Shown: piece by piece, positions 1 to 64,000 of the stretch
How positions within the stretch are numbered: the first letter of the stretch is position 1
How the letters are laid out: each line of letters begins with the position of its first letter
Source of the DNA: a virus
Lineage: Duplodnaviria; Heunggongvirae; Uroviricota; Caudoviricetes
Virus record (IMG/VR): IMGVR_UViG_2671180139_000002
Span: 39,803 to 103,802 of that record
Reading direction: 5' to 3' (one strand)
Length of the DNA stretch: 64,000 nucleotides
Program-made: the position numbers and the translations under genes
The notes under the pieces: generated by a model
The model's input: the letters and a program-made list of their open reading frames with translations, nothing else
Told to the model about the DNA's origin: nothing
The model's database searches: none

Positions 1-324
1 CCCATGCCATTTGGCGCCCTTCTTCGGCAACCGCAATGAGAGGCGACCGGGCGCGTCCATGCAGACTCTCACGGTCGGTCGCGTGGTGCCCGCCGAGTCC
101 GGTCCTGCCGTTCCTGGTCGAGCTTCCGACGCTGGGCTGCCAGCTCCTCCAGCTCCCGCAGGTGGGGCCGCCGGCTTCTTCCGTTTTCGATCACTACGCC
201 GTCGTGCGTCACCGTTTTCATGATCCATCTCCGGTCCAATCAAAATAGACTTCTAAAAGGCGATATAGCGAAATCGCGAAAACGTTGCAGACGGTTCCCC
301 GGAAGAGGAACCGCCCTGCCCTAC

Positions 325-600
325 TCAGCTCGACAGCTTGGTATCCACCACCTTTTCGCCGACGATGTCGGGATCGGCCGCCATCTGCAGCAGAATGTCC
401 ATGACCTGTGGATGCGCCAGGGCGACAGAGAGCGCCATGAGCCGCTTGCCCTGCTCCTGCTGAGCCGTGGTCAGATTGGCGCCATCAATGAGACCCGTCG
501 AGAAGACCTTGAAGGTCCCATCGGGCTTGAGGATGATGCCGGCATCACCCTCCTCGATAGGGGTCGCGGTGACATTTTCGTGATTGAGCAGTGCGGTCAA
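325..600 (-). CDS. hypothetical protein
   Basis: 91-aa ORF with balanced composition; no recognisable motif. The competing plus-frame ORF 220..621 is Arg-rich and antisense-like. Confidence 0.3.
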   Translation of the reverse strand: MTALLNHENVTATPIEEGDAGIILKPDGTFKVFSTGLIDGANLTTAQQEQGKRLMALSVALAHPQVMDILLQMAADPDIVGEKVVDTKLSS

Positions 601-1064
601 ATGCAGGTCCCTCGAGATTGATCTGGATCAATTATTGCGAAATGTTGCTGAAGATCAGGCGGCCGTGTCGAACCCGCTCGTCCCGTCGTAAGTCAGAAGC
701 CCCAGAACGGGCGTTCCGGGGCTTCCTCTGATAAACACGTTTTGACTTCACGACGCGGGGAGCAAACCTTTTGCTCTCCAGCGAATGAGCTGCCGAATTG
801 CGCCTGACGGGCTTTCTGACCTTCATTGCGAGTCCTCTTTACTCTGTCGTGCCTCCAGTAAAACTTCTGCGTCACATAGTAGTCAAAGCTACAGCGCGTG
901 ATCTCGGAACGCAAAAGGGAATAGATTATAGCAAAAGAATCCTATTCGGTGAATCTTATAGCTGCTCTAATGCGTTAGCGAAATAGCGACATCTATAGGA
1001 GTTTGGGCCAATGACAGCGGGCAGCTAGCTCGCGACGTCCCTCCTCTGACTCTCATGAGACGTA

Positions 1065-1472
1065 ATGCCGGAACTTCCTACATCGACCGAGAACCTTGAG
1101 GAGCTCGCAACTGCGCGGGTGCTCTTCAAGCTCCTGAACCTTGCCTCTTCCGCTGAGAATATCGAGCTCGCCTTCATCATCCTGACCATACAGATCGGAA
1201 TTCTCGAAGGGCGTCCGATGGATATCTCCGCGCTGGCGGCGATGACCGGGCTGCCGCGTACCACGGTGCTCCGCAAGTTGCGGGACTTTGAGCAGCGAAC
1301 CGGGCGCTTGCGCTGGCAGTCTAAGGGGTCGAGGCGCATTCCGCTGATCGACCCCGACTTCAGTCTCTGGGGAAAGCATTTGAAGACGGCAGCTCGCCTC
1401 ATGCGTCAGTACGTCGACCTGCTATCCATTTTGGACAAGTCCGCGTTTGACCCGGCGGAAACTGTTTCTTAA
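1065..1472 (+). CDS. winged-helix (MarR-like) HTH transcriptional regulator
   Basis: Segment ISALAAMTGLPRTTVLRKLRDFEQ resembles an HTH recognition helix plus wing; plus-strand gene diverging from the 601-1064 non-coding region. Confidence 0.4.
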   Translation: MPELPTSTENLEELATARVLFKLLNLASSAENIELAFIILTIQIGILEGRPMDISALAAMTGLPRTTVLRKLRDFEQRTGRLRWQSKGSRRIPLIDPDFSLWGKHLKTAARLMRQYVDLLSILDKSAFDPAETVS

Positions 1473-1522
1473 TTGTTCCTCACTCGGCTCGATAGGGAAA
1501 GCCGTGGAACACAGAGGTCCGA

Positions 1523-1774
1523 ATGTCGGTGGAATTTGCGCGTCGGAAAGAAGAACTGGCTCAAAGACTGATTGAAGCAGCGCGCCAATACATGATGGAA
1601 GCGGGACAGCCCGAGTTTAGCCGCTCTGGACTCTCGCAGATGTCTATGGACCTGCAGGAAGTTGCCGGCGAAATGCTTTGCTTTGGCGGCGACATTTGGC
1701 CGGTCGAGGTTGCTCGCGAGGCTCTCATGGAAGAGAGTCCGATCGCTCCCAAGTTGATTCTCGTCGCCGCCTGA
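1523..1774 (+). CDS. hypothetical protein
   Basis: 83-aa ORF co-oriented with and directly downstream of the regulator gene. Confidence 0.3.
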   Translation: MSVEFARRKEELAQRLIEAARQYMMEAGQPEFSRSGLSQMSMDLQEVAGEMLCFGGDIWPVEVAREALMEESPIAPKLILVAA

Positions 1775-1783
1775 GCCGGCGAC

Positions 1784-1978
1784 CTACAGTTTCGAGGTAT
1801 CGAGCCCGATCTTCGGTTCCGGGCTCTTCTCTTCCTCCTCGGAGATGAAGGCGACCCCCTCCCCTTCCGCGTAGTCGCGGGCCACCCTGATCGCGTCAGC
1901 CAGGGCGACGGGGTCGACCTCTTTCCCCTCAGCGTGGTGTATGAGCGTGGCGATCGCGTCGAGGAGGTTCTGATCCAT
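1784..1978 (-). CDS. hypothetical small acidic protein
   Basis: Internal Met (MDQNLL...) begins 1 nt inside the stop of the upstream gene (ATGA-type overlap). Confidence 0.3.
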   Translation of the reverse strand: MDQNLLDAIATLIHHAEGKEVDPVALADAIRVARDYAEGEGVAFISEEEEKSPEPKIGLDTSKL

Positions 1979-2214
1979 CACGGCTGCATCGACTCCATCA
2001 TGCCCTTCATGTCCCACTGATCGATGGGCTCGCAGTGAGCATATACCCGGTCGTACATCTTGTTGATCCCGTTGCCGGCGACAGTGCCCTGCCAGGACTC
2101 CCACATCTTCGCCTTACGTTCGCACTCCTGCTGATCCATGAGCCGAAACTCCTTGTGGAAGACAGGTGCGTTGGCGCCGCTATAGAAGATGGCGACGATC
2201 AGAAAGGCTTTCAT
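1978..2214 (-). CDS. small secreted protein (signal peptide)
   Basis: MKAFLIVAIFYSGANAP is a signal-peptide-like N-terminus; start placed at the internal Met of ORF 1978..2253. Confidence 0.4.
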   Translation of the reverse strand: MKAFLIVAIFYSGANAPVFHKEFRLMDQQECERKAKMWESWQGTVAGNGINKMYDRVYAHCEPIDQWDMKGMMESMQP

Positions 2215-2338
2215 CAGGTTCCCTCGTTCGGTCGTCTCCGCTTCCTTCAACAAAGGCGTGGAGTCAACCGCGGTATCGCGAATTAGCGATGTACCGTCAT
2301 AGCGAGAGAACGAAGGCGCGCTTTCGGGATACCGCGAA

Positions 2339-2632
2339 CTAGCGTTCGCCGTTCACCTCCTGGTCAAAGATGCGGGCCGTCTCCGCGTCGCGGGCGAAAA
2401 CGGTGCCGGCGAGCGCGTAGACATTGCTTTCACGCCCGAGACGTCCGAACAGCTCCTGGCACGTTTCGGCGATCGCGCGTTCCTGGGACGAAGCGGCGCG
2501 GAACCACCAGCGCCGATCGTTCTGCCCCCAACCGGTGCGGCGGAGATCGAGGTTGGTCTTCGGATACAAGAGAGTGTCTGCCACCATAGCGAAAGCGTCC
2601 TTGCGCGAATTAGCGATTAGAAGATGCCCCAC
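2339..2632 (-). CDS. hypothetical protein
   Basis: 97-aa ORF with a GTG start; a TTAGCGA element lies immediately upstream. Confidence 0.3.
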   Translation of the reverse strand: MGHLLIANSRKDAFAMVADTLLYPKTNLDLRRTGWGQNDRRWWFRAASSQERAIAETCQELFGRLGRESNVYALAGTVFARDAETARIFDQEVNGER

Positions 2633-3033
2633 GCCGCTGCGCGGGTGTCTTGAGCAGGCTGGAACGAAGACCCACCCTCCCCGGTTCGGTCCGCGATCTC
2701 GCTATTTCGCGAAATCGGGCCTTCGTCAACTGCCTTCCCACCCTCCGCCATGATGCCGAGGAGTTGCTGGACGTAGTTCGGCAGGATGCGTCGAGCGCGC
2801 GCAAGCTGCCGCGGCGTCATGTGATCCCTGTATCGGGGTAGCGCCTGGGCAACCGATGTCAGGAAGTCGGCGTCGGCCTTGTCCACGAACGTGGCGCCTC
2901 GGGCGCACAGTTGCCCGATGGCGCGAGCCACCGCCTTATCGCTGCGTTGCAGGAGATCGAGGATATCCTGCGCGGTCCAGACCTTGCTCTCGGTCATGTC
3001 AGTCGCTCTCGTGCGTTGCGTTGCATCGAACAT
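2617..3033 (-). CDS. hypothetical protein with C-terminal WGIF tail
   Basis: Ends ...AAAWGIF-COOH, the same C-terminal motif seen in five other small proteins of this window. Confidence 0.45.
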   Translation of the reverse strand: MFDATQRTRATDMTESKVWTAQDILDLLQRSDKAVARAIGQLCARGATFVDKADADFLTSVAQALPRYRDHMTPRQLARARRILPNYVQQLLGIMAEGGKAVDEGPISRNSEIADRTGEGGSSFQPAQDTRAAAWGIF

Positions 3034-3208
3034 CGCAGAATGACCGGTGGGAGTCGGCTGGAAATCGCGTCAAAGCGAATGGGCGTTTTCGCGAAATCGG
3101 GCAGGGCGCGCTCCTCGCTTTTAGAAGCTCGTAGAGCGTCGGGGAGTTCTGTGCGCTGTCGTCTATCGTCTCGCGCTAGAAACGCTGTCAGTGAGCGCGT
3201 GAGCGCGT

Positions 3209-3502
3209 TTAATGATCGCTGGGGAACGAGTTCTTCAAAAGCTCGTCGAGCTTCTTCATTTCGTCTTCGACCGATCGTGGAGGCTCCGTAGGGTTTGACG
3301 AGCGAGGATGGTCGACGTCGTCCTGCTGCAGCTCCAAAAGCGCCGCGGCCTCGCGCTTGTGGCAATTTACCTGCAGCTCGAAGCTATCCGGGAAGCGGTC
3401 AGCGCAACGCAGTTCGATGCGTCGGCGAAGCGATGGATCATTCACGCCCGGCATGGTATCCGCGAGAGCCGGAGTCGCCAGAAGAGCCGCGAAAATGGCC
3501 AT
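3209..3502 (-). CDS. secreted protein (signal peptide)
   Basis: MAIFAALLATPALA is a signal peptide with an AxA cleavage site; start placed at the internal Met. Confidence 0.4.
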   Translation of the reverse strand: MAIFAALLATPALADTMPGVNDPSLRRRIELRCADRFPDSFELQVNCHKREAAALLELQQDDVDHPRSSNPTEPPRSVEDEMKKLDELLKNSFPSDH

Positions 3503-3572
3503 TGTGATCCGTGGTGACATGCCTTGCGCCCGTGTGCTCGCTGGTTCTCTACCACGGAGGCGACTTCTTGGG

Positions 3573-4322
3573 CTATTCCGCGGCCTCGGGTAGCGCAGCA
3601 GGCTTTTTCGCGCGCATCAGAGCGGCCGGAGTGGGCGTCGCGAGCCAGGTTTCCAGTGTCAGCGTGTTGCCGTGGTAGACAACGGCGCTGGATCCGGTGA
3701 GTGCGAGCTGGATGTAGCAGCCGCACATCGCGTCAAAGTCCACGTCGATCGCGTGCCAATAAGCATCGCGACCGATATCCAGGCCCTGTTCGGTGAGAAC
3801 CCGATTGCTGGCAAGGATCATTCCGCCAACCCCGCACGCCGGCTCCTGCAGCAGGAGATGATCGCGGCCTTCTGCTCTCGCCTCTGCAAGGATCACAGGA
3901 ACATTGGACAGGCTCAGTCGGGCGATCAGCTCGGACACGCTGTCTGGGGTGAAGAACTGACCGATCTGCGTGTTCGCCTCGACCTCCATGAAGATCGGGC
4001 CCAGGAAATCATACGGTGCTTCGGCGAGCGCCCTGCCCGCAATCCCTAGCAGTCTCGCGAAATCGCCCATTGTCGCTTTAGCGATCTGACAACGCGCCAC
4101 GATCTTCATGTACTCGGCTTCGTTGTGGCGCCAGGCGTCGCCGTCGGGCTTCAGCACCGAACCGCGGAGGCTGTAGAAAGCCGCGTGAAGCCAGGTCCGG
4201 AAAGCTTCACGTTCGCGCCAGCCTTCGCGATTGGTGACGTCCGCGAGCAGACCAAGGAATGTCTTGGTCGCTTCTTTGTGGCGCGGATCCGCGACCACGC
4301 GCCGAGCAGTCGGCTGCGCCAT
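3573..4322 (-). CDS. N6-adenine-methyltransferase-like protein (HsdM-type motifs X and I; motif IV absent)
   Basis: GQFFTPDSV matches motif X and EPACGVGGMIL matches motif I (FxGxG); a helical region follows, but the protein ends before any NPPY/NPPF catalytic motif. Confidence 0.4.
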   Translation of the reverse strand: MAQPTARRVVADPRHKEATKTFLGLLADVTNREGWREREAFRTWLHAAFYSLRGSVLKPDGDAWRHNEAEYMKIVARCQIAKATMGDFARLLGIAGRALAEAPYDFLGPIFMEVEANTQIGQFFTPDSVSELIARLSLSNVPVILAEARAEGRDHLLLQEPACGVGGMILASNRVLTEQGLDIGRDAYWHAIDVDFDAMCGCYIQLALTGSSAVVYHGNTLTLETWLATPTPAALMRAKKPAALPEAAE

Positions 4323-4529
4323 AAATCGCTCCTTCGTGATTTAGCGAGTTCGTGAAAACCGTGGATTAGCGAACCAGGCCGACGCTGAATTTGCGGCGCC
4401 CGATCCAGCGCCCAAGCGACCAATGCCGTCCGAAGTAGACCCATCCGGCGGAGCGATGACGCTCTAGGCCGCGCAAGGAGTTCGGCGCTCCATGCGCGTT
4501 CAGCAGGAAAGGGCCGAGATTTACCGCAA

Positions 4530-4757
4530 TCACGATTTCGCCTCTTCGCTATTCCGCGAAGAAGCCTTTTCGACAATCACCAGCTCGTCGGGCGGAATGA
4601 TGCAGGCAAGTGACCGCGGAATGTCCCAGTCGATCCAGACCTGCGTGTTCCTTCCCATCGGGCGCAGATCGCGGATCGTGCCGCGGGTGCCAGGCGGAAT
4701 AGGGCAGGGGTCGTCGTCCATCTTCACCAGCTCGATGCGGTCACCACGATTGAACAT
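4530..4757 (-). CDS. DUF4314-domain protein
   Basis: MFNRGDRIELVKMDDDPCPIPPGTRGTI...WIDWDIPRSLACIIPPDE matches the DUF4314 pattern (GDRV.L..M.DDP.PIP.GT.GTV ... W.NGRSL.LI). Confidence 0.55.
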   Translation of the reverse strand: MFNRGDRIELVKMDDDPCPIPPGTRGTIRDLRPMGRNTQVWIDWDIPRSLACIIPPDELVIVEKASSRNSEEAKS

Positions 4758-4966
4758 CAGTGGGTCCTCTGGTGGTGGCGGTGGTCGAAGTTGTCAGAGG
4801 CGCGATCGAGTTCGTGGCTCTCCAGCACCCGGGTGTTCACCAGCAGACCGGCGGCAAGGTCGAGCTTCGACTCCTCGATCCAGCTTTGGTCGTGGAGGTC
4901 ATAGTGCTGGCGCTTGAGCAGCTTTATGTGCCGCTCACCGCCCCAGATATCGACGCGGAGGATCAT
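4757..4966 (-). CDS. hypothetical protein
   Basis: 69-aa ORF, translationally coupled (ATGA overlap) to the DUF4314 gene. Confidence 0.3.
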   Translation of the reverse strand: MILRVDIWGGERHIKLLKRQHYDLHDQSWIEESKLDLAAGLLVNTRVLESHELDRASDNFDHRHHQRTH

Positions 4967-5040
4967 AGCGAGTTCCCTATTCAGCGAAGAAGCGGTTTAG
5001 CGATGCAGCCGGACACGCCGGCTGCACTGGCAAAGCCGCC

Positions 5041-5982
5041 TTACGCCGCCTCCTCCTCGTCTTCCTCGGCGTAGCCCTTGCCGCCGTCGAGCAGGAGCTT
5101 GAGCGCCTGTCCGTACAGGGAGTCCGGATTGAGCTTGAGAACCTTGCCGGCCCGCGTGGCGATCTTGGTCACGTCGAACAGCGCCATGATCTGACCCACC
5201 TGCGAGCGGGCAGTGCCCTCGTTGTAGGTGGTGCCGCGATTGCTGGACATCGTGCGCAGCGCAGCGACCAGGTCAGAGGAGGTGACCTCGCCCTTCGCGT
5301 CCAGAACGCTGTAGCAGCTCATGATGAAGGTCGACGGTTCGCGGTCAGCCGCGAGCGACAGGATCAGGTTGTCGAACTTCTCGGCGACCTTCTTCTGAAG
5401 GGGCCGCTTGGCGAGGACCTCCTTCTTGTTGGCTTCGAGGTCTTCGGGCACGTCGGCGGTCAGGATGAAGGCTTCCGGCGGCAGGCTGTTCAGGTCACGA
5501 GTCGGGCGAGGAGTCTTCGGGGTGCTGGGCGCACGAGCAGCGCGGGCAGGGGGCACGGCGGCGGCGATGCTCGCCTCGGCAGCCTCGACCTCGACGGCAG
5601 CGTCGCTCTGCTGCTCCTCGTAGATCTCCGCTCGGGTAATGCTCGCCTCGAGTTCGCCCAGGGCGTCGTCATCCAGAACTTCGTCGCCGGCAGCAACGGG
5701 GGTGGTCTCCTCGACCGCTTCCTCAGTGGTCGCGGTCAGCTCGGGCTCGCCGAGATCCTCGATCTCCTCGATGATTTCGCCATCGTTCTGGTCTTCGACC
5801 TCAAGGTCGGACAGGATCGCATCGATGCTGTCGAACTCGCTCGGGTCGATTTGCTCATGCGCACCGGTATTCATCGGGTCCATTGTGTCTATTTCCTCTT
5901 GCAGTGTGTCGAACTCAGAAAGCAACGCGCTCTCTATGTCGTCGTCTATACTGCGCAGAGTTTCGGATAGCGGCTGGGACAT
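5041..5982 (-). CDS. highly acidic protein (D/E-rich N-terminal two thirds, folded C-terminal domain)
   Basis: 313 aa; N-terminal 200 residues are dominated by D/E/A/T; the C-terminal ~110 aa look globular. No family recognised. Confidence 0.45.
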   Translation of the reverse strand: MSQPLSETLRSIDDDIESALLSEFDTLQEEIDTMDPMNTGAHEQIDPSEFDSIDAILSDLEVEDQNDGEIIEEIEDLGEPELTATTEEAVEETTPVAAGDEVLDDDALGELEASITRAEIYEEQQSDAAVEVEAAEASIAAAVPPARAARAPSTPKTPRPTRDLNSLPPEAFILTADVPEDLEANKKEVLAKRPLQKKVAEKFDNLILSLAADREPSTFIMSCYSVLDAKGEVTSSDLVAALRTMSSNRGTTYNEGTARSQVGQIMALFDVTKIATRAGKVLKLNPDSLYGQALKLLLDGGKGYAEEDEEEAA

Positions 5983-6029
5983 GCTTTCGATCCTGCGGAA
6001 AAGCGCGAACTAGCGAATAGGCGAAGGCG

Positions 6030-6284
6030 CTAATTCACGACCGAGAGATGGCTCGGTCGCTTCTTCGGAGAGGGGAGGGGAGGCGTCAGACGGCTGTTCA
6101 CGGCCTGCGCGTAAGGATGCGGGACGCCGGCGATCATCTGCCCATATCGCTCGGCCGTGTCGTGTCGGCCCAGAAGCCACTCCTTCGGCTCGCGACCGGT
6201 GGTGATCATCATGAGCACGGGCGGCTTCCGGAAGCGCGGGTAACACCCTGTCACGCCGGCGCCGTTCTCGTTTGCAGCCTTCAT
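6030..6284 (-). CDS. hypothetical protein
   Basis: 84-aa ORF, preferred over the overlapping Arg-rich frame 6010..6480. Confidence 0.25.
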   Translation of the reverse strand: MKAANENGAGVTGCYPRFRKPPVLMMITTGREPKEWLLGRHDTAERYGQMIAGVPHPYAQAVNSRLTPPLPSPKKRPSHLSVVN

Positions 6285-6287
6285 AAG

Positions 6288-6545
6288 TCAATCCTGACTG
6301 TTGTCGGTGAGCGCGACAAAACCCAAGAGCGCGCACACGAGATGGAAGAGGCGGGCGCCGAGCCAGAAGACAGGCGCCAGGGCGAGGGTGACGAGCGCGA
6401 GAAGGAGCGCCAGGACGCACATGGTCACCGCCCTGAGCGGCCAGTAGAGAGCGATTACCAAGCTCTCCGGCGCGCGCCACAGATCCTGCAATGCTAGCTT
6501 GAGGGCATCCAGGCGACGCTCCGGCCGAATGATCCTAAGCCGCAC
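6288..6545 (-). CDS. small membrane protein (2 TM)
   Basis: Two hydrophobic helices (VTMCVLALLLALVTLALAPVFWLGARLFHLVCALLGFVAL). Confidence 0.35.
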   Translation of the reverse strand: MRLRIIRPERRLDALKLALQDLWRAPESLVIALYWPLRAVTMCVLALLLALVTLALAPVFWLGARLFHLVCALLGFVALTDNSQD

Positions 6546-7098
6546 GAGCCAGCTCCTCGATCTCCGGTAGCGTGTAGAAGCCCCAGTCCAGGCCCGCGAA
6601 GAAGCAGTCCATCATGACGCCAACGTCGTAGTCTGCTGCGTGCGCTTTGCTGGCGTCGTAGGGCATGTCGCAGGCGAAGCAGAGTTCACCGAGGTTCGGG
6701 CTTTTGCCAATGGGCGTTGCCCAGCGCCCCTGTAGCATCGTGTCGACGGTGGGCTTCTCGATCGGCGGCAAGCCGACCCGCTTGAACTCGTAGTTCAGGA
6801 ACGGCAGGTCGAAGCCGTCACCGTTGTGGGCCACGATCATATCGGCGCGCGAAAGCACGGCATGAGCCTTCGGCGCGACCATGTCCCAGGTCGGGCAGCC
6901 GACGAGATCGCCCAGACTGATCTTGTGGACACGCTGCGCTTCAATGCCGATGGAGCGCTGGGGATCGATGCGCTGGTTCAGCTCGAACACCCGCTTGCGC
7001 GAGCGGAGGTCCCACAGTCCCGCATAGAACTCGACCAGACGATGGTCGCCGGGCTCAAGGCCGGTGGTTTCAATATCGGTGCCGGCGAGAAGGGTCAT
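6535..7098 (-). CDS. DnaQ-like 3'-5' exonuclease (DEDDh)
   Basis: Exo I-like LAGTDIETTGL near the N-terminus, then HNGDGFDLPFL (Exo II/III-like). Confidence 0.7.
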   Translation of the reverse strand: MTLLAGTDIETTGLEPGDHRLVEFYAGLWDLRSRKRVFELNQRIDPQRSIGIEAQRVHKISLGDLVGCPTWDMVAPKAHAVLSRADMIVAHNGDGFDLPFLNYEFKRVGLPPIEKPTVDTMLQGRWATPIGKSPNLGELCFACDMPYDASKAHAADYDVGVMMDCFFAGLDWGFYTLPEIEELARAA

Positions 7099-7307
7099 TT
7101 GTTAGCCTTTGCTTCACAGGCCCGTCGGGCACTGGAGAGAGTAGGGTGCAGCCCGGTGTAGATGATGATCCCGTTCCGGATGACACTCGCGAGGTACGGA
7201 TCGATGGTGCGATCGACGTGATTGACTGCCAGTGTCACGTTGTCTGATCCGCGCTCCATAGCTTGACCTTTGTTCAAGGTTGGAGACTTCCAACTCACTT
7301 CCATCAT
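7095..7307 (-). CDS. hypothetical protein
   Basis: 70-aa ORF between the exonuclease and HNH genes; weak. Confidence 0.2.
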   Translation of the reverse strand: MMEVSWKSPTLNKGQAMERGSDNVTLAVNHVDRTIDPYLASVIRNGIIIYTGLHPTLSSARRACEAKANK

Positions 7308-7852
7308 ACGTGACGCCAGGTCCTTTCTTCACGAATGTCGCTGATGGTTCCGCGACTGACCCCGTGTTTCATAGCGAGATCGGTCACGGTTGCGTCCGAT
7401 TGGCGGATGGCGATGACGTCATCCGGGGTGAGCTTGGAGTTGCCGTTTGCAGTACCGCGGGTGGCTTTCAAACCGTGGGCGAAGGCGTGCTTCTCCTGGT
7501 CGCTGCGGCTCGCCCATTCCAGGTTACCGACGGAGTTGTCGGTCTTGTCGCCGCTCTTGTGGTTGACCTCGGGCAGGTTGTCCGGGTTCGGGATCAGGGC
7601 CAGACCGATCACCCGGTTCACCAGGACCGACTTGCTGATGCCGTCGAACGTCATGGTGAAGTACAGACGCTCCGTCTTGCGGTGGAGCGACGGCTTCACC
7701 CGGCGATAGACCCACTTCTTGCCTTCCATGAGGACGGTGCGGATCGCGCTCTTCGGTGCCGGCGCTCTGTACCAAACGGAGCCGTCTTCTCGGGCAACGT
7801 AGACCCGGTAGCGAAGCGCCCGGAGGATCCAGGCGTCCTTAGACCAAGTCAT
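7304..7852 (-). CDS. HNH homing endonuclease
   Basis: NHKSGDKTDNSVGNLEWASRSDQEKHAFAHG matches the HNH_3 pattern (NH.dGdKtNN...NLEw.t..eN..H); C-terminal HTH-like tail. Confidence 0.65.
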   Translation of the reverse strand: MTWSKDAWILRALRYRVYVAREDGSVWYRAPAPKSAIRTVLMEGKKWVYRRVKPSLHRKTERLYFTMTFDGISKSVLVNRVIGLALIPNPDNLPEVNHKSGDKTDNSVGNLEWASRSDQEKHAFAHGLKATRGTANGNSKLTPDDVIAIRQSDATVTDLAMKHGVSRGTISDIREERTWRHV

Positions 7853-8415
7853 GCGGCTCTCCCGAATTCACCGAAGGCGCGCTTCGCCGCGTGCTCGTAG
7901 GCGTCGCGCGCCTCAGCCGCTGTCGCGAAGCTGCCAAGAAATTTAGCTGTTCCCTTGATGGTGATTTGGGCGAGCCAACGACCGTTTCGTTCGCGAACTC
8001 CTTTAATGCCGCTGGTGTTGTTCGACGGCGCGTTCTTGTTTGCGGCGCTCTCGCCCCCGTCAGCGAGACGGAGATTCTCAAATCGGTTGTTCCTGGGGTT
8101 TGTGTCGATGTGATCGACAATTCGGTCGGGCCAAGTGCCGGTGACTAGAGCCCAGATGACGCGTTGTCCGAGAAGAGGAGCGCCGTCGACTGTCAGCTTG
8201 AGATATCCATCAGGGCGGAAGCCGCCAGCAAGCGCACCAGCCAAGCAGCCACGACCAGGCCGCGTGACGCGCCAGCGCAGTTCTCCCGTGCTGGGCTCAT
8301 AGCTGAGAACTTCGCGTAGGCGTTCAATCGTAGGCAGCGGACGAACCCTTTTAGGCCCAATCTGAGTGATGCCCTCCAGCAACTCAGATCTCCCGAGTTT
8401 TGGCGGAACCGACAC
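7849..8415 (-). CDS. HNH-AP2 homing endonuclease
   Basis: VDHIDTNPRNNRFENLRLA is the HNH_3 core; GIKGVRERNGRWLAQITIKGTAKFLGSFATAEEAARAYEHAA is AP2-like. Confidence 0.7.
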   Translation of the reverse strand: MSVPPKLGRSELLEGITQIGPKRVRPLPTIERLREVLSYEPSTGELRWRVTRPGRGCLAGALAGGFRPDGYLKLTVDGAPLLGQRVIWALVTGTWPDRIVDHIDTNPRNNRFENLRLADGGESAANKNAPSNNTSGIKGVRERNGRWLAQITIKGTAKFLGSFATAAEARDAYEHAAKRAFGEFGRAA

Positions 8416-8728
8416 GGCCCTTGCCCTCGATCGACACAGAGCGGGCGCGCGCTTGCACTTCGACCCGATGTCCGCTCTTCTGATCGACGTTGCCGAGCCA
8501 ACCGAACCAGCGATTGATCCAATCGACGACCCGCATCATGCGGGCGGCTGCGTTGTAGTCCTCGCGCGTCAGCAGATCGGAACCGCACTCGGGGCAGGGC
8601 GTGCCGATCAGGTGCGGGCCGAACTTCTGGTGCGGAGCGACGTAGCCGCATCCCGAATTGTCACAGACGAGGCGACCAGCGTCATCGGGATCGAAGTGAA
8701 TGAGCTTCTTTGCGGGCTTTGCGCGCAT
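8384..8728 (-). CDS. zinc-ribbon protein
   Basis: CDNSGCGY ... CPECGSD gives paired CxxC motifs; 114 aa. Confidence 0.4.
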   Translation of the reverse strand: MRAKPAKKLIHFDPDDAGRLVCDNSGCGYVAPHQKFGPHLIGTPCPECGSDLLTREDYNAAARMMRVVDWINRWFGWLGNVDQKSGHRVEVQARARSVSIEGKGRVGSAKTREI

Positions 8729-8930
8729 TGAGGAGTTCTTTCCTGACGTTGTAGATGGTGTCGGTGAGGTCCCAGGGAACGAGCCCGGAGACCGTGTCGA
8801 ACAGCGAGTTGACCACCAGGTAGAGCTCGCGATCGGTGATCTTGCCTTGTTCGTGCTGGTGAACCCGCTCGGCGAGGGCTTCCACGACCTTGCGTGAAAG
8901 CTCGCCCTGGATGTCCTCCCAGGAGGGCAT
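8682..8930 (-). CDS. hypothetical protein
   Basis: 82-aa ORF in the gene-strand series; no recognisable motif. Confidence 0.3.
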   Translation of the reverse strand: MPSWEDIQGELSRKVVEALAERVHQHEQGKITDRELYLVVNSLFDTVSGLVPWDLTDTIYNVRKELLNARKARKEAHSLRSR

Positions 8931-8933
8931 GGC

Positions 8934-9563
8934 TCAGGGATTGCCGGGGTTCATGGCGCGCGCCTGGCGCTCCGGGGTCCACAGCTCGTAGAAGCGGGCG
9001 AGGAAGCGCTGCTTGGCTTCGTAGGGCAGCCAGCACTCGATGGTCACCGGGGCGACGACGCTGTCGTCATGGAGCTTCCCGCTTTCCCAGTCTTCGCCGG
9101 CGCGCTTGGGAACGACCTGGTTGACCTCGGCCGCGGCAAGCGCTTCGTCGGCCGCCTTGACCGACGGCGGATAGGGGAACTGCAGACCGAAGCGCCGGGC
9201 GATGGCGTGCTCGTTGGCGTCCTCGACCTTCTTGAAGGGTGCTCGGAACAGCGGGTCGTACTTGAGCGGGCGGATCAGGTCGCCGTTGTAGGCTTCGGAG
9301 CCGTCGTGCAGCAGACGCTCCAGCGCTTCTTCCTCGGGCCCGAGATAGGAGGCGAGAACCGAATGCTCCGCGACCGAATAGAAGATCCGCTCCTTGTGCG
9401 CCGGATGCTGGATCGCGCCGTTGTAGCGGCAGCGGGTGGCTAGGTGATGCGCAAGCGTCTCGATCTCGACCTCCAGCGGGCGCGGGTCGAGCGGCCAGAA
9501 CTTGCTGCCGGCGGCGGTGTGCATGTACTTCCCGATGCGATCGGGCTGAACGATGGCGTTCAT
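8934..9563 (-). CDS. HD-domain phosphohydrolase (YfbR-like 5'-nucleotidase family)
   Basis: HH...D pattern: TLAHHLATRCRYNG ... YSVAEHS ... LLHDGSEAYNGDLIRP. Start placed at the ATG at 9563; the track's TTG start is at 9638. Confidence 0.6.
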   Translation of the reverse strand: MNAIVQPDRIGKYMHTAAGSKFWPLDPRPLEVEIETLAHHLATRCRYNGAIQHPAHKERIFYSVAEHSVLASYLGPEEEALERLLHDGSEAYNGDLIRPLKYDPLFRAPFKKVEDANEHAIARRFGLQFPYPPSVKAADEALAAAEVNQVVPKRAGEDWESGKLHDDSVVAPVTIECWLPYEAKQRFLARFYELWTPERQARAMNPGNP

Positions 9564-9587
9564 CAGTCTGTCCTGTGCGTGTGTGTT

Positions 9588-9621
9588 GCGCTCTGTCAGT
9601 AAGTTATAGCTGACAGAGCGC
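9588..9621 (-). other. perfect 12-bp stem-loop in the leader of the HD gene
   Basis: GCGCTCTGTCAG-taagttatag-CTGACAGAGCGC, between the palindromic motif at 9633..9651 and the ATG at 9563. Confidence 0.5.
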
Positions 9622-9632
9622 GGGTTGCGATA

Positions 9633-9651
9633 GGTCAATATTGACTTATCA
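9633..9651. promoter_or_regulatory. conserved palindromic motif instance (GGTCAATATTGACTTATCA)
   Basis: Member of the GATAAGTCA-N4-TGACTTATC family; overlaps the rIIB stop codon. Confidence 0.5.
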
Positions 9652-10986
9652 AACGGAACGCGAAGATGCCTTCAGGTTCTTCGAGAGGGACTCCCGATCC
9701 ATTTTTAGCGCTTTCGCGATAGTGCGAATGGACTCGCCAGCTTCGTGGCGACGCTTGGCCTCGGCGAACTTCTCCTCGTAGGTAGCGAAGGTCTGCGGGG
9801 CGGCGGGAGCTTCGATGTCGGGCTTACCCTTCGCTTCAACGAAGTCCTGGGCGAGCGCCTTCGGAGCCGACTTCCCGGAATGCACACGCGGGGCCTGCTT
9901 GACCGGCGGTGCCTTCTGCCGCTCGTTCTTGGCAGCCTCGGTGATCGCCGCGCTCATGTCGCCGGACACCGCGGCCGCGACCGCCGCCTTGACGTCCTTG
10001 GGTTCGATGCGGGCAGCAGTCTCGACGAAGCCCCGGCGGAAGTTCGACTTCTTGGGCTTCGAGGCTGTCGCCTTAACGGGCGTAGTCTGGACTTCGATGC
10101 CTTTCTGGGTCGTGCTGCCGCCGACGACAACTTCCTCCAGGACGCCGATGTGATTGCCGGCGAGCACCGCCGCTACGATGGCGCGACCTTCTTCGTCCTC
10201 GATCGCGGAGATCTTACCCGCCACCTTCTGGTAGACGCCCTTCGGCAGCTCGGCCACGAGGTGATAGGCGCAGGCCCGCATCTTGCCGGTCTCGATCGAA
10301 GGAACCGCGATCACGTCTGCCGGGCGAACCTTCGCCAGGAACACGGCTGTGCCGTAGCTGCCGTAGTTCTTGTTGCAAACGTGCAGTCCCGTCGAGCACA
10401 GGGTCCGGCGATTGTCGTCGACCTTCTCGGTGGGCATCGACACGCGAGAGCCGAGACGCTGCTCGACCTTGCCGGTATGCGTGTCCACGAAGACGCCGGG
10501 CTTGTCGCGGTGGGGCGTCAGGAACTTGTAGACGACGATGGAGCCGTCATCGGCGATCGGCAGATCACCGTTGCGCATGAACTGCAGGAGCTCGTCCGCG
10601 CTGTGTTTGTGCGGGATGCGGGCGAAGTCGTCCATGAAGGCGGCGAGAGCCTCGGCGCCGAACCCGTGCGCGGCTTCTTCCACGTACTTCGTCAGCGGAG
10701 CTGCGTCCGGGATGACGGCCGCCGAGGTCTTCAGGGCAACCGTGCCGTTGGGCTGCGCTTCCATCGTAATGGCGCCCTGGGTCATCTCCGCCAGCTTCTG
10801 AGCCAGGGAGAATTCATCAAGGTCGATCTCCGCGCGATGGCGCGTGGCGAGTGGGATTGCGATGCGTTCCATGATTGACTGGGTGCGCCAGTTCTCCTGG
10901 GGCAACACCTCCGACGTTCCGTCTTCCAGGAACAGCGTGATGCCGTTCCGGCTGACGATGACGCCAACTGCTGTGACCATCTTCAT
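9649..10986 (-). CDS. rIIB: rIIB lysis-inhibition protein
   Basis: C-terminal LCSTGLHVCNKNY...AKVRPADVIAVPSIETGKMRACAYHLV aligns with T4 rIIB (TCSRGLHVCSKSY...VKVHPRDVVSIPIDYNDAKMRTCQYEVV); immediately downstream of rIIA as in T4. Confidence 0.8.
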   Translation of the reverse strand: MKMVTAVGVIVSRNGITLFLEDGTSEVLPQENWRTQSIMERIAIPLATRHRAEIDLDEFSLAQKLAEMTQGAITMEAQPNGTVALKTSAAVIPDAAPLTKYVEEAAHGFGAEALAAFMDDFARIPHKHSADELLQFMRNGDLPIADDGSIVVYKFLTPHRDKPGVFVDTHTGKVEQRLGSRVSMPTEKVDDNRRTLCSTGLHVCNKNYGSYGTAVFLAKVRPADVIAVPSIETGKMRACAYHLVAELPKGVYQKVAGKISAIEDEEGRAIVAAVLAGNHIGVLEEVVVGGSTTQKGIEVQTTPVKATASKPKKSNFRRGFVETAARIEPKDVKAAVAAAVSGDMSAAITEAAKNERQKAPPVKQAPRVHSGKSAPKALAQDFVEAKGKPDIEAPAAPQTFATYEEKFAEAKRRHEAGESIRTIAKALKMDRESLSKNLKASSRSV

Positions 10987-13343
10987 TCTGCGTTCGTCTC
11001 CGTCTTGGGCTGGTTTGTGGTCGCTTTGGCCGCTTTCTCGACCAGGGGAAGGATGATCTCGAGGCTCTCGGTCGTGGTCTCGAAGGATGGGGTTTTGAGC
11101 ACTGCCGCCAGCGGTCTGAGGTGAGCCAGACGCACCGTCAGCTTCGCTCGCTCTTTAAGATCGCGAATTCGCGGTTCCGCTTTTTCAAGAACAGCGTCCA
11201 CGAGCTTCTTGAACCGTTCCTGACGCTCGCACTCCTCGTTGTAGTTTCCGGCCATCGAGTAGGAGCCGCCGGGCTTTACCCGGAACAACAAGCTGGCGCA
11301 GAGGATCAAATCCCAGCACGCATCTGCACCTTTGCTGGCGCGATAAGGCTCGGCGAAGGCCGCGTACGCCGCGCGCCGAGAATGCAACATGAGTTCGGAT
11401 GCGAGCACGCTCTCCGGGTCTCGATGCATTATGGCTTCGTGACACTGCGCCGCCATCAGCATGAAGACGTCCTCGGGACGCGGCTTCTTCAGCCGTTTCT
11501 CCAGGCGCTCAAGGATGATGTCCTCGATAGCTCTCGCGCCTGAATCCAGGAGCTTCTTCTGCTCCCGGATCCCGGTAATCAGTGCCGTCGCCGGAACCAG
11601 CTTGTTCAACAGGCGAATGCAGAACTGTGGCTGGCTTGTCGCACCGAACGAGACGGCAGGCACATCGTGGTGCGAGTATTTGGACATTGCCAGGAATGCC
11701 GCTGGCTCGGCGAGCGTCTTTGGCCGGTCCACATAGGCTCGTTTCTCATACGCACTGACCGCCAGGTCCGCGAGCGCGAGGTACTTGGGCTTGTTATCGA
11801 TCACCGTCGCTGGATCAGGCTTCGGCTTCTTCTCCCGCTTGATGCGATCGAGGAGCTCGGTGGTCATACCGTGCTTGGCCGCCCGCTCCCGGATATCCTT
11901 CAGTTCGGCTTCGCCGAGCTTGGGATCGATCAGAAAGTAGCCAACTCCGCCCCTCTTGAGCGCCGTTTCGCGGTTTGGCGCGATAACCAAATGCAGTTGC
12001 GTCATCGCCTGTTGATCAGACGGGGACTGGTGGCCGTAGCTGTCGTCCGACTTGCGAATTGGAAGCAGCCGCCCGGTCTTCTTCTCCCGGTAGAAGAGCC
12101 GCCCCATGTGGTTCGCGCCCGTCACTCGCAGCGTCCGGCGGCGGACCTGTTCGATGGCCTCGTCACGGAAGGTGCCAGGATAGGGCCATTTCTTGTAGCG
12201 GCGCGCGAACTCACGGCGATGATCGGGAAATCGGCTAACCGCGTAGCGCCCAAAATCCGCTGACTTGATCGTTCTCGTCTTAGCTATGGCGATGGCGATC
12301 TCGTCGGCGCCGGCGTGGACCCGCCGATCGATTTTCTCACCGGTAAAGTCGAAGTCCGCCAGAGTCAGTCGAGTGACGTTCTTGAGCCGCGCTTCGATGA
12401 CCCTGTTCGTCTCGCGCTTCCCGATCGCCTGAACCTCATGCACGAGCTTCCGCAGAACTCTCTTGAGAGTAGCGATTGTGAGATCGTCCATCTGCAGGTC
12501 TTCGCGAGAGGGCGTGACCGAGATCGTGTCCGGTTCAGCGCAGACCACCAGACCCATCCAATCGATGCAGAGCGCCTCCGCTTGACGCTGGAGCGTCCTG
12601 AGCTCCGTCGAGTCACGAAGCGGATACAGGACGTTCCCATAAAGGACGTGAATGCCCTGAAGGTTGGGAACCAGGCCGTAGCCTTGCTTCCGCAATTCCG
12701 CGTAATCGTAGTGATTAAGCAGCTCGCCGTTCAGCTCCACCTTGATGCCACTGTTCCTTGCGTCGGCTTTAATGATGCGCTCGAACTCCAAGCGGTGATC
12801 CAGCAGCCGCTCGACTGTCAGCGGGATCGTGACCGTCAGACCACTCTCGTCCGTCGGCGTGGACACCATCGGCCGCACCGCGGGCAAGCCGCCCGTGCTT
12901 TCGTCGCCGATGTGCATGGCGTAGATGGTCTTGACGCCTTCATGGCAGCTCGCGACCGTGAAGTGATCGGTATAGGCAAAGGGTGACTTCGACCCGAGGC
13001 CGAAGCCGCCGGTTTGGGTAGAGTCAGCGGTCTTGGTGGAGCCGAAATAGGTGGCGTAGATCTCCTCGATCCGGTCGTCAGCGATGCCGGGGCCGAAATC
13101 CTGGATCGTAAGCGCGGTTTCCGTCAGCGTGACCTTCACCGGCAGGTCCGGTTGACCCACCATGATGTGCGCATCGATCGCGTTCCGGACGACCTCGCGC
13201 ACGACGGCGAGCTTCTTGTCGCGGTAGAGCGCGTCGGACAGGATCTTGAAGGCATGTGCGGAAGCAGCGATTTGAAAGTTGCGGGCTGCACCGCCTCCGA
13301 CAATCGCGTAGTTGTTGTTCTCCGCAAGCGCATTTACTTGCAT
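10983..13343 (-). CDS. rIIA: rIIA lysis-inhibition protein (GHKL/HATPase-like N-terminus)
   Basis: N-terminal VREVVRNAIDAH...IQDFGPGI...GGFGLGSKS are histidine-kinase-like ATPase motifs typical of rIIA; 786 aa; rIIB adjacent. Confidence 0.8.
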   Translation of the reverse strand: MQVNALAENNNYAIVGGGAARNFQIAASAHAFKILSDALYRDKKLAVVREVVRNAIDAHIMVGQPDLPVKVTLTETALTIQDFGPGIADDRIEEIYATYFGSTKTADSTQTGGFGLGSKSPFAYTDHFTVASCHEGVKTIYAMHIGDESTGGLPAVRPMVSTPTDESGLTVTIPLTVERLLDHRLEFERIIKADARNSGIKVELNGELLNHYDYAELRKQGYGLVPNLQGIHVLYGNVLYPLRDSTELRTLQRQAEALCIDWMGLVVCAEPDTISVTPSREDLQMDDLTIATLKRVLRKLVHEVQAIGKRETNRVIEARLKNVTRLTLADFDFTGEKIDRRVHAGADEIAIAIAKTRTIKSADFGRYAVSRFPDHRREFARRYKKWPYPGTFRDEAIEQVRRRTLRVTGANHMGRLFYREKKTGRLLPIRKSDDSYGHQSPSDQQAMTQLHLVIAPNRETALKRGGVGYFLIDPKLGEAELKDIRERAAKHGMTTELLDRIKREKKPKPDPATVIDNKPKYLALADLAVSAYEKRAYVDRPKTLAEPAAFLAMSKYSHHDVPAVSFGATSQPQFCIRLLNKLVPATALITGIREQKKLLDSGARAIEDIILERLEKRLKKPRPEDVFMLMAAQCHEAIMHRDPESVLASELMLHSRRAAYAAFAEPYRASKGADACWDLILCASLLFRVKPGGSYSMAGNYNEECERQERFKKLVDAVLEKAEPRIRDLKERAKLTVRLAHLRPLAAVLKTPSFETTTESLEIILPLVEKAAKATTNQPKTETNAE

Positions 13344-13408
13344 TGATCTTCCTCGTGTGTGTGATCGCGTCTGAATTACATTAGCAACTCAGACGCGGGA
13401 TGCAGTAG

Positions 13409-13427
13409 GTAAGTATTTACTTACTAG
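13409..13427. promoter_or_regulatory. palindromic motif variant (GTAAGTATTTACTTACTAG)
   Basis: Between the kinase stop (13424) and the rIIA start; shares GTATTTACTTACTAGT with the copy at 19151. Confidence 0.45.
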
Positions 13428-14035
13428 TGAAGCCAAATTTCGGAGTGCTCACGGGCGATCTCCTGCATCCGATCCGTGAGAACCTGCTTGCACGCCTCTG
13501 TCCGCTCGCCGAGGTCCAGAGTGTTGATCAGGCAACTCGTGCCCTCGATATCGCGCCCTACCTGGTCAACTCCGCCTTCGATGAGGAGCTGGATAAGGGT
13601 CTGATAGGCGCGGTTCGCCGGCGGCTTCGTCGGATCTTCCTCGTATGTCGGCAGCGGCCTCAGAAGAACCAGGGTGTCGTAATAGAGCCTGGTCGTTTCG
13701 AGGCAGCGATCGGCATAGGCGGCGTACCGCTTTGCGAGCTCCGAGTCCGCGTTGTGCATGGTCAGCTCGCCCAATGCGTAGGCCAGCATGTCGAGCGGCG
13801 TGCGATCGGTGATGCAGGGCCTGGGCAGCTTCTGCAGATCCTTGATGTGCCGGTCGAGGAGCTTCTCCTGCGCCGTGATGCGTTCAGCCATGGGGAGATC
13901 AGCTACAGCGTCGTAGCCGAGCTCCTTCATCACCTTGGTTGTGGACGTTTCGTGGAAGTGGATGCCGAGATCCTCGGCAACCTTCTTCGCCAAAGTCGTC
14001 TTCCCGGTGCGATGTGCGCCGATCAAGCCGAACAT
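13424..14035 (-). CDS. P-loop NTPase, putative (d)NMP kinase
   Basis: Walker A GAHRTGKTTLAKK at the N-terminus; ~200 aa; lies in the nucleotide-metabolism cluster. Confidence 0.5.
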   Translation of the reverse strand: MFGLIGAHRTGKTTLAKKVAEDLGIHFHETSTTKVMKELGYDAVADLPMAERITAQEKLLDRHIKDLQKLPRPCITDRTPLDMLAYALGELTMHNADSELAKRYAAYADRCLETTRLYYDTLVLLRPLPTYEEDPTKPPANRAYQTLIQLLIEGGVDQVGRDIEGTSCLINTLDLGERTEACKQVLTDRMQEIAREHSEIWLH

Positions 14036-14511
14036 TACCGGGCGCCCGTCGATCCGAAGCCGCCTGCGCCGCGCGCCGTCTCGTCGAGATCCTCGACTTC
14101 GTGCAGAATAGCGCGGGCGACGTAGGTGAACATGATCTGGGCGATGCGATCGCCGGGCTCGACGACGAAGGGCTTGTCGCCGGTGTTCTGGAGAATGATG
14201 CCAACCTCGCCGCGGTAGTCGCTGTCGATGATGCCCGGAGCGTTCACGATGGTGATGCCAGCCTTGAGAGCGAGACCGGAGCGCGGGCAGGCGAGGAGGG
14301 CCAGGTGCGGCGGCAGTGCGAAGGCCAAGCCGGTGCCGATCAGGGAGCGTTCGCCCGGATTGATGGTGATGGGCTCCATGATGTCCGCCTTCACGTCCAT
14401 GCCGGCAGATCCGTCGGTCTGGTAAGCGGGGATGGCGGCTGAGGAGCGCAGGCGCTTCACCTTCACGTCCTCGAGGTAGAACTGGTCCTTGCGGCTATTC
14501 ATGCTTGTCAT
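14035..14511 (-). CDS. dut: dUTP diphosphatase (dUTPase)
   Basis: Trimeric dUTPase motifs AIPAYQTDGSAGMD, RSGLALK, GIIDSDYRGEVGIIL, GDRIAQ and the C-terminal GGFGSTG. Confidence 0.85.
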   Translation of the reverse strand: MTSMNSRKDQFYLEDVKVKRLRSSAAIPAYQTDGSAGMDVKADIMEPITINPGERSLIGTGLAFALPPHLALLACPRSGLALKAGITIVNAPGIIDSDYRGEVGIILQNTGDKPFVVEPGDRIAQIMFTYVARAILHEVEDLDETARGAGGFGSTGAR

Positions 14512-14785
14512 CCTTGATGTGCGTCACGGTGACGTCGTCGTCCGTGATTTCGTGGCCGAACTCGCCGGCCTTCGCGATGAAGGTCTCGACCAGAAAGGCG
14601 CTGGCGGCTTCGATTGCCGCTTCATTGGTGGGGAAGGGACCAACCATCGGCGGGGCAGGATTGCCCTCCAGCAGCTCCTCCTCCGCGAAGGTGTAGTAGA
14701 AGCCCGGCTCGACCGTCGTGGACTGCGTAAAGTCCAGGACGCTGACCGGGAAGCTCATTTCCGCCAAAGCAATGTCTCCAGTCAT
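14495..14785 (-). CDS. hypothetical protein
   Basis: 96-aa acidic ORF between the dut and ThyX-like genes. Confidence 0.35.
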   Translation of the reverse strand: MTGDIALAEMSFPVSVLDFTQSTTVEPGFYYTFAEEELLEGNPAPPMVGPFPTNEAAIEAASAFLVETFIAKAGEFGHEITDDDVTVTHIKDDKHE

Positions 14786-14890
14786 TACTGATTGATGATG
14801 TTGGGCGCGGCTAGACGATGATGCGGATGATCTCGTAGACGCCCCAGAGGATCAGAAGGCCGCAGACCCAGTCGGAGATGAGCAGGCGGC

Positions 14891-15844
14891 TCATCCCGGC
14901 ACGAACTCGTAGGGGAGGGTCTTCCGGTTCTGGATGTAACCGGTGAAGTTGGCGTGCAGAGCTGGCTGCTGCCAGACGATGTCGGAGCCCGGAGTGTCCA
15001 CGATCGCAACATCAGGCGTGGCCTGGTGCTCGGCCGGAGAGGCGTGAACCGGACGCGAGACCACGAGGCCCTCGTAGCGAGCGAGCTCCTTCTCCAGCGA
15101 GCCGTCACCGTCAAACGGCTTGATGGTCAGACGCGCGCAGCGGGCGACAGACAGCTTGCGAAGGGTGCCGCTGGGGTCGCGAAGACCGCCGTACTGCTCG
15201 ATCTCAGCCTGGTCGTCCACGTAGGGCAGGTGCCATTCGCCGGGCTGCAGAAGCGTCTGCTCGGAATGATCGAGAGCCGCCTTCACCGCGCGGGCGAGAT
15301 GCTGCACCTCGGGCTGGGCCGCCTCGTGGTCGCGAAGCGCGAAGAAGTTCTCCCAGTCGGTCGCCGTAATCAGCACGTCGATGTAGCCGAACCACTCCAG
15401 CGGACGATTGGCCCACTGCTTGTGAACGCCAAGCTCCGTGAGCTGGCGCACGGTGTCCTTGGTGGCTTCGGCGAGTTCGATCCAGAGACGCTCGGCAGTG
15501 ACCATCTCCTCCGGCGTGAGCTCCTCGGTTGCCTGCATTCCCCGCTTGTTCTTCATGAAGTGAGGAACGTAGGGTGCCTCTTCCAGGAGCCGGGCGACGG
15601 GCACGGCGCGCGAGGAGCGGCCGTTGCGGGAAAGCTTCTCGTCGGCGAGCAGGCTGATATCCTGCATGACGATTTCCGAGAGCTCGCCCTCAAAGCCGGT
15701 GAGAATGCGATGGGTCTTGGCGTCGGCGTGAACCATGCGCGGATAGCGGGCCTGCACGGTGGGAAGTCGAATGCCCTGGGGCGAAACGCTGTCCTTGACG
15801 ACGCGCGCCTGGGCGGACTCGACGGCGAAAAAGTGGTCGCTCAT
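14891..15844 (-). CDS. hypothetical protein, tentatively ThyX-like (flavin-dependent thymidylate synthase fold)
   Basis: Segment WFGYIDVLITATDWENFFALRDHEAAQPEVQHLARAV parallels the ThyX region ([28 protein letters not shown]); a canonical RHRxxSxxxxSxR motif is not clear. Start placed at an internal Met; lies in the nucleotide-metabolism cluster. Confidence 0.3.
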   Translation of the reverse strand: MSDHFFAVESAQARVVKDSVSPQGIRLPTVQARYPRMVHADAKTHRILTGFEGELSEIVMQDISLLADEKLSRNGRSSRAVPVARLLEEAPYVPHFMKNKRGMQATEELTPEEMVTAERLWIELAEATKDTVRQLTELGVHKQWANRPLEWFGYIDVLITATDWENFFALRDHEAAQPEVQHLARAVKAALDHSEQTLLQPGEWHLPYVDDQAEIEQYGGLRDPSGTLRKLSVARCARLTIKPFDGDGSLEKELARYEGLVVSRPVHASPAEHQATPDVAIVDTPGSDIVWQQPALHANFTGYIQNRKTLPYEFVPG

Positions 15845-15855
15845 GCTGTCACCGA

Positions 15856-16107
15856 TCAATAGAAGCGAATGGTGCCGCCCTTGCCCCAGTACGAGGAGCA
15901 GAAGACGCCTTCGACGTTGATGCCGGCGGGTGATTTCGCGCGAAAGCCGGTGCTGTAGTCGTCGCTGTTGCTGCAGCCGAACCATTCATGACCGGTGATG
16001 ACGATGTCGCTGTAGCCCTGCTGGCGCAGCACGCGCTGAGCCGTCTCCGGATCGGTGCAGGCGCTGAGACCCAGTGCGAGAGCGGCAAGGAGAATGAACT
16101 TGCGCAT
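15856..16107 (-). CDS. small lipoprotein
   Basis: MRKFILLAALALGLSAC carries a lipobox (LSAC); 84 aa from the internal Met. Confidence 0.5.
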   Translation of the reverse strand: MRKFILLAALALGLSACTDPETAQRVLRQQGYSDIVITGHEWFGCSNSDDYSTGFRAKSPAGINVEGVFCSSYWGKGGTIRFY

Positions 16108-16152
16108 ATGTTCCTCGTGTGTGCGAGGAGCCCTAAGGCCCCTCGCGTGTGT

Positions 16153-16171
16153 AGTCAATGCTGACTTATCA
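16153..16171. promoter_or_regulatory. palindromic motif instance (AGTCAATGCTGACTTATCA) followed on the plus strand by TTTATAGC (gene-strand GCTATAAAT)
   Basis: Between the grx stop and the lipoprotein start; the gene-strand TATAAAT is T4-late-like. Confidence 0.5.
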
Positions 16172-16205
16172 TTTATAGCAAGTCAAAGACGGCTTGCGAC
16201 TGGAT

Positions 16206-16487
16206 TCAGGCGGCGATCTGCTCGTCAATCGCGCGCTGGGTGTGCAGGTAGAGCTCCAGGGCGTCAGAGCCGCCGATCAGCACTTCCTGCTCCTTGTCGA
16301 CCAGATAGACCTTGGGGAAGGTCCGATCGCCGTCGACGAAGCCACGCTCATCCATCCAGGCCGTGCGCTCTTCCAGGGTCGGAAGCTTCACGTAGTCGAT
16401 GGTCGCTCCGTCGAGCAGGAGCATGTTCAAGGCCCGCTTGCAGAACGGGCAGGTCTCGAAACCGTAGACGCGAAAGTTTGCCATCAT
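16206..16487 (-). CDS. glutaredoxin / NrdH-like redoxin
   Basis: CPFC active site in a thioredoxin-fold context (VYGFETCPFCKRA); immediately downstream of the nrd genes. Confidence 0.75.
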   Translation of the reverse strand: MMANFRVYGFETCPFCKRALNMLLLDGATIDYVKLPTLEERTAWMDERGFVDGDRTFPKVYLVDKEQEVLIGGSDALELYLHTQRAIDEQIAA

Positions 16488-18235
16488 GCCTCACATGCAG
16501 CGCAGGAGAGAAGCGAGCGGACGAACTCCTGCGCGGGGTTAGTCGACCGCTGATAGTAGAAGCTCTTCACGCCCATGCGCCAACCGGCGATCATGAGCTC
16601 GTTCACGTCCTTGAGGGGCGTGTCAGGATGGATCATCAGGTTGATGGACTGGGCCTGGTCGATGAACTTCTGACGGTGCGCAGCCTGGGCCACGATCTCG
16701 CTCTGGTCGATCTCGCCGAACGTCTTGAAGACGTTGCGCTCGTGATCGGTCAGGAAGTCGAGGTGCTGCACCGAGCCGCCGGCGACCAGAATGGAGCGCC
16801 AGGTCTCCGCGTCGTCGCGGCCATATTCCGCCAGGAGCGTCTGCAGGTAGGGGTTCTTGTAGGTGAACTTGCCCTTCGCCAGATCCTTAGTGAAATAGTT
16901 GGAGTTCAGCGGCTCGATCGACGGCGACACCTGGCCCAGGATGAACGAGGACGAGGTCGTGGGCGCGATCGCCATCCGCGTCGTGTTGCGCAGGCCATAG
17001 CCTTCCAGCAGCGGCGGCTCGCCATATTCGAGTGCCATCTGCTTCGACGCTGCCAGCGAGCGCTCATCGATGGTCTTGTGGATCTCGATGTTGAGCAGCT
17101 TGGCCTCGAAGCTGTCGAAGACGAGCATCTTGGACTGCAGGTAGGAATGCCAGCCGAGCGTGCCAATGCCGATCGCGCGCTGGTCCACGGCGAAGCGGTG
17201 CGCTGCCGCCATCAGCTTCTCGTCGGCCGTCTTTTCGATGTACTCGCTCATGACGGCGTCGAGAAAGTAGGTGACGGTCTCGACCAGATCGCTGTCTTTC
17301 CACTCGTCGTAGTGGAGGAGGTTCAGCGAAAGCAGGCAGCAGACGAAGCTCCAAAGCTCGTTGGAGGCCAGCGCGATCTCGGTGCAGAGATTGGAGGCGT
17401 GGATCCGGATGCCCTTGTCGCGATAGACCTGGGGCGCGTTCTGGTTCACCGTGTCGGTGAAGAAGAGGTACGGATAGCCGGTCTCGAAGCGCTTACGCAG
17501 GACCCGCAGCCAGACGCGCCGCTTCTCCTTGTCGCCGGCGATCATCTCCTCCATCCAGGCGTCCGAAATACAGACGCCCAGGCTGACGTGCTGGATCGGG
17601 TGACCCTCTTCGCGGCATTCCAGATACTCGTCGATGTCGGGGTGATCGATATCGAGGTAGATGGCGCAGTTGCCGCGACGAACGTTCGCCTGACTGATGA
17701 CGCTGGTATGGGTCTGCACCAGCTCCATGAAGTGAACCGGGCCGTTGGAAATGCCGCCGCCGGAGATCGGGGCGCCGCGGCCGCGCAGCGCGCCAAAGTA
17801 GGCGCTGGTGCCGGCGCCGTGCTTCGTCATCATCCCGATCTCGGCCGTCTTGAGCAGGATGCTCTCGGTCGTGTCCTCGAGATAGGAGCCGTTGCAGGAG
17901 ATCGGCAGACCGCGATCGGTGCCGAAGTTGGACCAGACGGGCGAGGCCAGCGAGATCCAGCCGTTGAGCATGTAGCGCTCGAACTTGTCCGCGAACCCTG
18001 GCTTGTCCAGGATGCGCTCCGCCGTTTCCGCGATGACGCGAATACGACCTTCCGCAGTCTGTCCCTCAGCCAGGTAACCCCGGCTCAGGAATGTGCGCGA
18101 GTCTTCATTGAGCCAATAAGCGACCATCAGAACAGCTCTTCTTCCTTGTAGACCTTGTGGTTCTTTGAATATTCGACGGGCTTCTTGAAGAAGAAGTCTG
18201 TCATGTTGTTGCCGAGAGTTTCCTCTTCCATCCAC
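16484..18235 (-). CDS. nrdA: ribonucleotide reductase class I large subunit
   Basis: C-terminal catalytic-region motifs (ASNLCTEI, GIGTLGWH, PTTSSSF); C-terminal CAACEA tail typical of R1. The true start probably lies downstream of 18235 because this ORF overlaps the nrdB end. Confidence 0.8.
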   Translation of the reverse strand: MDGRGNSRQQHDRLLLQEARRIFKEPQGLQGRRAVLMVAYWLNEDSRTFLSRGYLAEGQTAEGRIRVIAETAERILDKPGFADKFERYMLNGWISLASPVWSNFGTDRGLPISCNGSYLEDTTESILLKTAEIGMMTKHGAGTSAYFGALRGRGAPISGGGISNGPVHFMELVQTHTSVISQANVRRGNCAIYLDIDHPDIDEYLECREEGHPIQHVSLGVCISDAWMEEMIAGDKEKRRVWLRVLRKRFETGYPYLFFTDTVNQNAPQVYRDKGIRIHASNLCTEIALASNELWSFVCCLLSLNLLHYDEWKDSDLVETVTYFLDAVMSEYIEKTADEKLMAAAHRFAVDQRAIGIGTLGWHSYLQSKMLVFDSFEAKLLNIEIHKTIDERSLAASKQMALEYGEPPLLEGYGLRNTTRMAIAPTTSSSFILGQVSPSIEPLNSNYFTKDLAKGKFTYKNPYLQTLLAEYGRDDAETWRSILVAGGSVQHLDFLTDHERNVFKTFGEIDQSEIVAQAAHRQKFIDQAQSINLMIHPDTPLKDVNELMIAGWRMGVKSFYYQRSTNPAQEFVRSLLSCAACEA

Positions 18236-19107
18236 AGGGTCTGCGCGAGGGCTTCCTGGTCGATCTCGGCACCGAAGACCGGCGCAAAGCCGATGCTCTT
18301 GAGGGAGTCGTCCAGGCGGCCCTGGATGTACGTCTTGAGGATGTGCGCATTGAGCTTGGGCTGGTCGAAGTTGCCGACGATCCAGTCGATGATCTTGGCT
18401 TCAGCGTTGAAGGCGACCCGCGTTTCTTCCAGGATGCGCGCCTCGAGCTCGGCGTCGAACAGCTCCGGGTATTCCTCGCGCATGGTGTTGATCAGCTTGA
18501 TGCCGATCTGCGCGTGGAGCATCTCCTCGTTGCGGGTGTACTGGACCTGCTGAGCCGTATCCTTCAGCACGTTCCGGAAGCGGTTGAACCAGAGGACGAT
18601 GTAGAACTGGCTGAAAAGGGAGGCGTTCTCCACGAAGAGCGTGAAGAGGGTGATGGCGTAGATGTACTGCTTGCGCCGATCGTCGCCGTAGACGCCCTTC
18701 AGGTACTTCCGCAGATAGTCGACCCGCCCTTTGACCACCGGCTCCTTCAGGTTCTCCTCGAAGACATCGCCCAGGCGCAGCGTGTCGAGCAGCTTCTCGT
18801 AAGCCTGGTTGTGAATGACCTCGGTATTCGCCATCGCGAAGCCCAGGTCGGACATGGAGGGATGCGGCAGGTTCTCACCGAGCTGCGCCCAGAAGCGCTT
18901 CACGGCGATCTCGATCTGGCCGATGGCGGACAACGTGCGAACGACGATCTGGCGCTCGTCGTCGACCATCTCCGTCTTGAACTGGGCGTAGTCCGCCTTG
19001 AAGTCGAACTCGTTGGGCGTCCAGAAGCCGGCCCAAATCTTGTCGATGAATTCCTGGGTCCACGGATAGAGGTTGGGCTTCCGTGCGACCTGTTCCTGAA
19101 ACAGCAT
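18127..19107 (-). CDS. nrdB: ribonucleotide reductase class I small subunit
   Basis: Di-iron/tyrosyl-radical R2 signature (EVIHNQAYEKLL, FSQFYIVLW) and a C-terminal tail; 326 aa. Confidence 0.85.
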   Translation of the reverse strand: MLFQEQVARKPNLYPWTQEFIDKIWAGFWTPNEFDFKADYAQFKTEMVDDERQIVVRTLSAIGQIEIAVKRFWAQLGENLPHPSMSDLGFAMANTEVIHNQAYEKLLDTLRLGDVFEENLKEPVVKGRVDYLRKYLKGVYGDDRRKQYIYAITLFTLFVENASLFSQFYIVLWFNRFRNVLKDTAQQVQYTRNEEMLHAQIGIKLINTMREEYPELFDAELEARILEETRVAFNAEAKIIDWIVGNFDQPKLNAHILKTYIQGRLDDSLKSIGFAPVFGAEIDQEALAQTLWMEEETLGNNMTDFFFKKPVEYSKNHKVYKEEELF

Positions 19108-19150
19108 GATTGCCTGCGGAGAGGAGAGTGAAAGGGTGCCTATCCTAGTT

Positions 19151-19169
19151 AAGTCAGTATTTACTTACT
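19151..19169. promoter_or_regulatory. palindromic motif instance (AAGTCAGTATTTACTTACT)
   Basis: Intergenic between the RuvC-like gene and nrdB. Confidence 0.5.
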
Positions 19170-19192
19170 AGTCTTGACGTCGGAAAAATCGG

Positions 19193-19762
19193 TCAGGCGG
19201 CGGCGCGATAAAGAGCCATCACCGCCTTGAACTCGTCGGTGCGGATGCCGGCGTGAACAACAGCAAGAGCATCGGCCATATGCTCGTTGTCCTCGTGCAG
19301 ATCGCCCTTCGCGTGGTTCTTGGTCGCTTTCGTGTAGCGGAGCCAGGGAAGGTGAGGGTAGGTCTCCTCGGCCCACTCGATCATCTCCTCCTTGGAGGCG
19401 GTCTTGGTGCCGACGGTCGCGAGCTTCGTCTCGAAAGGCTGCACCTGAATGAGCGGGATGGGGCAGGAGGCCAGCAGACCCACGGCGATGCCAAAGCCGT
19501 AGACCGCGCGGGCCGACTGACCGCCGGAGGGAATTTCTGCGAAGGCGTACTTGCAGCCGGTCGTTCCTAGATAGAGCTCGCCGTAGAGCTCACGGGCCCG
19601 ACGCAGATCATCCGAGTTCTGCCGCACGACCTTGTTGGCGCGCTTGTCGGTATGAGCGGACTTGATGCTCTCAGCCGTCAAATTGAAGGTGTCGAGATCG
19701 AGCGACATGCGCGCGATCCCCATATTGGCGAGTGCCGGATCGAATCCGACAACCTTGATCAT
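19193..19762 (-). CDS. RuvC-like Holliday-junction resolvase
   Basis: MIKVVGFDPALANMGIA (RuvC-like N-terminus with catalytic D), internal E, and C-terminal HEDNEHMADALAV (RuvC-like DAADALA region). Confidence 0.6.
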   Translation of the reverse strand: MIKVVGFDPALANMGIARMSLDLDTFNLTAESIKSAHTDKRANKVVRQNSDDLRRARELYGELYLGTTGCKYAFAEIPSGGQSARAVYGFGIAVGLLASCPIPLIQVQPFETKLATVGTKTASKEEMIEWAEETYPHLPWLRYTKATKNHAKGDLHEDNEHMADALAVVHAGIRTDEFKAVMALYRAAA

Positions 19763-19767
19763 GTTCA

Positions 19768-20199
19768 TCAGAAAATTCCCCACAGTGGGTTGGAATGGTT
19801 GCGCCGCTTCAGTTCGGCGGCTTGCTGGGCAGCCTGCTGCGCGCGCTCTTCGGCAATTTCACGGGTGGTAGCGGCGAGCGCCTTGTGACCGTCGATGCCG
19901 ATTTTCCAGACGACGCTGCCGTCGCCAGTGTTGCAGAACTGGAGACCGTGAAAGACGCCGAACTCGTGGGTCACCTTCGGCACCACGGTCATCGGCGGAA
20001 CAAGCGTCAGTCTACCTTCGGCGCCCGGTCTCGCCACCTTGATGCTGTGGCGCTTCCGCTGAACACCGGTGCTACTGACACGGAGCGTGGTGACTAGCTC
20101 GAACGTCTTGCCGTTGACGCAGAAAACGTCATCCCCGATCCCGGCAAGTTCGACTTTTCGAGCGCAGAGCTCCATCAGTTCGCGGCAGATGATCATCAA
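19768..20199 (-). CDS. WGxF-tail family protein (paralog A)
   Basis: Ends NPLWGIF-COOH; VELAGIGDDVFCVNGKTFELV is paralogous to VPLYGVDGMKFRLRDATFELV in 20196..20789. Confidence 0.5.
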   Translation of the reverse strand: MMIICRELMELCARKVELAGIGDDVFCVNGKTFELVTTLRVSSTGVQRKRHSIKVARPGAEGRLTLVPPMTVVPKVTHEFGVFHGLQFCNTGDGSVVWKIGIDGHKALAATTREIAEERAQQAAQQAAELKRRNHSNPLWGIF

Positions 20200-20789
20200 A
20201 AAAGCCCCCAGTCCGGGTTCTCGGCCTGCCTGGCCTTGCGTTCCTTCTCCTCCCGGATCGCGATGCGCTTGCGTTGCACGCGGCCCTTGGCGAGTGCCTG
20301 ATCGAGAACGGATTGAGGAATGACGTCCCAGTGGCTCATGTGCTCGGCCGTGAATTGGACGAGGCCGCCGAGCTCCTCAAAGGTGATGGTGCCGACCTCG
20401 TCGCGCAGGTCGAAGATCGCCGGAACGTCGAGAACTTCGTAGTGGACTTGCGAACTCACCCTACGAGAGAGACGCCCCGTTGGCTTGCTTCGCGACTTGC
20501 CGCCGAACACCGCCCAGGTGTGCGTGGTAAAGACGTCTTCCAGCAGAAGACCCTGAAAGTGCGTTCCGTCAGGCAGCTCAGTTCCGAAGGCGGATGTTGG
20601 ACGAACGATCGCCACCGGCTTCGAGGCAAAACCACCCTTCTGCTCTAAGGCGGGGCGGATAGCACGCGCGTGCTTGCCATCCGGCACCAGCTCGAAGGTG
20701 GCATCTCGCAGACGAAACTTCATGCCGTCGACGCCGTAAAGCGGCACCGTCTTCCCGAGGATTGCGCGAAGCTCGTCGTGGAGCTGCAT
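20196..20789 (-). CDS. WGxF-tail family protein (paralog B)
   Basis: Ends NPDWGLF-COOH; the N-terminal domain is paralogous to 19768..20199. Confidence 0.5.
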   Translation of the reverse strand: MQLHDELRAILGKTVPLYGVDGMKFRLRDATFELVPDGKHARAIRPALEQKGGFASKPVAIVRPTSAFGTELPDGTHFQGLLLEDVFTTHTWAVFGGKSRSKPTGRLSRRVSSQVHYEVLDVPAIFDLRDEVGTITFEELGGLVQFTAEHMSHWDVIPQSVLDQALAKGRVQRKRIAIREEKERKARQAENPDWGLF

Positions 20790-21238
20790 CAGAACATGCC
20801 CCAGGATCGGTTCTGCTCGTACTTGCCGACTTCTTCGACCTGGTGAGCGTCTTCGCGGGCCTGCTTATGCTCCTTGAGGAACTTCGAGCGCGCCTTCGAC
20901 CAGCCGAGCTTCGCATCCTGGCCGAGGATCTCGATCAAGACATCCTCCAGGCCCTTGCAAACCTCGAACGCCTGCTTGTCGCCGAGCTCCATCTGCACAA
21001 AGCCCTGCGCGTCGAAGGGCTCGAACTCGATGATGTACTGGGCGCGCTTACCGGGACGAATACCCTTCAGAAGGAAGTCCTCGCCGCCGACGAACTTCTG
21101 GCTCTTGTAGGTGCCGCCTTCCTTCAGGATCGAGGCCGTGACCGGGCCGCTGAGGCTCGCGCCGAACTTGTCGCTGCGCTTTGCGAGCGCCTGATTGATC
21201 TCCTCGACGATCGGGTCGACGGTGGTGCTTGTCGTCAT
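20789..21238 (-). CDS. WGxF-tail family protein
   Basis: Ends NRSWGMF-COOH; a palindromic motif sits 10 nt upstream of its ATG. Confidence 0.5.
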   Translation of the reverse strand: MTTSTTVDPIVEEINQALAKRSDKFGASLSGPVTASILKEGGTYKSQKFVGGEDFLLKGIRPGKRAQYIIEFEPFDAQGFVQMELGDKQAFEVCKGLEDVLIEILGQDAKLGWSKARSKFLKEHKQAREDAHQVEEVGKYEQNRSWGMF

Positions 21239-21247
21239 TGCGTTTCC

Positions 21248-21263
21248 AGTCAGTATTGACTTA
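21248..21263. promoter_or_regulatory. palindromic motif instance (AGTCAGTATTGACTTA) with gene-strand GCTATAAT 8 nt upstream
   Basis: Gene strand reads cgcTATAATtgattttgTAAGTCAATACTGACTggaaacgcaATG. Confidence 0.55.
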
Positions 21264-21268
21264 CAAAA

Positions 21269-21466
21269 TCAATTATAGCGAAGCGGTGTCGGCTGCGCAT
21301 TCATTCGGCGCAGAAGCGATCGGGTATTCAGCACCGATCGGTGATCCGACGGCGTGCATGAGGCGAAGACCGGTTTGCCACCGCCGGGCGGCACCAGCTT
21401 CCAGTGCTTGCTCGCCCGGCTGACCAACCAACCTTTGCCCCCATACTCGCGGATCAGGTCCTGCAT
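21269..21466 (-). CDS. hypothetical protein, weak HicA-like pattern
   Basis: GKGWLVSRASKHWKL loosely resembles the HicA G[FW]xxxRxxGSHxx[FW] motif; 65 aa; the region has competing frames. Confidence 0.2.
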   Translation of the reverse strand: MQDLIREYGGKGWLVSRASKHWKLVPPGGGKPVFASCTPSDHRSVLNTRSLLRRMNAQPTPLRYN

Positions 21467-21480
21467 CTCGGATTTGTGGG

Positions 21481-21750
21481 TCACCACATCTCCTCCGAGA
21501 AGAGGAGATCTTGGCTGCCGTGCTTCTCGCGGATCTGTCCTGCAGCCTGGGCGATCTTCAGCCCTTCGACGCGATCCACGAACCGGTTGTTGCTGGTGAG
21601 GAAGCCTTGTGGCGAATTCCCACCAACAGGCAGAGTTTCCGGAGCGCGCTCGGCGATCCGTGCGATGATGTGATGGTGCCGGCATGGCCGTGGCAGATGC
21701 CATCGCTTGCCTGCATGAACGATGGCTGCACGGGTGATAGTCTCAGGCAA
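21481..21750 (-). CDS. hypothetical protein
   Basis: 89-aa ORF; no recognisable motif. Confidence 0.25.
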   Translation of the reverse strand: MPETITRAAIVHAGKRWHLPRPCRHHHIIARIAERAPETLPVGGNSPQGFLTSNNRFVDRVEGLKIAQAAGQIREKHGSQDLLFSEEMW

Positions 21751-21756
21751 GAGTGA

Positions 21757-21993
21757 TCAACCCTCCTGCACGGCGCGAAGCAGGCTGCTGACAGCATCTT
21801 CCGGTGTTGAACCTCGCCCTTCAAATTCGGCAGGACTTTCGCCAATCAAGACATGCGGGCAGGTATTCCCGATCAGTGCGAGCCATTCAGACGATCCCGG
21901 TTTGTCACCTGGGAGAAAGAAGAGGCCGAACTCCACGTCGCCGGTCTTCAGCGTGATGACCTGATCGATGAGAGTGGTCAGGCTGACACTCAT
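21757..21993 (-). CDS. hypothetical protein
   Basis: 78-aa ORF in the gene-strand series. Confidence 0.35.
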   Translation of the reverse strand: MSVSLTTLIDQVITLKTGDVEFGLFFLPGDKPGSSEWLALIGNTCPHVLIGESPAEFEGRGSTPEDAVSSLLRAVQEG

Positions 21994-22223
21994 TCCTGCG
22001 CACTCTTTTCGTCTGCGGCGGCCTCAGTCACACGAGAAGCAAACCGCTCTACAAGCCAATAGCGTTTGGGGCCGGGCGTACATTTGTAGCCCGGTTCTGA
22101 TCTACCAATGACTTCGCGCGTTCCAACAATCTCCCAAGCGGAGTGATCAGGCTCGCTCCGAGGATGGATATTCTCCGGGCCGCCTATCGCCTCGAAAAAG
22201 GCTTTGCTGCTTACCTCGATCAT
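21990..22223 (-). CDS. hypothetical protein
   Basis: 77-aa ORF, 4-nt overlap with neighbouring genes. Confidence 0.35.
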   Translation of the reverse strand: MIEVSSKAFFEAIGGPENIHPRSEPDHSAWEIVGTREVIGRSEPGYKCTPGPKRYWLVERFASRVTEAAADEKSAQE

Positions 22224-22843
22224 CGCGGCTGCTCCTTCTCGTCTGCGGCGGCTTCGGGCTTGACGGCGAGCGCATCCCTTGGAAGCCAGCCGATAACGGC
22301 ACCGTCACCGAAAGCTTCCGGAGCATCGGGACCGAACTCTTCGACTTCCTCCTGTCCGATATCGTCACCGAGGACCCAAGTGGCTCCACTGTACTCACGA
22401 GGGGATACCGGGGTTTCTTCCGACCACTCGCCGGGGAAGAACCTCCCTTCGATTACTCCATGCGCTCGGTGGAGAAGTAGCACCTCTGTCCCGTCCCGAG
22501 GTGCATCGCGCATACTGCGCCAGCCGGCCCGCAGCCCTGCGTCTGCAGCGGGTGGAGTGGTGAGCTTAGCGATCCACCCCGCCGCATACCGCTGATCTTC
22601 AGGAGTTGCCTTACCCGACGCCAGCAGTCGCCAGAGTGCATCCTCCGACACAGCAGCGGTGTTGGTTGCCTCGCCAACAAAAAGCGGCTCAGCCTTCGGT
22701 GCATTCTCCGCTGCGGCGGTGATGGCGTTCTCGCGAGCAGCCCAGCCGCAGCGAAAAGCAAACTCGTGACCTTCGCCGATCCCTGGACTGCTTCGGAATT
22801 CCCGCCAGGCATCATCGATCGCAGGGATCATTTTCTCGGTCAT
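22220..22843 (-). CDS. hypothetical protein (DUF551-like WRSMRDAPRDGTEVLLL segment)
   Basis: 207 aa; GWRSMRDAPRDGTEVLLL resembles the DUF551 phage motif; 4-nt overlap with sbcC. Confidence 0.35.
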   Translation of the reverse strand: MTEKMIPAIDDAWREFRSSPGIGEGHEFAFRCGWAARENAITAAAENAPKAEPLFVGEATNTAAVSEDALWRLLASGKATPEDQRYAAGWIAKLTTPPAADAGLRAGWRSMRDAPRDGTEVLLLHRAHGVIEGRFFPGEWSEETPVSPREYSGATWVLGDDIGQEEVEEFGPDAPEAFGDGAVIGWLPRDALAVKPEAAADEKEQPR

Positions 22844-24777
22844 GCCACCGTCTCCTCAATGGTCGACTGACCGCCCGCCTTGCGCACGGTCACGATCTGC
22901 GAGATCCAGTCCTTGAGATCGGCGTGCGAGATCACCATCACGGAGCCGCGCTCACGCGCCTTCTCGTGCAGAATCGTCGTGAGGCGCTCCAGGCCCGCCG
23001 GATCGAGGGCATCATCAATCTCGTCGCCGATGAAGAGGTCGATCGGCTTGGAAGCGCGCCGCGCAACCAGGTCCTGCAGCGCCAGCGCGGCCGCGATACG
23101 CACCTTTCGCTTCTCGCCGCCGGAGATTGACTTGAAGGTCTCCCCGCCGCAGTCGTTCTCGACCTCGATGGAGAACTTCTCCCGCAGCTCGCCCTTGGCG
23201 TTCTTGACCAGCGTCGACCAGGTGGCCCGGATGTTGCCGTCGGACAGGGCGCCCAGATACTTCGCCGTCTGGTCGTTCAGGAACGGCGTCACCTCGTCGA
23301 GAATGTGGGCGCGCACGCCGGCGGGTGAGAACACCTTGGCGACCGACTTCGCGATTTCCAGAGCGGCTTCAGCCTCCTTCACCTTCTTCTCCGCACCTTC
23401 GATGCGGGAGGTGACCTCCTTGGCCTGATCCATGAGCCGATTGATGATGGCAGCGAACGGGTTGTCCTCTGCCCTGACAGCCTTCGCCTGCTTGGCCCGA
23501 TCGCGCGCCTGATTGATCAGGTTCTCGCGCTTACGTTCCAGGGCAGCGATGTTGCTCATCTTCGTGTTCAGAGACGCGCTAAGTGCGCTCGCTTCGCTGA
23601 CATCAGTCAGACTAGCGCGATGCGTCGAAAGCGCGTCACGCGCGCTCTGAGCGCGTTTCTGAGCGCTTTCCACCTGCGAGCGCGTCGTCGCAAACTGCTT
23701 CTTGACGTCAGCGAGCTTGGCGCGGGCGCGCGTCGTCGCTTCTTCCAGGTCGTGCTCGCAATATGCCTTGCCGCACTCGCCGCAGGGCTGACCGACGCGC
23801 TCGCTGATGCCGTCAAGATCGACCTTCGCGCGGTCGAAAGCGACCTTGAGCGAGCGAAGATCCGCAGTGCCGGAAGCAACCTCGCGTTCGATCTTCGCAA
23901 GTTCGTCGGCGAGACGGCGTTCTTCCGCCTGTTCGCCCTTCACGCCGGCGAGCTTGTCCTGCGCTTCCTTAAGGGCAGTCTCGACGCCGCTCTTGCCTGC
24001 GGCCGTGATCTCGGATCCCAGCTCGCCAGCCTGGCGTGCCAGTTCCCGCGCTTCCTCGGCAAGAGAACGCAGACGATCGCGGCGGCGCTTCTCGAAGCCG
24101 GCGTGATCGGTGTTGGCCTGCTCCTGCTGCGCGATGATCGAGGTCTGAGCCACGATCTCAGCCTTGAGGCTCGCCTCCGCGTAGGTCTTGTCGCTCTCCT
24201 TCTGCAGGAGGCGCTTGCGGGCGACCTCGTATGCCTGTTCGAGCACCGTAGTGCCGGAGGCTTCCTCGACCAGGAGCTTGAGTTTCTTGTCGGTCATGCC
24301 GGGCAGGTCGGGCATCTTCTCCTGACCTGCATAGACGGAGCCGCAGAAGACCTCGAAGGACGAGCCGATGACCTTCAGCACCTCTTCCTGGGTCAGCTTG
24401 TCGGTGCCCTTGGTGAGATCGGTCCAGTCGCCGGTGGCGTCCTGCTTGAAGAGGTGCAGGGCATTCTTCCCCTGCTTGTGTTTGCGATGGCGAACGATCT
24501 TGTAGACGTCGTCGCCGTCGACCGCCGTTGTCGCCACGCGGCAGTTCTTACCCGCCTTGCGATTAACGACGGCATCGCCGCTTTCATCACGCGCCGTGGT
24601 CCCGTACAGGCACCAGCACAGCGCGTCGGCAATGGAGGACTTGCCGGCGCCGTTGGAATGGGCCGAGGAATCGTCCTCGTTGATACCTTGGAAGAGAACG
24701 AGGCCGCGATCGGCCAAGCTGAGCTTGGCCTGGCCGATCGTCAGAAAGTTCTCGATTTCGAGCTGGGGGAAATTCAC
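22840..24777 (-). CDS. SbcC/Rad50-like recombination ATPase (T4 gp46-like)
   Basis: N-terminal Walker A (SNGAGKSSIADAL), long coiled coil with a CxxC zinc hook (CGECGKAYC), C-terminal ABC signature SGGEKRKV and Walker B DLFIGDEID. Confidence 0.85.
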   Translation of the reverse strand: MNFPQLEIENFLTIGQAKLSLADRGLVLFQGINEDDSSAHSNGAGKSSIADALCWCLYGTTARDESGDAVVNRKAGKNCRVATTAVDGDDVYKIVRHRKHKQGKNALHLFKQDATGDWTDLTKGTDKLTQEEVLKVIGSSFEVFCGSVYAGQEKMPDLPGMTDKKLKLLVEEASGTTVLEQAYEVARKRLLQKESDKTYAEASLKAEIVAQTSIIAQQEQANTDHAGFEKRRRDRLRSLAEEARELARQAGELGSEITAAGKSGVETALKEAQDKLAGVKGEQAEERRLADELAKIEREVASGTADLRSLKVAFDRAKVDLDGISERVGQPCGECGKAYCEHDLEEATTRARAKLADVKKQFATTRSQVESAQKRAQSARDALSTHRASLTDVSEASALSASLNTKMSNIAALERKRENLINQARDRAKQAKAVRAEDNPFAAIINRLMDQAKEVTSRIEGAEKKVKEAEAALEIAKSVAKVFSPAGVRAHILDEVTPFLNDQTAKYLGALSDGNIRATWSTLVKNAKGELREKFSIEVENDCGGETFKSISGGEKRKVRIAAALALQDLVARRASKPIDLFIGDEIDDALDPAGLERLTTILHEKARERGSVMVISHADLKDWISQIVTVRKAGGQSTIEETVA

Positions 24778-25139
24778 GAAGCTTCCCTGGTCATGGTGTT
24801 GACGAGCTCGGCATAGTCGCCGTGCCGGATAGTGGTGCTCGGCTTACTGGCGGCTGCGTGCTGCGAGGCGGGCTTGCGGGCGTTGCCCGGATATTCGGTG
24901 CGCCGGCGCTCGGTCTTCTCGCTGGCGAGACGAACGCTGCTGCGACGGCTGTCTTCGGCGTACTCGCGGACGATCTGCACGTTGGCGTCCGGAAAGAGTT
25001 CCCGATAGCGTTGTGCCGTGAGCAGCGGCAGCCCGGTGTACTTCTCCTCGATCAGCTCCTCGCGGGTGGTCTTCGTCTTGCCCTGGCAAGAGGTAATGAT
25101 CTTCTTGCGGCTGAGGGTGACAGTATAAAGATCGGACAT
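24774..25139 (-). CDS. hypothetical protein
   Basis: 121 aa from the internal Met MSDLYTV...; lies between sbcD and sbcC. Confidence 0.4.
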   Translation of the reverse strand: MSDLYTVTLSRKKIITSCQGKTKTTREELIEEKYTGLPLLTAQRYRELFPDANVQIVREYAEDSRRSSVRLASEKTERRRTEYPGNARKPASQHAAASKPSTTIRHGDYAELVNTMTREAS

Positions 25140-25157
25140 AGCAAAACCTCTTGCGTC

Positions 25158-25180
25158 TTTACTTTTTAAGTATAGATCGC
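25158..25180. promoter_or_regulatory. TATA-containing motif variant (gene-strand TATACTTAAAAAGTAAAG)
   Basis: Between the sbcD stop and the start of gene 24774..25139. Confidence 0.35.
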
Positions 25181-25203
25181 TGTTGCTCGGATTGATCTTG
25201 GAT

Positions 25204-26268
25204 CTAGACGGTAATGCTCTGCACTTCCGCGAGGATGTCAGCGCACTGCGACTTGATGATCGCCGCTTCATCAGCGCCGAGATCATCGACATACTTGGCG
25301 ACGGAGGCTTCCAGCGAGATCGCGGATGGTGCGGAAGAAGCTGCGCGAGCCGAAACCACCTCGCGAGCGACCTGGATGGATACGCCGCGGGCACCCAGGG
25401 TCTGCAGCTCCTCGCGAAGCTCCTTTACCTCGGAATCCGCGAGCTTCATGCCGCGAACCCGGGCGTAGTTGCCGTCGACGATCAGCGGGATATCATCCGG
25501 ATCGGTGTCGCCGGTGATGTCCACGAAGTTCGGGGCGTGGCTCGCGCGGTAGTCGATGCGATCGGGATGCACGATGAGGAAGCCGGCTTTCGTGCCCACA
25601 TCGCTCCAGGTCTGGTGCGTGGCCGCGCCGATAGAGGTGACCTTCCCGCCGGCCATGACCTTGTGATTGTGGTAGTGTCCGGCGAAGATCCGCTTGAAGC
25701 CGTACTTGGCGAGTTCGTCGGCCGTCAGCCCGTGTTCCGGAACGCCCGTCAGCACACCGTCGATGCCGGCGTGAATGACCACGTCGAGTTCGTCGGCGTC
25801 GGAGACGCTGTCACGGAGCTCAGCCAGATCGACCCGAAGTTGATCGAGGGATGCGCGCCAGGGAACGAGAGCGATCGACACGTCCTGCAGGAGCGTTGTC
25901 TTGGTCGCTACCCCGAAGTTCGGCAGGGCGCCGATCGTTTGGATGGCGTTGCCGAGTTCGGTGGTATCCTTGCTCTTGTTGTCGTGGTTGCCGGGGATCG
26001 CGACGATTTCCACACCCGAAGCCAGGATGCGCTTGAGGCACTGGTGGGTCGGATTGAATACCTCGGGGTTCAGCGACCCGCGTTGGTGGAAGAGATCGCC
26101 GCCGAAGACGAGCAGGTTGCCGCCGGCGGCCTTAACCTCGGCCGCGGCTCGCTCCATCTCGTTCAGGATGATGCGCAGGCGGGAATTGACCCCATCAGCA
26201 TCGACCGTGGAGAACGCGCTCCAGTCGTGGCAGTGCTGATCGGACATGAGACCGTAGGGCTGGTCCAT
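25204..26268 (-). CDS. SbcD/Mre11-like nuclease (T4 gp47-like)
   Basis: Calcineurin-like phosphoesterase motifs LLVFGGDLFH, VAIPGNHD, GHYHNHK; adjacent to sbcC. Confidence 0.85.
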   Translation of the reverse strand: MDQPYGLMSDQHCHDWSAFSTVDADGVNSRLRIILNEMERAAAEVKAAGGNLLVFGGDLFHQRGSLNPEVFNPTHQCLKRILASGVEIVAIPGNHDNKSKDTTELGNAIQTIGALPNFGVATKTTLLQDVSIALVPWRASLDQLRVDLAELRDSVSDADELDVVIHAGIDGVLTGVPEHGLTADELAKYGFKRIFAGHYHNHKVMAGGKVTSIGAATHQTWSDVGTKAGFLIVHPDRIDYRASHAPNFVDITGDTDPDDIPLIVDGNYARVRGMKLADSEVKELREELQTLGARGVSIQVAREVVSARAASSAPSAISLEASVAKYVDDLGADEAAIIKSQCADILAEVQSITV

Positions 26269-26322
26269 CGCTTACCTCGAAGAGAAGGGGCGCGACCCGA
26301 AGGCCGCGCCGTTGTTGTCAGA

Positions 26323-26874
26323 TCAGAGGACGCCGACGTTGATGACCTTGATTTCGCCCGCGTCCGGGAAGCGCTTGATGACCTTTGCGGCCATATCCGC
26401 CGTGACCTCGGCGGGTACGCCGGCTGCTGCGAAGGTTGCTGCCAGTTCCTGGGTCTTGTCGCTCACACTGACCGGCTCGCCGCAGGTGCAGCCTTCGCCG
26501 CAAGTGTCAGCGGTGTCGCTCGACGCCTGGGCCGCATCGACCTTAGGTTCGTCGCCGGCTGCCTGCTCGCCTTCGTCCTGCTCGACACTGGCGTTGTAGA
26601 TGTCGAAAGCACGGGCCTTCAGGATGTCGAACACGAGACGACGATGCTTGGCGGAGTTGGCGATCTTCTCGAGATTGGCGAGGTTCGCACGGGCCTGGTC
26701 GATCAGGACCAATGTGCGGCCAAGCGGCAGCACCACTTCATTGTCCACGTTCTCGAATTTATGGAGCTGGAGATCATCGGCCGCCTGCGCAAAGCTGCCG
26801 AGCACCTCGGCCAGCAATTCGAGCTGCGGCAGCTCGAAGGAAAATTCACCGCTGATTTTGCTCTGTGCGTTCAT
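26323..26874 (-). CDS. hypothetical protein
   Basis: 183 aa from the internal Met; contains a CGEGCTCGE cluster. Confidence 0.4.
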   Translation of the reverse strand: MNAQSKISGEFSFELPQLELLAEVLGSFAQAADDLQLHKFENVDNEVVLPLGRTLVLIDQARANLANLEKIANSAKHRRLVFDILKARAFDIYNASVEQDEGEQAAGDEPKVDAAQASSDTADTCGEGCTCGEPVSVSDKTQELAATFAAAGVPAEVTADMAAKVIKRFPDAGEIKVINVGVL

Positions 26875-26964
26875 TGCGCTTCCCGTTCTGTGTGCGTGTG
26901 TCGTGTCGTCAATCAACACTTACTTATCTATAGCGACGCGCGAGAGGCTTGCGATGGGAAAGTC

Positions 26965-27336
26965 TCAGAGGCGAATGGAGCCTGCGATCATGCGGAAATG
27001 CGAGAGTGGAAGGCATCGGCCCCAGCGATTGACCGTGGCGTGCTCATAGAACCGATCGATGACCGTCAGCCACTTGTCGCCGGTGTCCTTGCAGAGCACG
27101 CCCACGTAGCGGATGCCCTGAGCGCGGATCGTGAGCAGGGTGTCGTCGTCAATGGCCCAGGCCGCGGTGCCTTTGCGAACCGCCGAGGAGATATCCCGCT
27201 CGCCGGCCCGCTGAATGTCGGAGGTTTTGCGATAGGCGAGGAAGCAGCGCTTCCCGTCAGACAACGTATAGATGCCGCCCCGTGACCGTCCTCTTCGGAA
27301 GGGTGTGCAGGGGATTTTCGGCTTGCGCTTCGCCAT
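26965..27336 (-). CDS. hypothetical basic protein
   Basis: Start placed at MAKRKPK...; overlaps the end of the ASCH ORF by ~80 nt, so boundaries are uncertain. Confidence 0.3.
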   Translation of the reverse strand: MAKRKPKIPCTPFRRGRSRGGIYTLSDGKRCFLAYRKTSDIQRAGERDISSAVRKGTAAWAIDDDTLLTIRAQGIRYVGVLCKDTGDKWLTVIDRFYEHATVNRWGRCLPLSHFRMIAGSIRL

Positions 27337-27772
27337 CAGGGTGACTCCAGTCCCAGACGCCCTGCTTGCCCATTGCCGGGATCGGCCGCGCGAAGGGCTT
27401 GGGCTGACGCAGGCGCCAGGCATAGCGCCCGGGCGTGTACCAGCCGAAGGCAAGCTCCTCGTCGGTCAGATCCTCCAGATCCTCGTCCGTTATCGGATCA
27501 GATGAGTGGAGCAGCACGGTGCCGAGAACGCAGCCGTGGGGTAGGCTGTCCAGGTCCGGCATTTCGGTCTCGCGATAGAAACGGGCGAAATCCGGATCGC
27601 TCATGGCAGCGCGCTGCTCGTGCTTGATCTGCTTGGTCGCGGCGATGCCGATCGTCTGTCCGATCAGCGACTTGGGCGCGGGCCATCCGCGTGTTTCGAT
27701 AAATTTGTGGCCCTGGACGATCAGAGACGCCCAGGGCTGCCAGATGGAAATAACCTTCATCGCGCGACCCAA
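27257..27772 (-). CDS. ASCH-domain protein
   Basis: MKVISIWQPWASLIVQGHKFIETRGW is the ASCH N-terminal signature. Confidence 0.6.
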   Translation of the reverse strand: MGRAMKVISIWQPWASLIVQGHKFIETRGWPAPKSLIGQTIGIAATKQIKHEQRAAMSDPDFARFYRETEMPDLDSLPHGCVLGTVLLHSSDPITDEDLEDLTDEELAFGWYTPGRYAWRLRQPKPFARPIPAMGKQGVWDWSHPDGEAQAENPLHTLPKRTVTGRHLYVV

Positions 27773-27831
27773 ATCAGTGACGAATAACGAATAAGGGATA
27801 GCGCGATTTAGCGAAAGGGAGGTTCGGCGGG

Positions 27832-28938
27832 TTATGCTGCTTCCGGCGTTTCCTCAGCTTCCGTCTCGCCGCTGAGCTCGGCAGAGCCAACAATTTCCGG
27901 CTCGTAAGCCTTGGGCAGGAGAGCCTTCAGCTCGTTCATCGCGTTGTTCTTCTCGATCTCGCGAGCGAGCGCCTCACGATGAATGGACTTGCCGCCCCAG
28001 TCGACGCGACCCTGACCGACATCCTTGAGGAGCTTTTCCTTGATCAGGAATTCCACCATCGAGCGCTCGACGTCGAACTTGCCGAAGCCGGACTCGTCAA
28101 ACACGAACCGCCAGCTCGCGGTCAGGAACGGGCGGACGATCTTGTTTTTGGCGACGACGGCCGATACTTCCACGCCGACGATCTCAGCGTTCTCGCCAGT
28201 ACCCTTCTTGATCTTCGACGCCGAGCCCAGCATCAGCTTCTGGCTGTCGTAGAAGTAGGGCGCTTCACCGCCGGGCGTCTTGCGCGGATCGCCATACATC
28301 ACGCCGATCTTCATGCGGATCTGGTTGGTGAAGATGCCGAGGACGCCGAGCTCTTCCAGGTAAAGATTAAAGGCCGGAAGATGCGCCGACGTGGCGCGAG
28401 CGAGCGCCGTGTTGTCGTTCATGTTCCGATCCGTCATCTCCTTATCCTTCTTGGTCTTCACGTCGATCAAGGCCGACATAGGGACCATCGAGGCGAGAGA
28501 GTCGAAGACCCACACGATCGGCGCCTCAGGGTCGATCAGCTTCTTGCCACGGATGAGCTCAGCCGCCTTCACGCAGGTCGACAGGCTTTCCTCGAACGTG
28601 CGCGGCTTCTTGTAGATGAAGCGACCGGGGGTGACGTCCAGGCCCATGCGCTCGGCAAGGAAGCTGGAGAAGGAACGCTCATGGTCACAGAAACCGGCGA
28701 CGCCGCCGAGCTTCTGCGCCGCGATCATCGCACGGGTGGCGATCGCCGTCTTGCCCGAGGTCGAAGGACCCGCGATCTCGACCTGGCGACCGACGGGAAA
28801 GCCGCCGTCCCAGTCATAGGAGAGGGCGTAGTTCAGGGGCGGAAAGCCGGTGTCCAGGAAGTGCTTGACGGTCGCCTCGTCGTCGTTGGCGCCGATCACG
28901 CCGGCAAGGGATTTGGCGATATCTGCTGCTGAAGCCAT
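27832..28938 (-). CDS. RecA/UvsX-like recombinase
   Basis: Walker A GPSTSGKT in a RecA-fold context; 368 aa; lies in the recombination/replication cluster. Confidence 0.8.
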   Translation of the reverse strand: MASAADIAKSLAGVIGANDDEATVKHFLDTGFPPLNYALSYDWDGGFPVGRQVEIAGPSTSGKTAIATRAMIAAQKLGGVAGFCDHERSFSSFLAERMGLDVTPGRFIYKKPRTFEESLSTCVKAAELIRGKKLIDPEAPIVWVFDSLASMVPMSALIDVKTKKDKEMTDRNMNDNTALARATSAHLPAFNLYLEELGVLGIFTNQIRMKIGVMYGDPRKTPGGEAPYFYDSQKLMLGSASKIKKGTGENAEIVGVEVSAVVAKNKIVRPFLTASWRFVFDESGFGKFDVERSMVEFLIKEKLLKDVGQGRVDWGGKSIHREALAREIEKNNAMNELKALLPKAYEPEIVGSAELSGETEAEETPEAA

Positions 28939-28959
28939 GTGTGAATGTCCTAGGCTAAG

Positions 28960-29352
28960 TTATTCGGTATCAATGAAAGCGACCTCGTCATCATCTTCCA
29001 GGACCCGAGGTTTGGGCTTCCCGGTGCCGACGAGACGAGGCTGAGGACCCGCGGTCGCGGCGGGTCGCGCAGGAGAGGGGGCCAGCGAAGGAGGGGTCGC
29101 CGGCAAATCCATATCGAAAGAGAACCGGGTGGCCGCGCCAGGGTGCTTGTCCATCAGCAGCTTGGCGTTGCGCAGAAGGTTGTCGACCTGGGAATGGAGG
29201 TAGGTGCCGATCTTCGTCAGCTTCTCCGCGGTCATGTTCTCCAGATCCGCCTCGATGGCGCTCAAGGCGACATTCATGTGCGTGTTGACGTCCGTCACGG
29301 CGTCTTCGACGCTCGGCCGCCGGCGCGCGGGATCAATACGCCGCTCGTTCAT
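28960..29352 (-). CDS. hypothetical protein
   Basis: 130 aa; preceded by a palindromic motif embedded in the FEN gene's 3' end. Confidence 0.4.
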   Translation of the reverse strand: MNERRIDPARRRPSVEDAVTDVNTHMNVALSAIEADLENMTAEKLTKIGTYLHSQVDNLLRNAKLLMDKHPGAATRFSFDMDLPATPPSLAPSPARPAATAGPQPRLVGTGKPKPRVLEDDDEVAFIDTE

Positions 29353-30407
29353 GCCGCCCTCGCGAAGGGTTCACACCAGCCGTCGATATCAGTCAAAATT
29401 GACTTGAAAGACAGCTCGGAGCAAAAGCTGGCGAAGTCGTCGCGTTCCAGGCTCCCGGCAGTGAGCTTGAGACGGGCGGGCGCGGGAATGTCGGGCGAAT
29501 TTAGATCCATCAGGGTCATGTTGCGGGTGAAGATGAAGTGCTTCTCCTCCTGCTCGGCGAAGTCGCGCAGCTTCTTGGGCAGCTTGGCAGCATCGATCGT
29601 GCGATCGAGGACCTGGTTGCGGAAGGAGACGACCGAACCGTAGGTGCGCAGGAGCTCGATTGCGCCCTTCTCGCCGATACCACCGACGCCGGGAATCTCG
29701 TCGGACGCATCGCCCATCAGAGCCTTAATCTCCAACCAGGCGCGAGGGGAGGGGACGCCCATCCAGCCGTCGATCTCGTCCTTGCCGTTACAGACGACAA
29801 TCCGCTTCTTCGCCGGATCGTAGCCGAGCTTCTTCTCCAGCGTATTCAGGGTGAGGAGCTCGCCGCGCTGCGGATCGAACCAGCTCACATTAGGCTGGAT
29901 AAGCTGGATCCAGTCCTTGTCGCCGGAGAGCATCAGAACCTTCTTGCCCTGCGCTGCATAGCGGCGAGCCAGGATGGCGGCGAGATCGTCGGCCTCGAGG
30001 TTCATGGCCGCGAGCTGGCTGACGCCAAGATGCTTGAGGCCCTTCAGAATGAGCGGCCGCTGCACCTTGTAGCCCTTTCGCAGGGCAAGCTGTGCCTTCG
30101 CGGCTGGCGTGTCGGCCGGAGCGTCTCGCCCAGCCTTGTATTCCTCGTAGAAGTGCTTGCGCCAGGACACGCCGTCCCAGAGCACCACGGGTTTGAGAAG
30201 AGGGTAGCGGGCGACAGCCATGCGGATGGCGCGCATGAAGCCGAAGACCGCCTGGACCTCCATTTCGCCGACGGTCAGCTTCTTGGTCGCTGCTGCAGCG
30301 AAGCCGATGTTGTTGCCGTCGATCAGCAGATAGCCGTTGGTCATGAATTCCTCGAGCGAGACATGAAAACGGCGGCGCCCACGAGATACAGGAGAGCGCC
30401 GCCGCAA
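29349..30407 (-). CDS. 5'-3' exonuclease / flap endonuclease (T4 RNase H-like)
   Basis: N-terminal LLIDGNNIGFAAA (PIN-like 5'-nuclease), an acidic metal-binding cluster, and a central H3TH-like region. Confidence 0.8.
   Translation of the reverse strand: MRRRSPVSRGRRRFHVSLEEFMTNGYLLIDGNNIGFAAAATKKLTVGEMEVQAVFGFMRAIRMAVARYPLLKPVVLWDGVSWRKHFYEEYKAGRDAPADTPAAKAQLALRKGYKVQRPLILKGLKHLGVSQLAAMNLEADDLAAILARRYAAQGKKVLMLSGDKDWIQLIQPNVSWFDPQRGELLTLNTLEKKLGYDPAKKRIVVCNGKDEIDGWMGVPSPRAWLEIKALMGDASDEIPGVGGIGEKGAIELLRTYGSVVSFRNQVLDRTIDAAKLPKKLRDFAEQEEKHFIFTRNMTLMDLNSPDIPAPARLKLTAGSLERDDFASFCSELSFKSILTDIDGWCEPFARAA
29391..29405. promoter_or_regulatory. palindromic motif instance (AGTCAAAATTGACTT) embedded in the FEN C-terminal coding sequence
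   Basis: Lies ~40 nt upstream of the start of 28960..29352. Confidence 0.4.
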
Positions 30408-30455
30408 GATCGAGACCCGCAGAGGCGGGGAGGGGATGCGGGTCTCGAAGCCCGA

Positions 30456-31436
30456 TTAGAGCCCTTCGAGCTCGCTGAGGATGGAGTCCATGTCCTCCTC
30501 GTCGATCACGGCGCCGAAGTCGTCACCCTTGGAGGCGGGCTTGGCTTCCTCGACCGGAGCAGGCTTCGGCTTCGTGACGGTGGCCTTGGCGGTCGCCGGC
30601 GTCGCGACGACTTCCGGGGTCTCCTCGACCTCCTCGGCAACCGAAGCCGCCGCCGACGTGAGCAGGGCAGAGGTCGAGCGGCCGATCGCGGGCACCGAAA
30701 TGCCGGTCATCTGGGTGATCGCGTTCAGGGCCTTCGTCTCGTCACCGCGGAAGAATTCCTTCTCGATGAACTCGTCGAGGTCGACGCACTTCTCCAGGGC
30801 GCTCGCCGGAACCGGATTGGGCTTGAGCGACGGCATGACCGTGTACTCGGTGTCCAGGCCCTTGCCCTTGCGCTCGATGACGAAATCGATGCCGGTCTTG
30901 GCGTCGAAGATGTTGGTTTCGTCGCCGTACTGCTCAGCCATCGAGAGGATGGTGCCGAAGGTCGTCGGCGTCATTTCCAGGACCACCGGATCTTCCGAAG
31001 CGTCGGAGCCGGAACGGATGAGCGCGTTCACGAGGACGCTCTTCTTGGCCTTCCATTCCTTGATGATGGCGAGGGAGTCGTCGTCGGTCGCTGCATGAGC
31101 GGCCTTCTCGATCGCCTGGCAGATGGGGCAGGGCTCGTCGTTGACGACGTCGCGGCAGCCGACGACGGCGACGGGCTTGCCGTTCTTCTCCATCTTGATC
31201 CAGTGGACGCCGAGATCAGCCCAGAACTTCTCGTCGGGCTTGGGCTGAAGGATGCGGACGGTGGTCTTGCCTTCCTTCAGCTTCACGGAACGGCTGTTGT
31301 TCCGGGAATACTTGTTCTTCGCGCCTTTGACGAGCGCGGCGAGAGCGGGAGAGAGAGCCATAAAATGCCTTTCGTACTTCGTGCTTTGATGCTGCGAGAC
31401 TTGCCTATCGCCCTTTAGCGATTTAGCGAATTGCAT
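30456..31436 (-). CDS. gp32-like single-stranded DNA-binding protein
   Basis: Zn-binding H...C...CPIC cluster in a gp32-like core (HWIKMEKNGKPVAVVGCRDVVNDEPCPIC) and an acidic C-terminal tail. Confidence 0.7.
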   Translation of the reverse strand: MQFAKSLKGDRQVSQHQSTKYERHFMALSPALAALVKGAKNKYSRNNSRSVKLKEGKTTVRILQPKPDEKFWADLGVHWIKMEKNGKPVAVVGCRDVVNDEPCPICQAIEKAAHAATDDDSLAIIKEWKAKKSVLVNALIRSGSDASEDPVVLEMTPTTFGTILSMAEQYGDETNIFDAKTGIDFVIERKGKGLDTEYTVMPSLKPNPVPASALEKCVDLDEFIEKEFFRGDETKALNAITQMTGISVPAIGRSTSALLTSAAASVAEEVEETPEVVATPATAKATVTKPKPAPVEEAKPASKGDDFGAVIDEEDMDSILSELEGL

Positions 31437-31510
31437 AGCTGTTTATAGCGTTTTCGCTGAGGCTATGCAGTGGAAAGTCGCGCGGATGTCGATCTTTCGT
31501 TGGTGCCGGC

Positions 31511-32359
31511 TTACTTCCCGATGCTGATCATCGGGGTGGAGCCTCCGGGAACCATCGTGGAGGGGAGCTTGCCGTCCCAGCGTTCCGCCTGGGTCAGAGC
31601 TACGAGGTTGGGGTTGTCGCGCAGGGCATCGCCGCGAGCCTTGATGGCGGCCGCTTCGGCTTCGCCGCGCTTCTGCGTGGCATAGGCGTCAGCGTCGGCC
31701 GCGGCGCGCACCGAGTCTGCCTTGGCCTGGGCCTGCGTGACGGTGATCTGGGCCTGGACCTTCTCGCGCTGGGCGTTCTGCTGGAGCTTCTCGACTTCGA
31801 TCTGCGCCTGCATCCGCTGCTCGATCGAGGCGACGTACTGCGGGCTGAACGTGATCTCCTCGATCTGCACGCCCTCGACCACGACCGGGCCGTCGACCGA
31901 CTTCGCGATCGCGTCGAACACCTGCTGGTTCAGCTTGGCCCGGTCCTGGATGGCCTGCTGCGCGGTGAAGCGGCCGAACACGTTCTTGAACTGCTGCTGG
32001 ATGCGCGGCTGAATGAGACGGCTCTCGACGTTCTCAGCGTTGCGGAACTCCGCGTAGATCGCCTGCACCTTGCCGGGATCCAGGTGGTAGTTCACCGACA
32101 CGCGGATGTTCGCCGGCTGCTGATCGGAACTGTAGGCTTCCATCTGATCGATGGTCACGACCTGCATCTGCACCGGAAGCCGGGCGATGCTCTCGATGAT
32201 CGGCACGTTGAAATGAAGGCCGGGCTGCGCTTCACCGACGATGGCACCGTTGCGCAGGATCACGCCGCGTTCGCCGGCGTCGATTGAGCTGGCGCTGGAG
32301 AAGGCCAAAATACCGACGAAGAGAGCGGCGCCGGCGAGCAGAATTGCCTTGGGTTTCAT
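31511..32359 (-). CDS. SPFH/band-7 (prohibitin/HflC-like) membrane protein
   Basis: N-terminal TM anchor followed by an SPFH core (VVTIDQMEAYSSDQ..., coiled-coil tail). Confidence 0.75.
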   Translation of the reverse strand: MKPKAILLAGAALFVGILAFSSASSIDAGERGVILRNGAIVGEAQPGLHFNVPIIESIARLPVQMQVVTIDQMEAYSSDQQPANIRVSVNYHLDPGKVQAIYAEFRNAENVESRLIQPRIQQQFKNVFGRFTAQQAIQDRAKLNQQVFDAIAKSVDGPVVVEGVQIEEITFSPQYVASIEQRMQAQIEVEKLQQNAQREKVQAQITVTQAQAKADSVRAAADADAYATQKRGEAEAAAIKARGDALRDNPNLVALTQAERWDGKLPSTMVPGGSTPMISIGK

Positions 32360-32417
32360 ACAGGTCCTCTGGGTGTTGAAGAAAAGCCTCGTGCGGGTTG
32401 ATCCGCACGAGTGAAGA

Positions 32418-32747
32418 TCAGGCGGCGCTGGAAGCCGTCGCCGGCGCGCTGTCGTTGTCGGCCGCGGGCGTCTCGACCGGAACCGCGATCAGCTTCTGGA
32501 TGTTCTGGGCCGCTGCCTGGGCCTGCGCCGCCTCGGTCGTTGCTTCCCGAGCCGCTACCTTGTGAGCGACGGAGCGTTCCTGGTGGAAGTCGGCGAGGCT
32601 CAGCTTGTCCTCGGCGTGCTCCTTCAGCTCCTCGATGATGTTGCCGAGCGGAGCGACAATGTGAGCGACGGAGCGCTCCACGAACTCCTCAGCTTCCTCG
32701 GCCGCGCCGAAGATCTTCGCAAAAATGCTCTTGATACCCATGCCCAT
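32418..32747 (-). CDS. hypothetical protein
   Basis: 109-aa Ala/Glu-rich ORF. Confidence 0.35.
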   Translation of the reverse strand: MGMGIKSIFAKIFGAAEEAEEFVERSVAHIVAPLGNIIEELKEHAEDKLSLADFHQERSVAHKVAAREATTEAAQAQAAAQNIQKLIAVPVETPAADNDSAPATASSAA

Positions 32748-32787
32748 GTCCTTCGGGGTTTGCGCCGGCTTGTTGAGCAGCCGGAAT

Positions 32788-33318
32788 TCAGTGCGTGGCG
32801 TTCTCGCCGGTGATCCGCTTGAGGGTGCGTTCCTTCACGGCTTCGAGGGCGTTCTCCGCCTCGTTACGCCGGCTGATGGAGATCTCGCCCTTCATCTCCT
32901 CGCGGGAGATCAGGCCCTGCTGGATCAGCATGTCGCGGCGATGCCGAAAGCCTTCGACTGCGATCTTGGCAATCGCCTCGATCTGCTTGGCTTCGTTCAG
33001 GCAGCGCTTGAGCGAGACGACCTGGGAATGAACCGCGACCTTCTTCTCCAGCGCGGCTTCCGTGATCTTCTCACCGGTCTTGAGCGCGGCGTCGCGGAGC
33101 GCGCGGTAAACCTGCGCCTCGGCGTTCTCCAAGAGCATCTTGAGGGAGTCGACCTGGCGCGAAGCCTTCGACGCGAGGATCCCGTAGTGAACCAGGAGCG
33201 CGCCCTGGTTCATCATGGCGCTGGAGAGATCCGCGAGCGAATAGCTCATGTCCGCCTTGAGCTGCCCGGCGTCGATGTAGTTGCGCACCTTGAACTTGGT
33301 GGGCTCACTTTCCGACAT
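32788..33318 (-). CDS. hypothetical coiled-coil protein, tentatively UvsY-like recombination mediator
   Basis: 176 aa; weak pattern similarity to T4 UvsY (C-terminal AIAKIAVEGFRHRRDMLIQ vs AIKSRGFAIKHIQDMR); a UvsX-like gene is nearby. Confidence 0.3.
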   Translation of the reverse strand: MSESEPTKFKVRNYIDAGQLKADMSYSLADLSSAMMNQGALLVHYGILASKASRQVDSLKMLLENAEAQVYRALRDAALKTGEKITEAALEKKVAVHSQVVSLKRCLNEAKQIEAIAKIAVEGFRHRRDMLIQQGLISREEMKGEISISRRNEAENALEAVKERTLKRITGENATH

Positions 33319-33342
33319 GCGTTCCTCGTTCCGTCCGGTGTT

Positions 33343-33362
33343 AAATCAGTATTTATTGATCA
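33343..33362. promoter_or_regulatory. motif variant (AAATCAGTATTTATTGATCA) followed by TAGCGA
   Basis: Between the dnaE stop and the start of gene 32788..33318. Confidence 0.4.
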
Positions 33363-33398
33363 TAGCGAATGCGACACGGGTCGCAGCAGATTCTTCGC

Positions 33399-36300
33399 TT
33401 AGGCGATGAGATCCGCGACCTTGGCGAAGACCTCGTTCAGGGCGAGCTGTTTGTCGCGATCGTGGTAGATTTCGCCAGGGTTGAAGCCGATGACGACGTT
33501 GGCGTCGAACTGCTCGCTGTAGACGATCTTGCCCGCCGCATCCGACGCCTTGCCCTTGAAGTCAGGGAAGAACTGGCGAACGACGGTGGAGCCGAGCAGG
33601 ACGATCACCGGAGGCTTCAGGAGATCCAGCTCGCGCTGCAGATAGGGCGCGTAGGTCGCGATCTCCTCGGGCGAGACCTGCTTGCCTTCCTTCGGCCGCT
33701 TGATCAGCGCGGTCCAATAGCCATCGGCACGGGCGAGACCCGCCTCCGACAGGGCTTCCGCCGTGTAGCCGAAGCTTTCTGCGAACGCCATGACGCCAAG
33801 ACGCTCCTCGCCGTTGGTGGGCGCGTCGGTGATCGCCACGAACTTCGCCTGTTTGCCGAAAGTGATCTTCACCGGCATCCCGTCGGTTTCCCCGGGCGAC
33901 GGCGCTGCTGGTCCATGCGCGCTCCGGTATTCTGCCATGAGCTCCGCGATCTTCACCTTGGTGGGTCTGTCCGTGTGCATGTCGCGGTGGACAGGCACGA
34001 CGGCGTCGATCAGCCCTGGAATGAACTCGATCTGATCCTTGATGCGGCTCGGGTCGCGAGCGGACAGAGAGCCTGGCACAATGCGCGCGAAGACGCCCAC
34101 CTTGTCCATCACCTCCATCTTGCCCTTATGGACCAGGCGCTTGTTCACGGCCGCGGTGAACTCCTCCAGCGACGCGAACTTGCCGCCGACGCTCTTGCGC
34201 GCCTCCACGATCGCCTTTGCTGCGTTTTCCGAGAGACCCTTGATGCGCGTGAAGGGGATGCAGAGCTTGGTGTCGGTCAGGATCTCGAACTGCTCGGTCG
34301 ACAAGTTGAGGTCCGGGAGCACGATTTCGATGCCGAGCCGCTCCGCGTCCTTCAGGAGACCGGGGAGCTTCTCCTCGTTCATCAGAGACAGCGCCGCAGC
34401 GAAGAACTCGACGGGGTAGTTCGTCTTCAGCCACATCGACTGATAGGAGATCAGCGTGTACTCGACCGAGTGGCTCTTGTTGAAGCCGTAGCCCGCGAAA
34501 GCGGAAATCTTCTCGAAAATGTCGCCCGCCTGGCTCTCTCCCAGCCCGTGCGTCGCCTTGCAGCCTTCGACGAACTTGTCCTTCTGCTTCGCCATCTCCT
34601 CGGGCAGCTTCTTGCCCATGATCTTGCGCAGCTTGTCGGCTTCAGCCATCGAGTAGCCGGCGAGATCGCGAGCCACCTGCATGACCTCTTCCTGGTAGAC
34701 CATGACGCCGTAGGTGTCCTTCAGCGCGTCGGTTATACTGGGATGGTCGAATTCGACCGTCTCCAGGCCCTGCTTGCGCAGGTAGTAGGAGTCCATCATC
34801 CCGGAATCCATCGGGCCCGGACGATAGAGTGCGGTCGCGGCCGTGATGTCGTCGAAGGTGATGGTGCCGTCCTTGCCGAGCTCACGCAGCAGGCGCCGCA
34901 TTCCGCCGGACTCGAACTGGAAAATGCCGGTCGTGATGCCCTTCGCGAAGTTGTCCAGCACCGCTTCGTCATCAAGCGGGATGCGCATGAGGTCGACCCG
35001 CTTGCCGTGACGCTCGCGGATGTATTTCAGGGTCAGATTGATGAGGTCCAGGGTGCTGAGACCCAGGATGTCCATCTTGACCAAGCCCTGATCCTCCACG
35101 ACGCGCTTGTCCCAGCAGACCACGCTTTCACCCTTGCGCCGCTCGATGACGGCGCGCTCCACCAGATCGCAGCCACCCACGACGATGCCGGCGGCGTGCT
35201 GACCAAGAGTGCGCGTGACACCCTCGACGCTGAGGCAGATGTCCCAGATCTCCGGGTTTCGATCCCGGAACTGGCCGATCTCGGCGACCTGATCGGCGGA
35301 ATCCTTCAGCTTCACGGACTGCCCGTGTTCCTTGGGTGCCAACTTGGAGCAGCGATAATCGTTCTCGCTGAGCCCGCAGACGCGCGAGACGTCGCGGATG
35401 GCCGCTGCCGGCCCAAGCGCGATGAAGTTGGCGACGCCGGCGACGCGCTTGCTGCCGTACTTCTCGACCAGGTATTCCACGACCTCATGCCGGCGCTCGG
35501 ACATGAAGTCGAGGTCGGCGTCGGGAAGGTCGATACGATCAGGGTTGATGAAGCGCTCGAACAGCAGACCGAAGCGGATCGGGTCGCAGTCGGTGATCCC
35601 CATCAGATAAGCCACGAGCGAGCCGCCGACGGAGCCGCGCCCTGGACCAACCAGAATGCCGTTGGATTTGGCGAACTGCACCACGTCCTGCACCAGCAGG
35701 AAGTAGCCGGAGAAGGAGAGCTTCTTGAGAACCTCCAGCTCGTAGGCGAGGCGGGGCCGATAGACGTCCCTCAGCTCCTCAGCCGTGGGTTTGTGGCCGA
35801 AGACCGACGAACCGAACCGCTTGGCCCAGCCCCCCTTGCACTCATTCACCACCGCCAGGAACTCGTTCGGCGCCATCGTGGGCAGTGAGACCGGCGCCTT
35901 GGCCCAGGAATAGGTCACCATGTCGGCAAGCCGGGCCGTGTTCTTGAGACCCTGGGTGAAGCAGGCGCCTGGGTCGGTCACGCCGCGGGCTTTCAGCCGG
36001 GTGATCGCGCCCTTGCACTCACCGGCGAGTTCCGACATCGAGAGCGGATGAAGATCGCGGGAGAAGGGTGAATTGTGCCAGCCGTCCGTGATCTTCACGT
36101 TGCGGGTGACCGCGTTCATGATCTCGGCCGCGTCGGCGCCCTCCTTCAGATAGGAGGCGGGGCGCGTGGTCAGAAACTCGCAGCCGAGCGCCTCCGCCGC
36201 GGCGATCGCGCGCTTGTTCAGCGTGTCCCAATACGGCGCGTTGATCGGCGTCAGCGTCAAGAACACGTTGCGAGCGCTCAGAGCGTCAACGCACTTGCGC

Positions 36301-36776
36301 AGTATGTCGAGCGCGTCAGCATGATGGAGCACGCTGTAAGCGTCGCTAGACGCGATTGCGACGTCATCCGACGTGACGTCTTCAAGCGCTGCGAACAAGT
36401 CAGCGAAGCTCAGCTTCGGGTTGTTGTAGAAGCGCTCCTCGGAGTTGGCGAGGGTGAGCAGCCGGAAGAGAGCGTGAAGCCCCTTCTCCGACAGCACGTA
36501 CCAGGTCAGATAGAACTCCGGCGGGGCCTTCTTGTCCTCCTTGGTCTTGCGCCAGGAGGGATCGTTGACCAGGCGCAGGCGGCAACCGATGATCGGCTTG
36601 ATTTCCGCCGCCTTGGCCTTGTTGGTGAAGTCGATCAGCCCGGTCACGGACATGGTGTCGGTGATCGCAACGGCCTTGGCACCCAGGGCCTTGGCACCGT
36701 CGACCAGCTTCTCGACCGTCAGAATGGATTCGCCGATCGAGAAATTCGTCCGCGCCGCCAGAATGGAATGCATCAT
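33399..36776 (-). CDS. dnaE: DnaE-type DNA polymerase III alpha subunit with C-terminal UDG-family-4-like domain
   Basis: N-terminal PHP domain; polymerase-core motifs (FERFINPDR, GYGFNKSHS); the C-terminal ~190 aa match family-4 uracil-DNA-glycosylase architecture. Confidence 0.85.
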   Translation of the reverse strand: MMHSILAARTNFSIGESILTVEKLVDGAKALGAKAVAITDTMSVTGLIDFTNKAKAAEIKPIIGCRLRLVNDPSWRKTKEDKKAPPEFYLTWYVLSEKGLHALFRLLTLANSEERFYNNPKLSFADLFAALEDVTSDDVAIASSDAYSVLHHADALDILRKCVDALSARNVFLTLTPINAPYWDTLNKRAIAAAEALGCEFLTTRPASYLKEGADAAEIMNAVTRNVKITDGWHNSPFSRDLHPLSMSELAGECKGAITRLKARGVTDPGACFTQGLKNTARLADMVTYSWAKAPVSLPTMAPNEFLAVVNECKGGWAKRFGSSVFGHKPTAEELRDVYRPRLAYELEVLKKLSFSGYFLLVQDVVQFAKSNGILVGPGRGSVGGSLVAYLMGITDCDPIRFGLLFERFINPDRIDLPDADLDFMSERRHEVVEYLVEKYGSKRVAGVANFIALGPAAAIRDVSRVCGLSENDYRCSKLAPKEHGQSVKLKDSADQVAEIGQFRDRNPEIWDICLSVEGVTRTLGQHAAGIVVGGCDLVERAVIERRKGESVVCWDKRVVEDQGLVKMDILGLSTLDLINLTLKYIRERHGKRVDLMRIPLDDEAVLDNFAKGITTGIFQFESGGMRRLLRELGKDGTITFDDITAATALYRPGPMDSGMMDSYYLRKQGLETVEFDHPSITDALKDTYGVMVYQEEVMQVARDLAGYSMAEADKLRKIMGKKLPEEMAKQKDKFVEGCKATHGLGESQAGDIFEKISAFAGYGFNKSHSVEYTLISYQSMWLKTNYPVEFFAAALSLMNEEKLPGLLKDAERLGIEIVLPDLNLSTEQFEILTDTKLCIPFTRIKGLSENAAKAIVEARKSVGGKFASLEEFTAAVNKRLVHKGKMEVMDKVGVFARIVPGSLSARDPSRIKDQIEFIPGLIDAVVPVHRDMHTDRPTKVKIAELMAEYRSAHGPAAPSPGETDGMPVKITFGKQAKFVAITDAPTNGEERLGVMAFAESFGYTAEALSEAGLARADGYWTALIKRPKEGKQVSPEEIATYAPYLQRELDLLKPPVIVLLGSTVVRQFFPDFKGKASDAAGKIVYSEQFDANVVIGFNPGEIYHDRDKQLALNEVFAKVADLIA

Positions 36777-37321
36777 CCCCTCTTGAGTGTCAGGCGCCCG
36801 TTCATCTCCTCCGCCGCGCCTAGCGCGACGAGAGCCTGACAGGCTTGAATTGCGTGAGAGGCCGCGGTCGCGGAGCTCCAGCCGAGCTTGGACTGGAGAG
36901 CCTGGCGCAGCATGTTGCGGTCAAAGCCCGAGGGCAGACGGAGCAGCAGGTGACAGGCGACCCGCATGAAGACGGGGGTCTTCTCAAACGGGTTCTCGCC
37001 GGCCGACAGACGTTCCGTCACCTTGATGCCGGCGCGCTCGAAGCGAGCGAGCAGCTCCTCTACCTTCTTCGGCAGGTTGCTCGTCAGTTGGATCGCCGGC
37101 GCGGGGTCGAGCTTCTTGGGCCGTTCCGCGCGCATTGCGGTCTTGGTCTTGCGCTCCACGATGCCGAGCTTGGCGCGGACATAGGCCATGTTGGCGGCGC
37201 TCAGCGGCCCGCAATTGGCCGCGAAGACGCACGTTTTGCATTCCGCCGCTTCAGCCTTGAAGGTCAGGGCCGAGCCGTAGCAGCCCGGCGCGCCCAGCGG
37301 CCTTTCCTTGCCACAAGTCAT
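36773..37321 (-). CDS. Cys-rich hypothetical protein
   Basis: 182 aa; N-terminal C...C...C..C cluster; ATGA overlap with dnaE. Confidence 0.4.
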   Translation of the reverse strand: MTCGKERPLGAPGCYGSALTFKAEAAECKTCVFAANCGPLSAANMAYVRAKLGIVERKTKTAMRAERPKKLDPAPAIQLTSNLPKKVEELLARFERAGIKVTERLSAGENPFEKTPVFMRVACHLLLRLPSGFDRNMLRQALQSKLGWSSATAASHAIQACQALVALGAAEEMNGRLTLKRG

Positions 37322-37950
37322 TATTGACTGACGACTCCCGTGATGGATCGGACCTCGTGATAGATTGCTTGGCGCTCCACGCGGTTGGCGCCCATGAGGT
37401 CGAAGATCAGCCCCGCCGTGAGTTGGTTGGGGGCATAGGTGTTGATGCCGCGCGAACGGGCATATTCGGACTTGGCCTTGATCGCCTGGATCTCAGCGAA
37501 GAGCTCCGGTGGCGGGTTTTCCAGGAGCTCGACGAATTGGCGAGCCCGTGGCGAAAGCCGCCTGAGGACCCGAGCCAGGCTATCTCGCTCGATGGCGCTT
37601 TGCTCCGGCAACGGCGCTGCATCCGGGAAGACGGAATGCAGACTGGCTCCTTCGCCATCCTCGCCCAGGTTCTTGTCGAGGGAGATCGCGGTCATGTGAG
37701 AGTCACCGATCGCGTCAGCGAGGAAGCGATTGATGTGGTTCTTCATGCCGCGCGTGAGGAAGGCGCCAAAGGGGACGTTGTACTCCGCCTTCCAAGCATC
37801 GCGCGCGAGGCACCAGGCGATCGAGAGCTCCTGAACGATGTCCTCGAACTCCACTCCGCGGGCTCCTGCAGCATGAACACGCTGCAGGACCTTGCGGGCG
37901 AAGCCGCGGATCAGCGGCTGACTGCTCTCATAGGTGATCTCCGGCTGCAT
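37321..37950 (-). CDS. RNA polymerase sigma factor (sigma-70 family region-2-like; possibly gp55-type late sigma)
   Basis: DIVQELSIAWCLARDAWKAEYNVPFGAFLTRGMKNHINRFL resembles sigma region 2; LSPRARQFVELL resembles region 4. Confidence 0.5.
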   Translation of the reverse strand: MQPEITYESSQPLIRGFARKVLQRVHAAGARGVEFEDIVQELSIAWCLARDAWKAEYNVPFGAFLTRGMKNHINRFLADAIGDSHMTAISLDKNLGEDGEGASLHSVFPDAAPLPEQSAIERDSLARVLRRLSPRARQFVELLENPPPELFAEIQAIKAKSEYARSRGINTYAPNQLTAGLIFDLMGANRVERQAIYHEVRSITGVVSQ

Positions 37951-39143
37951 CAGCCGAAGATCCGCTGCGCGAACTGCTCCACGACTTCCTTGTCGGTGCG
38001 CGAGAGACGGTTCGTGTAGCCAAGCCGGAGACCGCCGCGCCAGTCAGAGCCGCGCACGAGACCCAGGCGGGCCGCCGCGATCAGCTCGCGGGGCGAGACG
38101 GTGGAGCCGATACGGTTTGCGCGGAAGGCGTCGCGGATCTCCTTCGCGAAGTCCACGATCTTCTCGGCGTCGCGCTTGTCGATGCCGGTCTTGCCGACGA
38201 TCACCGCGACCTCGACCTTCTTCTCCATGTAGAGGACTTCCTCCACGATCGCAAAGCGGCTGTAGTTTGCGGCGTTCTGGATCTGGACGCCCTGATAGAG
38301 GCCCGTCTCGTCGCCGCCGCCGTTGGTATTGCCGGTCGCGACAAAGCGGAAGTCGGGATGCGGGCGGATAACGCGGAACTCCGGCGGAGCTTCCTTGATG
38401 ACCAGCGGCTTGCCCTCAAGCACCGGCTGGTAGACGGACAGCACGGAGGGCATGGCGAAGTCGTACTCGTCAGCGGCGTAGACGTGCCCGTTGAGCATCG
38501 CGAGCGTCAGCGGGCCGGGCTGGAACTCGGTCGCGCCATTCTTCACGACGTACTGGCCGACGATGTGCGCCTCTTCCGTATTGACGGTGTGTTGGACACG
38601 CATGAAAGGCCGCCCGGTGCGGGCGCAGACCTGCTCGAACACAGTGGTCTTGCCGCTGCCGTGCATTCCCCAGAGATACGTCGGGAGATTGAGCTCCAGG
38701 CCGATGATCACCGTCTTCGTGAGGTCGATGTTGAACACGTAGGACTTGTCGATATCCGGCACGATCGCCGCGGCCTCCGGATCGAGACCGCTGAAAATTG
38801 AGATCGGGATCGGCTCGCCGCGGGCGTTCAGAGCAGCGGCTGCCTTGCCGAGCTCGAAAATTTCGTGAAGAGGCTTTTTCGCGATAGAGCGATCTCGCGA
38901 AGCCGCAGCACCGGTCTCCAGCTTCTGCGAGACGGGGATCTTTTCGCCTTCGCGTTCCTTGGTGCGCTTCTCGATCTGCGCCTTCGCCATGTCGGAGAGG
39001 AGCGGCGCGTGCGGAAACTCCTGCTTGTATCGCTCCAGCGTCCATTCCGGATGCTGCGCCTTGATGTGAAGCTGCACGGAATGGACCCGGGCGCCGTCGA
39101 TCTGGCAGGTGATCTTGCCGTCGTCGATCGTTTCCGTCGTCAT
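37950..39143 (-). CDS. CobS-like AAA+ ATPase (MoxR/CbbQ class)
   Basis: Walker A GMHGSGKTT and an AAA_5-like core; N-terminal region typical of phage CobS; paired with the downstream CobT-like gene. Confidence 0.7.
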   Translation of the reverse strand: MTTETIDDGKITCQIDGARVHSVQLHIKAQHPEWTLERYKQEFPHAPLLSDMAKAQIEKRTKEREGEKIPVSQKLETGAAASRDRSIAKKPLHEIFELGKAAAALNARGEPIPISIFSGLDPEAAAIVPDIDKSYVFNIDLTKTVIIGLELNLPTYLWGMHGSGKTTVFEQVCARTGRPFMRVQHTVNTEEAHIVGQYVVKNGATEFQPGPLTLAMLNGHVYAADEYDFAMPSVLSVYQPVLEGKPLVIKEAPPEFRVIRPHPDFRFVATGNTNGGGDETGLYQGVQIQNAANYSRFAIVEEVLYMEKKVEVAVIVGKTGIDKRDAEKIVDFAKEIRDAFRANRIGSTVSPRELIAAARLGLVRGSDWRGGLRLGYTNRLSRTDKEVVEQFAQRIFG

Positions 39144-39206
39144 GAATTCTCACCTCGTGTGTGTGCTGTGATGCTTTGACTTTATCGATTTCGACGCGGA
39201 AGACAA

Positions 39207-39222
39207 GTAAGTAATGACTTAC
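39207..39222. promoter_or_regulatory. palindromic motif variant (GTAAGTAATGACTTAC)
   Basis: Between the cobT-like stop and the cobS-like start. Confidence 0.4.
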
Positions 39223-39284
39223 CATTTAAGTCCCGCGTCGACGTTTTTCGCCTGCTTTCGCGCTCTTGCGCGGAAAGTGGCAGC

Positions 39285-41516
39285 TCATGCCGTGAGGATA
39301 CGCTTGAGCTCACCCATGACGGTCCCCGGCAGGCTCTCCAGGTCGTGAAGCACCATGTGCTTGGGGTAGAAGGTCTTCACCGCGTCGTTCATGATGCCGA
39401 TACCGATGACCTCGATTCCGGCTTTGGTTGCGCCCGCCACACTGGCGTGCAGGTGTGAGTACAGAGCTTTCCGATCGCCATCAGCCGCGGGGTAGCCGTC
39501 GCTCAGCACCAACAGCACCTTGCGATGTTCACGCCTGGGCATGAGCCGCAGCGACGCCGTCTCTACAGCTTCGCCGTCGACGTTATTGGCGAGGAAGCGC
39601 TGGTTCATAGCCGCGTCCGCAAAGCGTCTCTTGACCGCCGGGGTAAGACGCTCCTCGAAGCCCTTGTAGATCGGCATCAGGATCGGCTCGGTTCGTGCGA
39701 ATTTCGTGCCGATCCGACGCGCCTCATTCCGAATAACTTCCGCAGACCAACCTGCCGGCTTGGTCGCCCACATCGTTGTGAAGCCGATGCACTCGTGAGC
39801 GATACCGACGCGCTCCAATGTCTGCGACAAGGCATAGCCCGCAGACATCGCGACACGCATCGGAGCTCCGCCCATCGAGCCCGAATTGTCGATCAGCAGG
39901 GAGACGGCGGTGTCTTTGGAGTTGTTCTCCTGGGTGCGGCGAAACACCCGGTCGTCGCCGGCGCTGATGCGGTGAAGGCTGGCGGAATGAAGACGACCGG
40001 AGCGGAAGCCCGGCACTCTGAGGACCTGACTGCGCGACGCCATCATCCGCTCGATGTCCTTCTGCATGACCCCGATCATGTGCCGGGTTTCGTCATCCAG
40101 CTTGGTGAGCTGCTCGTCCTTGAAGGACGCGGACACCTCGTGGCGCTCGATCCGATCGAAGTCCTTCGTGAACAGGACGTACTCGGCGTTGCGCGTTTCG
40201 CGGGTGGTGGCGTCGGTGATGCGCTTCTCCAGGGCGCCATCAAAGTCCGCATCAGTGAGATCCGGCGAGTTATCCATGAAGGGCGAGCCACGCGGGGAGG
40301 CTTCCGCTTCCGTATCGCGTCCACGCTCGGCCTTTCCGCCCTCGTCGGCATCGCCATCACCCTCGGCGCCAACCTCTCCGTCGTCGCCGTCTTCGTCGTC
40401 ACCCGAGGAGTCACCCTTGCCGCCGCTGTTCTCGTCGCCGTCTTCCTGCTCACCGTCGCCGGTGCGCAGATCACCTTCCTCGTCCTCTTCGTTTTCGTCA
40501 GCGCCGTCGCCGTCCTTCTCGTCGGAGCCGGCACCATCGTCCTCGTCGCCTTCGTCGGCGTCCGTGGACTCGTCTTCCTCGGACTTGTCACCCCTGCCTG
40601 ACTTTTCGTCGTCGGCGCCGCTCTTCTCCTTGGTTTCGTCATCCTCGGCCGCGGGTTTCGGCTTCTTGGGGGCAGGGGCCTTGCTCTTACCCTCTTCCTC
40701 ACCGCCGGCGTCATCATCGGACGGCTTGCTCTTGCTGGAGGACGGCTTGCCCTTCTGCTCGCCCGAACCCTTCTTCTTGCCCGAGCCCTTGCCGCCGGAC
40801 GACATGCTCTCGGAAGGATCACCCTCGTCTTCCCCTTCGTCTTCAGCACCCGAGGGCTTCGGCGGGTAGAGAACAGCGTGGAGCGTTTCCGCGATATCCA
40901 GTGCCTCGGCCGAGTTCTTGATCTTGGGGAAGCGCTTGATCACCTCCTCGGGCACGTTCTCCACGAACGCCTTGACCAGCGAATGATCCCAGTGACCTTC
41001 GCTCTTGAGGAAGTGCTGGAACTTCTCCTGCCCGGACCAGGCTCGGCAGATCGGCACGAGCAGCACCTGGAACTCGCGCATTGGGTCGCCCTTGACCTTC
41101 GGGTCCTTGAGAGCGGTTTTCGTGATGTTGGCGATGAAAAAGTCGTGAAGGCGCTTCACGTTGAAGACGGAGCCGGGGAACTTGCCGCCGATCGCGCGTT
41201 CGATGAAGGTGTCCTCCACGATGTTGTGGAGCTGATCCATCTGCTTGCCGTGCTTTGCAGCCTTCTTCACGACAGACCAGTCGGTGAAGAGGACGTGCGC
41301 GACTTCGTGGTCGATGAAGCCCTGGATCGCGAGAATCAAATCCTCGGTCGCGGTGTCCGGAATAAAGGGAATGTTGACGCGAACGGGCTTCAAGGTCACC
41401 GGATCGCTCTCGACGTAAGCCTGCGCGCCCTGCTGAGTGACGCGCAGCCCCTTGCCCGTGAGCATCTGCGTGAGCTTGACGATGGCGTCGCGCAGCGTCG
41501 CAATGTCTCTGTTCAT
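39285..41516 (-). CDS. CobT-like protein with C-terminal vWA domain and a long acidic low-complexity linker
   Basis: vWA MIDAS motif VLLIDNSGSMGG; ~170-aa D/E/G/K/S-rich linker; N-terminal CobT-like region. Confidence 0.7.
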   Translation of the reverse strand: MNRDIATLRDAIVKLTQMLTGKGLRVTQQGAQAYVESDPVTLKPVRVNIPFIPDTATEDLILAIQGFIDHEVAHVLFTDWSVVKKAAKHGKQMDQLHNIVEDTFIERAIGGKFPGSVFNVKRLHDFFIANITKTALKDPKVKGDPMREFQVLLVPICRAWSGQEKFQHFLKSEGHWDHSLVKAFVENVPEEVIKRFPKIKNSAEALDIAETLHAVLYPPKPSGAEDEGEDEGDPSESMSSGGKGSGKKKGSGEQKGKPSSSKSKPSDDDAGGEEEGKSKAPAPKKPKPAAEDDETKEKSGADDEKSGRGDKSEEDESTDADEGDEDDGAGSDEKDGDGADENEEDEEGDLRTGDGEQEDGDENSGGKGDSSGDDEDGDDGEVGAEGDGDADEGGKAERGRDTEAEASPRGSPFMDNSPDLTDADFDGALEKRITDATTRETRNAEYVLFTKDFDRIERHEVSASFKDEQLTKLDDETRHMIGVMQKDIERMMASRSQVLRVPGFRSGRLHSASLHRISAGDDRVFRRTQENNSKDTAVSLLIDNSGSMGGAPMRVAMSAGYALSQTLERVGIAHECIGFTTMWATKPAGWSAEVIRNEARRIGTKFARTEPILMPIYKGFEERLTPAVKRRFADAAMNQRFLANNVDGEAVETASLRLMPRREHRKVLLVLSDGYPAADGDRKALYSHLHASVAGATKAGIEVIGIGIMNDAVKTFYPKHMVLHDLESLPGTVMGELKRILTA

Positions 41517-41567
41517 GTGGTGTGATGTCCTCTCGTAAGTCGCTGCTGACTCACAAGCAAAAAGTTA

Positions 41568-41777
41568 CTACTGAGCGTTGAGGACTGCGAGCGGCTTCAT
41601 AAGGAGACTTTCACCCAGAGGTGGAATGACAATAATCACGTTTCCATACTCAGGATGATTTCCGCGAAAAACCGTTGACGCGGTCTTGTCTTCGCGGGTC
41701 TGATCTTCGAGGCGCGCTGCTTCTTCGTAAGCCTCCTCATGAGTGAGGTCGATGATCTGGATACGAGAGCAGGGCAT
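41568..41777 (-). CDS. hypothetical protein
   Basis: 69-aa ORF downstream of a motif and terminator. Confidence 0.3.
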   Translation of the reverse strand: MPCSRIQIIDLTHEEAYEEAARLEDQTREDKTASTVFRGNHPEYGNVIIVIPPLGESLLMKPLAVLNAQ

Positions 41778-41894
41778 AGGTACGGGTACTCCGAGTCTGC
41801 GCGTTAAGGCGTTCTATACGGACACTGTGTCCCAAGAACAAGATGAGAACAAGACGGGAACGAAAGAGAACATTACCGGTCTGTGAATCGAATG

Positions 41895-41917
41895 GATAAG
41901 TCAGTATTTACTGAACA
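41895..41917. promoter_or_regulatory. motif instance (GATAAGTCAGTATTTACTGAACA)
   Basis: Just downstream (gene strand) of the XRE-gene terminator; near-identical to the copy at 47997..48017. Confidence 0.45.
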
Positions 41918-41925
41918 CAACTGGC

Positions 41926-41953
41926 ACAAGAAAAGCGCCCTCGCAAGGGCGCT
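41926..41953 (-). terminator. intrinsic terminator downstream of the XRE regulator gene
   Basis: Minus strand reads GCGCCCttgcgaGGGCGC followed by TTTTCTTGTG. Confidence 0.55.
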
Positions 41954-41994
41954 CAGTTACGAAGGCTGTTGAAACAGCCTCCGCAGTTCAAAGG

Positions 41995-42399
41995 TCAGGT
42001 CGTGGGCGAGCCGAAGACCGTTTCGAGCTTCTGCTCTAGGTCCGGCGTGAGCGACGGGTCCTGGTTATCCGTCAGCTCGCGGATCTTGGCGAGAACCTTG
42101 GACTCGTTCTTGGAGCAGATGGTGCCGAAGACGGTCCCGATCACATCGATGGACCAGCCATGCTGTTCCATTGCGAGACGGAAGAGAAAGGCGGGGTCGA
42201 CGTTCAGAGACTTCGCCAGCAGCGGAATCTTGTCCATCGGAACTCGAGCTTCGCCGCGCTTGATCATGGAGATCATGTTCGGCTTGTCATAGCCGACTTC
42301 GTCGGCGATCTGACGCTGGGTCTTCATACCCTGGATCGCGTCGATCTGCTTGCTCAGGTAGCTTGCAAGCCTAGTATGCTCGAACGGCCGTGCCGGCAT
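41995..42399 (-). CDS. XRE-family (Cro/CI-like) HTH transcriptional regulator
   Basis: MKTQRQIADEVGYDKPNMISMIKRGEARVP is a typical HTH_XRE; it diverges from the plus-strand membrane-protein island. Confidence 0.7.
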   Translation of the reverse strand: MPARPFEHTRLASYLSKQIDAIQGMKTQRQIADEVGYDKPNMISMIKRGEARVPMDKIPLLAKSLNVDPAFLFRLAMEQHGWSIDVIGTVFGTICSKNESKVLAKIRELTDNQDPSLTPDLEQKLETVFGSPTT

Positions 42400-42595
42400 T
42401 TAACTTCTCCAAATCGTCGTTTCCACTGTTTCTAGCCCTCTGTGATGTTGTCGTCCGTTTTTGATTTATTGTTGATCGACTACATAGCAGGACAGGTAGT
42501 GGCAAGTCAGTCAGTAGATGTGTTTTCTTGTGGGGCCGTTAATCGTCCTTGTTGATTTCGGTTCCCGGATTTCGTCAATTAGACGAGACGAAGGC

Positions 42596-42618
42596 GATAA
42601 GTCAAAACATATTGATCA
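42596..42618. promoter_or_regulatory. motif variant (GATAAGTCAAAACATATTGATCA) in the divergent intergenic region
   Basis: Lies in the 42400..42876 non-coding region. Confidence 0.35.
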
Positions 42619-42686
42619 TCCGGCGTAACGAAACGGTGAGTTCGGGTGCTCGGCTGATCAATAGGTCAGGACGCGCCGTTCGGTTC

Positions 42687-42702
42687 CATAATGCATATTA
42701 TG
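42687..42702. promoter_or_regulatory. perfect palindrome CATAATGCATATTATG (candidate operator)
   Basis: 6-4-6 inverted repeat in the divergent region between the XRE regulator and the DUF805 gene. Confidence 0.45.
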
Positions 42703-42876
42703 CGAATGGAGCTGGAGCACCCCCAAGGCGCTGGGAGGCCCGTCAGCGGCAAGATTCAGAAAGCTTGGGCAGATTAGTCACAAGCGGCGGAATGTTCAAC
42801 CACGAGCTCCTGAGAGGCTTGTAGCTCCGTTGCGTCTAAGTAGTGTCTCCAGCGACAAACAAGACGGCGGGTAAGA

Positions 42877-43467
42877 ATGAACTGGTATTTGAAGGCGATG
42901 CGCCGCTACTTCGAGTGGCGTGGTCGATCGGCGCGGGCCGAGTTTTGGTACTTCACGCTCTTTTATCTGATAATCTCCTTCCTCAGCGGTGTGGTCGATT
43001 ACCTCCTTGGCTACACCGATGTCGATCAGCTTACCCCGGTAAACACCCTGGTGATCCTGGTCCACATCATCCCGACGATCACCGTCTCCATCCGCCGCTT
43101 TCATGATAGAGATCAGAGCGGCTGGCGGACACTCGGTCTCATCGTTCCGATCGCCAATCTGGTGCTGCTCGCTGACCTCGCCCGAAGGGGAACAGACGGG
43201 CCCAATCGATTTGGCGACGATCCGCTCGACCCCATTGCCGATCCTCACGTCCATTCTCGTCTTCTTCAAGCTGGCGCCCCTAGAAGCGTACCTGTTGTCA
43301 ACCCGAGAAGACCCACATTCACTTCTCACAACGCCGCCGTACCCAGCTCCAGCAACAGCTTGATTGAAGAGATCGAGCGTTTGGATCAGCTTCGGCGAAA
43401 CGGCGTCATCTCCGAGCAGGAGTTCGATCGTCTGAAAGCCAACACCATGAAGCGAGCTGACGCATAA
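42877..43467 (+). CDS. DUF805-family inner-membrane protein with C-terminal SHOCT domain
   Basis: MNWYLKAMRRYFEWRGRSARAEFWYF...IRRFHDRDQSGW is the DUF805 signature; C-terminal LIEEIERLDQLRRNGVISEQEFDRLKAN is SHOCT-like. Confidence 0.7.
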   Translation: MNWYLKAMRRYFEWRGRSARAEFWYFTLFYLIISFLSGVVDYLLGYTDVDQLTPVNTLVILVHIIPTITVSIRRFHDRDQSGWRTLGLIVPIANLVLLADLARRGTDGPNRFGDDPLDPIADPHVHSRLLQAGAPRSVPVVNPRRPTFTSHNAAVPSSSNSLIEEIERLDQLRRNGVISEQEFDRLKANTMKRADA

Positions 43468-43898
43468 TGAACCCCGACGTTTCTACGGGCCTTCTGCTCA
43501 TCGTCATCCTGATTGCGCTCTATCTGTTGCCCGCGATCATCGCCTTCTCACGAGGGCACCATAACCGGGTCGCCATCCTCGTTCTCAACTTGCTGCTGGG
43601 ATGGTCAGTTCTCGGTTGGATCGCCGCGCTGGTTTGGTCGTTCACGGCGGTCGAGCGTGCGCCAGGCGTCATTTATACCGATCAGCGAGCCCGTGAGCCA
43701 CGAACCGTTCGTATTGAGCCCGTTTCGCCCGTTCGGCAGATCGAACCTGTGGTGTCGGCCGAACCGCCGGCGAGCTTAGACGGGGCCGATATCGAAGAGC
43801 ATTTGCGCCATCTTGAGGCGTTAAGAGGTCGCGGCGTGATCACCGAGGAAGAACTGCGCGAACTCAGGCTGAAGGCGATCAGCCACTCCGTCCGATAG
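43467..43898 (+). CDS. superinfection immunity (Imm-family) membrane protein with C-terminal SHOCT domain
   Basis: LYLLPAIIAFSRGHHNRVAILVLNLLLGWSVLGWIAALVWSF matches the Imm_superinfect signature; C-terminal LRHLEALRGRGVITEEELRELRLKA is SHOCT-like. Confidence 0.65.
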   Translation: MNPDVSTGLLLIVILIALYLLPAIIAFSRGHHNRVAILVLNLLLGWSVLGWIAALVWSFTAVERAPGVIYTDQRAREPRTVRIEPVSPVRQIEPVVSAEPPASLDGADIEEHLRHLEALRGRGVITEEELRELRLKAISHSVR

Positions 43899-43993
43899 GC
43901 GATCTCGACACCACCGGAAGTAGCATGGTGGGACGCACCCGGACCATGCTCCTCTCAACTCGTTCTTCGTTCTCGAAGAGCGGGAGAGAGATA

Positions 43994-44434
43994 ATGAGAA
44001 GCATCATTCAGGTGGCAGAGGTGTTGTCGGTGATCAGCTTCGTCGCGTTCTGTTTGATGGGCGCGGTGACCCTCTGGATCCAACAAAAGGCAGCAGCGGC
44101 CGCCGGCGCAGCCACAACCAGTGCGGCTGGTGCCGCCGCGAGCGCCGCGGCACAGCCTACAGCCGATCAGCACGGCTTCGCAGCCGATGCGTTGCAGACT
44201 GCAGTCGACCTGGTGAAAGCAATTCCTGCAGCAATGGAGGCCGTCGTAAAGGCAGGACCCGCCATGGCGGCACTTCTTGCTTCCATACTCTTTCTGGCGA
44301 TCGCGGCCACGGTCGCGATCGAGCGCCAGCCGAAACTCTCATGCTCGATCCCCGCGCAGACGGGCCTGACCCTTGACCAAAACAAGTTGAAAGATGCGGT
44401 GACGGTGATCTGCGTGGGCGTCAAGAAGAGCTAG
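43994..44434 (+). CDS. membrane protein (Ala-rich, 2-3 TM)
   Basis: Hydrophobic helices at both ends and a poly-Ala central segment; third gene of the plus-strand island. Confidence 0.4.
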   Translation: MRSIIQVAEVLSVISFVAFCLMGAVTLWIQQKAAAAAGAATTSAAGAAASAAAQPTADQHGFAADALQTAVDLVKAIPAAMEAVVKAGPAMAALLASILFLAIAATVAIERQPKLSCSIPAQTGLTLDQNKLKDAVTVICVGVKKS

Positions 44435-44534
44435 CTTCTCCGCCATCGACGATTTCACCGGCCCGCCGGCGTCAATCCCCTACCCTGCTCCTGTCCTGTG
44501 AATAACGGGACTCGCCACCTCATCCCGAATCGCG

Positions 44535-44548
44535 CATCACTTGTGATG
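44535..44548. promoter_or_regulatory. perfect inverted repeat CATCACttGTGATG upstream of the RHH gene
   Basis: ~25 nt upstream of the 44573 start; operator-like. Confidence 0.4.
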
Positions 44549-44572
44549 CTTCCGTGGTGAACGAGGCGTTTT

Positions 44573-44791
44573 ATGGATCGAGCAGTGGATCAGAGCAGCC
44601 ACCGGCGCCGCATGGCGCAGCACAGAGAGCAGCGCAAGGCCGAAGGGTTTCGCGAGGCTAATGTGTGGTTGCGCCAGGATACGCTCGCCGAAATCGACGA
44701 GCTGGTCGCGTCTGGACAGTTCCGCAATCGATCCGAAGCCATCGCTGCCGCCGCGCAAGCCTTCTTCAAGGAGAAGACTTTGAACACGTAA
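44573..44791 (+). CDS. ribbon-helix-helix (CopG/ParD-like) DNA-binding protein
   Basis: WLRQDTLAEIDELVASGQFRNRSEAIAAAAQAFF has the RHH beta-alpha-alpha pattern. Confidence 0.55.
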   Translation: MDRAVDQSSHRRRMAQHREQRKAEGFREANVWLRQDTLAEIDELVASGQFRNRSEAIAAAAQAFFKEKTLNT

Positions 44792-44929
44792 CCGCAAAAG
44801 CAAAAGGGCCTACGAGGTTGGCGCCTCGTAAGCCCTTGATGTTGATCACCGCCTGGTAAGGCAGACAACCGCGCTTCAGCAACGCGAATCTGCCCCTCCA
44901 GTCCGAAGAAGTCAAGTGACACCTTCGCG

Positions 44930-46102
44930 GTGAACGGCATCGCTTTGCCTGAAAACGGGGAATTGATGCAGACCGTCCCATCGGGCGGCCGACGGCTCAC
45001 GCCTGCCGTTTTGGCCGGGAGAGAACTCGCGTTCGAGAAAGAGCGCACCGTCTCTCGTAAGGAATTGGCGCAAACCGCTCGTGAAGCTGAGAAAGCTCTC
45101 TCGCTGCGGCCCGGGCTGCGTCTGGTCCTCCATGAGCTTGTTGGCTCTTGGGGCGAACAGGACTTCGAGGGCAAGCTTCTGGTCTGGCCGTCGAATGATT
45201 ACCTGGTCGCGCGCACCGGCTTGTCGGAACGCACCGTGCGGTATGCGGTCAGCCAGCTTGTGGAGCTGCAGCTCGTCTCCTCGAAGGACTCCGCGAATGG
45301 GAAGCGCTTCGCTATTCGCGATCGCGCCGGCGAGATCGTGGACGCCTTCGGCTTCGACCTGACGCCTCTCTATGCGCGCCGGGGAGAGTTCACTGCCGAG
45401 ATCGAGCGCCAGAAGCTCGCGCGTGACGCCCAGGGGCGCTTGTTCGACCAGATTACGATCTGTCGCCGGGCGACGGAGGAAGCGCTCAGCGCGCTCGCGG
45501 AGCATTTCCCGGGTGTCGTCACTGCTGATCTGATCGAAGCGCTGGATGAGCTTCGCGAGCGTACTCCGCGACGTGGTTCCATGCGGCCAATCGAACGGCT
45601 TGTCGGTGAGTGGTTAGAGATCCGAAGGCTTGCCGAGAAGCGCTATTATGAGTCCGCCAATGGCGGCAATTCTTGCCGCCACAAAGAAACAAACAACGAC
45701 TCCCCTAGTGAGTCTTGTACAAAGGTCGATGAGGGAGTTGGTTCAGCGGAACGGCCCGTTTCCCTCACACTCGGCCTCGTATTGGATGCCTGCCCTGCCC
45801 TTTCGATGTATCCGCGGCCGATCCGCAGCGAAAATGACCTGATCGACGCTGGAAAGCATCTTCGATCCATGCTGAGCGCACATCCGAGCGCCTGGCGAGA
45901 GGCCGTTGAGGCGATCGGACCCGTGCGAGCTGCCGGCGCCGTTGCTCTCGTGCTCCAGCTCTATGAAGACGATCAGGCCGCGGGCACGAACCGGATCCGA
46001 AATCCTGGCGGCTACTTCCGAGCCATGGTGCGCATGGTCGCCGAGGGCCGGGTCGACCTGCAGACGGAGATCATCGCGCTTCGGAAACGTCGGCTCTGCT
46101 GA
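44930..46102 (+). CDS. repC: RepC-like plasmid replication initiator (repABC family)
   Basis: LLVWPSNDYLVARTGLSERTVRYAVSQLVELQLVSSKDSANGKRFAIRDRAGEIVDAFGFDLTPLYARRGEF...ICRR aligns closely with RepC proteins; an internal AT-rich stretch lies at ~45640-45730. The true start may be the second Met at 44966. Confidence 0.7.
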   Translation: MNGIALPENGELMQTVPSGGRRLTPAVLAGRELAFEKERTVSRKELAQTAREAEKALSLRPGLRLVLHELVGSWGEQDFEGKLLVWPSNDYLVARTGLSERTVRYAVSQLVELQLVSSKDSANGKRFAIRDRAGEIVDAFGFDLTPLYARRGEFTAEIERQKLARDAQGRLFDQITICRRATEEALSALAEHFPGVVTADLIEALDELRERTPRRGSMRPIERLVGEWLEIRRLAEKRYYESANGGNSCRHKETNNDSPSESCTKVDEGVGSAERPVSLTLGLVLDACPALSMYPRPIRSENDLIDAGKHLRSMLSAHPSAWREAVEAIGPVRAAGAVALVLQLYEDDQAAGTNRIRNPGGYFRAMVRMVAEGRVDLQTEIIALRKRRLC

Positions 46103-47509
46103 TCAGAAGAGCTTAAAGTGGGTCACCGGCTTGAAGATATCTCCTACGGCCTTCTCAACCTTGTAGATATCGTTTCCGGGACCTGGACCGTGTTGAAGAT
46201 CGTGAAGACCATTGTTGAGAGCCTCTACGGTTTTCCCTCGAAGCCCGAAAGGATCCTCTATCGTCTTCAGAGCCTGATAAGCTACGCTATTCTCCCCGAG
46301 AGCGTGTTTAATCATGTCATCCCGTTGGTGCAGTAGTTTGACAAAGTCATTATTTGGACCAAAGCACCCGTCGTCTGTGCCAATACCATGTTCGAGACAC
46401 TTTCCAAGCTCGCGCTCAAGAAGCTTACCGCCTGTGCAGACGACATACGCATGGGGCTCCATCTTGGTGTCGATCGCGCAACCTAGAGCGATCTGTTGCT
46501 CCGGAGTAGCATTACGGGCAATCGCGCAGACCATAGCAGCCGAGAGACTATCTTTGTTTTGGGTGAGACATGCGAGGTAGTACCGCTGATCCTCGTTCAT
46601 AAATGGGTCAGCCACGCAAACTGCCCGGTCGGTGTTGCTATGCGCCTTGTCCACGCACTTTTTGAGATTGGTCACCTTGTCGTATATTTCGGTGAATCGC
46701 TTCCCACCGGTGGAACAAGCTAGAGCTCTGACGCGATCCTCGTCGTTATCCTCAAGGCACTTTTCCGTGGTTCGGTATGAGCGCGGAAGCGCGCGCTCGA
46801 CAACACAGGACTGAAACTCATCCTCGGTATTTGAACCTTCCTGACATTCCCGCAGACCATCCAAGCTGGGTATCGGAGGCGCTGCCAGCATCGTCTCGGA
46901 CTGAGCCGTCCCCGAGTTGGTGATCAGCCCCTCGCCATTCATGCCTTCGGTCGGCACAGAGACGGATAATCCCGCGGGAGTTATGCTGCCGAAGCCATTC
47001 GGGTTGATGAAAATCGGGCCAGGATCGGAAGGCGGAGGCGGTGCGCAGATTAGCGCTCCAGGAAGCCCACAAGGCAATGCTGACAGGCAGGTAGGAAAAG
47101 GTGGAGTCCCGCAAGCTGGTGCGACCGGGAATGGTGGAAACGGGAATCCGGGCGGTGGAGGGCACGCGATCGTGCCCGGTAAGCCACACGCGCGCGGCAT
47201 CGGGCAAGGAGACAGGCCCATTGCACCGCAGAACGGCTCACCTGATGAACCTACAATCGGCTGGACCACCGACCCAGTGGGAGAGCCGAAACAGGGACCG
47301 TTGTTGATGCAAGACTCGAAAGTCGGAGTATCGACAAAGAGCCCGCTACAAGCTTGCATCAACTGCGTGTTGACCGCTCCAACGTGCCAGCAGTCGATTA
47401 TCTTAGATCTCGGAGAGGCTTGTGAGTGGACAGCGTTCGTGACGCTGACGATAAGTATGACGCTTATGCAAAACCGCAGTAAAGCCGAACGTGAAAGTGT
47501 TGCGCCCAT
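46103..47509 (-). CDS. secreted Cys- and Pro-rich protein (signal peptide)
   Basis: N-terminal signal peptide (LLRFCISVILIVSVTNAVHSQA); about 40 Cys; repeated CGxPG...PPPP segments; the DNA is lower in GC than its surroundings. Confidence 0.55.
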   Translation of the reverse strand: MGATLSRSALLRFCISVILIVSVTNAVHSQASPRSKIIDCWHVGAVNTQLMQACSGLFVDTPTFESCINNGPCFGSPTGSVVQPIVGSSGEPFCGAMGLSPCPMPRACGLPGTIACPPPPGFPFPPFPVAPACGTPPFPTCLSALPCGLPGALICAPPPPSDPGPIFINPNGFGSITPAGLSVSVPTEGMNGEGLITNSGTAQSETMLAAPPIPSLDGLRECQEGSNTEDEFQSCVVERALPRSYRTTEKCLEDNDEDRVRALACSTGGKRFTEIYDKVTNLKKCVDKAHSNTDRAVCVADPFMNEDQRYYLACLTQNKDSLSAAMVCAIARNATPEQQIALGCAIDTKMEPHAYVVCTGGKLLERELGKCLEHGIGTDDGCFGPNNDFVKLLHQRDDMIKHALGENSVAYQALKTIEDPFGLRGKTVEALNNGLHDLQHGPGPGNDIYKVEKAVGDIFKPVTHFKLF

Positions 47510-47540
47510 GGAAGTATAGCCTCATGTTGAGACAAGGACG

Positions 47541-47789
47541 TCAATGATAGTTAGCTTTGCATACGTCGTAGCAGTTACTCCATTTCTGCCGGCATATTGT
47601 CTGCTCTTGAAAGCCGGTACACGCTCTGTACTCGATCTCGCACTGCTGACTACACACCTCGAAACCAGAGATAACCAAGATCAGAGGTTCTGACCGCTTG
47701 GGCTCCGGTTCGTTGAGTGATTCAGTCGCATAGGTGAGCGATGTGGAGCTTAGAGTGATTGTTATGAGAGCGACGACAACACGAAACAT
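47541..47789 (-). CDS. small secreted Cys-rich protein
   Basis: Signal peptide MFRVVVALITITLSSTSLTYA followed by 8 Cys in a ~50-aa mature peptide; lower-GC DNA. Confidence 0.45.
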   Translation of the reverse strand: MFRVVVALITITLSSTSLTYATESLNEPEPKRSEPLILVISGFEVCSQQCEIEYRACTGFQEQTICRQKWSNCYDVCKANYH

Positions 47790-47900
47790 GGCGACCTCCA
47801 GAAAGGATACTAGCTCCCATTTTTTGGAGACAGGGGGCTCTACCTGAAGCCGCGATCGTAGTTGCCCTTGAAATGCCGGATCAACACAGCCGAAAGACTT

Positions 47901-47936
47901 AAAAAAAAAAGGAGCGGCGCCTTTCGGGACCGCTCC
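47901..47936 (-). terminator. intrinsic terminator (hairpin plus T10) on the minus strand
   Basis: Minus strand reads GGAGCGGtcccgaaaggcgCCGCTCC followed by TTTTTTTTTT. Confidence 0.65.
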
Positions 47937-47956
47937 TCACACCACACAAGAGGAAA

Positions 47957-47975
47957 CACGACTTTTGAAGTCGTG
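47957..47975 (-). other. second perfect hairpin CACGACTTttgaAGTCGTG
   Basis: Lies between the motif at 47997..48017 and the terminator. Confidence 0.4.
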
Positions 47976-47996
47976 CCTATTCTACGAAGCGCCAGA

Positions 47997-48017
47997 TGAT
48001 AAGTAAATACTGAACAC
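47997..48017. promoter_or_regulatory. motif instance (GATAAGTAAATACTGAACAC) directly downstream of the ligase stop
   Basis: Near-identical to the copy at 41895. Confidence 0.45.
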
Positions 48018-48041
48018 TCCGCGAATTCACGAAATCGCGAT

Positions 48042-49391
48042 TTATGCCGCCTCTTTCAGCCTATCGTCCTTGTCATCGCGGAAGCGAACGAACCGCGGAT
48101 GACGGAGCGACCCGTCGGGCGTCACTTCATGGTACTCGACCTCGATCAGGCGCCCGATCAGCTCATTCTCCACGCCGCGATTATAGGCGTCCCAGAACTC
48201 GATGCGCTGCTGATCGGAGAAGCCGCCGCCGACACGGACCTGAACCCCTTCCCGATCGACGATGATGCCGCCGAGCTGGCCCTCGTACTTGCCCGAGCCC
48301 TCGAAAGCACCGACGATCCGAAGGTCCTCCGTTTCCTCGCCCTTGATCTTGAGCCACTGGTGCGAGCGCTTCTTGTGATAGGCGCCGGCGAGCGGCTTCA
48401 CCATCGCACCCTCGAGACCTGCAGCCTGGAAGTTCTCGTAAAACTGCATGATCTCGGAATGCGAATTGGCGAAATAGCGATTTGACGTCCGGATAGGGGC
48501 GCCCTTCGGAGCCTGCTTCACCACCCAGTCGAGGAATGCGCGCCGCGCCGCGTAGTTGATGGGGATCTCGTTCAGATCGTTGTTGAGGAACGCCTCGTAA
48601 GGCAGGGCCTCGAACACCATCAGTTCCGCATCCGTTGCCGATTCGGACTTGCGGCGCACGTCGCCGACGGTCTTGTTGAAGGAGCCGGAGACCACCTCGC
48701 TATCAAGCGCCAGGCGTGCCTCGTCACCGCCGAGCCACTCGCGGTAGAGCGCCCGCTTCTCCTCGTCCTCGATCGTGCCGAGAGCCGCGCGAGCATTGTC
48801 GAGCATCGCCACCACATGCGGGCCGAGGTGCTCGACCGCGGGAAACGGCTTACCAGTCCTGGAGAAGAACTGCGCCGCGCCGTCGCGGGCCAGGGCGATA
48901 TTGCGAACGCCGTCGTACTTGGGCTCGACCGCAACGGGCCATGCCTTGATGCGCTTCTCCTCGAACTTGTGCGCGAGCATCACGTCGAAGGTGGGAATGG
49001 TGCCGGGAAGAACCTTGTTCACGGTCTTGGCAGTGATGCCGCAGCGCAGGTCCTTGGAGAGGATGCGCCAGAGGAGCTCGGCCGCGTCGGGCGCCAGGCC
49101 CAAAAGCGTGTCCAGAACGTGCTGCTGAGCCGAGCCGCCGGTGATCGCGCGATCCTTCAGCGCGTCGAGAAGGCCCCAGACGACGCGATTGTCGGCATCG
49201 AATTGAAGCGTACCCTCGGTCTCGACCTTCGGCGGCGTAAGGCCAAAGGTGACAAAGGGATCGTAGGCATACTTCACAACCTGCTTCATCATCGGATCAC
49301 CGATGACACGTTCCAGGATCTCCTCCTTTTCCGTCCGCGAGTTGGTGTCAGCGATCTGATTGAGGACCGCGAGGGCGTCATAGGAATTCAT
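48042..49391 (-). CDS. ATP-dependent DNA ligase
   Basis: Adenylation motif I KYDGVR (EPKYDGVRNIA), further nucleotidyltransferase motifs and an OB domain; 449 aa. Confidence 0.85.
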   Translation of the reverse strand: MNSYDALAVLNQIADTNSRTEKEEILERVIGDPMMKQVVKYAYDPFVTFGLTPPKVETEGTLQFDADNRVVWGLLDALKDRAITGGSAQQHVLDTLLGLAPDAAELLWRILSKDLRCGITAKTVNKVLPGTIPTFDVMLAHKFEEKRIKAWPVAVEPKYDGVRNIALARDGAAQFFSRTGKPFPAVEHLGPHVVAMLDNARAALGTIEDEEKRALYREWLGGDEARLALDSEVVSGSFNKTVGDVRRKSESATDAELMVFEALPYEAFLNNDLNEIPINYAARRAFLDWVVKQAPKGAPIRTSNRYFANSHSEIMQFYENFQAAGLEGAMVKPLAGAYHKKRSHQWLKIKGEETEDLRIVGAFEGSGKYEGQLGGIIVDREGVQVRVGGGFSDQQRIEFWDAYNRGVENELIGRLIEVEYHEVTPDGSLRHPRFVRFRDDKDDRLKEAA

Positions 49392-49594
49392 GCGTGGTGA
49401 TCCTTCTCTCCCATGTAGGATTTGACCGTCATTTCCGGTGTCGTCTTGCCGGGGACTGCGCGCAGCCGGACGCCGTTGAAGCTGACGACGGTATGCAGCC
49501 CGGTGAGGTTGGCGATCCGGTGCATCTCCTCGGCGACATCTCCAAGCTCGGAGCCTGGGAACGGACGAAGCTCAAGTTCGAGCACGGGCCTCAT
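49388..49594 (-). CDS. hypothetical protein
   Basis: 68-aa ORF coupled to the ligase gene (4-nt overlap). Confidence 0.3.
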   Translation of the reverse strand: MRPVLELELRPFPGSELGDVAEEMHRIANLTGLHTVVSFNGVRLRAVPGKTTPEMTVKSYMGEKDHHA

Positions 49595-50289
49595 GCGGCT
49601 CTCCCGGCGGCCGCTCGGGCCCGCTCCAGGAGCGACATGCGCGCCTTGGGCTTCGGGGTCGACGTCGCCGCCGATGCAGCGGGCTCTGCGGACGTCGTCA
49701 TCGCCATGTTGATGGCGGCGGACATATCCCCGCTCTCGGCGGCAAGAACGGCGTCAGCGGGCTCCGGAGCGCGTTCCTTGACGCTCTCGGCCGGAGGCTT
49801 GCGACTGCGACGAGAAACGGGTGCCGTCTCCCGCTGCACATCCTCCAGTTCGACTGACGTTTTGCGGGTCGAGCGCTTGGACTGCTTGCCGCTCACCCAG
49901 GCGCCGGCGGCTTCGTTCGCTGCCAGGATCAGCTCGCGCTCCTTGGGTGTGACGGCATATTCGTCGAGGAGCTTGGGCGAGACCAGGACCGGCATGATCC
50001 GCTCGATGTGACGATCCTTCAGAGAGCCGACGCGCTTCTCGTCAGCATGATACGGATCGTCGGGCAGACGGCCAAAGTCCTGGATGATGTTGTTGATCGG
50101 GCATTTGCTGGCGCTCATGCACGCCTGGCAGCCCTTTCGCTGCTCGGGGCGCCGGCCCTTCCAGACCAGATCGCGCAAGGAGACGCAGGTGGCGAACCGG
50201 GTCTCCACGTTGAAGATCGGACAGACGAAGTGAAAGAGGTTCGCCGGCGACAGCGACTTGCGCCGCATGAGAGCGTATTGAATTCCCAT
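49591..50289 (-). CDS. Cys-rich hypothetical protein
   Basis: CPIF...C...C..C..C cluster in the N-terminal third; acidic/Ala-rich C-terminus. Confidence 0.4.
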   Translation of the reverse strand: MGIQYALMRRKSLSPANLFHFVCPIFNVETRFATCVSLRDLVWKGRRPEQRKGCQACMSASKCPINNIIQDFGRLPDDPYHADEKRVGSLKDRHIERIMPVLVSPKLLDEYAVTPKERELILAANEAAGAWVSGKQSKRSTRKTSVELEDVQRETAPVSRRSRKPPAESVKERAPEPADAVLAAESGDMSAAINMAMTTSAEPAASAATSTPKPKARMSLLERARAAAGRAA

Positions 50290-50585
50290 CAGAACATTCC
50301 CCAGGCTGAAGAGGTGACGACCTCAAGGGCGTCGGCGATCGCATCGAGCTCCGCGGCACTGGCGGCCGCGGCCTCAAGCTTCTCCACGCGGCGTTGGATC
50401 AGGTTGGCGATCTGCTGACCTGGCGCCTTCAGCGCGGTCACGATCTCGGTTTCGGCGGCGAGTTCGGCCATCCGCAGGCCGAAGGCGATCACGTCGCTTG
50501 TTGTCGGAATGAACTCGCCCGGAATGACCGAGCAGAAATCACTCAGCTCCAGTGTCGACGGCGCTATTCCCGCAATACCACCCAT
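50289..50585 (-). CDS. WGxF-tail family protein
   Basis: 98 aa ending SSAWGMF-COOH. Confidence 0.45.
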   Translation of the reverse strand: MGGIAGIAPSTLELSDFCSVIPGEFIPTTSDVIAFGLRMAELAAETEIVTALKAPGQQIANLIQRRVEKLEAAAASAAELDAIADALEVVTSSAWGMF

Positions 50586-51022
50586 CAGAACAGACCCCAG
50601 TCAGGGTTCGCAGCCACGCGATCGGCAACCGTGACTTCGGGCTCGGGCTCTGCTGCGAATGCGTCGTCACTGACCTTGCTGATGCCGCCCCCGAGCATGT
50701 CGACCAGGGTCTTGCCCATCACGGTCCACCAAGCGCCGAGCGCCCCCTTGAGCGCATCGAGATCGACAACCGTCGTATTGAGCTTCGTGAGCTCCCGCTC
50801 GTAGCCGCCGTTCTCCTTCTGCCGGAGCTTGCTGTTGTAGTTGCGCTCGGCGTCCAGGCTGTTCGCGTAACGATCAACCTTGGTCTGGCCCCATGCCTCG
50901 GCCTTGCCCCAGCGGTTCACGACCACCGAGGTGCCGTCGGCCGCGGTCAGTCTGAGCAGGTGATAGTCCTTCGTGCCCTGACGGTGTCTCAACGACACCC
51001 GGCTGACGATTACCGGAAACAT
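50585..51022 (-). CDS. WGxF-tail family protein
   Basis: Ends NPDWGLF-COOH (same heptapeptide as 20196..20789). Start placed at the internal ATG (MFPVIV...), which sits ~22 nt downstream of the motif copy; the track start is 51085. Confidence 0.45.
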   Translation of the reverse strand: MFPVIVSRVSLRHRQGTKDYHLLRLTAADGTSVVVNRWGKAEAWGQTKVDRYANSLDAERNYNSKLRQKENGGYERELTKLNTTVVDLDALKGALGAWWTVMGKTLVDMLGGGISKVSDDAFAAEPEPEVTVADRVAANPDWGLF

Positions 51023-51040
51023 CGCTTGCGTCTCTTGTGT

Positions 51041-51067
51041 GTCAGTGTGTGCTGACTTTCTTATAGC
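51041..51067. promoter_or_regulatory. motif instance GTCAGTGTGTGCTGACTTTCTTATAGC (gene-strand GCTATAAGAAAGTCAGC...)
   Basis: Upstream of the WGLF gene and downstream of the primase stop. Confidence 0.45.
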
Positions 51068-51081
51068 AGCGTGAACACGGA

Positions 51082-52197
51082 TCAACAGTCAAAACTGACT
51101 GATTGTTTTTGATCCGCGTAGTGATTGCGAAGACGCCACTTCACGTCGAGCGTGGCGCTGTAGACTGTCGCCTTGTAGAAGGCGTCCTGGACCACCTCGG
51201 GCAGGACCTCGTTCGGATCGCAGTTCGAGGGCAGCAGCGCGATACGCACCCGCAGTCCGATGCGGCGAAGCTGCTTGGCCGCGTCCAGGGCGGAGACGAG
51301 CGCACGCCATTCGCCGTCCCACATGATCGTGACCTCTTCCAGACCCGCACGCTTGAGCTGCAGGAAGCAGCCGAGCTGATCCTTGCCGTCGACCGAACCG
51401 AAGGATAGGTGCTTGCCGAAGGAACCGATCGGCACGACGTCGCGAAGGTCGATCTTCTCGTCGAAGGCTTTCTTGATCGCCATGACGTCAAAGGCGCCCT
51501 CACCCATCACGACGCGCTTTGCCCGCAAGGCATTCTGCCCGTTGAAGAGGAAGCGCCCGGTGCCAGGAAGCCCCTTGGGAAACAGGTACTTCTCGCTCTG
51601 ATCTCCGATCACATCACGGCCCTGAAACGTCACCAGCTTGCCGTCGAGATCGAACACCGGGATGATCAGGCGATTGACGAACTTCTGACCGCCTTGGGAG
51701 CCATCCTCCTTCAGGAAGTTCCACCATCCGTCCGTGCAAAAGCGGAGATGGAAGAATTTCGCCAGATCGCCGCTGATGCCGCGTTTCTCCAGATAAAGCA
51801 GGTTCTGCCCCTCACCCGTGGGTAGCGGGAACGAAACCGGCAGCTTCACCTCGCCAAACTCGACCGCAGCGGTCGTCGTTCGTTTGGGCTTCCAGCCCTG
51901 CTCCTTCAGAACCTCCCGGACGTGATTGAAGGTCTCCGCCCAGCTCAGGCCCAGGTTCGCGTTCACGAATTTGAGCTTGTTGAAGCCGGCGTTGCAGACG
52001 AAGCAATTGCCGAGCCCGGTCTCCGCGTTGAGATAGACCCGGTAACGACGATCGCCGCACTCCGGGCACTCGCGCATGTTGAGCTGCATACCGGAGGAGC
52101 CGCGCCCCTTTCGGTACGCCAGCCCCTCTCGCTCGCACCAATATTCCAGGTCGAGTTCGTCGGAGAGTTCCTGAGCGTCGCCGCCCCGCTCCGACAT
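51082..52197 (-). CDS. DNA primase (zinc-binding CHC2 plus TOPRIM)
   Basis: CPECGDRRYRVYLNAETGLGNCFVCNAGF is a CHC2 zinc ribbon; a TOPRIM-like acidic core follows. Confidence 0.8.
   Translation of the reverse strand: MSERGGDAQELSDELDLEYWCEREGLAYRKGRGSSGMQLNMRECPECGDRRYRVYLNAETGLGNCFVCNAGFNKLKFVNANLGLSWAETFNHVREVLKEQGWKPKRTTTAAVEFGEVKLPVSFPLPTGEGQNLLYLEKRGISGDLAKFFHLRFCTDGWWNFLKEDGSQGGQKFVNRLIIPVFDLDGKLVTFQGRDVIGDQSEKYLFPKGLPGTGRFLFNGQNALRAKRVVMGEGAFDVMAIKKAFDEKIDLRDVVPIGSFGKHLSFGSVDGKDQLGCFLQLKRAGLEEVTIMWDGEWRALVSALDAAKQLRRIGLRVRIALLPSNCDPNEVLPEVVQDAFYKATVYSATLDVKWRLRNHYADQKQSVSFDC
51086..51101. promoter_or_regulatory. palindrome CAGTCAAAACTGACTG embedded in the primase 3' coding end
   Basis: Encodes QSVSFDC; nested in the larger inverted repeat GGATCAACA...TGTTTTTGATCC. 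Confidence 0.4.
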
Positions 52198-52340
52198 CAG
52201 TTAACGCCCCAGTCGTCCGGGTTGCGGAGGAAATAGTCACCGCGGCGCCGGCGCAGATAGGCCCAGAGCAGAGTGCCGATCGCGCTGCCGCCGATGATGG
52301 CGGCGAGCAACGTTGCCATGAGAGCGTCGAGCATCGTCAT
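52197..52340 (-). CDS. micro-ORF: 47-aa single-TM peptide ending NPDDWGVN
   Basis: Not in the supplied track (under 60 aa). ATG overlaps the helicase stop (ATGA) and its TGA overlaps the primase ATG (TGATG); translation is MTMLDALMATLLAAIIGGSAIGTLLWAYLRRRRGDYFLRNPDDWGVN. Confidence 0.35.
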   Translation of the reverse strand: MTMLDALMATLLAAIIGGSAIGTLLWAYLRRRRGDYFLRNPDDWGVN

Positions 52341-53713
52341 TCCTTTCCGAGAACCTTGGTGAGGAACTTCATCTTCTCCCGGTCCTGCTTGATGCGGAGG
52401 GTGAAGTTGGATTCGCCGTTACGGTGCGCTGCGAAGTAGAGCCTGGCCTCGCCGGACTTGCGCTCCTCCTCCACCGCGTTGATGGAGATGACGATGTCGG
52501 CCGTCCGGATCTTGTTGAAGTCCTCGGCCACGTCCGTCATCTTCGCGACCGTTGCCTTGGCGCCTTCGCGATTGGTCTGGGTCGCGGTCAGAACGGCTGC
52601 GTTGTAGGTAAAGGCAATTGCGCGGAGATCGATGTAGATCTGGCGCATGTCGTCCTTCAGATCGCCCGTGAAGCGCTCCGCGGCCATGATGTCCGCGTAA
52701 TCCACGATGATCAGATCGAAGCTGATGCCCTTGCGACGGAACTGCTCCAGCCGCCGGCGCAGCGCTGAAACCTTGAGAGTGCCGGAAGGGAAGTCCTCGA
52801 TGAAGAACTTGCCGGCCTTCTTACCCGCAGCGTCGATCTTGCCTTTGACGGTATGCGGTGAGTCCTTGAGCAGGCGGATCGCGGTGTCGGCGACGTTCGC
52901 ATCGACGCGATCGGCGATGATCTTCCGGCTGACTTCGAGACTGGCGTAATAGACGTTGTAGCCGAGCAGCGATGCGTTCTTGCCGAACTCGCCCAGCGAC
53001 ATGGACTTGCCCGCTTTCGCGGCGCCCATGAGCACCGAGAGCTCCTTGCGGCCCCAGCCCTGGTGATAGAGGTACTTGTCGAGGTCGGCGATGCCGGTGG
53101 AGATGCCATCGGGCTTGATCAGGCCGGCGGCGAGATCGACGCGCTCAGTGGTGCGGTTCTCAATCTCCGCCCAATAATCGTATGCCTCGCCCTCCTCCGA
53201 AATCCCGACATCCTGGGCCTTCTGGACGATCTTCTCGATCTTGTCGTAGTCGCCCTTGATCAGGAGCTCGGCAGCTTCGAGGATCGCCGTCTCATAAGCC
53301 CGATGACGAGCGAAGCGAGCGACATTGTCGGCCACGAACTCGCGATCGCTGATGTCGGCTGCGAGAACGGTCTTGATGCGCTCCCTGACGTCGTCGACCA
53401 GGTCCTTGCGAATGCGACGATCGAGAACGGCGGATTTCAGGAGCGTGCCGATCGACTTGCGATCCGGCGTGCGCTTGTAGGTGTCGTAATAGTCCAGGGC
53501 GACCTTCGTGATCGCCGCATCAGCCTCGTTTTCAAAATATTCGGGACGGATCAGGCCGTCGGTGCGCTGCGCAAAACCCGCGTCGCGCAGCGCCAGGGCC
53601 ACGATCTTGATCTGGAAGTCCTCGTCGAAGTCGTAGCCGGTGACGGACGCAGAGGTCTCGTCGTCGGCTACGCTCTCCTCGAGCTCCTCATCTTTCACGA
53701 GAGCGAGTGCCAT
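52337..53713 (-). CDS. DnaB-like replicative helicase (T4 gp41-like)
   Basis: N-terminal DnaB-like domain; C-terminal RecA-fold with Walker A GAAKAGKS and arginine finger; 458 aa; adjacent to the primase. Confidence 0.8.
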   Translation of the reverse strand: MALALVKDEELEESVADDETSASVTGYDFDEDFQIKIVALALRDAGFAQRTDGLIRPEYFENEADAAITKVALDYYDTYKRTPDRKSIGTLLKSAVLDRRIRKDLVDDVRERIKTVLAADISDREFVADNVARFARHRAYETAILEAAELLIKGDYDKIEKIVQKAQDVGISEEGEAYDYWAEIENRTTERVDLAAGLIKPDGISTGIADLDKYLYHQGWGRKELSVLMGAAKAGKSMSLGEFGKNASLLGYNVYYASLEVSRKIIADRVDANVADTAIRLLKDSPHTVKGKIDAAGKKAGKFFIEDFPSGTLKVSALRRRLEQFRRKGISFDLIIVDYADIMAAERFTGDLKDDMRQIYIDLRAIAFTYNAAVLTATQTNREGAKATVAKMTDVAEDFNKIRTADIVISINAVEEERKSGEARLYFAAHRNGESNFTLRIKQDREKMKFLTKVLGKE

Positions 53714-53716
53714 CGT

Positions 53717-53983
53717 TTACTCCGCCGGGCGGTAGCCCTGGATGTCGTGCTTAAAGAGAGTCAAAGTCAATACTGACTTATCTTCCCGAATGCGAAGAAG
53801 CAAGGCGTACTGATCGGCTTCGAGGAGCTCGCCTGTCACCTGGGTGCCGTCGCGGAAGAGAACGACGATCTTGCGACCGCGAAGCTCCCGGAGCTGCTGC
53901 TGGTGCGACCAGAGCTTCGGCTTGAACGGCTGACGCTCACCCTTGCGAGCGATCTCGATCGGGCGACGAGTTTCGTTTCTCAT
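53717..53983 (-). CDS. Sm-fold, Hfq-like small protein
   Basis: KIVVLFRDGTQVTGELLEADQYALLLR...VLTLTLFKHDIQ parallels Hfq Sm1/Sm2 ([27 protein letters not shown]...QMVYKHAIS). Confidence 0.4.
   Translation of the reverse strand: MRNETRRPIEIARKGERQPFKPKLWSHQQQLRELRGRKIVVLFRDGTQVTGELLEADQYALLLRIREDKSVLTLTLFKHDIQGYRPAE
53764..53779. promoter_or_regulatory. palindromic motif instance (AAGTCAATACTGACTT) embedded in the 3' end of the Hfq-like gene
   Basis: Encodes EDKSVLTL; ~45 nt upstream of the helicase start. Confidence 0.45.
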
Positions 53984-54039
53984 GTTGCTGTCCTGTGTCG
54001 TGCTAACTTTGATTATAGACGCTACATCAATGGCTTGCG

Positions 54040-54738
54040 TCAGGCGTATGACTGGATCCGCTCGAACATGTCAGAGTCGACGCGAGCCCGGAGCTTGCTC
54101 TCCGGAAGGATGCGTTCCCCGTAAGTGAAGCGAGCATAGAAGGGCGCCGGGTTGTCGCGCAGTTCGGCCTGGCGGAAGAGCCACTCGTGGTGATCGTTCT
54201 GCGGCTGCGTCTCGCGATACAGGTCGATCTGATATTCCTCGTGCTGGCCGAGATAGAGGATCGACGCCTGTCGCTTCTCCCATTCCTCCACGACCTGCTC
54301 CAGGACACGCTCCGAATAGAGCTGCTGCGGCTGCGGCAGGTAGCGCTGGCGCCAATAGCGAAGGGTGTAGCGGTAGGCGAGCGTCAGGTAGACGCCGTAG
54401 GGCATTCCGATCGCGTCAGCGGCCCAGCGACCGCGCCAGCAGCCAATGAGCTTGTTGCGCTTGTCCTTGCCGCCCTCGAAGAAGTCCCGCACGGAGACCA
54501 CGCGAACGTGCTCGGCGGCGTCGCGGTCACGGGTCTCCGCGAAGACATCGCGATAGACCCTCCCCAGTTCCCTGACATACTCGAAGGTGGCTTCGAGCGG
54601 ATGCATGTAGCGGTAGTCGAACCACTTCGATGCATAGAGGGACCGCTCGAACTCCATCCACTCGGGCTTGATCAGCCGGAACGCCATCAGATCCAGTTCG
54701 GATCGACTAAGTTCCGGCTGCTCCCATTCCTCATCCAT
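54040..54738 (-). CDS. hypothetical protein
   Basis: 232 aa, aromatic-rich; 8-nt overlap with phoH. Confidence 0.45.
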   Translation of the reverse strand: MDEEWEQPELSRSELDLMAFRLIKPEWMEFERSLYASKWFDYRYMHPLEATFEYVRELGRVYRDVFAETRDRDAAEHVRVVSVRDFFEGGKDKRNKLIGCWRGRWAADAIGMPYGVYLTLAYRYTLRYWRQRYLPQPQQLYSERVLEQVVEEWEKRQASILYLGQHEEYQIDLYRETQPQNDHHEWLFRQAELRDNPAPFYARFTYGERILPESKLRARVDSDMFERIQSYA

Positions 54739-55555
54739 GAAATCTCAAGACCCTGTGCAGACCGTCTGTGTCGTCAGAGACATAGCGATCAGACTCAGGG
54801 TCAGCAGCGTTTCCCGAATAGGCGTTGACGATGTCCTGGACGATGCCGTGCCGAACGATGTCCTGCACGCCAAAGCGCACGGTCTTGATGCTGCCGACAT
54901 GGCCGAGCCGGAGCACCGCATCCTCCAGACCGGACTTGCTGCGATCCGGAAGATCGCACTGGGAAGGATCGCCGTTGATGATGAACTTGGAGTTCTCGCC
55001 AATACGGGTCAGCAGCAGCTTCATCTGGGTGATGGATGCGTTCTGCATTTCGTCGGCAATCAGCCAGGCATTCTTGATCGTGGCACCGCGCAGGAAGGCC
55101 AGAGGCCACGCCTCGATCGTGCCGGCCTTCAGATGGTACTCCAGAGCTCCGGAACCGAGAGTTTCCTCCAGGGCGTCGCGCACGGGCCGGAAATAGGGCT
55201 CGTATTTCTCGTCCAGTTCGCCGGGCAGAAAGCCAAGAGACTCGCCGGCCTCGACTGCCGGGCGAGTGACGATGATGCGCTCGATCTTGCGGGCCTTCAG
55301 AGCTTCCGCGGCACGCGAGGCGGCCCACCAGGTCTTGCCGGTTCCTGCAGGCCCGATGCCGAAGGTAATGGTGCCGGTCTGGATCGCGGTGTCGTAGGCG
55401 ACCTGGGAAGCGTTGAGCGGCTTCAGTTCGCGATTGCTCGGGCGAACGTGACGAGTGGGGGCCTCATCCTGGACGAGGCGCAACAGCGGCTCGTTGTTGC
55501 GCGTCTTACCCTGGCGCCGGTCCTGACGATTTGCGGCGCGATTCTTGGAGGCCAT
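54731..55555 (-). CDS. phoH: PhoH-like ATPase
   Basis: Walker A GPAGTGKT followed by the conserved VTRPAVEAGESLGFLPG...KYEPYFRPVRD block of PhoH. Confidence 0.85.
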   Translation of the reverse strand: MASKNRAANRQDRRQGKTRNNEPLLRLVQDEAPTRHVRPSNRELKPLNASQVAYDTAIQTGTITFGIGPAGTGKTWWAASRAAEALKARKIERIIVTRPAVEAGESLGFLPGELDEKYEPYFRPVRDALEETLGSGALEYHLKAGTIEAWPLAFLRGATIKNAWLIADEMQNASITQMKLLLTRIGENSKFIINGDPSQCDLPDRSKSGLEDAVLRLGHVGSIKTVRFGVQDIVRHGIVQDIVNAYSGNAADPESDRYVSDDTDGLHRVLRFHG

Positions 55556-55597
55556 TTGGGGTCATACTCCGATCCGAAATATGACCCGTAGCTTAGA

Positions 55598-55621
55598 TGA
55601 TAAGTCAGTATTGATCTATCA
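55598..55621. promoter_or_regulatory. palindromic motif instance (TGATAAGTCAGTATTGATCTATCA)
   Basis: ~45 nt upstream of the phoH start. Confidence 0.5.
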
Positions 55622-55668
55622 AAGATGATGCCGATCAGCCTGCGATCGACATTTTTGGCGCTTGTCGA

Positions 55669-56337
55669 TCACGGCCATCCCGTCGTCACGTCGATCGTGG
55701 CAAGCTTCTCCTGGGTTTCTGCCGCCGCAAGTTCGTCCTTCAGATTGCGGGCATACTGCCGAAGCAGCGCATACTGATTGCCGACAAAGGCGGCGAGCTG
55801 CAGGCCAGATTCCGGAGTCTCCAAAGGGATGCGGATGTTCTCCGTGGAGATCCACCCCTGGGCGTAACTGTCAGGCCACGGGAGTCCGCCGCCCGACGCG
55901 GCGAGCGCGGTGGTTCCCATGGCGGTCAGATCGGCTCGGCTGCTATCGTCAAGCGCAACGTGAAGACCGCCAGTAACCTGCACCCCTGCGCGAAGATACT
56001 GATCCAGAATTGATATGACCTGCGCTATCTTAGCGTTTCGCGCGTTCGCTACCAGGTCAACAACTCGTGGCACGGCTTCCCCACCATCCCATTCGTAGTT
56101 GCTCGCGTCAAAAACGATATTCTCCCAGTCCTCTTCGGTTACCTCGAACGCTTCCGCCGGGATCTTGGGGTTGCGGTGAAGTGAAGTGTCCTGCTTCGGT
56201 TCGCCGTTTTCATCCAGAACGGGTTTCCCATCCTCGTCGAGAACCGGCGTGGTCACCGCGACGAGCGGAAACGAGCTCTCCGGGTAGAACGCCGGATCGC
56301 CATCTTCATCGTTGATCGCCCAGATCTTCATGATCAA
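55669..56337 (-). CDS. hypothetical protein, possibly a tail-fibre assembly/chaperone protein
   Basis: Call rests on position only: directly downstream of, and overlapping, the tail-fibre gene; 222 aa, acidic. Confidence 0.3.
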   Translation of the reverse strand: MIMKIWAINDEDGDPAFYPESSFPLVAVTTPVLDEDGKPVLDENGEPKQDTSLHRNPKIPAEAFEVTEEDWENIVFDASNYEWDGGEAVPRVVDLVANARNAKIAQVISILDQYLRAGVQVTGGLHVALDDSSRADLTAMGTTALAASGGGLPWPDSYAQGWISTENIRIPLETPESGLQLAAFVGNQYALLRQYARNLKDELAAAETQEKLATIDVTTGWP

Positions 56338-59102
56338 TACCCAATGACAAGATAATTGACGCCAACTGAACTATTCTGAACGGGCGTATAGGAATTGGAG
56401 TTGTAGAAGGTCACCACCATCTTGGACGTGCTATACGAGGTGATGCTGTACGACCAGATGTAGCTGTTGTTCATCGCGACGATGGGGATGCACTGCGAGA
56501 AGGTGCGCGGGAATGTGAAGGTGACATTGCCGTTGCTGTCCGTCGTTCCGCCGACATGTACGAAGTAGGCGGTCAGACTTCCAATCGTAAAATAATACTG
56601 GTTGGAGCTGTGAGACGCAGACGGCATATCCGCGTCTGCAGCCGCACCCAAGGTCGACCTCGCTGTGGCGGCCGTCGTGTCATCCAGCAGCGTTTTTATA
56701 AATGACGAAATGCCGAGATTGCTTAGCGCTGAGGCGGCGCTGGTCAGCTCGCTGAGGTTGTTCGACCCCTTCATGAACCCGGATGTGCTCGGGATGTCGC
56801 TTGTGGCAGCCGCACCGATCGCGCTGCGAGCCGCCGCCTGGCTGGCTGCCCCGAACAACGCTTTACCGATGCTGGACGCGCCCAGGTTCGTGAGAGCTGT
56901 CGCAACATCGGTGAGATCAGCGAGGTTCTGATCCTTTGCGAGCTTCTGCCCGACAGTGGTGATCAGCGCGGCGAGTGCGGAATCTTCATCCTGCACCTTC
57001 GCTGCGAGCTCGTTAATCGTGTCCAACGTCTCGGGCGCGATGCCACCCATGATGCCGGCTACGGCCGAAGCGAGCGCCAGCGCGACAAACTCGGTTGTGG
57101 CGAACTGACGGGAGCTGGTGCCAGGTACGGGCGTGTCGCCTTTAGCTACGCCACTGAAATCCGGATCCTGAAGCGGTGCCTTTGCGGCGAGTACGTCGGG
57201 CAGATCCCCGATATCCTCGGCCACCAGGATGATGTCGCCGGTTCTTCCCGCCACTTTCGTGACAGGAGCCACCGGAAGCTGCGCCGCCGGAACCTTTCCA
57301 TCGGCATCCAGACCTGCATAGCCGTTGGCGACGTTCTTCACGGCAGCCAGCTCTCGAGGGCGAATATAGCCGGTGCCCGTGCCGCCGATGATAGCCGAAG
57401 TTCCGGAAAAGGCGTTGCTGTTCAGCTTCCCGGCGAGTGCCTGGTCCACATCATCGCGCGGATAATAGAACTCGTCGTAATCACCCTGCTCAGGTACGAC
57501 ATGCCCGGCGCGATTTGCGAAGGTGAGCACGCCGCCGTCGGCGATCGTCTCAGCCTCCTTGGCGGCCGCCTCTGCGCGATCGGCAAATCCCGACGCGTTC
57601 TGCTCGGACTGTGCGGCGGCTTCGGCCGAAGCGTTAGCGGCATCCTGCGAATTCTTGGCCGCGGCTGCATATCCAGCCCCGCTCTCCTCACTGGCTTTAG
57701 CTTCCGCCGCGGAAGTCGCAGCGGCAGACGCAGAGCCGGAGGCCGCAGTCGCACTAGCGGCCGCAGCTTTCTCGCTGTCATGGGCAGCGCCAGCCGATCC
57801 TGCTGCAGCCTGGGCGCTGTCGTTGGCGGCTGTGGCAGACCCCGATGCCGCGTCGGCGCTGTCATGCGCTGCCGCAGCGGATCCCGATGCGGCTTCCTCG
57901 CTGCCATGCGCCGCGTCAGCGGAGTCGGAGGCCGCTCCCGCACTTACACCGGCGGCATCGGCCGAAGCCCTAGCAGCATCCCGCGCGTTCTCGGCAGCCG
58001 CATCGTGGGCCGCGCTATTTTCCTCACTGGTCTGAGCGGCTGCGGCGGAAGCGGCCGAAGCGTTCTCACTGCCCTTTGCCGCTGCGGCCGAAGACGCGGC
58101 TCCCTTCTCGCTGCTGGCTGCAGCCGAAGCGGAGGCGGCTGAAGCGTCTTCGCTCCCCTTGGAATTAGCCGCAGAGTTCGCGGAAGCATCCGCACTGCCC
58201 TGCGCTGCCGTTGCCGAAGTGGAAGCAGCAGTTTCGCTGTTCTTGGCCGCGACCGCAGACTTCGCGGCTGCGTCTTCGCTGCCATGGGCGGCCGACGCGG
58301 ACGCGGCCGAGGCGTTCTCGCTATCCTTGGCCGCACCCGCCGACGACGCCGAAGCCTCCGCGCTGCCGCGAGCGGAATCTGCAGATGCTGCTGCAGCCTC
58401 TTCGCTGTCGTGCGCCGCCTTCGCCGACGCAGCCACGGCCTCTTCACTGCCGTGCGCAGCATCTGCAGATTCCGCTGAGGCATCCGCGCTCTTCTGCGCG
58501 TCGGTAGCCGATGTCGCTGCGGCAGCGGCACGTTCATCCGCCGCTGCGGCGGAGTCGGCAGCAGCTTCTTTGCTGCCACGAGCCGCGTCGGCTGACGCTG
58601 CCGAAGCAACCTTGTTGTCATTCGCCGCGGACGCGGATTTCGCGGCTGCGTCGCTTGAACTCGCCGCGGCTGTTTCGGACGCCGCGGCGTGCTGTTCGGA
58701 AAGAAGCGCGGCAGAAGCGGCTTTGGTCGAACTATCCGCCAGACCCTGCAATTCAGGCGTGATGTCGCCCGTGTCGCCCTTGTCCCCCTTAGACGCCATC
58801 AGCGTCCATTTGGAAGCGTCAAAGGCAGTACCGGACTTGTGCGCAGTCGCGCACACATAAAGCGACCCGCCGAACGTAACCAGGCTTGCGGGCGGGCCGA
58901 TCACGTAGCTCGTGCTCGCCGCCCACGCCTTCGCTGCAGACCAGGGAACCGGGCCGGTGTTACCGGTGTCACCCTTCTCACCGCGAGGCCCGCCGTCTTC
59001 CATGATGATCTGGAAGCCCGGTTCCTCACTCTGCAGGATCGTGTCGCCGTTGCCCGAGAGCTCGACGTCGTAAAAGGACTCAAGAACAGCAACGCCGCTC
59101 AT
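56334..59102 (-). CDS. tail fibre protein with ~25 tandem 14-aa Ala/Ser-rich repeats
   Basis: N-terminal collagen-like GDKGDTGNTGP; central repeats of the form A.AA.(G/D/N)SE.A(S/A)A(A/S)S; C-terminal beta-rich tip (NVTFTFPRTF...VGVNYLVIGY). Confidence 0.7.
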   Translation of the reverse strand: MSGVAVLESFYDVELSGNGDTILQSEEPGFQIIMEDGGPRGEKGDTGNTGPVPWSAAKAWAASTSYVIGPPASLVTFGGSLYVCATAHKSGTAFDASKWTLMASKGDKGDTGDITPELQGLADSSTKAASAALLSEQHAAASETAAASSSDAAAKSASAANDNKVASAASADAARGSKEAAADSAAAADERAAAAATSATDAQKSADASAESADAAHGSEEAVAASAKAAHDSEEAAAASADSARGSAEASASSAGAAKDSENASAASASAAHGSEDAAAKSAVAAKNSETAASTSATAAQGSADASANSAANSKGSEDASAASASAAASSEKGAASSAAAAKGSENASAASAAAAQTSEENSAAHDAAAENARDAARASADAAGVSAGAASDSADAAHGSEEAASGSAAAAHDSADAASGSATAANDSAQAAAGSAGAAHDSEKAAAASATAASGSASAAATSAAEAKASEESGAGYAAAAKNSQDAANASAEAAAQSEQNASGFADRAEAAAKEAETIADGGVLTFANRAGHVVPEQGDYDEFYYPRDDVDQALAGKLNSNAFSGTSAIIGGTGTGYIRPRELAAVKNVANGYAGLDADGKVPAAQLPVAPVTKVAGRTGDIILVAEDIGDLPDVLAAKAPLQDPDFSGVAKGDTPVPGTSSRQFATTEFVALALASAVAGIMGGIAPETLDTINELAAKVQDEDSALAALITTVGQKLAKDQNLADLTDVATALTNLGASSIGKALFGAASQAAARSAIGAAATSDIPSTSGFMKGSNNLSELTSAASALSNLGISSFIKTLLDDTTAATARSTLGAAADADMPSASHSSNQYYFTIGSLTAYFVHVGGTTDSNGNVTFTFPRTFSQCIPIVAMNNSYIWSYSITSYSTSKMVVTFYNSNSYTPVQNSSVGVNYLVIGY

Positions 59103-59431
59103 CGCGTAACTCCCTGGGCAACATCAACGATGACTTCGGCGACGGCACTCGTGGATCCGTTCACGGTGCGCAGGAGGTCACCCACGTACTTTCCGGCCGT
59201 CAGCTTCCCCTTGCCGATCGCGAGCACGAACTGGTTCGTGCCCTTGGCGATGGTGATGCCCCCGTTTGAGCTTGTCAGATCGAGTGCCACCTCTTTATCG
59301 GAGGCGTTCTTGCGAAGCTGCATCTCCATGGTGGAACCATCGAGCAGCGTCGCATCGCCGTCAGCATTCGTGAGCCGGAAGCTCCGGCTCCAATCAGCAT
59401 TCGTGCGGGTCTTGATCTTTAGTCGAAACAC
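59099..59431 (-). CDS. hypothetical protein (tail-associated by position)
   Basis: 110 aa with a GTG start; overlaps the tail-fibre start (ATGA). Confidence 0.4.
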   Translation of the reverse strand: MFRLKIKTRTNADWSRSFRLTNADGDATLLDGSTMEMQLRKNASDKEVALDLTSSNGGITIAKGTNQFVLAIGKGKLTAGKYVGDLLRTVNGSTSAVAEVIVDVAQGVTR

Positions 59432-59455
59432 CGATCGGCCTCGCTGAGTGTCGTT

Positions 59456-59471
59456 AAGTCAATATTGACTT
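59456..59471. promoter_or_regulatory. perfect 16-bp palindrome AAGTCAATATTGACTT (best instance of the family)
   Basis: Gene strand reads gtgTTATCATAAGTCAATATTGACTTaacgacactcagcGAGGccgatcggGTG. Confidence 0.55.
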
Positions 59472-59505
59472 ATGATAACACTCGGCAGGAGCGATGAAAA
59501 CCGGA

Positions 59506-60633
59506 TTAGGCGTAGCCCATCTGCTTACGCAGCATGTCCAGCACCTGAATTCCCCGGTACATATCCTCGAAGAACATGGTCTCGCCGGTCTCCGGAACGT
59601 GGATCGTCATCGGCGTCAGGAACGGCTGGTTGGCGCGGAAAGCTTCGCGCTTGGCATAGCCATCAATCGTCTTGTAGGCGCCGAGCTGGATGCCATGAAC
59701 GATGCGGCTGCGACCCATCCACTGCTTCTCGATCGAGGTGTGTCCGGCGACGTGGATGTGCCCGCCCCAGACGACATCCTCGCCCTGCCAGTTCTCCAGG
59801 ATCCACACGGTGATCGCGTGAACGGAGTTGAAGCGGGAGTTGCCGCGATACTTGTGCCGAGCGATGTGAGTGAAGGATTCCCCGTTCGGAGAGTTCATGC
59901 GCACGCGGACCTGGTCCGTGTCGTAGATCGGGCCGAGACCGTAATCGTCGAACATCTTCTTGAGGACGTCGACGCCGCCGGCGCTCGTGGTCCAATCCAT
60001 GTGATTGCCGGAGATCGCGGCGATCATCTTCGGAGCCAGGACGGAGATGTAGTGCTCAGCCAGGCGCCAGGCGTCGGAGTGGCTCATGATGTCCTTGCGA
60101 CGCTCGCGCTCCAGGAAGCCGACGATGAAGTTGTCGAGCCAATCGCCGATACCGACAGCGAAGAGATGCGGGTGCTGGTTGATCACATAGGCGTCGTCAA
60201 AGGCGCGACGCACCAGCGTGCCGATGTTGTTGAGGTGATGATCCGGAAGCCCCACGACGCCATACGGCCCGGGGAACTGCACGTTCAGGTCGATGCAGGA
60301 CTTCTGGTGATGGTGGGTGGCGAAGCGTTCGTTGCCGTCGATTACGCGCTTCAGGAGATCCTCAACCGGTTCCTCGTAAGGCTCCGGGAGTGTCTCGATC
60401 GTGCGGAACTTCTCGCCGATCGGCGCGACCGTGGCGGCCTTTGCCTTGCGGGAGATGAGAGCAGGAACCGCTTCGCCGCTTTCATGCAGCCGGCGGACCA
60501 TGACAGCATGGTTCCGGACCGTGCGCGGGGAGATGTCGAGAGCCGCGGCAACATCGCCGATGGTGGGATAGCGCGTCACGTCATTGTAGATCCGGGCGAA
60601 GTTCTCCCAGCGGGTCTCTTCCATAACTGTCAT
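59506..60633 (-). CDS. N-terminal HTH fused to a calcineurin-like metallophosphoesterase
   Basis: HTH TIGDVAAALDISPRTVRNHA; phosphoesterase motifs GDWLDN, GNHMDW, GGHIHVAGH. Confidence 0.55.
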   Translation of the reverse strand: MTVMEETRWENFARIYNDVTRYPTIGDVAAALDISPRTVRNHAVMVRRLHESGEAVPALISRKAKAATVAPIGEKFRTIETLPEPYEEPVEDLLKRVIDGNERFATHHHQKSCIDLNVQFPGPYGVVGLPDHHLNNIGTLVRRAFDDAYVINQHPHLFAVGIGDWLDNFIVGFLERERRKDIMSHSDAWRLAEHYISVLAPKMIAAISGNHMDWTTSAGGVDVLKKMFDDYGLGPIYDTDQVRVRMNSPNGESFTHIARHKYRGNSRFNSVHAITVWILENWQGEDVVWGGHIHVAGHTSIEKQWMGRSRIVHGIQLGAYKTIDGYAKREAFRANQPFLTPMTIHVPETGETMFFEDMYRGIQVLDMLRKQMGYA

Positions 60634-60650
60634 GTGTTTCTCTTCAGGGT

Positions 60651-60671
60651 AAGTCAGTGTTGACTTATAAG
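60651..60671. promoter_or_regulatory. palindromic motif instance (AAGTCAGTGTTGACTTATAAG)
   Basis: 18 nt upstream of the 60633 start codon. Confidence 0.5.
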
Positions 60672-60731
60672 ACTTGGCGAGCAGATGCCCAAAGCCGCGT
60701 CTTCTAAGTATATTATATACGTACTACGTAT

Positions 60732-61052
60732 TTACTTCTTTGCAGGCAGAGGCTCCGGGTCTGCAGTCTGCTTCTCGTAGTAGGTGACGAGACCGTTCAT
60801 CTTGGTCATCCACCGGCCCACGGCGATCTTGTTCTCGACGGACTTCCGGGCGTCGTCCGGCGTCACGCAGACCATCTTGCCGCTTTCGCAGCCCTGCCAC
60901 TTCTCGTCGTAGAGCTTCACCGGGCCGGGGCGCGCCGGATGGACGATCTTCAGGCGCTCAGTCCTGACCGTCACCGTTGTTTCCGGCGCTGGCATCTTCG
61001 AGCATCCGGTTAAGCCGAGCAGAAAGAGCGTTGAGGCGATCAGCCGTTTCAT
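60732..61052 (-). CDS. o-spanin (outer-membrane lipoprotein)
   Basis: Lipobox LLGLTGC; 106 aa; its start overlaps the 3' end of the i-spanin gene. Confidence 0.55.
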   Translation of the reverse strand: MKRLIASTLFLLGLTGCSKMPAPETTVTVRTERLKIVHPARPGPVKLYDEKWQGCESGKMVCVTPDDARKSVENKIAVGRWMTKMNGLVTYYEKQTADPEPLPAKK

Positions 61053-61371
61053 GGGTGTCCGTTCCCGTGTCGATGGTCTGGGTGTCGACGACGACGGACT
61101 GCCATTCGGCTTCAGCCGCCTCGTTGTGCTTGGAGAGGTCTTCCAGGTTCTTCACCTGGGCGTCGTTGTCGGCCTTGAGATCGGTGAGCGACTTCTCAGC
61201 GATCGCGCGCTGGTCCTTCTCCGTCGCCAGAGCGCTCTGGGACGTCACCAGGGCGTTCTGCAGGTGCGAGACGTACAGATAGACTCCGACGATGCTCCCG
61301 ACCGCCAGCAGCGCTGCAAACGCGATTGCGCACGCTTTCAGGGGGAGTTTCGCAAGGATCGCGCTCAGCAT
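60958..61371 (-). CDS. i-spanin (N-terminal TM plus periplasmic coiled coil)
   Basis: TM segment AIAFAALLAVGSIVGVYLYV followed by a charged coiled coil; overlapped gene architecture with the o-spanin. Confidence 0.55.
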   Translation of the reverse strand: MLSAILAKLPLKACAIAFAALLAVGSIVGVYLYVSHLQNALVTSQSALATEKDQRAIAEKSLTDLKADNDAQVKNLEDLSKHNEAAEAEWQSVVVDTQTIDTGTDTHETADRLNALSARLNRMLEDASAGNNGDGQD

Positions 61372-61637
61372 GGGCCAGGTCCGTTCGGAGGAGAGGGAGG
61401 CAGGCTGGCGCGCTTGTTATTGTCGTCCCAAACCGCGCCGAAGATGTAGGCGAAGAGCAGTGCGATGCCGGCGCCCAGCAGCGTCATGAACGCCTGCGCC
61501 TGGAGCGGGCCGGCACCGAGGATCAGAAGATACTCGGCGTTGCCGGCGATCCAGGCGAGCGCCAGGTACAGGAGCCGGCGACGCCTGGGCCAGTTGTCGA
61601 GGTAGAGCGTCTCGACCAGCTCCTGCGGGGATCTCAC
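61365..61637 (-). CDS. small 2-TM membrane protein (holin/antiholin candidate)
   Basis: Two hydrophobic helices; lies between the endolysin and spanin genes. Confidence 0.35.
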   Translation of the reverse strand: MRSPQELVETLYLDNWPRRRRLLYLALAWIAGNAEYLLILGAGPLQAQAFMTLLGAGIALLFAYIFGAVWDDNNKRASLPPSPPNGPGPC

Positions 61638-62182
61638 TGCAGGAAGCTCTTGGCGCGGTTGGTCCAGCCCTTCAGGAACTTCGACTGGGATGCGTCGTGC
61701 GCCACGATGCTCTGATAGAATTCGATACGCTCCGCGACGATCTGGTTGACGACGGTCTTCGCGCCCAGACGGGCAACCGCATTCGCCGCGGCCGCTTCAG
61801 TCTTCGGCCCGGAATAGCCATCGACCTTGAGCCCGGCCTTGGCGCAGGCGTTCAGCGCTTCCTGCAGGCACTTGATCGAGCGGCCGCCGCCGGCATTCAC
61901 CGAGATGTCGAAGAGCTGCGGCTGAAGCACGTCGGGAAAACCGTCGATGCCCGGAGCCTGAAAGAAATCGCGCTTGTAGAGGCGGTGGGCGATCTCCGGC
62001 GTGACCAGCATGATGTCGTGCTTGTCGATGTCGCCGTCGTGATCGAGGTCCATCTCCGGCTTGCCCTTGGCATAGCGCAGCGACACACCAAGGTTGGTGG
62101 CGCCGCCGGCGTCACCACGGACCTCGTTGTAGCCCCCTTCCCGCTTGATGATGTCGTCGATCATCTGGTCAACGGTCTGCAT
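61634..62182 (-). CDS. endolysin: GH108 N-acetylmuramidase with C-terminal peptidoglycan-binding domain
   Basis: N-terminal IIKREGGYNEVRGDAGGATNLGVS is the GH108 signature; C-terminal VDGYSGPKTEAA is PG_binding_3-like. Confidence 0.75.
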   Translation of the reverse strand: MQTVDQMIDDIIKREGGYNEVRGDAGGATNLGVSLRYAKGKPEMDLDHDGDIDKHDIMLVTPEIAHRLYKRDFFQAPGIDGFPDVLQPQLFDISVNAGGGRSIKCLQEALNACAKAGLKVDGYSGPKTEAAAANAVARLGAKTVVNQIVAERIEFYQSIVAHDASQSKFLKGWTNRAKSFLQ

Positions 62183-62202
62183 GGTAAATCAATCCTGACT
62201 GA

Positions 62203-62520
62203 TCAATGAGTGTACGGAAATGCCTTGAAGACCTTGTCGAGGATCCCGAGACCCCAGGTGAGCAAACCGCCGACCGCGATGATCACGAACCAGCCGCCGC
62301 GCGCCTTGTTGACGAGGGTGTTGACGGCACCGATGCCACTGCCAATCGACTGAATCTCCTCGCGGAGCCCCTCGATCTCCTTCATGGACTCCTTACGGTG
62401 CTGGCTCATCTCCTGCTTGGTCTCGCGCCGGTGTTCGGCAAAATCGTCGGACAGGCGAGACAGGCGCTCGATTACGACGGCAAGCGTCGGATCTTTGGTC
62501 TCGAGAGAACTCGGCATCAC
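62203..62520 (-). CDS. membrane protein with C-terminal TM (holin candidate)
   Basis: Charged coiled-coil N-terminus and a C-terminal TM (GGWFVIIAVGGLLTWGLGIL); first gene of the lysis cassette. Confidence 0.35.
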   Translation of the reverse strand: MMPSSLETKDPTLAVVIERLSRLSDDFAEHRRETKQEMSQHRKESMKEIEGLREEIQSIGSGIGAVNTLVNKARGGWFVIIAVGGLLTWGLGILDKVFKAFPYTH

Positions 62521-62568
62521 TCACTCCAGGTCAGAGAAGGACGCCGCGGTCACTCGGGCATCAGAGAT

Positions 62569-62586
62569 AAATAAATACTGATTTAT
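62569..62586. promoter_or_regulatory. palindrome AATAAATACTGATTTATT with gene-strand TATAATAAAT (T4-late-like)
   Basis: ~50 nt upstream of the lysis cassette start (62520). Confidence 0.45.
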
Positions 62587-62619
62587 TATAGAGCCCGTGG
62601 AACCACACGGCAATATAGT

Positions 62620-63033
62620 TCACGCGCCGAGCCCGGCGGAAATTGCCGCCCAGTCCACCTGTACCGCCTCGTCGACCTCTGCTCTCTTCTTGGCAGCATC
62701 GATGGCGACCTTGAGCGTGTAGCGCAGATTCTCCAGCTTGGAGTTTACCAGAGTCCACTGATCGGCCGTATTCTTGGTCACCTGAGCCGTAGCGGCGATC
62801 GTCTGTCTCTTGGCTTCAGCCTCTGCCCTAATTAGCGGGTAGCTGTCGGCGTGAGCTTCGACGTTTGGATCGGCGAGCGCGGTCGTCGCTTCCTGCAACT
62901 TGGTGAGATACGTCAGTTCCTGGCCCGGAATCACGGTCAGATAAACCGAACGAATCTTGCCGATCTGAGTGTTCACCTCAGTGACCTTCTCGGCCTTATA
63001 GGCCGCCAGATCGAACGTCATGGCGAGCTTCAT
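62620..63033 (-). CDS. hypothetical protein (structural region)
   Basis: 137-aa ORF, coupled to the upstream gene. Confidence 0.35.
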   Translation of the reverse strand: MKLAMTFDLAAYKAEKVTEVNTQIGKIRSVYLTVIPGQELTYLTKLQEATTALADPNVEAHADSYPLIRAEAEAKRQTIAATAQVTKNTADQWTLVNSKLENLRYTLKVAIDAAKKRAEVDEAVQVDWAAISAGLGA

Positions 63034-63521
63034 TCCGCAGTCACCTCGAACCTGAAAACCTTATTGAGCTCGGGATAGGCGACCGTGATCGCATATGTGC
63101 AAGGTTCTTCAGCCACAAGCTCAACATCAGTGCCGTCGGACAGATATTCCGCATCGTTGATGGCGATAGAAGCGCCCTGGAGAACTCCCTGAAGAAGGGC
63201 ATAATCCACGCCGTCAGCCGCGACTGTCGCTTTCGACAAAGTCGGCTGAGGAAAGGGAATGGCTTGCAATGAAGCCAGATCGATGATGCTGGCATCGAAG
63301 GGCGTGACCAGTAAATTCACCAGACCAAACCCCTCCGGCGGTGTCGGGAGATGAACGCGCTGAATGCGACCAGCGGAACGAATGATCCCGGTCGTCAGAG
63401 AATAGATGACGAAGGGAACGATATCGAATGGATTAGGCTCGCTGCTAGGCGCGCTAGCGTAATCATCCGAAACGGCTTCCGAGGACGACTGATCTTCTGA
63501 GAAATCCTCTACTTCGCTCAA
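63030..63521 (-). CDS. hypothetical protein (structural region)
   Basis: 163 aa with an acidic N-terminus. Confidence 0.35.
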   Translation of the reverse strand: MSEVEDFSEDQSSSEAVSDDYASAPSSEPNPFDIVPFVIYSLTTGIIRSAGRIQRVHLPTPPEGFGLVNLLVTPFDASIIDLASLQAIPFPQPTLSKATVAADGVDYALLQGVLQGASIAINDAEYLSDGTDVELVAEEPCTYAITVAYPELNKVFRFEVTAE

Positions 63522-63904
63522 CGTTTCATCTCCATCAAAACAATTGAGATTGTATTCTGAACGTTGTCGTTAACACTCGTAGAAAGAGTTGCCACAACGG
63601 TGACGGTCTGGTGTGGGTTGTACATATTTCGATTCAGAACAATGTAGCCGCTGTAAGTAATCGTGCCCTCGATCGAGCCGGTTCCTGCTTTTCCGCCGAC
63701 GGAGCCACTGGCGAACCAGTTGCCATTCACGGTCACAGTTAGCTGCGCGGAATTGTCACCGCTCGTGCCGTTCTTGAAGGTGGAGACCTCGGCCGTTACC
63801 TGAAGCAGAGCGTCACCCTGGCCGCTATCATCAAAGGTATGCTGCAGTGTCTGCTGCCCGGTGCCGTTGACGCCGGCAACGCTGGTGACAGAGTTGTACT
63901 GCAT
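63518..63904 (-). CDS. hypothetical beta-rich protein (possibly tail/baseplate)
   Basis: Ser/Thr/Gly/Asn/Val-rich beta-type composition; the start may lie beyond 63904. Confidence 0.3.
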   Translation of the reverse strand: MQYNSVTSVAGVNGTGQQTLQHTFDDSGQGDALLQVTAEVSTFKNGTSGDNSAQLTVTVNGNWFASGSVGGKAGTGSIEGTITYSGYIVLNRNMYNPHQTVTVVATLSTSVNDNVQNTISIVLMEMKR

Positions 63905-64000
63905 GTTCTTGGTCTGAAGAGTATTGGAGACGATATGGTTTGCCGTAATCGTGTCGGCCTTGATCTTGTCGGACGTGACTGCATTTGCCGAAATACTGTT

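What the first reader, a model, noticed from the sequence alone, without database searches (positions are those of the whole stretch)
59456..59471. Recurrent 16-24 bp palindrome (GATAAGTCA-N4-TGACTTATC), often with gene-strand TATAA(A/T)T, 10-45 nt upstream of about 20 start codons
Instances were found at about 9633, 13409, 16153, 19151, 21248, 26908, 29391, 33343, 39207, 41895, 42596, 47997, 51041, 51086, 53764, 55598, 59456, 60651 and 62569, with a half-site at 689. The core is AAGTCA-NNNN-TGACTT, sometimes extended to TGATAAGTCA...TGACTTATCA, with variants AGTATTTACT. On the gene (minus) strand many copies are preceded by GCTATAAT, TATAAAT or TATAATAAAT. Examples: cgcTATAATtgattttgTAAGTCAATACTGACTggaaacgcaATG at 21238, and GCTATAAATGATAAGTCAG at 16153. 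Several copies lie inside the 3' coding end of the upstream gene, e.g. encoding EDKSVLTL in the Hfq-like gene and QSVSFDC in the primase. The TATAAAT-like element resembles the T4 late-promoter box TATAAATA read by gp55, and a sigma-like gene is present at 37321..37950. The palindrome would then sit at about +1 to +25, acting either as a DNA operator for a dimeric phage regulator or as a 5' leader stem-loop (AGUCA-N4-UGACU) on every such transcript. The element serves early-type, replication and late genes alike, which is unusual.
Basis: seen in the sequence. Interest (0 to 1): 0.8.

Follow-up and report, generated by a model that had tools for sequence, protein, structure and literature searches.

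The report
Dispersed operator of a phage-plasmid regulator
The recurrent palindrome is real and is most likely about 20 copies of the DNA docking site of one phage-encoded helix-turn-helix regulator, placed on promoters all along a phage-plasmid; the same genome-wide switch appears to be shared with SSU5-type phage-plasmids of enterobacteria, and it is neither an RNA hairpin nor a phage-sigma promoter.

Summary
The consensus TAAGTMA-N4-TKACTTA (window form TGATAAGTCA-ATAT-TGACTTATCA) occurs 25 times at 3 or fewer mismatches, against 0.7 expected. Nineteen copies lie in the 11% of the window that is intergenic, mostly 2-67 nt before minus-strand start codons.

The window is a RHEph10/pLM21S1-type phage-plasmid; its XRE protein is identical to a Faunimonas pinastri protein. 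The motif is equally enriched in six alphaproteobacterial relatives, four metagenomic relatives and three SSU5-type phage-plasmids. It is absent from the lytic, XRE-less relative nickie.

The two arms are equally conserved but vary independently: pairing is below shuffled controls, there is no wobble bias, and predicted hairpins are weak. This indicates a dimeric dsDNA-binding protein, not an RNA stem. Recognisable promoters place the site over the -10/+1 region or the -35/-10 spacer.

The best candidate binder is the conserved XRE protein (41995-42399, minus strand). It co-occurs with the motif, has a copy in its own control region, and one residue at the recognition-helix cap predicts half-site position 6 (K/Q gives C, N gives A) in 13 of 13 elements, four of them blind.

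The T4-late/sigma idea is not supported. Verdict: a new member of a known kind (dispersed repressor operators). No binding experiment exists.

The parts
62568..62585 (.). Palindrome copy TAAATCAGTATTTATTTA, intergenic, 50 nt before gene 62203-62517
   Evidence: 2 mismatches. A sigma70-like promoter TTGCCG-17-TATAAT ends exactly at its first base.
62185..62202 (.). Palindrome copy TCAGTCAGGATTGATTTA, 2 nt before the ATG of gene 61634-62182; the spacer AGGA doubles as a Shine-Dalgarno sequence
60650..60667 (.). Perfect copy TAAGTCAACACTGACTTA, 16 nt before gene 59506-60633
   Evidence: 0 mismatches.
59455..59472 (.). Perfect copy TAAGTCAATATTGACTTA (the flagged instance), 23 nt before gene 59099-59431
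   Evidence: A promoter-like TTTTCA-17-TATCAT with TG ends at its first base.
55601..55618 (.). Copy TAGATCAATACTGACTTA with TGA...TCA extension, before gene 54731-55555
53763..53780 (.). Copy TAAGTCAGTATTGACTTT inside the 3' end of the Hfq-like ORF (53717-53983), 49 nt before the DnaB-like gene
   Evidence: 1 mismatch.
51085..51102 (.). Copy TCAGTCAGTTTTGACTGT at the 3' end of the primase-like ORF, followed by a GCTATAAG box
   Evidence: 3 mismatches.
42598..42615 (.). Half-site copy (right arm TTTTGACTTATC) in the divergent region, 198 nt upstream of the XRE gene; the orthologous position carries a full site in all relatives
41897..41914 (.). Copy TCAGTAAATACTGACTTA just after the intrinsic terminator of the XRE gene, before the small ORF 41568-41777
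   Evidence: 1 mismatch.
41536..41553 (.). Copy TGAGTCAGCAGCGACTTA, 19 nt before the CobT-like gene; positionally conserved in all relatives
39204..39221 (.). Copy TAAGTCATTACTTACTTG, 60 nt before the CobS/MoxR-like gene; a site at this position is present in all 10 annotated motif-bearing elements, including SSU5, Cyrano and pJN2-26
37314..37331 (.). Copy TCAGTCAATAATGACTTG overlapping the sigma stop codon and the ATG of gene 36773-37321
   Evidence: 2 mismatches.
33342..33359 (.). Copy TCAATAAATACTGATTTA abutting GCTATGAT, 23 nt before gene 32788-33318
29389..29406 (.). Copy CAAGTCAATTTTGACTGA in the 3' end of ORF 29349-30344, 36 nt before gene 28960-29352
26909..26926 (.). Copy TAAGTAAGTGTTGATTGA directly after GCTATAGA, before gene 26323-26874
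21246..21263 (.). Copy TAAGTCAATACTGACTGG, 10 nt after GCTATAAT and 7 nt before the ATG of gene 20789-21238
19150..19167 (.). Perfect-class copy TAAGTAAATACTGACTTA before the RNR small-subunit-like gene 18127-19107
   Evidence: 0 mismatches to the degenerate consensus.
16151..16168 (.). Copy TAAGTCAGCATTGACTAC after GCTATAAATGA, with a degenerate second copy at 16180-16195
13406..13423 (.). Copy TAAGTAAATACTTACCTA before the RIIA-like gene 10983-13343
   Evidence: 1 mismatch.
9631..9648 (.). Copy TAAGTCAATATTGACCTA with TGA...TC extension, before gene 8934-9563
   Evidence: 1 mismatch.
6284..6301 (.). Copy ACAGTCAGGATTGACTTA immediately before the ATG of gene 6030-6284 (spacer AGGA serves as Shine-Dalgarno sequence)
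41995..42399 (-). XRE-family HTH gene (134 aa), the proposed binder of the palindrome
   Evidence: Pfam HTH_3; PHROG transcriptional regulator/repressor; AF2 model with pLDDT 87.6, HTH helices 28-35 and 41-48; fold matches C.BclI, C.AhdI, lambda cI NTD and 434 Cro; K39 co-varies with operator position 6.

Best explanation
The palindrome is the operator of a phage-plasmid-encoded dimeric helix-turn-helix regulator, most probably the XRE protein at 41995-42399 (minus strand).

Each copy is two inverted half-sites, T-A-A-G-T-(C/A)-A, whose centres are 11 bp apart, often extended to TGATAAGTCA.

Copies sit on or just downstream of the promoters of nearly all replication and structural transcription units: over the -10/+1 region, or in the -35/-10 spacer. 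One protein can therefore occlude RNA polymerase genome-wide, keeping the lytic programme silent while the element replicates as a RepC plasmid. A copy in the regulator's own control region would give autoregulation.

Shown here: enrichment, location, symmetry without pairing constraint, conservation across 14 elements, register relative to predicted promoters, co-occurrence with the XRE gene, and residue-base co-variation.

Inferred: that XRE is the binder, that binding represses transcription, and that this maintains lysogeny.
For: 1. Real and intergenic: 25 hits against 0.7 expected, 19 of them in the 11% of the window that is intergenic. All six alphaproteobacterial relatives show the same pattern.

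2. A dsDNA dimer site rather than a stem. Both arms have the same conservation profile. The variable arm positions do not co-vary positively (Fisher odds ratio 1 or less; for RHEph10 plus Pararhizobium, pair 4 has OR 0.23, p=0.033, and pair 6 has OR 0, p=0.008). The tool control gives 78.0% paired against 82.4% shuffled. G:U against A:C is 37 to 27.

3. A self-contained unit: no column outside about 22-24 bp is conserved.

4. Promoter register. The GCTATAA box ends 0-5 nt before the site in 15 copies. Of 13 sigma70-like hits within 70 nt of a site, 7 have the -10 ending 0-5 nt before it. In the enterobacterial relatives all 12 promoter hits have the -10 ending 0 to +38 nt from the site start, for example SSU5 TTGAAA-[site]-TATCAT. 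Many sites lie only 9-12 nt before the ATG, so they cannot be upstream activator sites.

5. Phage-encoded specificity: closely related hosts (R. etli, R. leguminosarum) carry elements with different half-sites.

6. Link to XRE. The motif and an XRE homologue occur together in 7 alphaproteobacterial elements, Cyrano, pJN2-26 and 4 metagenomic elements. Both are absent from the syntenic lytic phage nickie. tblastn finds no homologue of the window's sigma in the SSU5-type elements.

7. A copy lies in the control region of every XRE gene.

8. The residue aligned with 434 Cro Gln28, at the N-cap of the modelled recognition helix, predicts half-site position 6. K/Q goes with 70-100% C and N with about 73-94% A, in 13 of 13 elements, 4 of them fetched afterwards as a blind test.

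9. The plasmid/lysogeny-type plus-strand island (RepC, RHH, superinfection immunity) and the stretch 42616-51084 have no copy.

10. pLM21S1 is a resident plasmid-prophage, so a maintenance repressor is needed (PMC4447125).
Against: There is no binding or expression data at all.

In the window the copy upstream of the XRE gene is only a half-site, 198 nt away.

In the alphaproteobacterial elements the XRE gene is co-directional with the lytic genes rather than divergent.

About three quarters of the alphaproteobacterial copies have no recognisable promoter next to them, so some may lie inside operons.

The block of small genes with host-type GCTANAWC boxes (window 6 kb to 0.2 kb) has almost no copies and would escape this control.

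SSU5 keeps the sites but has no detectable XRE homologue. This fits a deletion, but the deletion is assumed.

The K/Q/N correlation rests on perhaps only two or three independent evolutionary changes.

XRE homologues in non-phage contexts have no such sites nearby.
Confidence: 0.6

Rival explanations
1. The palindrome is a dimeric protein-binding site, but the binder is a different conserved phage protein, or the XRE protein acts in the lytic cycle as a timing regulator or activator (as R-M controller proteins both activate and repress) rather than as the lysogeny repressor.
For: The symmetry and promoter data demand only a dimeric DNA binder. The closest folds are controller proteins, which are dual activator/repressors (PMC3351150). 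A few sites lie about 20 nt upstream of a GCTATAA box, with the site centre near -41. RHEph10 and B1VFA were isolated as plaque-forming phages (PMC12509600). SSU5 has the sites without an XRE homologue.
Against: The residue-base co-variation is specific to XRE. No other candidate is conserved between the alpha- and gammaproteobacterial clades; the adjacent small ORF is not. Sites 9-12 nt from start codons cannot be upstream activator sites. No -10 element is found at a fixed distance downstream.
Confidence: 0.22
2. The palindrome acts in the mRNA as a 5' leader or intercistronic stem-loop that stabilises, processes or translationally controls each transcript.
For: It lies in the transcribed orientation close to start codons. 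Two copies carry AGGA in the 'loop' right before the ATG (6284, 62185). Across lineages both arms change together (AGTCA/TGACT against AGTAA/TTACT).
Against: Within lineages there is no compensatory change: pairing is below shuffled controls and the covariation score is 0.082 against 0.136. There are 114 non-wobble mismatches against 37 G:U and 27 A:C. There is no sense-strand wobble bias. Predicted hairpins are weak and AT-rich in a 61% GC genome. The central 'loop' tends to be palindromic itself. There is no Rfam hit.
Confidence: 0.05
3. The palindrome, alone or with the TATAAAT-like box, is the promoter recognised by the phage-encoded sigma factor (37321-37950), in the manner of a T4 late promoter.
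For: The sigma gene is conserved in all alphaproteobacterial members. The palindrome is the only conserved element in front of most replication and structural genes, some of them directly after terminators. Nickie lacks both the sigma and the motif.
Against: The element is two-fold symmetric with equal arm conservation, unlike any sigma-read promoter. The half-sites are 11 bp apart, not the -35/-10 geometry. SSU5, Cyrano and pJN2-26 have the motif but no homologue of this sigma by tblastn. The box is the host-type -10 and accompanies only about 17% of copies.
Confidence: 0.05
4. The copies are centromere-like or architectural sites (ParB/KorB-type), or dispersed recombination cassettes, with no primary role in transcription.
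For: The relatives encode ParA and ParB-like proteins. Dispersed palindromic partition or global-regulator sites exist in N15 and RK2 (own knowledge).
Against: The narrow register relative to core promoters. The positional conservation in front of the same genes across clades. The co-variation with XRE. The ParB-like genes were not tested for co-variation.
Confidence: 0.04

Closest known systems
Stoperators and operators of cluster A mycobacteriophages (L5 gp71, TipsytheTRex repressor)
   Same: More than twenty repressor sites are spread through the genome, at promoters and in short intergenic gaps of both early and late regions, giving genome-wide silencing in the lysogen (PMC9283540). The repressor-less relative D29 keeps the sites, as SSU5 seems to do here.
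   Different: Stoperators are asymmetric 13-mers bound by a monomer with two DNA-binding domains, and they work only in one orientation. The sites here are two-fold symmetric 18-24 bp palindromes, and the candidate protein is a small XRE HTH with a helical C-terminal domain.
C1 repressor operators of phage-plasmid P1 (own knowledge)
   Same: A plasmid-prophage in which one repressor controls many operators dispersed around the genome, each overlapping a promoter.
   Different: P1 operators are asymmetric 17-mers, C1 is not an XRE-type protein, and P1 late genes are controlled indirectly through Lpa. Here the structural genes carry the sites too.
Conserved inverted repeats (CIRs) of Streptomyces phage phiC31 (own knowledge; not retrievable in the paper library)
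   Same: An operator tied to autoregulation of the repressor gene recurs as highly conserved inverted repeats in many intergenic regions of the phage.
   Different: Different protein family, sequence and host phylum. phiC31 integrates into the chromosome, whereas this element is a RepC plasmid-prophage.
R-M controller (C) proteins and their C-boxes (C.Esp1396I, C.AhdI, C.BclI)
   Same: These are the closest solved folds to the XRE N-terminal domain. They are dimeric HTH proteins reading an AGTC/GACT tetranucleotide around a bendable AT-rich centre, and they sit over -35 or +1 elements (PMC3351150).
   Different: C-boxes are GACT-N3-AGTC, usually as one pair upstream of the protein's own operon. 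Here the order is inverted (AGTCA-N4-TGACT), there are 20-40 copies, and the protein has an extra C-terminal domain. The similarity is weak (E about 0.003-0.06).
KorA/KorB global regulon of IncP plasmid RK2 (own knowledge)
   Same: Palindromic operators dispersed on a plasmid, through which one or two repressors coordinate replication, maintenance and transfer operons.
   Different: KorB is a ParB-family protein that also acts at a distance. There are no phage functions involved.

Membership tests
Dispersed phage-repressor operators (P1 C1 / L5 gp71 / phiC31 CIR kind) | Many copies of one short motif, far above chance, spread over the genome | tested here: met
   25 against 0.7 expected in the window. 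Relatives have 12-39 copies against 0.3-2.1 expected.
Dispersed phage-repressor operators (P1 C1 / L5 gp71 / phiC31 CIR kind) | Copies lie in intergenic or promoter regions of lytic genes | tested here: met
   19 of 25 lie in the 11% of the window that is intergenic. Predicted promoters fall in a narrow register over the sites.
Dispersed phage-repressor operators (P1 C1 / L5 gp71 / phiC31 CIR kind) | A copy in the control region of the repressor gene itself | tested here: met
   A full site lies upstream of the XRE gene in six alphaproteobacterial relatives. GGTAAG(C/T)ACTTACC lies 35-45 nt before the ATG in Cyrano and pJN2-26. The window itself has only a half-site at 42598-42615.
Dispersed phage-repressor operators (P1 C1 / L5 gp71 / phiC31 CIR kind) | The phage repressor physically binds the sites and represses transcription | not testable with these tools
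   There is only indirect support: co-occurrence with XRE and the K/Q/N against C/A co-variation in 13 of 13 elements.
Stoperators in the strict sense (cluster A mycobacteriophages) | Asymmetric 13-mer whose orientation follows the direction of transcription | tested here: not met
   The sites are palindromic, and the two arms have the same base frequencies.
Stoperators in the strict sense (cluster A mycobacteriophages) | Monomeric repressor with an HTH plus a 'stoperator' domain | tested here: not met
   The candidate is a 134-aa XRE protein. The top 50 fold matches are controller proteins, lambda cI, 434 Cro, ClgR, Stl and other XRE-type regulators, with no cluster A repressor among them.
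RNA stem-loop (5' stabiliser, processing site or translational operator) | Base pairing maintained by compensatory changes | tested here: not met
   78.0% of cells paired against 82.4% shuffled (500 of 500 shuffles at least as high). Covariation score 0.082 against 0.136. Fisher odds ratios are 1 or less.
RNA stem-loop (5' stabiliser, processing site or translational operator) | Sense-strand-specific tolerance of G:U, and a stable fold | tested here: not met
   G:U 37 against A:C 27, p=0.26. Mean folding energy of the 24-mers is -3.2 to -5.5 kcal/mol. No Rfam family matches.
Phage-sigma promoter (T4 gp55 late-promoter type) | Asymmetric -10-like consensus read by the phage sigma, found only where that sigma is encoded | tested here: not met
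   The element is symmetric. The motif is present in SSU5, Cyrano and pJN2-26, which have no tblastn homologue of the sigma.
R-M controller protein C-box operators | GACT-N3-AGTC boxes, paired, upstream of the C gene | tested here: not met
   Here the order and spacing are AGTCA-N4-TGACT and there are 20 or more copies. The C-box definition is from PMC3351150. Only the protein fold resembles that family.
XRE / HTH_3 family (the protein) | Five-helix lambda/434-type HTH domain | tested here: met
   Pfam HTH_3, E = 2.4e-5, above the gathering score. AF2 model with pLDDT 87.6. Foldseek matches to C.AhdI, 434 Cro and lambda cI NTD.

The most novel reading that the evidence does not exclude
A single ancient XRE-operator pair forms the master switch of the whole SSU5-related supergroup of roughly 100-120 kb siphovirus phage-plasmids, from Hyphomicrobiales and Rhodobacterales to Escherichia, Klebsiella and Salmonella. 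Operators sit in front of the same genes, for example cobS, across classes. One residue at the cap of the recognition helix (Lys/Gln against Asn) sets position 6 of the half-site (C against A). That would define immunity or incompatibility groups that can be read from sequence.
Probability: 0.4. Interest if true: 0.65.

Novelty: new member of a known kind. Interest (0 to 1): 0.5.

Why it matters
How the SSU5/pHCM2/pKpn-type and RHEph10/pLM21S1-type phage-plasmids control the choice between plasmid life and lysis is not described. A 2024 review lists no regulator for this group (PMC11652158), and the family papers mention no motif (PMC4447125, PMC12509600).

If the XRE protein binds these sites, this gives three things:
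- The regulator, its full regulon and its operator code for a widespread group of elements. Some members carry resistance genes in clinical enterobacteria, and others infect agricultural rhizobia.
- A sequence-based way to predict immunity groups.
- A compact, orthogonal repressor-operator pair for engineering in Alphaproteobacteria.

For genome annotation, it shows that the conspicuous palindromes in these elements should not be called terminators, RNA hairpins or sigma promoters.

Tried and rejected
- megablast of the window against phages and plasmids found no close relative. Relatives were reached only through proteins.
- Single-protein scans of viral contigs and genome contigs with the sigma protein found nothing.
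- An exact look-up of the window XRE in assemblies failed, although the protein database holds an identical Faunimonas pinastri entry. The look-up of P0054 also failed.
- RNA hairpin: rejected.
- Right arm TTGACT acting as a -35 for a downstream -10: rejected. No conserved column follows the site, and the spacings are 12-25 nt.
- Class II activator site: rejected for most copies, because 9-12 nt to the ATG leaves no room.
- Host transcription factor (IHF, FixK/FNR, RirA, LexA, CtrA and DnaA boxes recalled from memory): none fits. Lineage-specific half-sites in closely related hosts also argue against a host factor.
- GANTC methylation site: not contained in the motif.
- The small ORF downstream of XRE as a Cro-like partner: it is not conserved between clades and has no HTH hit.
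- Rfam: no family at gathering threshold.
- XRE homologues P0032 (Met) and P0149 (Ser), which could have extended the residue code, turned out to lie in non-phage contexts with no sites.
- The ParB-like proteins were not compared, because they lie outside the window.
Full report
**What the window is.** The window is about 61% G+C and almost all its genes are on the minus strand. It encodes a DnaE with a C-terminal UDG domain, ribonucleotide reductase, a DnaB-like helicase, a DNA ligase, CobT- and CobS/MoxR-like proteins, a protein with sigma-70 region 2, and an XRE (HTH_3) protein. An oppositely oriented island carries RepC, a ribbon-helix-helix protein, DUF805 and a superinfection-immunity protein.

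There is no nucleotide-level relative in the phage or plasmid collections. By protein, it belongs with Rhizobium phages RHEph10, B1VFA, V1VFA-S and RHph_X66 (DnaE about 60% identical) and with about 117 kb plasmids of Sinorhizobium (pLM21S1), Methylobacterium, Shinella, Rhizobium and Pararhizobium. Gene order is the same. This group has been called phage-plasmid-like (PMC12509600, PMC4447125, PMC7969092). The window's XRE protein is 100% identical to a Faunimonas pinastri protein on a 109 kb contig.

- AAGTCA-N4-TGACTT at 2 or fewer mismatches occurs 19 times against 1.25 expected.
- AGTCA-N4-TGACT is the most frequent exact 5+5 inverted repeat in an unbiased count.
- Comparison with relatives gave the generalised 18-mer TAAGTMA-N4-TKACTTA. 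At 3 or fewer of 14 mismatches the window has 25 hits against 0.7 expected, 19 of them in the 11.4% of sequence that is intergenic (coordinates).
Three are half-sites and one is weak. Four or five copies were missed.
- Copies lie 2-67 nt before minus-strand start codons. A few are in the last codons of the upstream gene, and two abut the ATG with AGGA in the spacer.

**Conservation.** Every relative examined has the motif at the same excess: RHEph10 39 hits against 2.1 expected, pLM21S1 13 against 0.3, M. oryzae plasmid 13 against 0.3, Shinella 19 against 1.0, Pararhizobium 12 against 0.7, B1VFA 20 against 0.4. Nearly all copies are intergenic.

Half-sites are lineage-specific:
- TAAGTCA in the window and M. 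oryzae.
- T(C/A)A(G/A)T(C/A)A in RHEph10 and Pararhizobium.
- TAAGTAA in B1VFA, pLM21S1 and Shinella.

Elements of closely related Rhizobium hosts differ, which argues for a phage-encoded reader rather than a host one. Sites recur in front of the same genes. The site upstream of the CobS-like gene is present in all ten annotated motif-bearing elements.

**DNA site or RNA stem?** I aligned 114 intergenic sites from seven elements.
- The two arms have the same conservation profile, so the element has no polarity.
- At the three variable positions the arms do not co-vary positively. In RHEph10 plus Pararhizobium, pair 4 is Watson-Crick in only 15 of 46 sites (G:T 17, A:C 13). Odds ratios are 0.23 (p=0.033) for pair 4 and 0 (p=0.008) for pair 6.
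- The pair-counting tool gives 78.0% standard pairs against 82.4% after shuffling (500 of 500 shuffles at least as high). The covariation score is 0.082 against 0.136.
- Sense-strand G:U (37) is not favoured over A:C (27).
- Predicted 24-mer hairpins average only -3 to -5 kcal/mol.
- Rfam finds nothing.

This is the signature of two degenerate half-sites read by a symmetric dimer on double-stranded DNA. It is not the signature of a selected stem.

**Relation to promoters.** Nothing outside about 22-24 bp is positionally conserved. The TATAA(A/T)T box is better described as GCTANAWC, the alphaproteobacterial housekeeping -10; that consensus is recalled from memory, not tested here. It is intergenic-enriched but accompanies only 19 of 114 copies. 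When it is present, it ends 0-5 nt before the palindrome in 15 cases.

The boxes cluster in a separate block of small genes (window about 6 kb to 0.2 kb; RHEph10 98-103 kb) that has almost no palindromes.

E. coli-type promoter predictions are rare in the alphaproteobacterial elements, but they fall in one register. Seven of 13 hits within 70 nt have the -10 ending 0-5 nt before the site. These include the two tool hits at 62613-62585 and 59500-59472.

In the enterobacterial relatives, all 12 hits near 31 sites have the -10 ending 0 to +38 nt from the site start. The site then abuts the -10, contains it, or fills the -35/-10 spacer.

Many copies leave only 9-12 nt to the ATG, so they must be at or after the transcription start. 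These are promoter-occluding positions.

**Who binds?** Three natural experiments and one blind test point to the XRE protein.
1. Pseudomonas phage nickie is syntenic but lacks RepC, XRE and sigma, and it has no copy of the motif: 0 hits against 0.9 expected at 3 or fewer mismatches.
2. tblastn finds XRE homologues in the Rhizobium phages and in nine records of SSU5-type phage-plasmids of Klebsiella and E. coli. Homologues of the sigma are found only in the Rhizobium phages. Cyrano, pJN2-26 and SSU5 all carry the motif, including the GATAAGT...ACTTATC extension. At 2 or fewer mismatches they have 7-10 copies against about 0.5 expected, mostly intergenic in Cyrano, the one where location was scored. 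Cyrano and pJN2-26 have a core copy 35-45 nt before the XRE start codon. SSU5 lacks the integrase-XRE block but keeps the sites.
3. The residue two positions before the invariant Asn of the recognition helix aligns with Gln28 of 434 Cro. It sits at the N-cap of helix 41-48 in a confident model (pLDDT 87.6). It is Lys in the window and M. oryzae, Gln in RHEph10 and Pararhizobium, and Asn in pLM21S1, B1VFA, Shinella, Cyrano and pJN2-26. Half-site position 6 is 79-91% C with Lys, 70-73% C with Gln and 73-83% A with Asn.
4. Blind test. Four further RHEph10-type loci were fetched through XRE homologues. They obeyed the rule: K-type L014 C14/A0 and L015 C2/A0; N-type L018 A8/C1 and L020 A20/C3.

The N-terminal domain folds like dimeric operator-binding proteins: C.BclI, C.AhdI, C.Esp1396I, lambda cI NTD and 434 Cro. 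Pfam detects only an HTH_3 domain and no peptidase domain. That is compatible with the report that pLM21S1 was not induced by mitomycin C (PMC4447125).

**Mechanism proposed.** An XRE dimer binds each palindrome and blocks RNA polymerase at the promoters of the replication and structural units, keeping them off while RepC maintains the element as a plasmid. A site in the regulator's own control region gives feedback. The stretch 42616-51084, which includes the plus-strand plasmid/immunity island, has no copies, as expected for genes expressed in the carrier state.

The steps not shown are binding itself, the sign of regulation, and the link to lysogeny.

The weak points are these:
- The window's own XRE-proximal copy is only a half-site.
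- The XRE gene is co-directional with the lytic genes in the alphaproteobacterial elements.
- Most alphaproteobacterial copies have no recognisable promoter.
- The host-promoter block has no sites.
- The residue-base rule rests on few independent evolutionary changes.

**Comparison with known systems.** Functionally this resembles the dispersed operators of P1 C1, the operators and stoperators of cluster A mycobacteriophages (PMC9283540) and the phiC31 CIRs. It also resembles the KorA/KorB regulon of RK2. It is not a stoperator in the strict sense, because it is symmetric and the protein type differs. It is not a C-box either, because half-site order and spacing are inverted and the copy number is far higher (PMC3351150).

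I found no description of this motif or of the regulator's targets for the RHEph10/pLM21S1 or SSU5 groups in the searchable literature. That search covers open-access papers only.

**Verdict.** This is a real and strongly non-random element. I classify it as a new member of a known kind, of moderate interest. Its main value is the comparative result that links it to one conserved regulator across alpha- and gammaproteobacterial phage-plasmids.

Noticed in passing
window 200-6100, minus strand (e.g. 2215-2338, 2588-2616, 4323-4529, 4967-5040, 5884-6029); also 27761-27831 and 31362-31510: A second recurrent intergenic motif, tTCGCTAAnTCGCG / GCTANAWC, clusters in a block of small genes that almost lacks the palindrome. 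RHEph10 has the same cluster at 98-103 kb. It looks like a set of host-type -10 promoters for an early region.
   Followed up: partly
window about 9575-9610 and 13360-13392 (minus strand); L009 (phage nickie) intergenic regions, e.g. 7944-8010, 13552-13622, 18071-18160, 37475-37596; L005 about 6400: GC-rich inverted repeats flank a -10-like hexamer in the loop (e.g. GCGCTCTGTCAgctataacttaCTGACAGAGCGC; nickie GTGCGCTCttacaatGAGCGCAC). In nickie this 'promoter in a hairpin loop' occupies the intergenic positions that carry the palindrome in the window family. It is unexplained.
   Followed up: no
window 6284-6301 and 62185-62202: In two copies the 4-nt spacer of the palindrome is AGGA and the ATG follows within 0-3 nt, so the operator also contains the ribosome-binding site.
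   Followed up: no
window, many 5' leaders on the minus strand (e.g. 9564-9600, 13344-13370, 16108-16140, 26875-26905, 39144-39170, 51023-51045): CA-rich tracts (CACACAC...) lie directly upstream of the Shine-Dalgarno sequence in many leaders.
   Followed up: no
window 33399-36776 (minus strand): The DnaE-type polymerase carries a C-terminal uracil-DNA-glycosylase-superfamily domain (residues 977-1102). The fusion also shows up in Pfam hits for the DnaE genes of metagenomic relatives (L014, L015, L018, L020) and in the RHEph10 annotation.
   Followed up: no
window 53717-53983 (minus strand): A small ORF has weak Hfq/LSm hits only (E about 0.002-0.003, below the Pfam gathering score). The 'Hfq-like' label is tentative.
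   Followed up: no
window 42400-48041: An oppositely oriented island holds DUF805-SHOCT, a superinfection-immunity protein, RHH and RepC. It is followed by a lower-GC stretch (46-48 kb, 54.5% GC) with ORFs that have no family hits and a T-run terminator near 47.9 kb. The stretch 42616-51084 has no palindrome copy.
   Followed up: partly
L011 (SSU5) 15897-16133 compared with L010 (Cyrano) 19516-21464 and L012 (pJN2-26) 18999-20960: SSU5 lacks the integrase-XRE-small-ORF block that its relatives have between the tRNA and cobT, yet it retains the operator copies. This would fit a repressor-deletion derivative (compare D29 with L5).
   Followed up: partly
L013, L016, L017, L019: XRE homologues 50-55% identical to the window or Shinella proteins also occur outside phage-plasmids, next to a type II CRISPR-Cas locus, a hydrogenase cluster, integrases and defence-like genes. 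There are no palindrome copies nearby.
   Followed up: partly
window 10983-13343 and 9649-10986 (minus strand): These large ORFs lie at the position of the genes RHEph10 annotates as RIIA and RIIB lysis inhibitors. Only a HATPase_c hit was found for the first.
   Followed up: no
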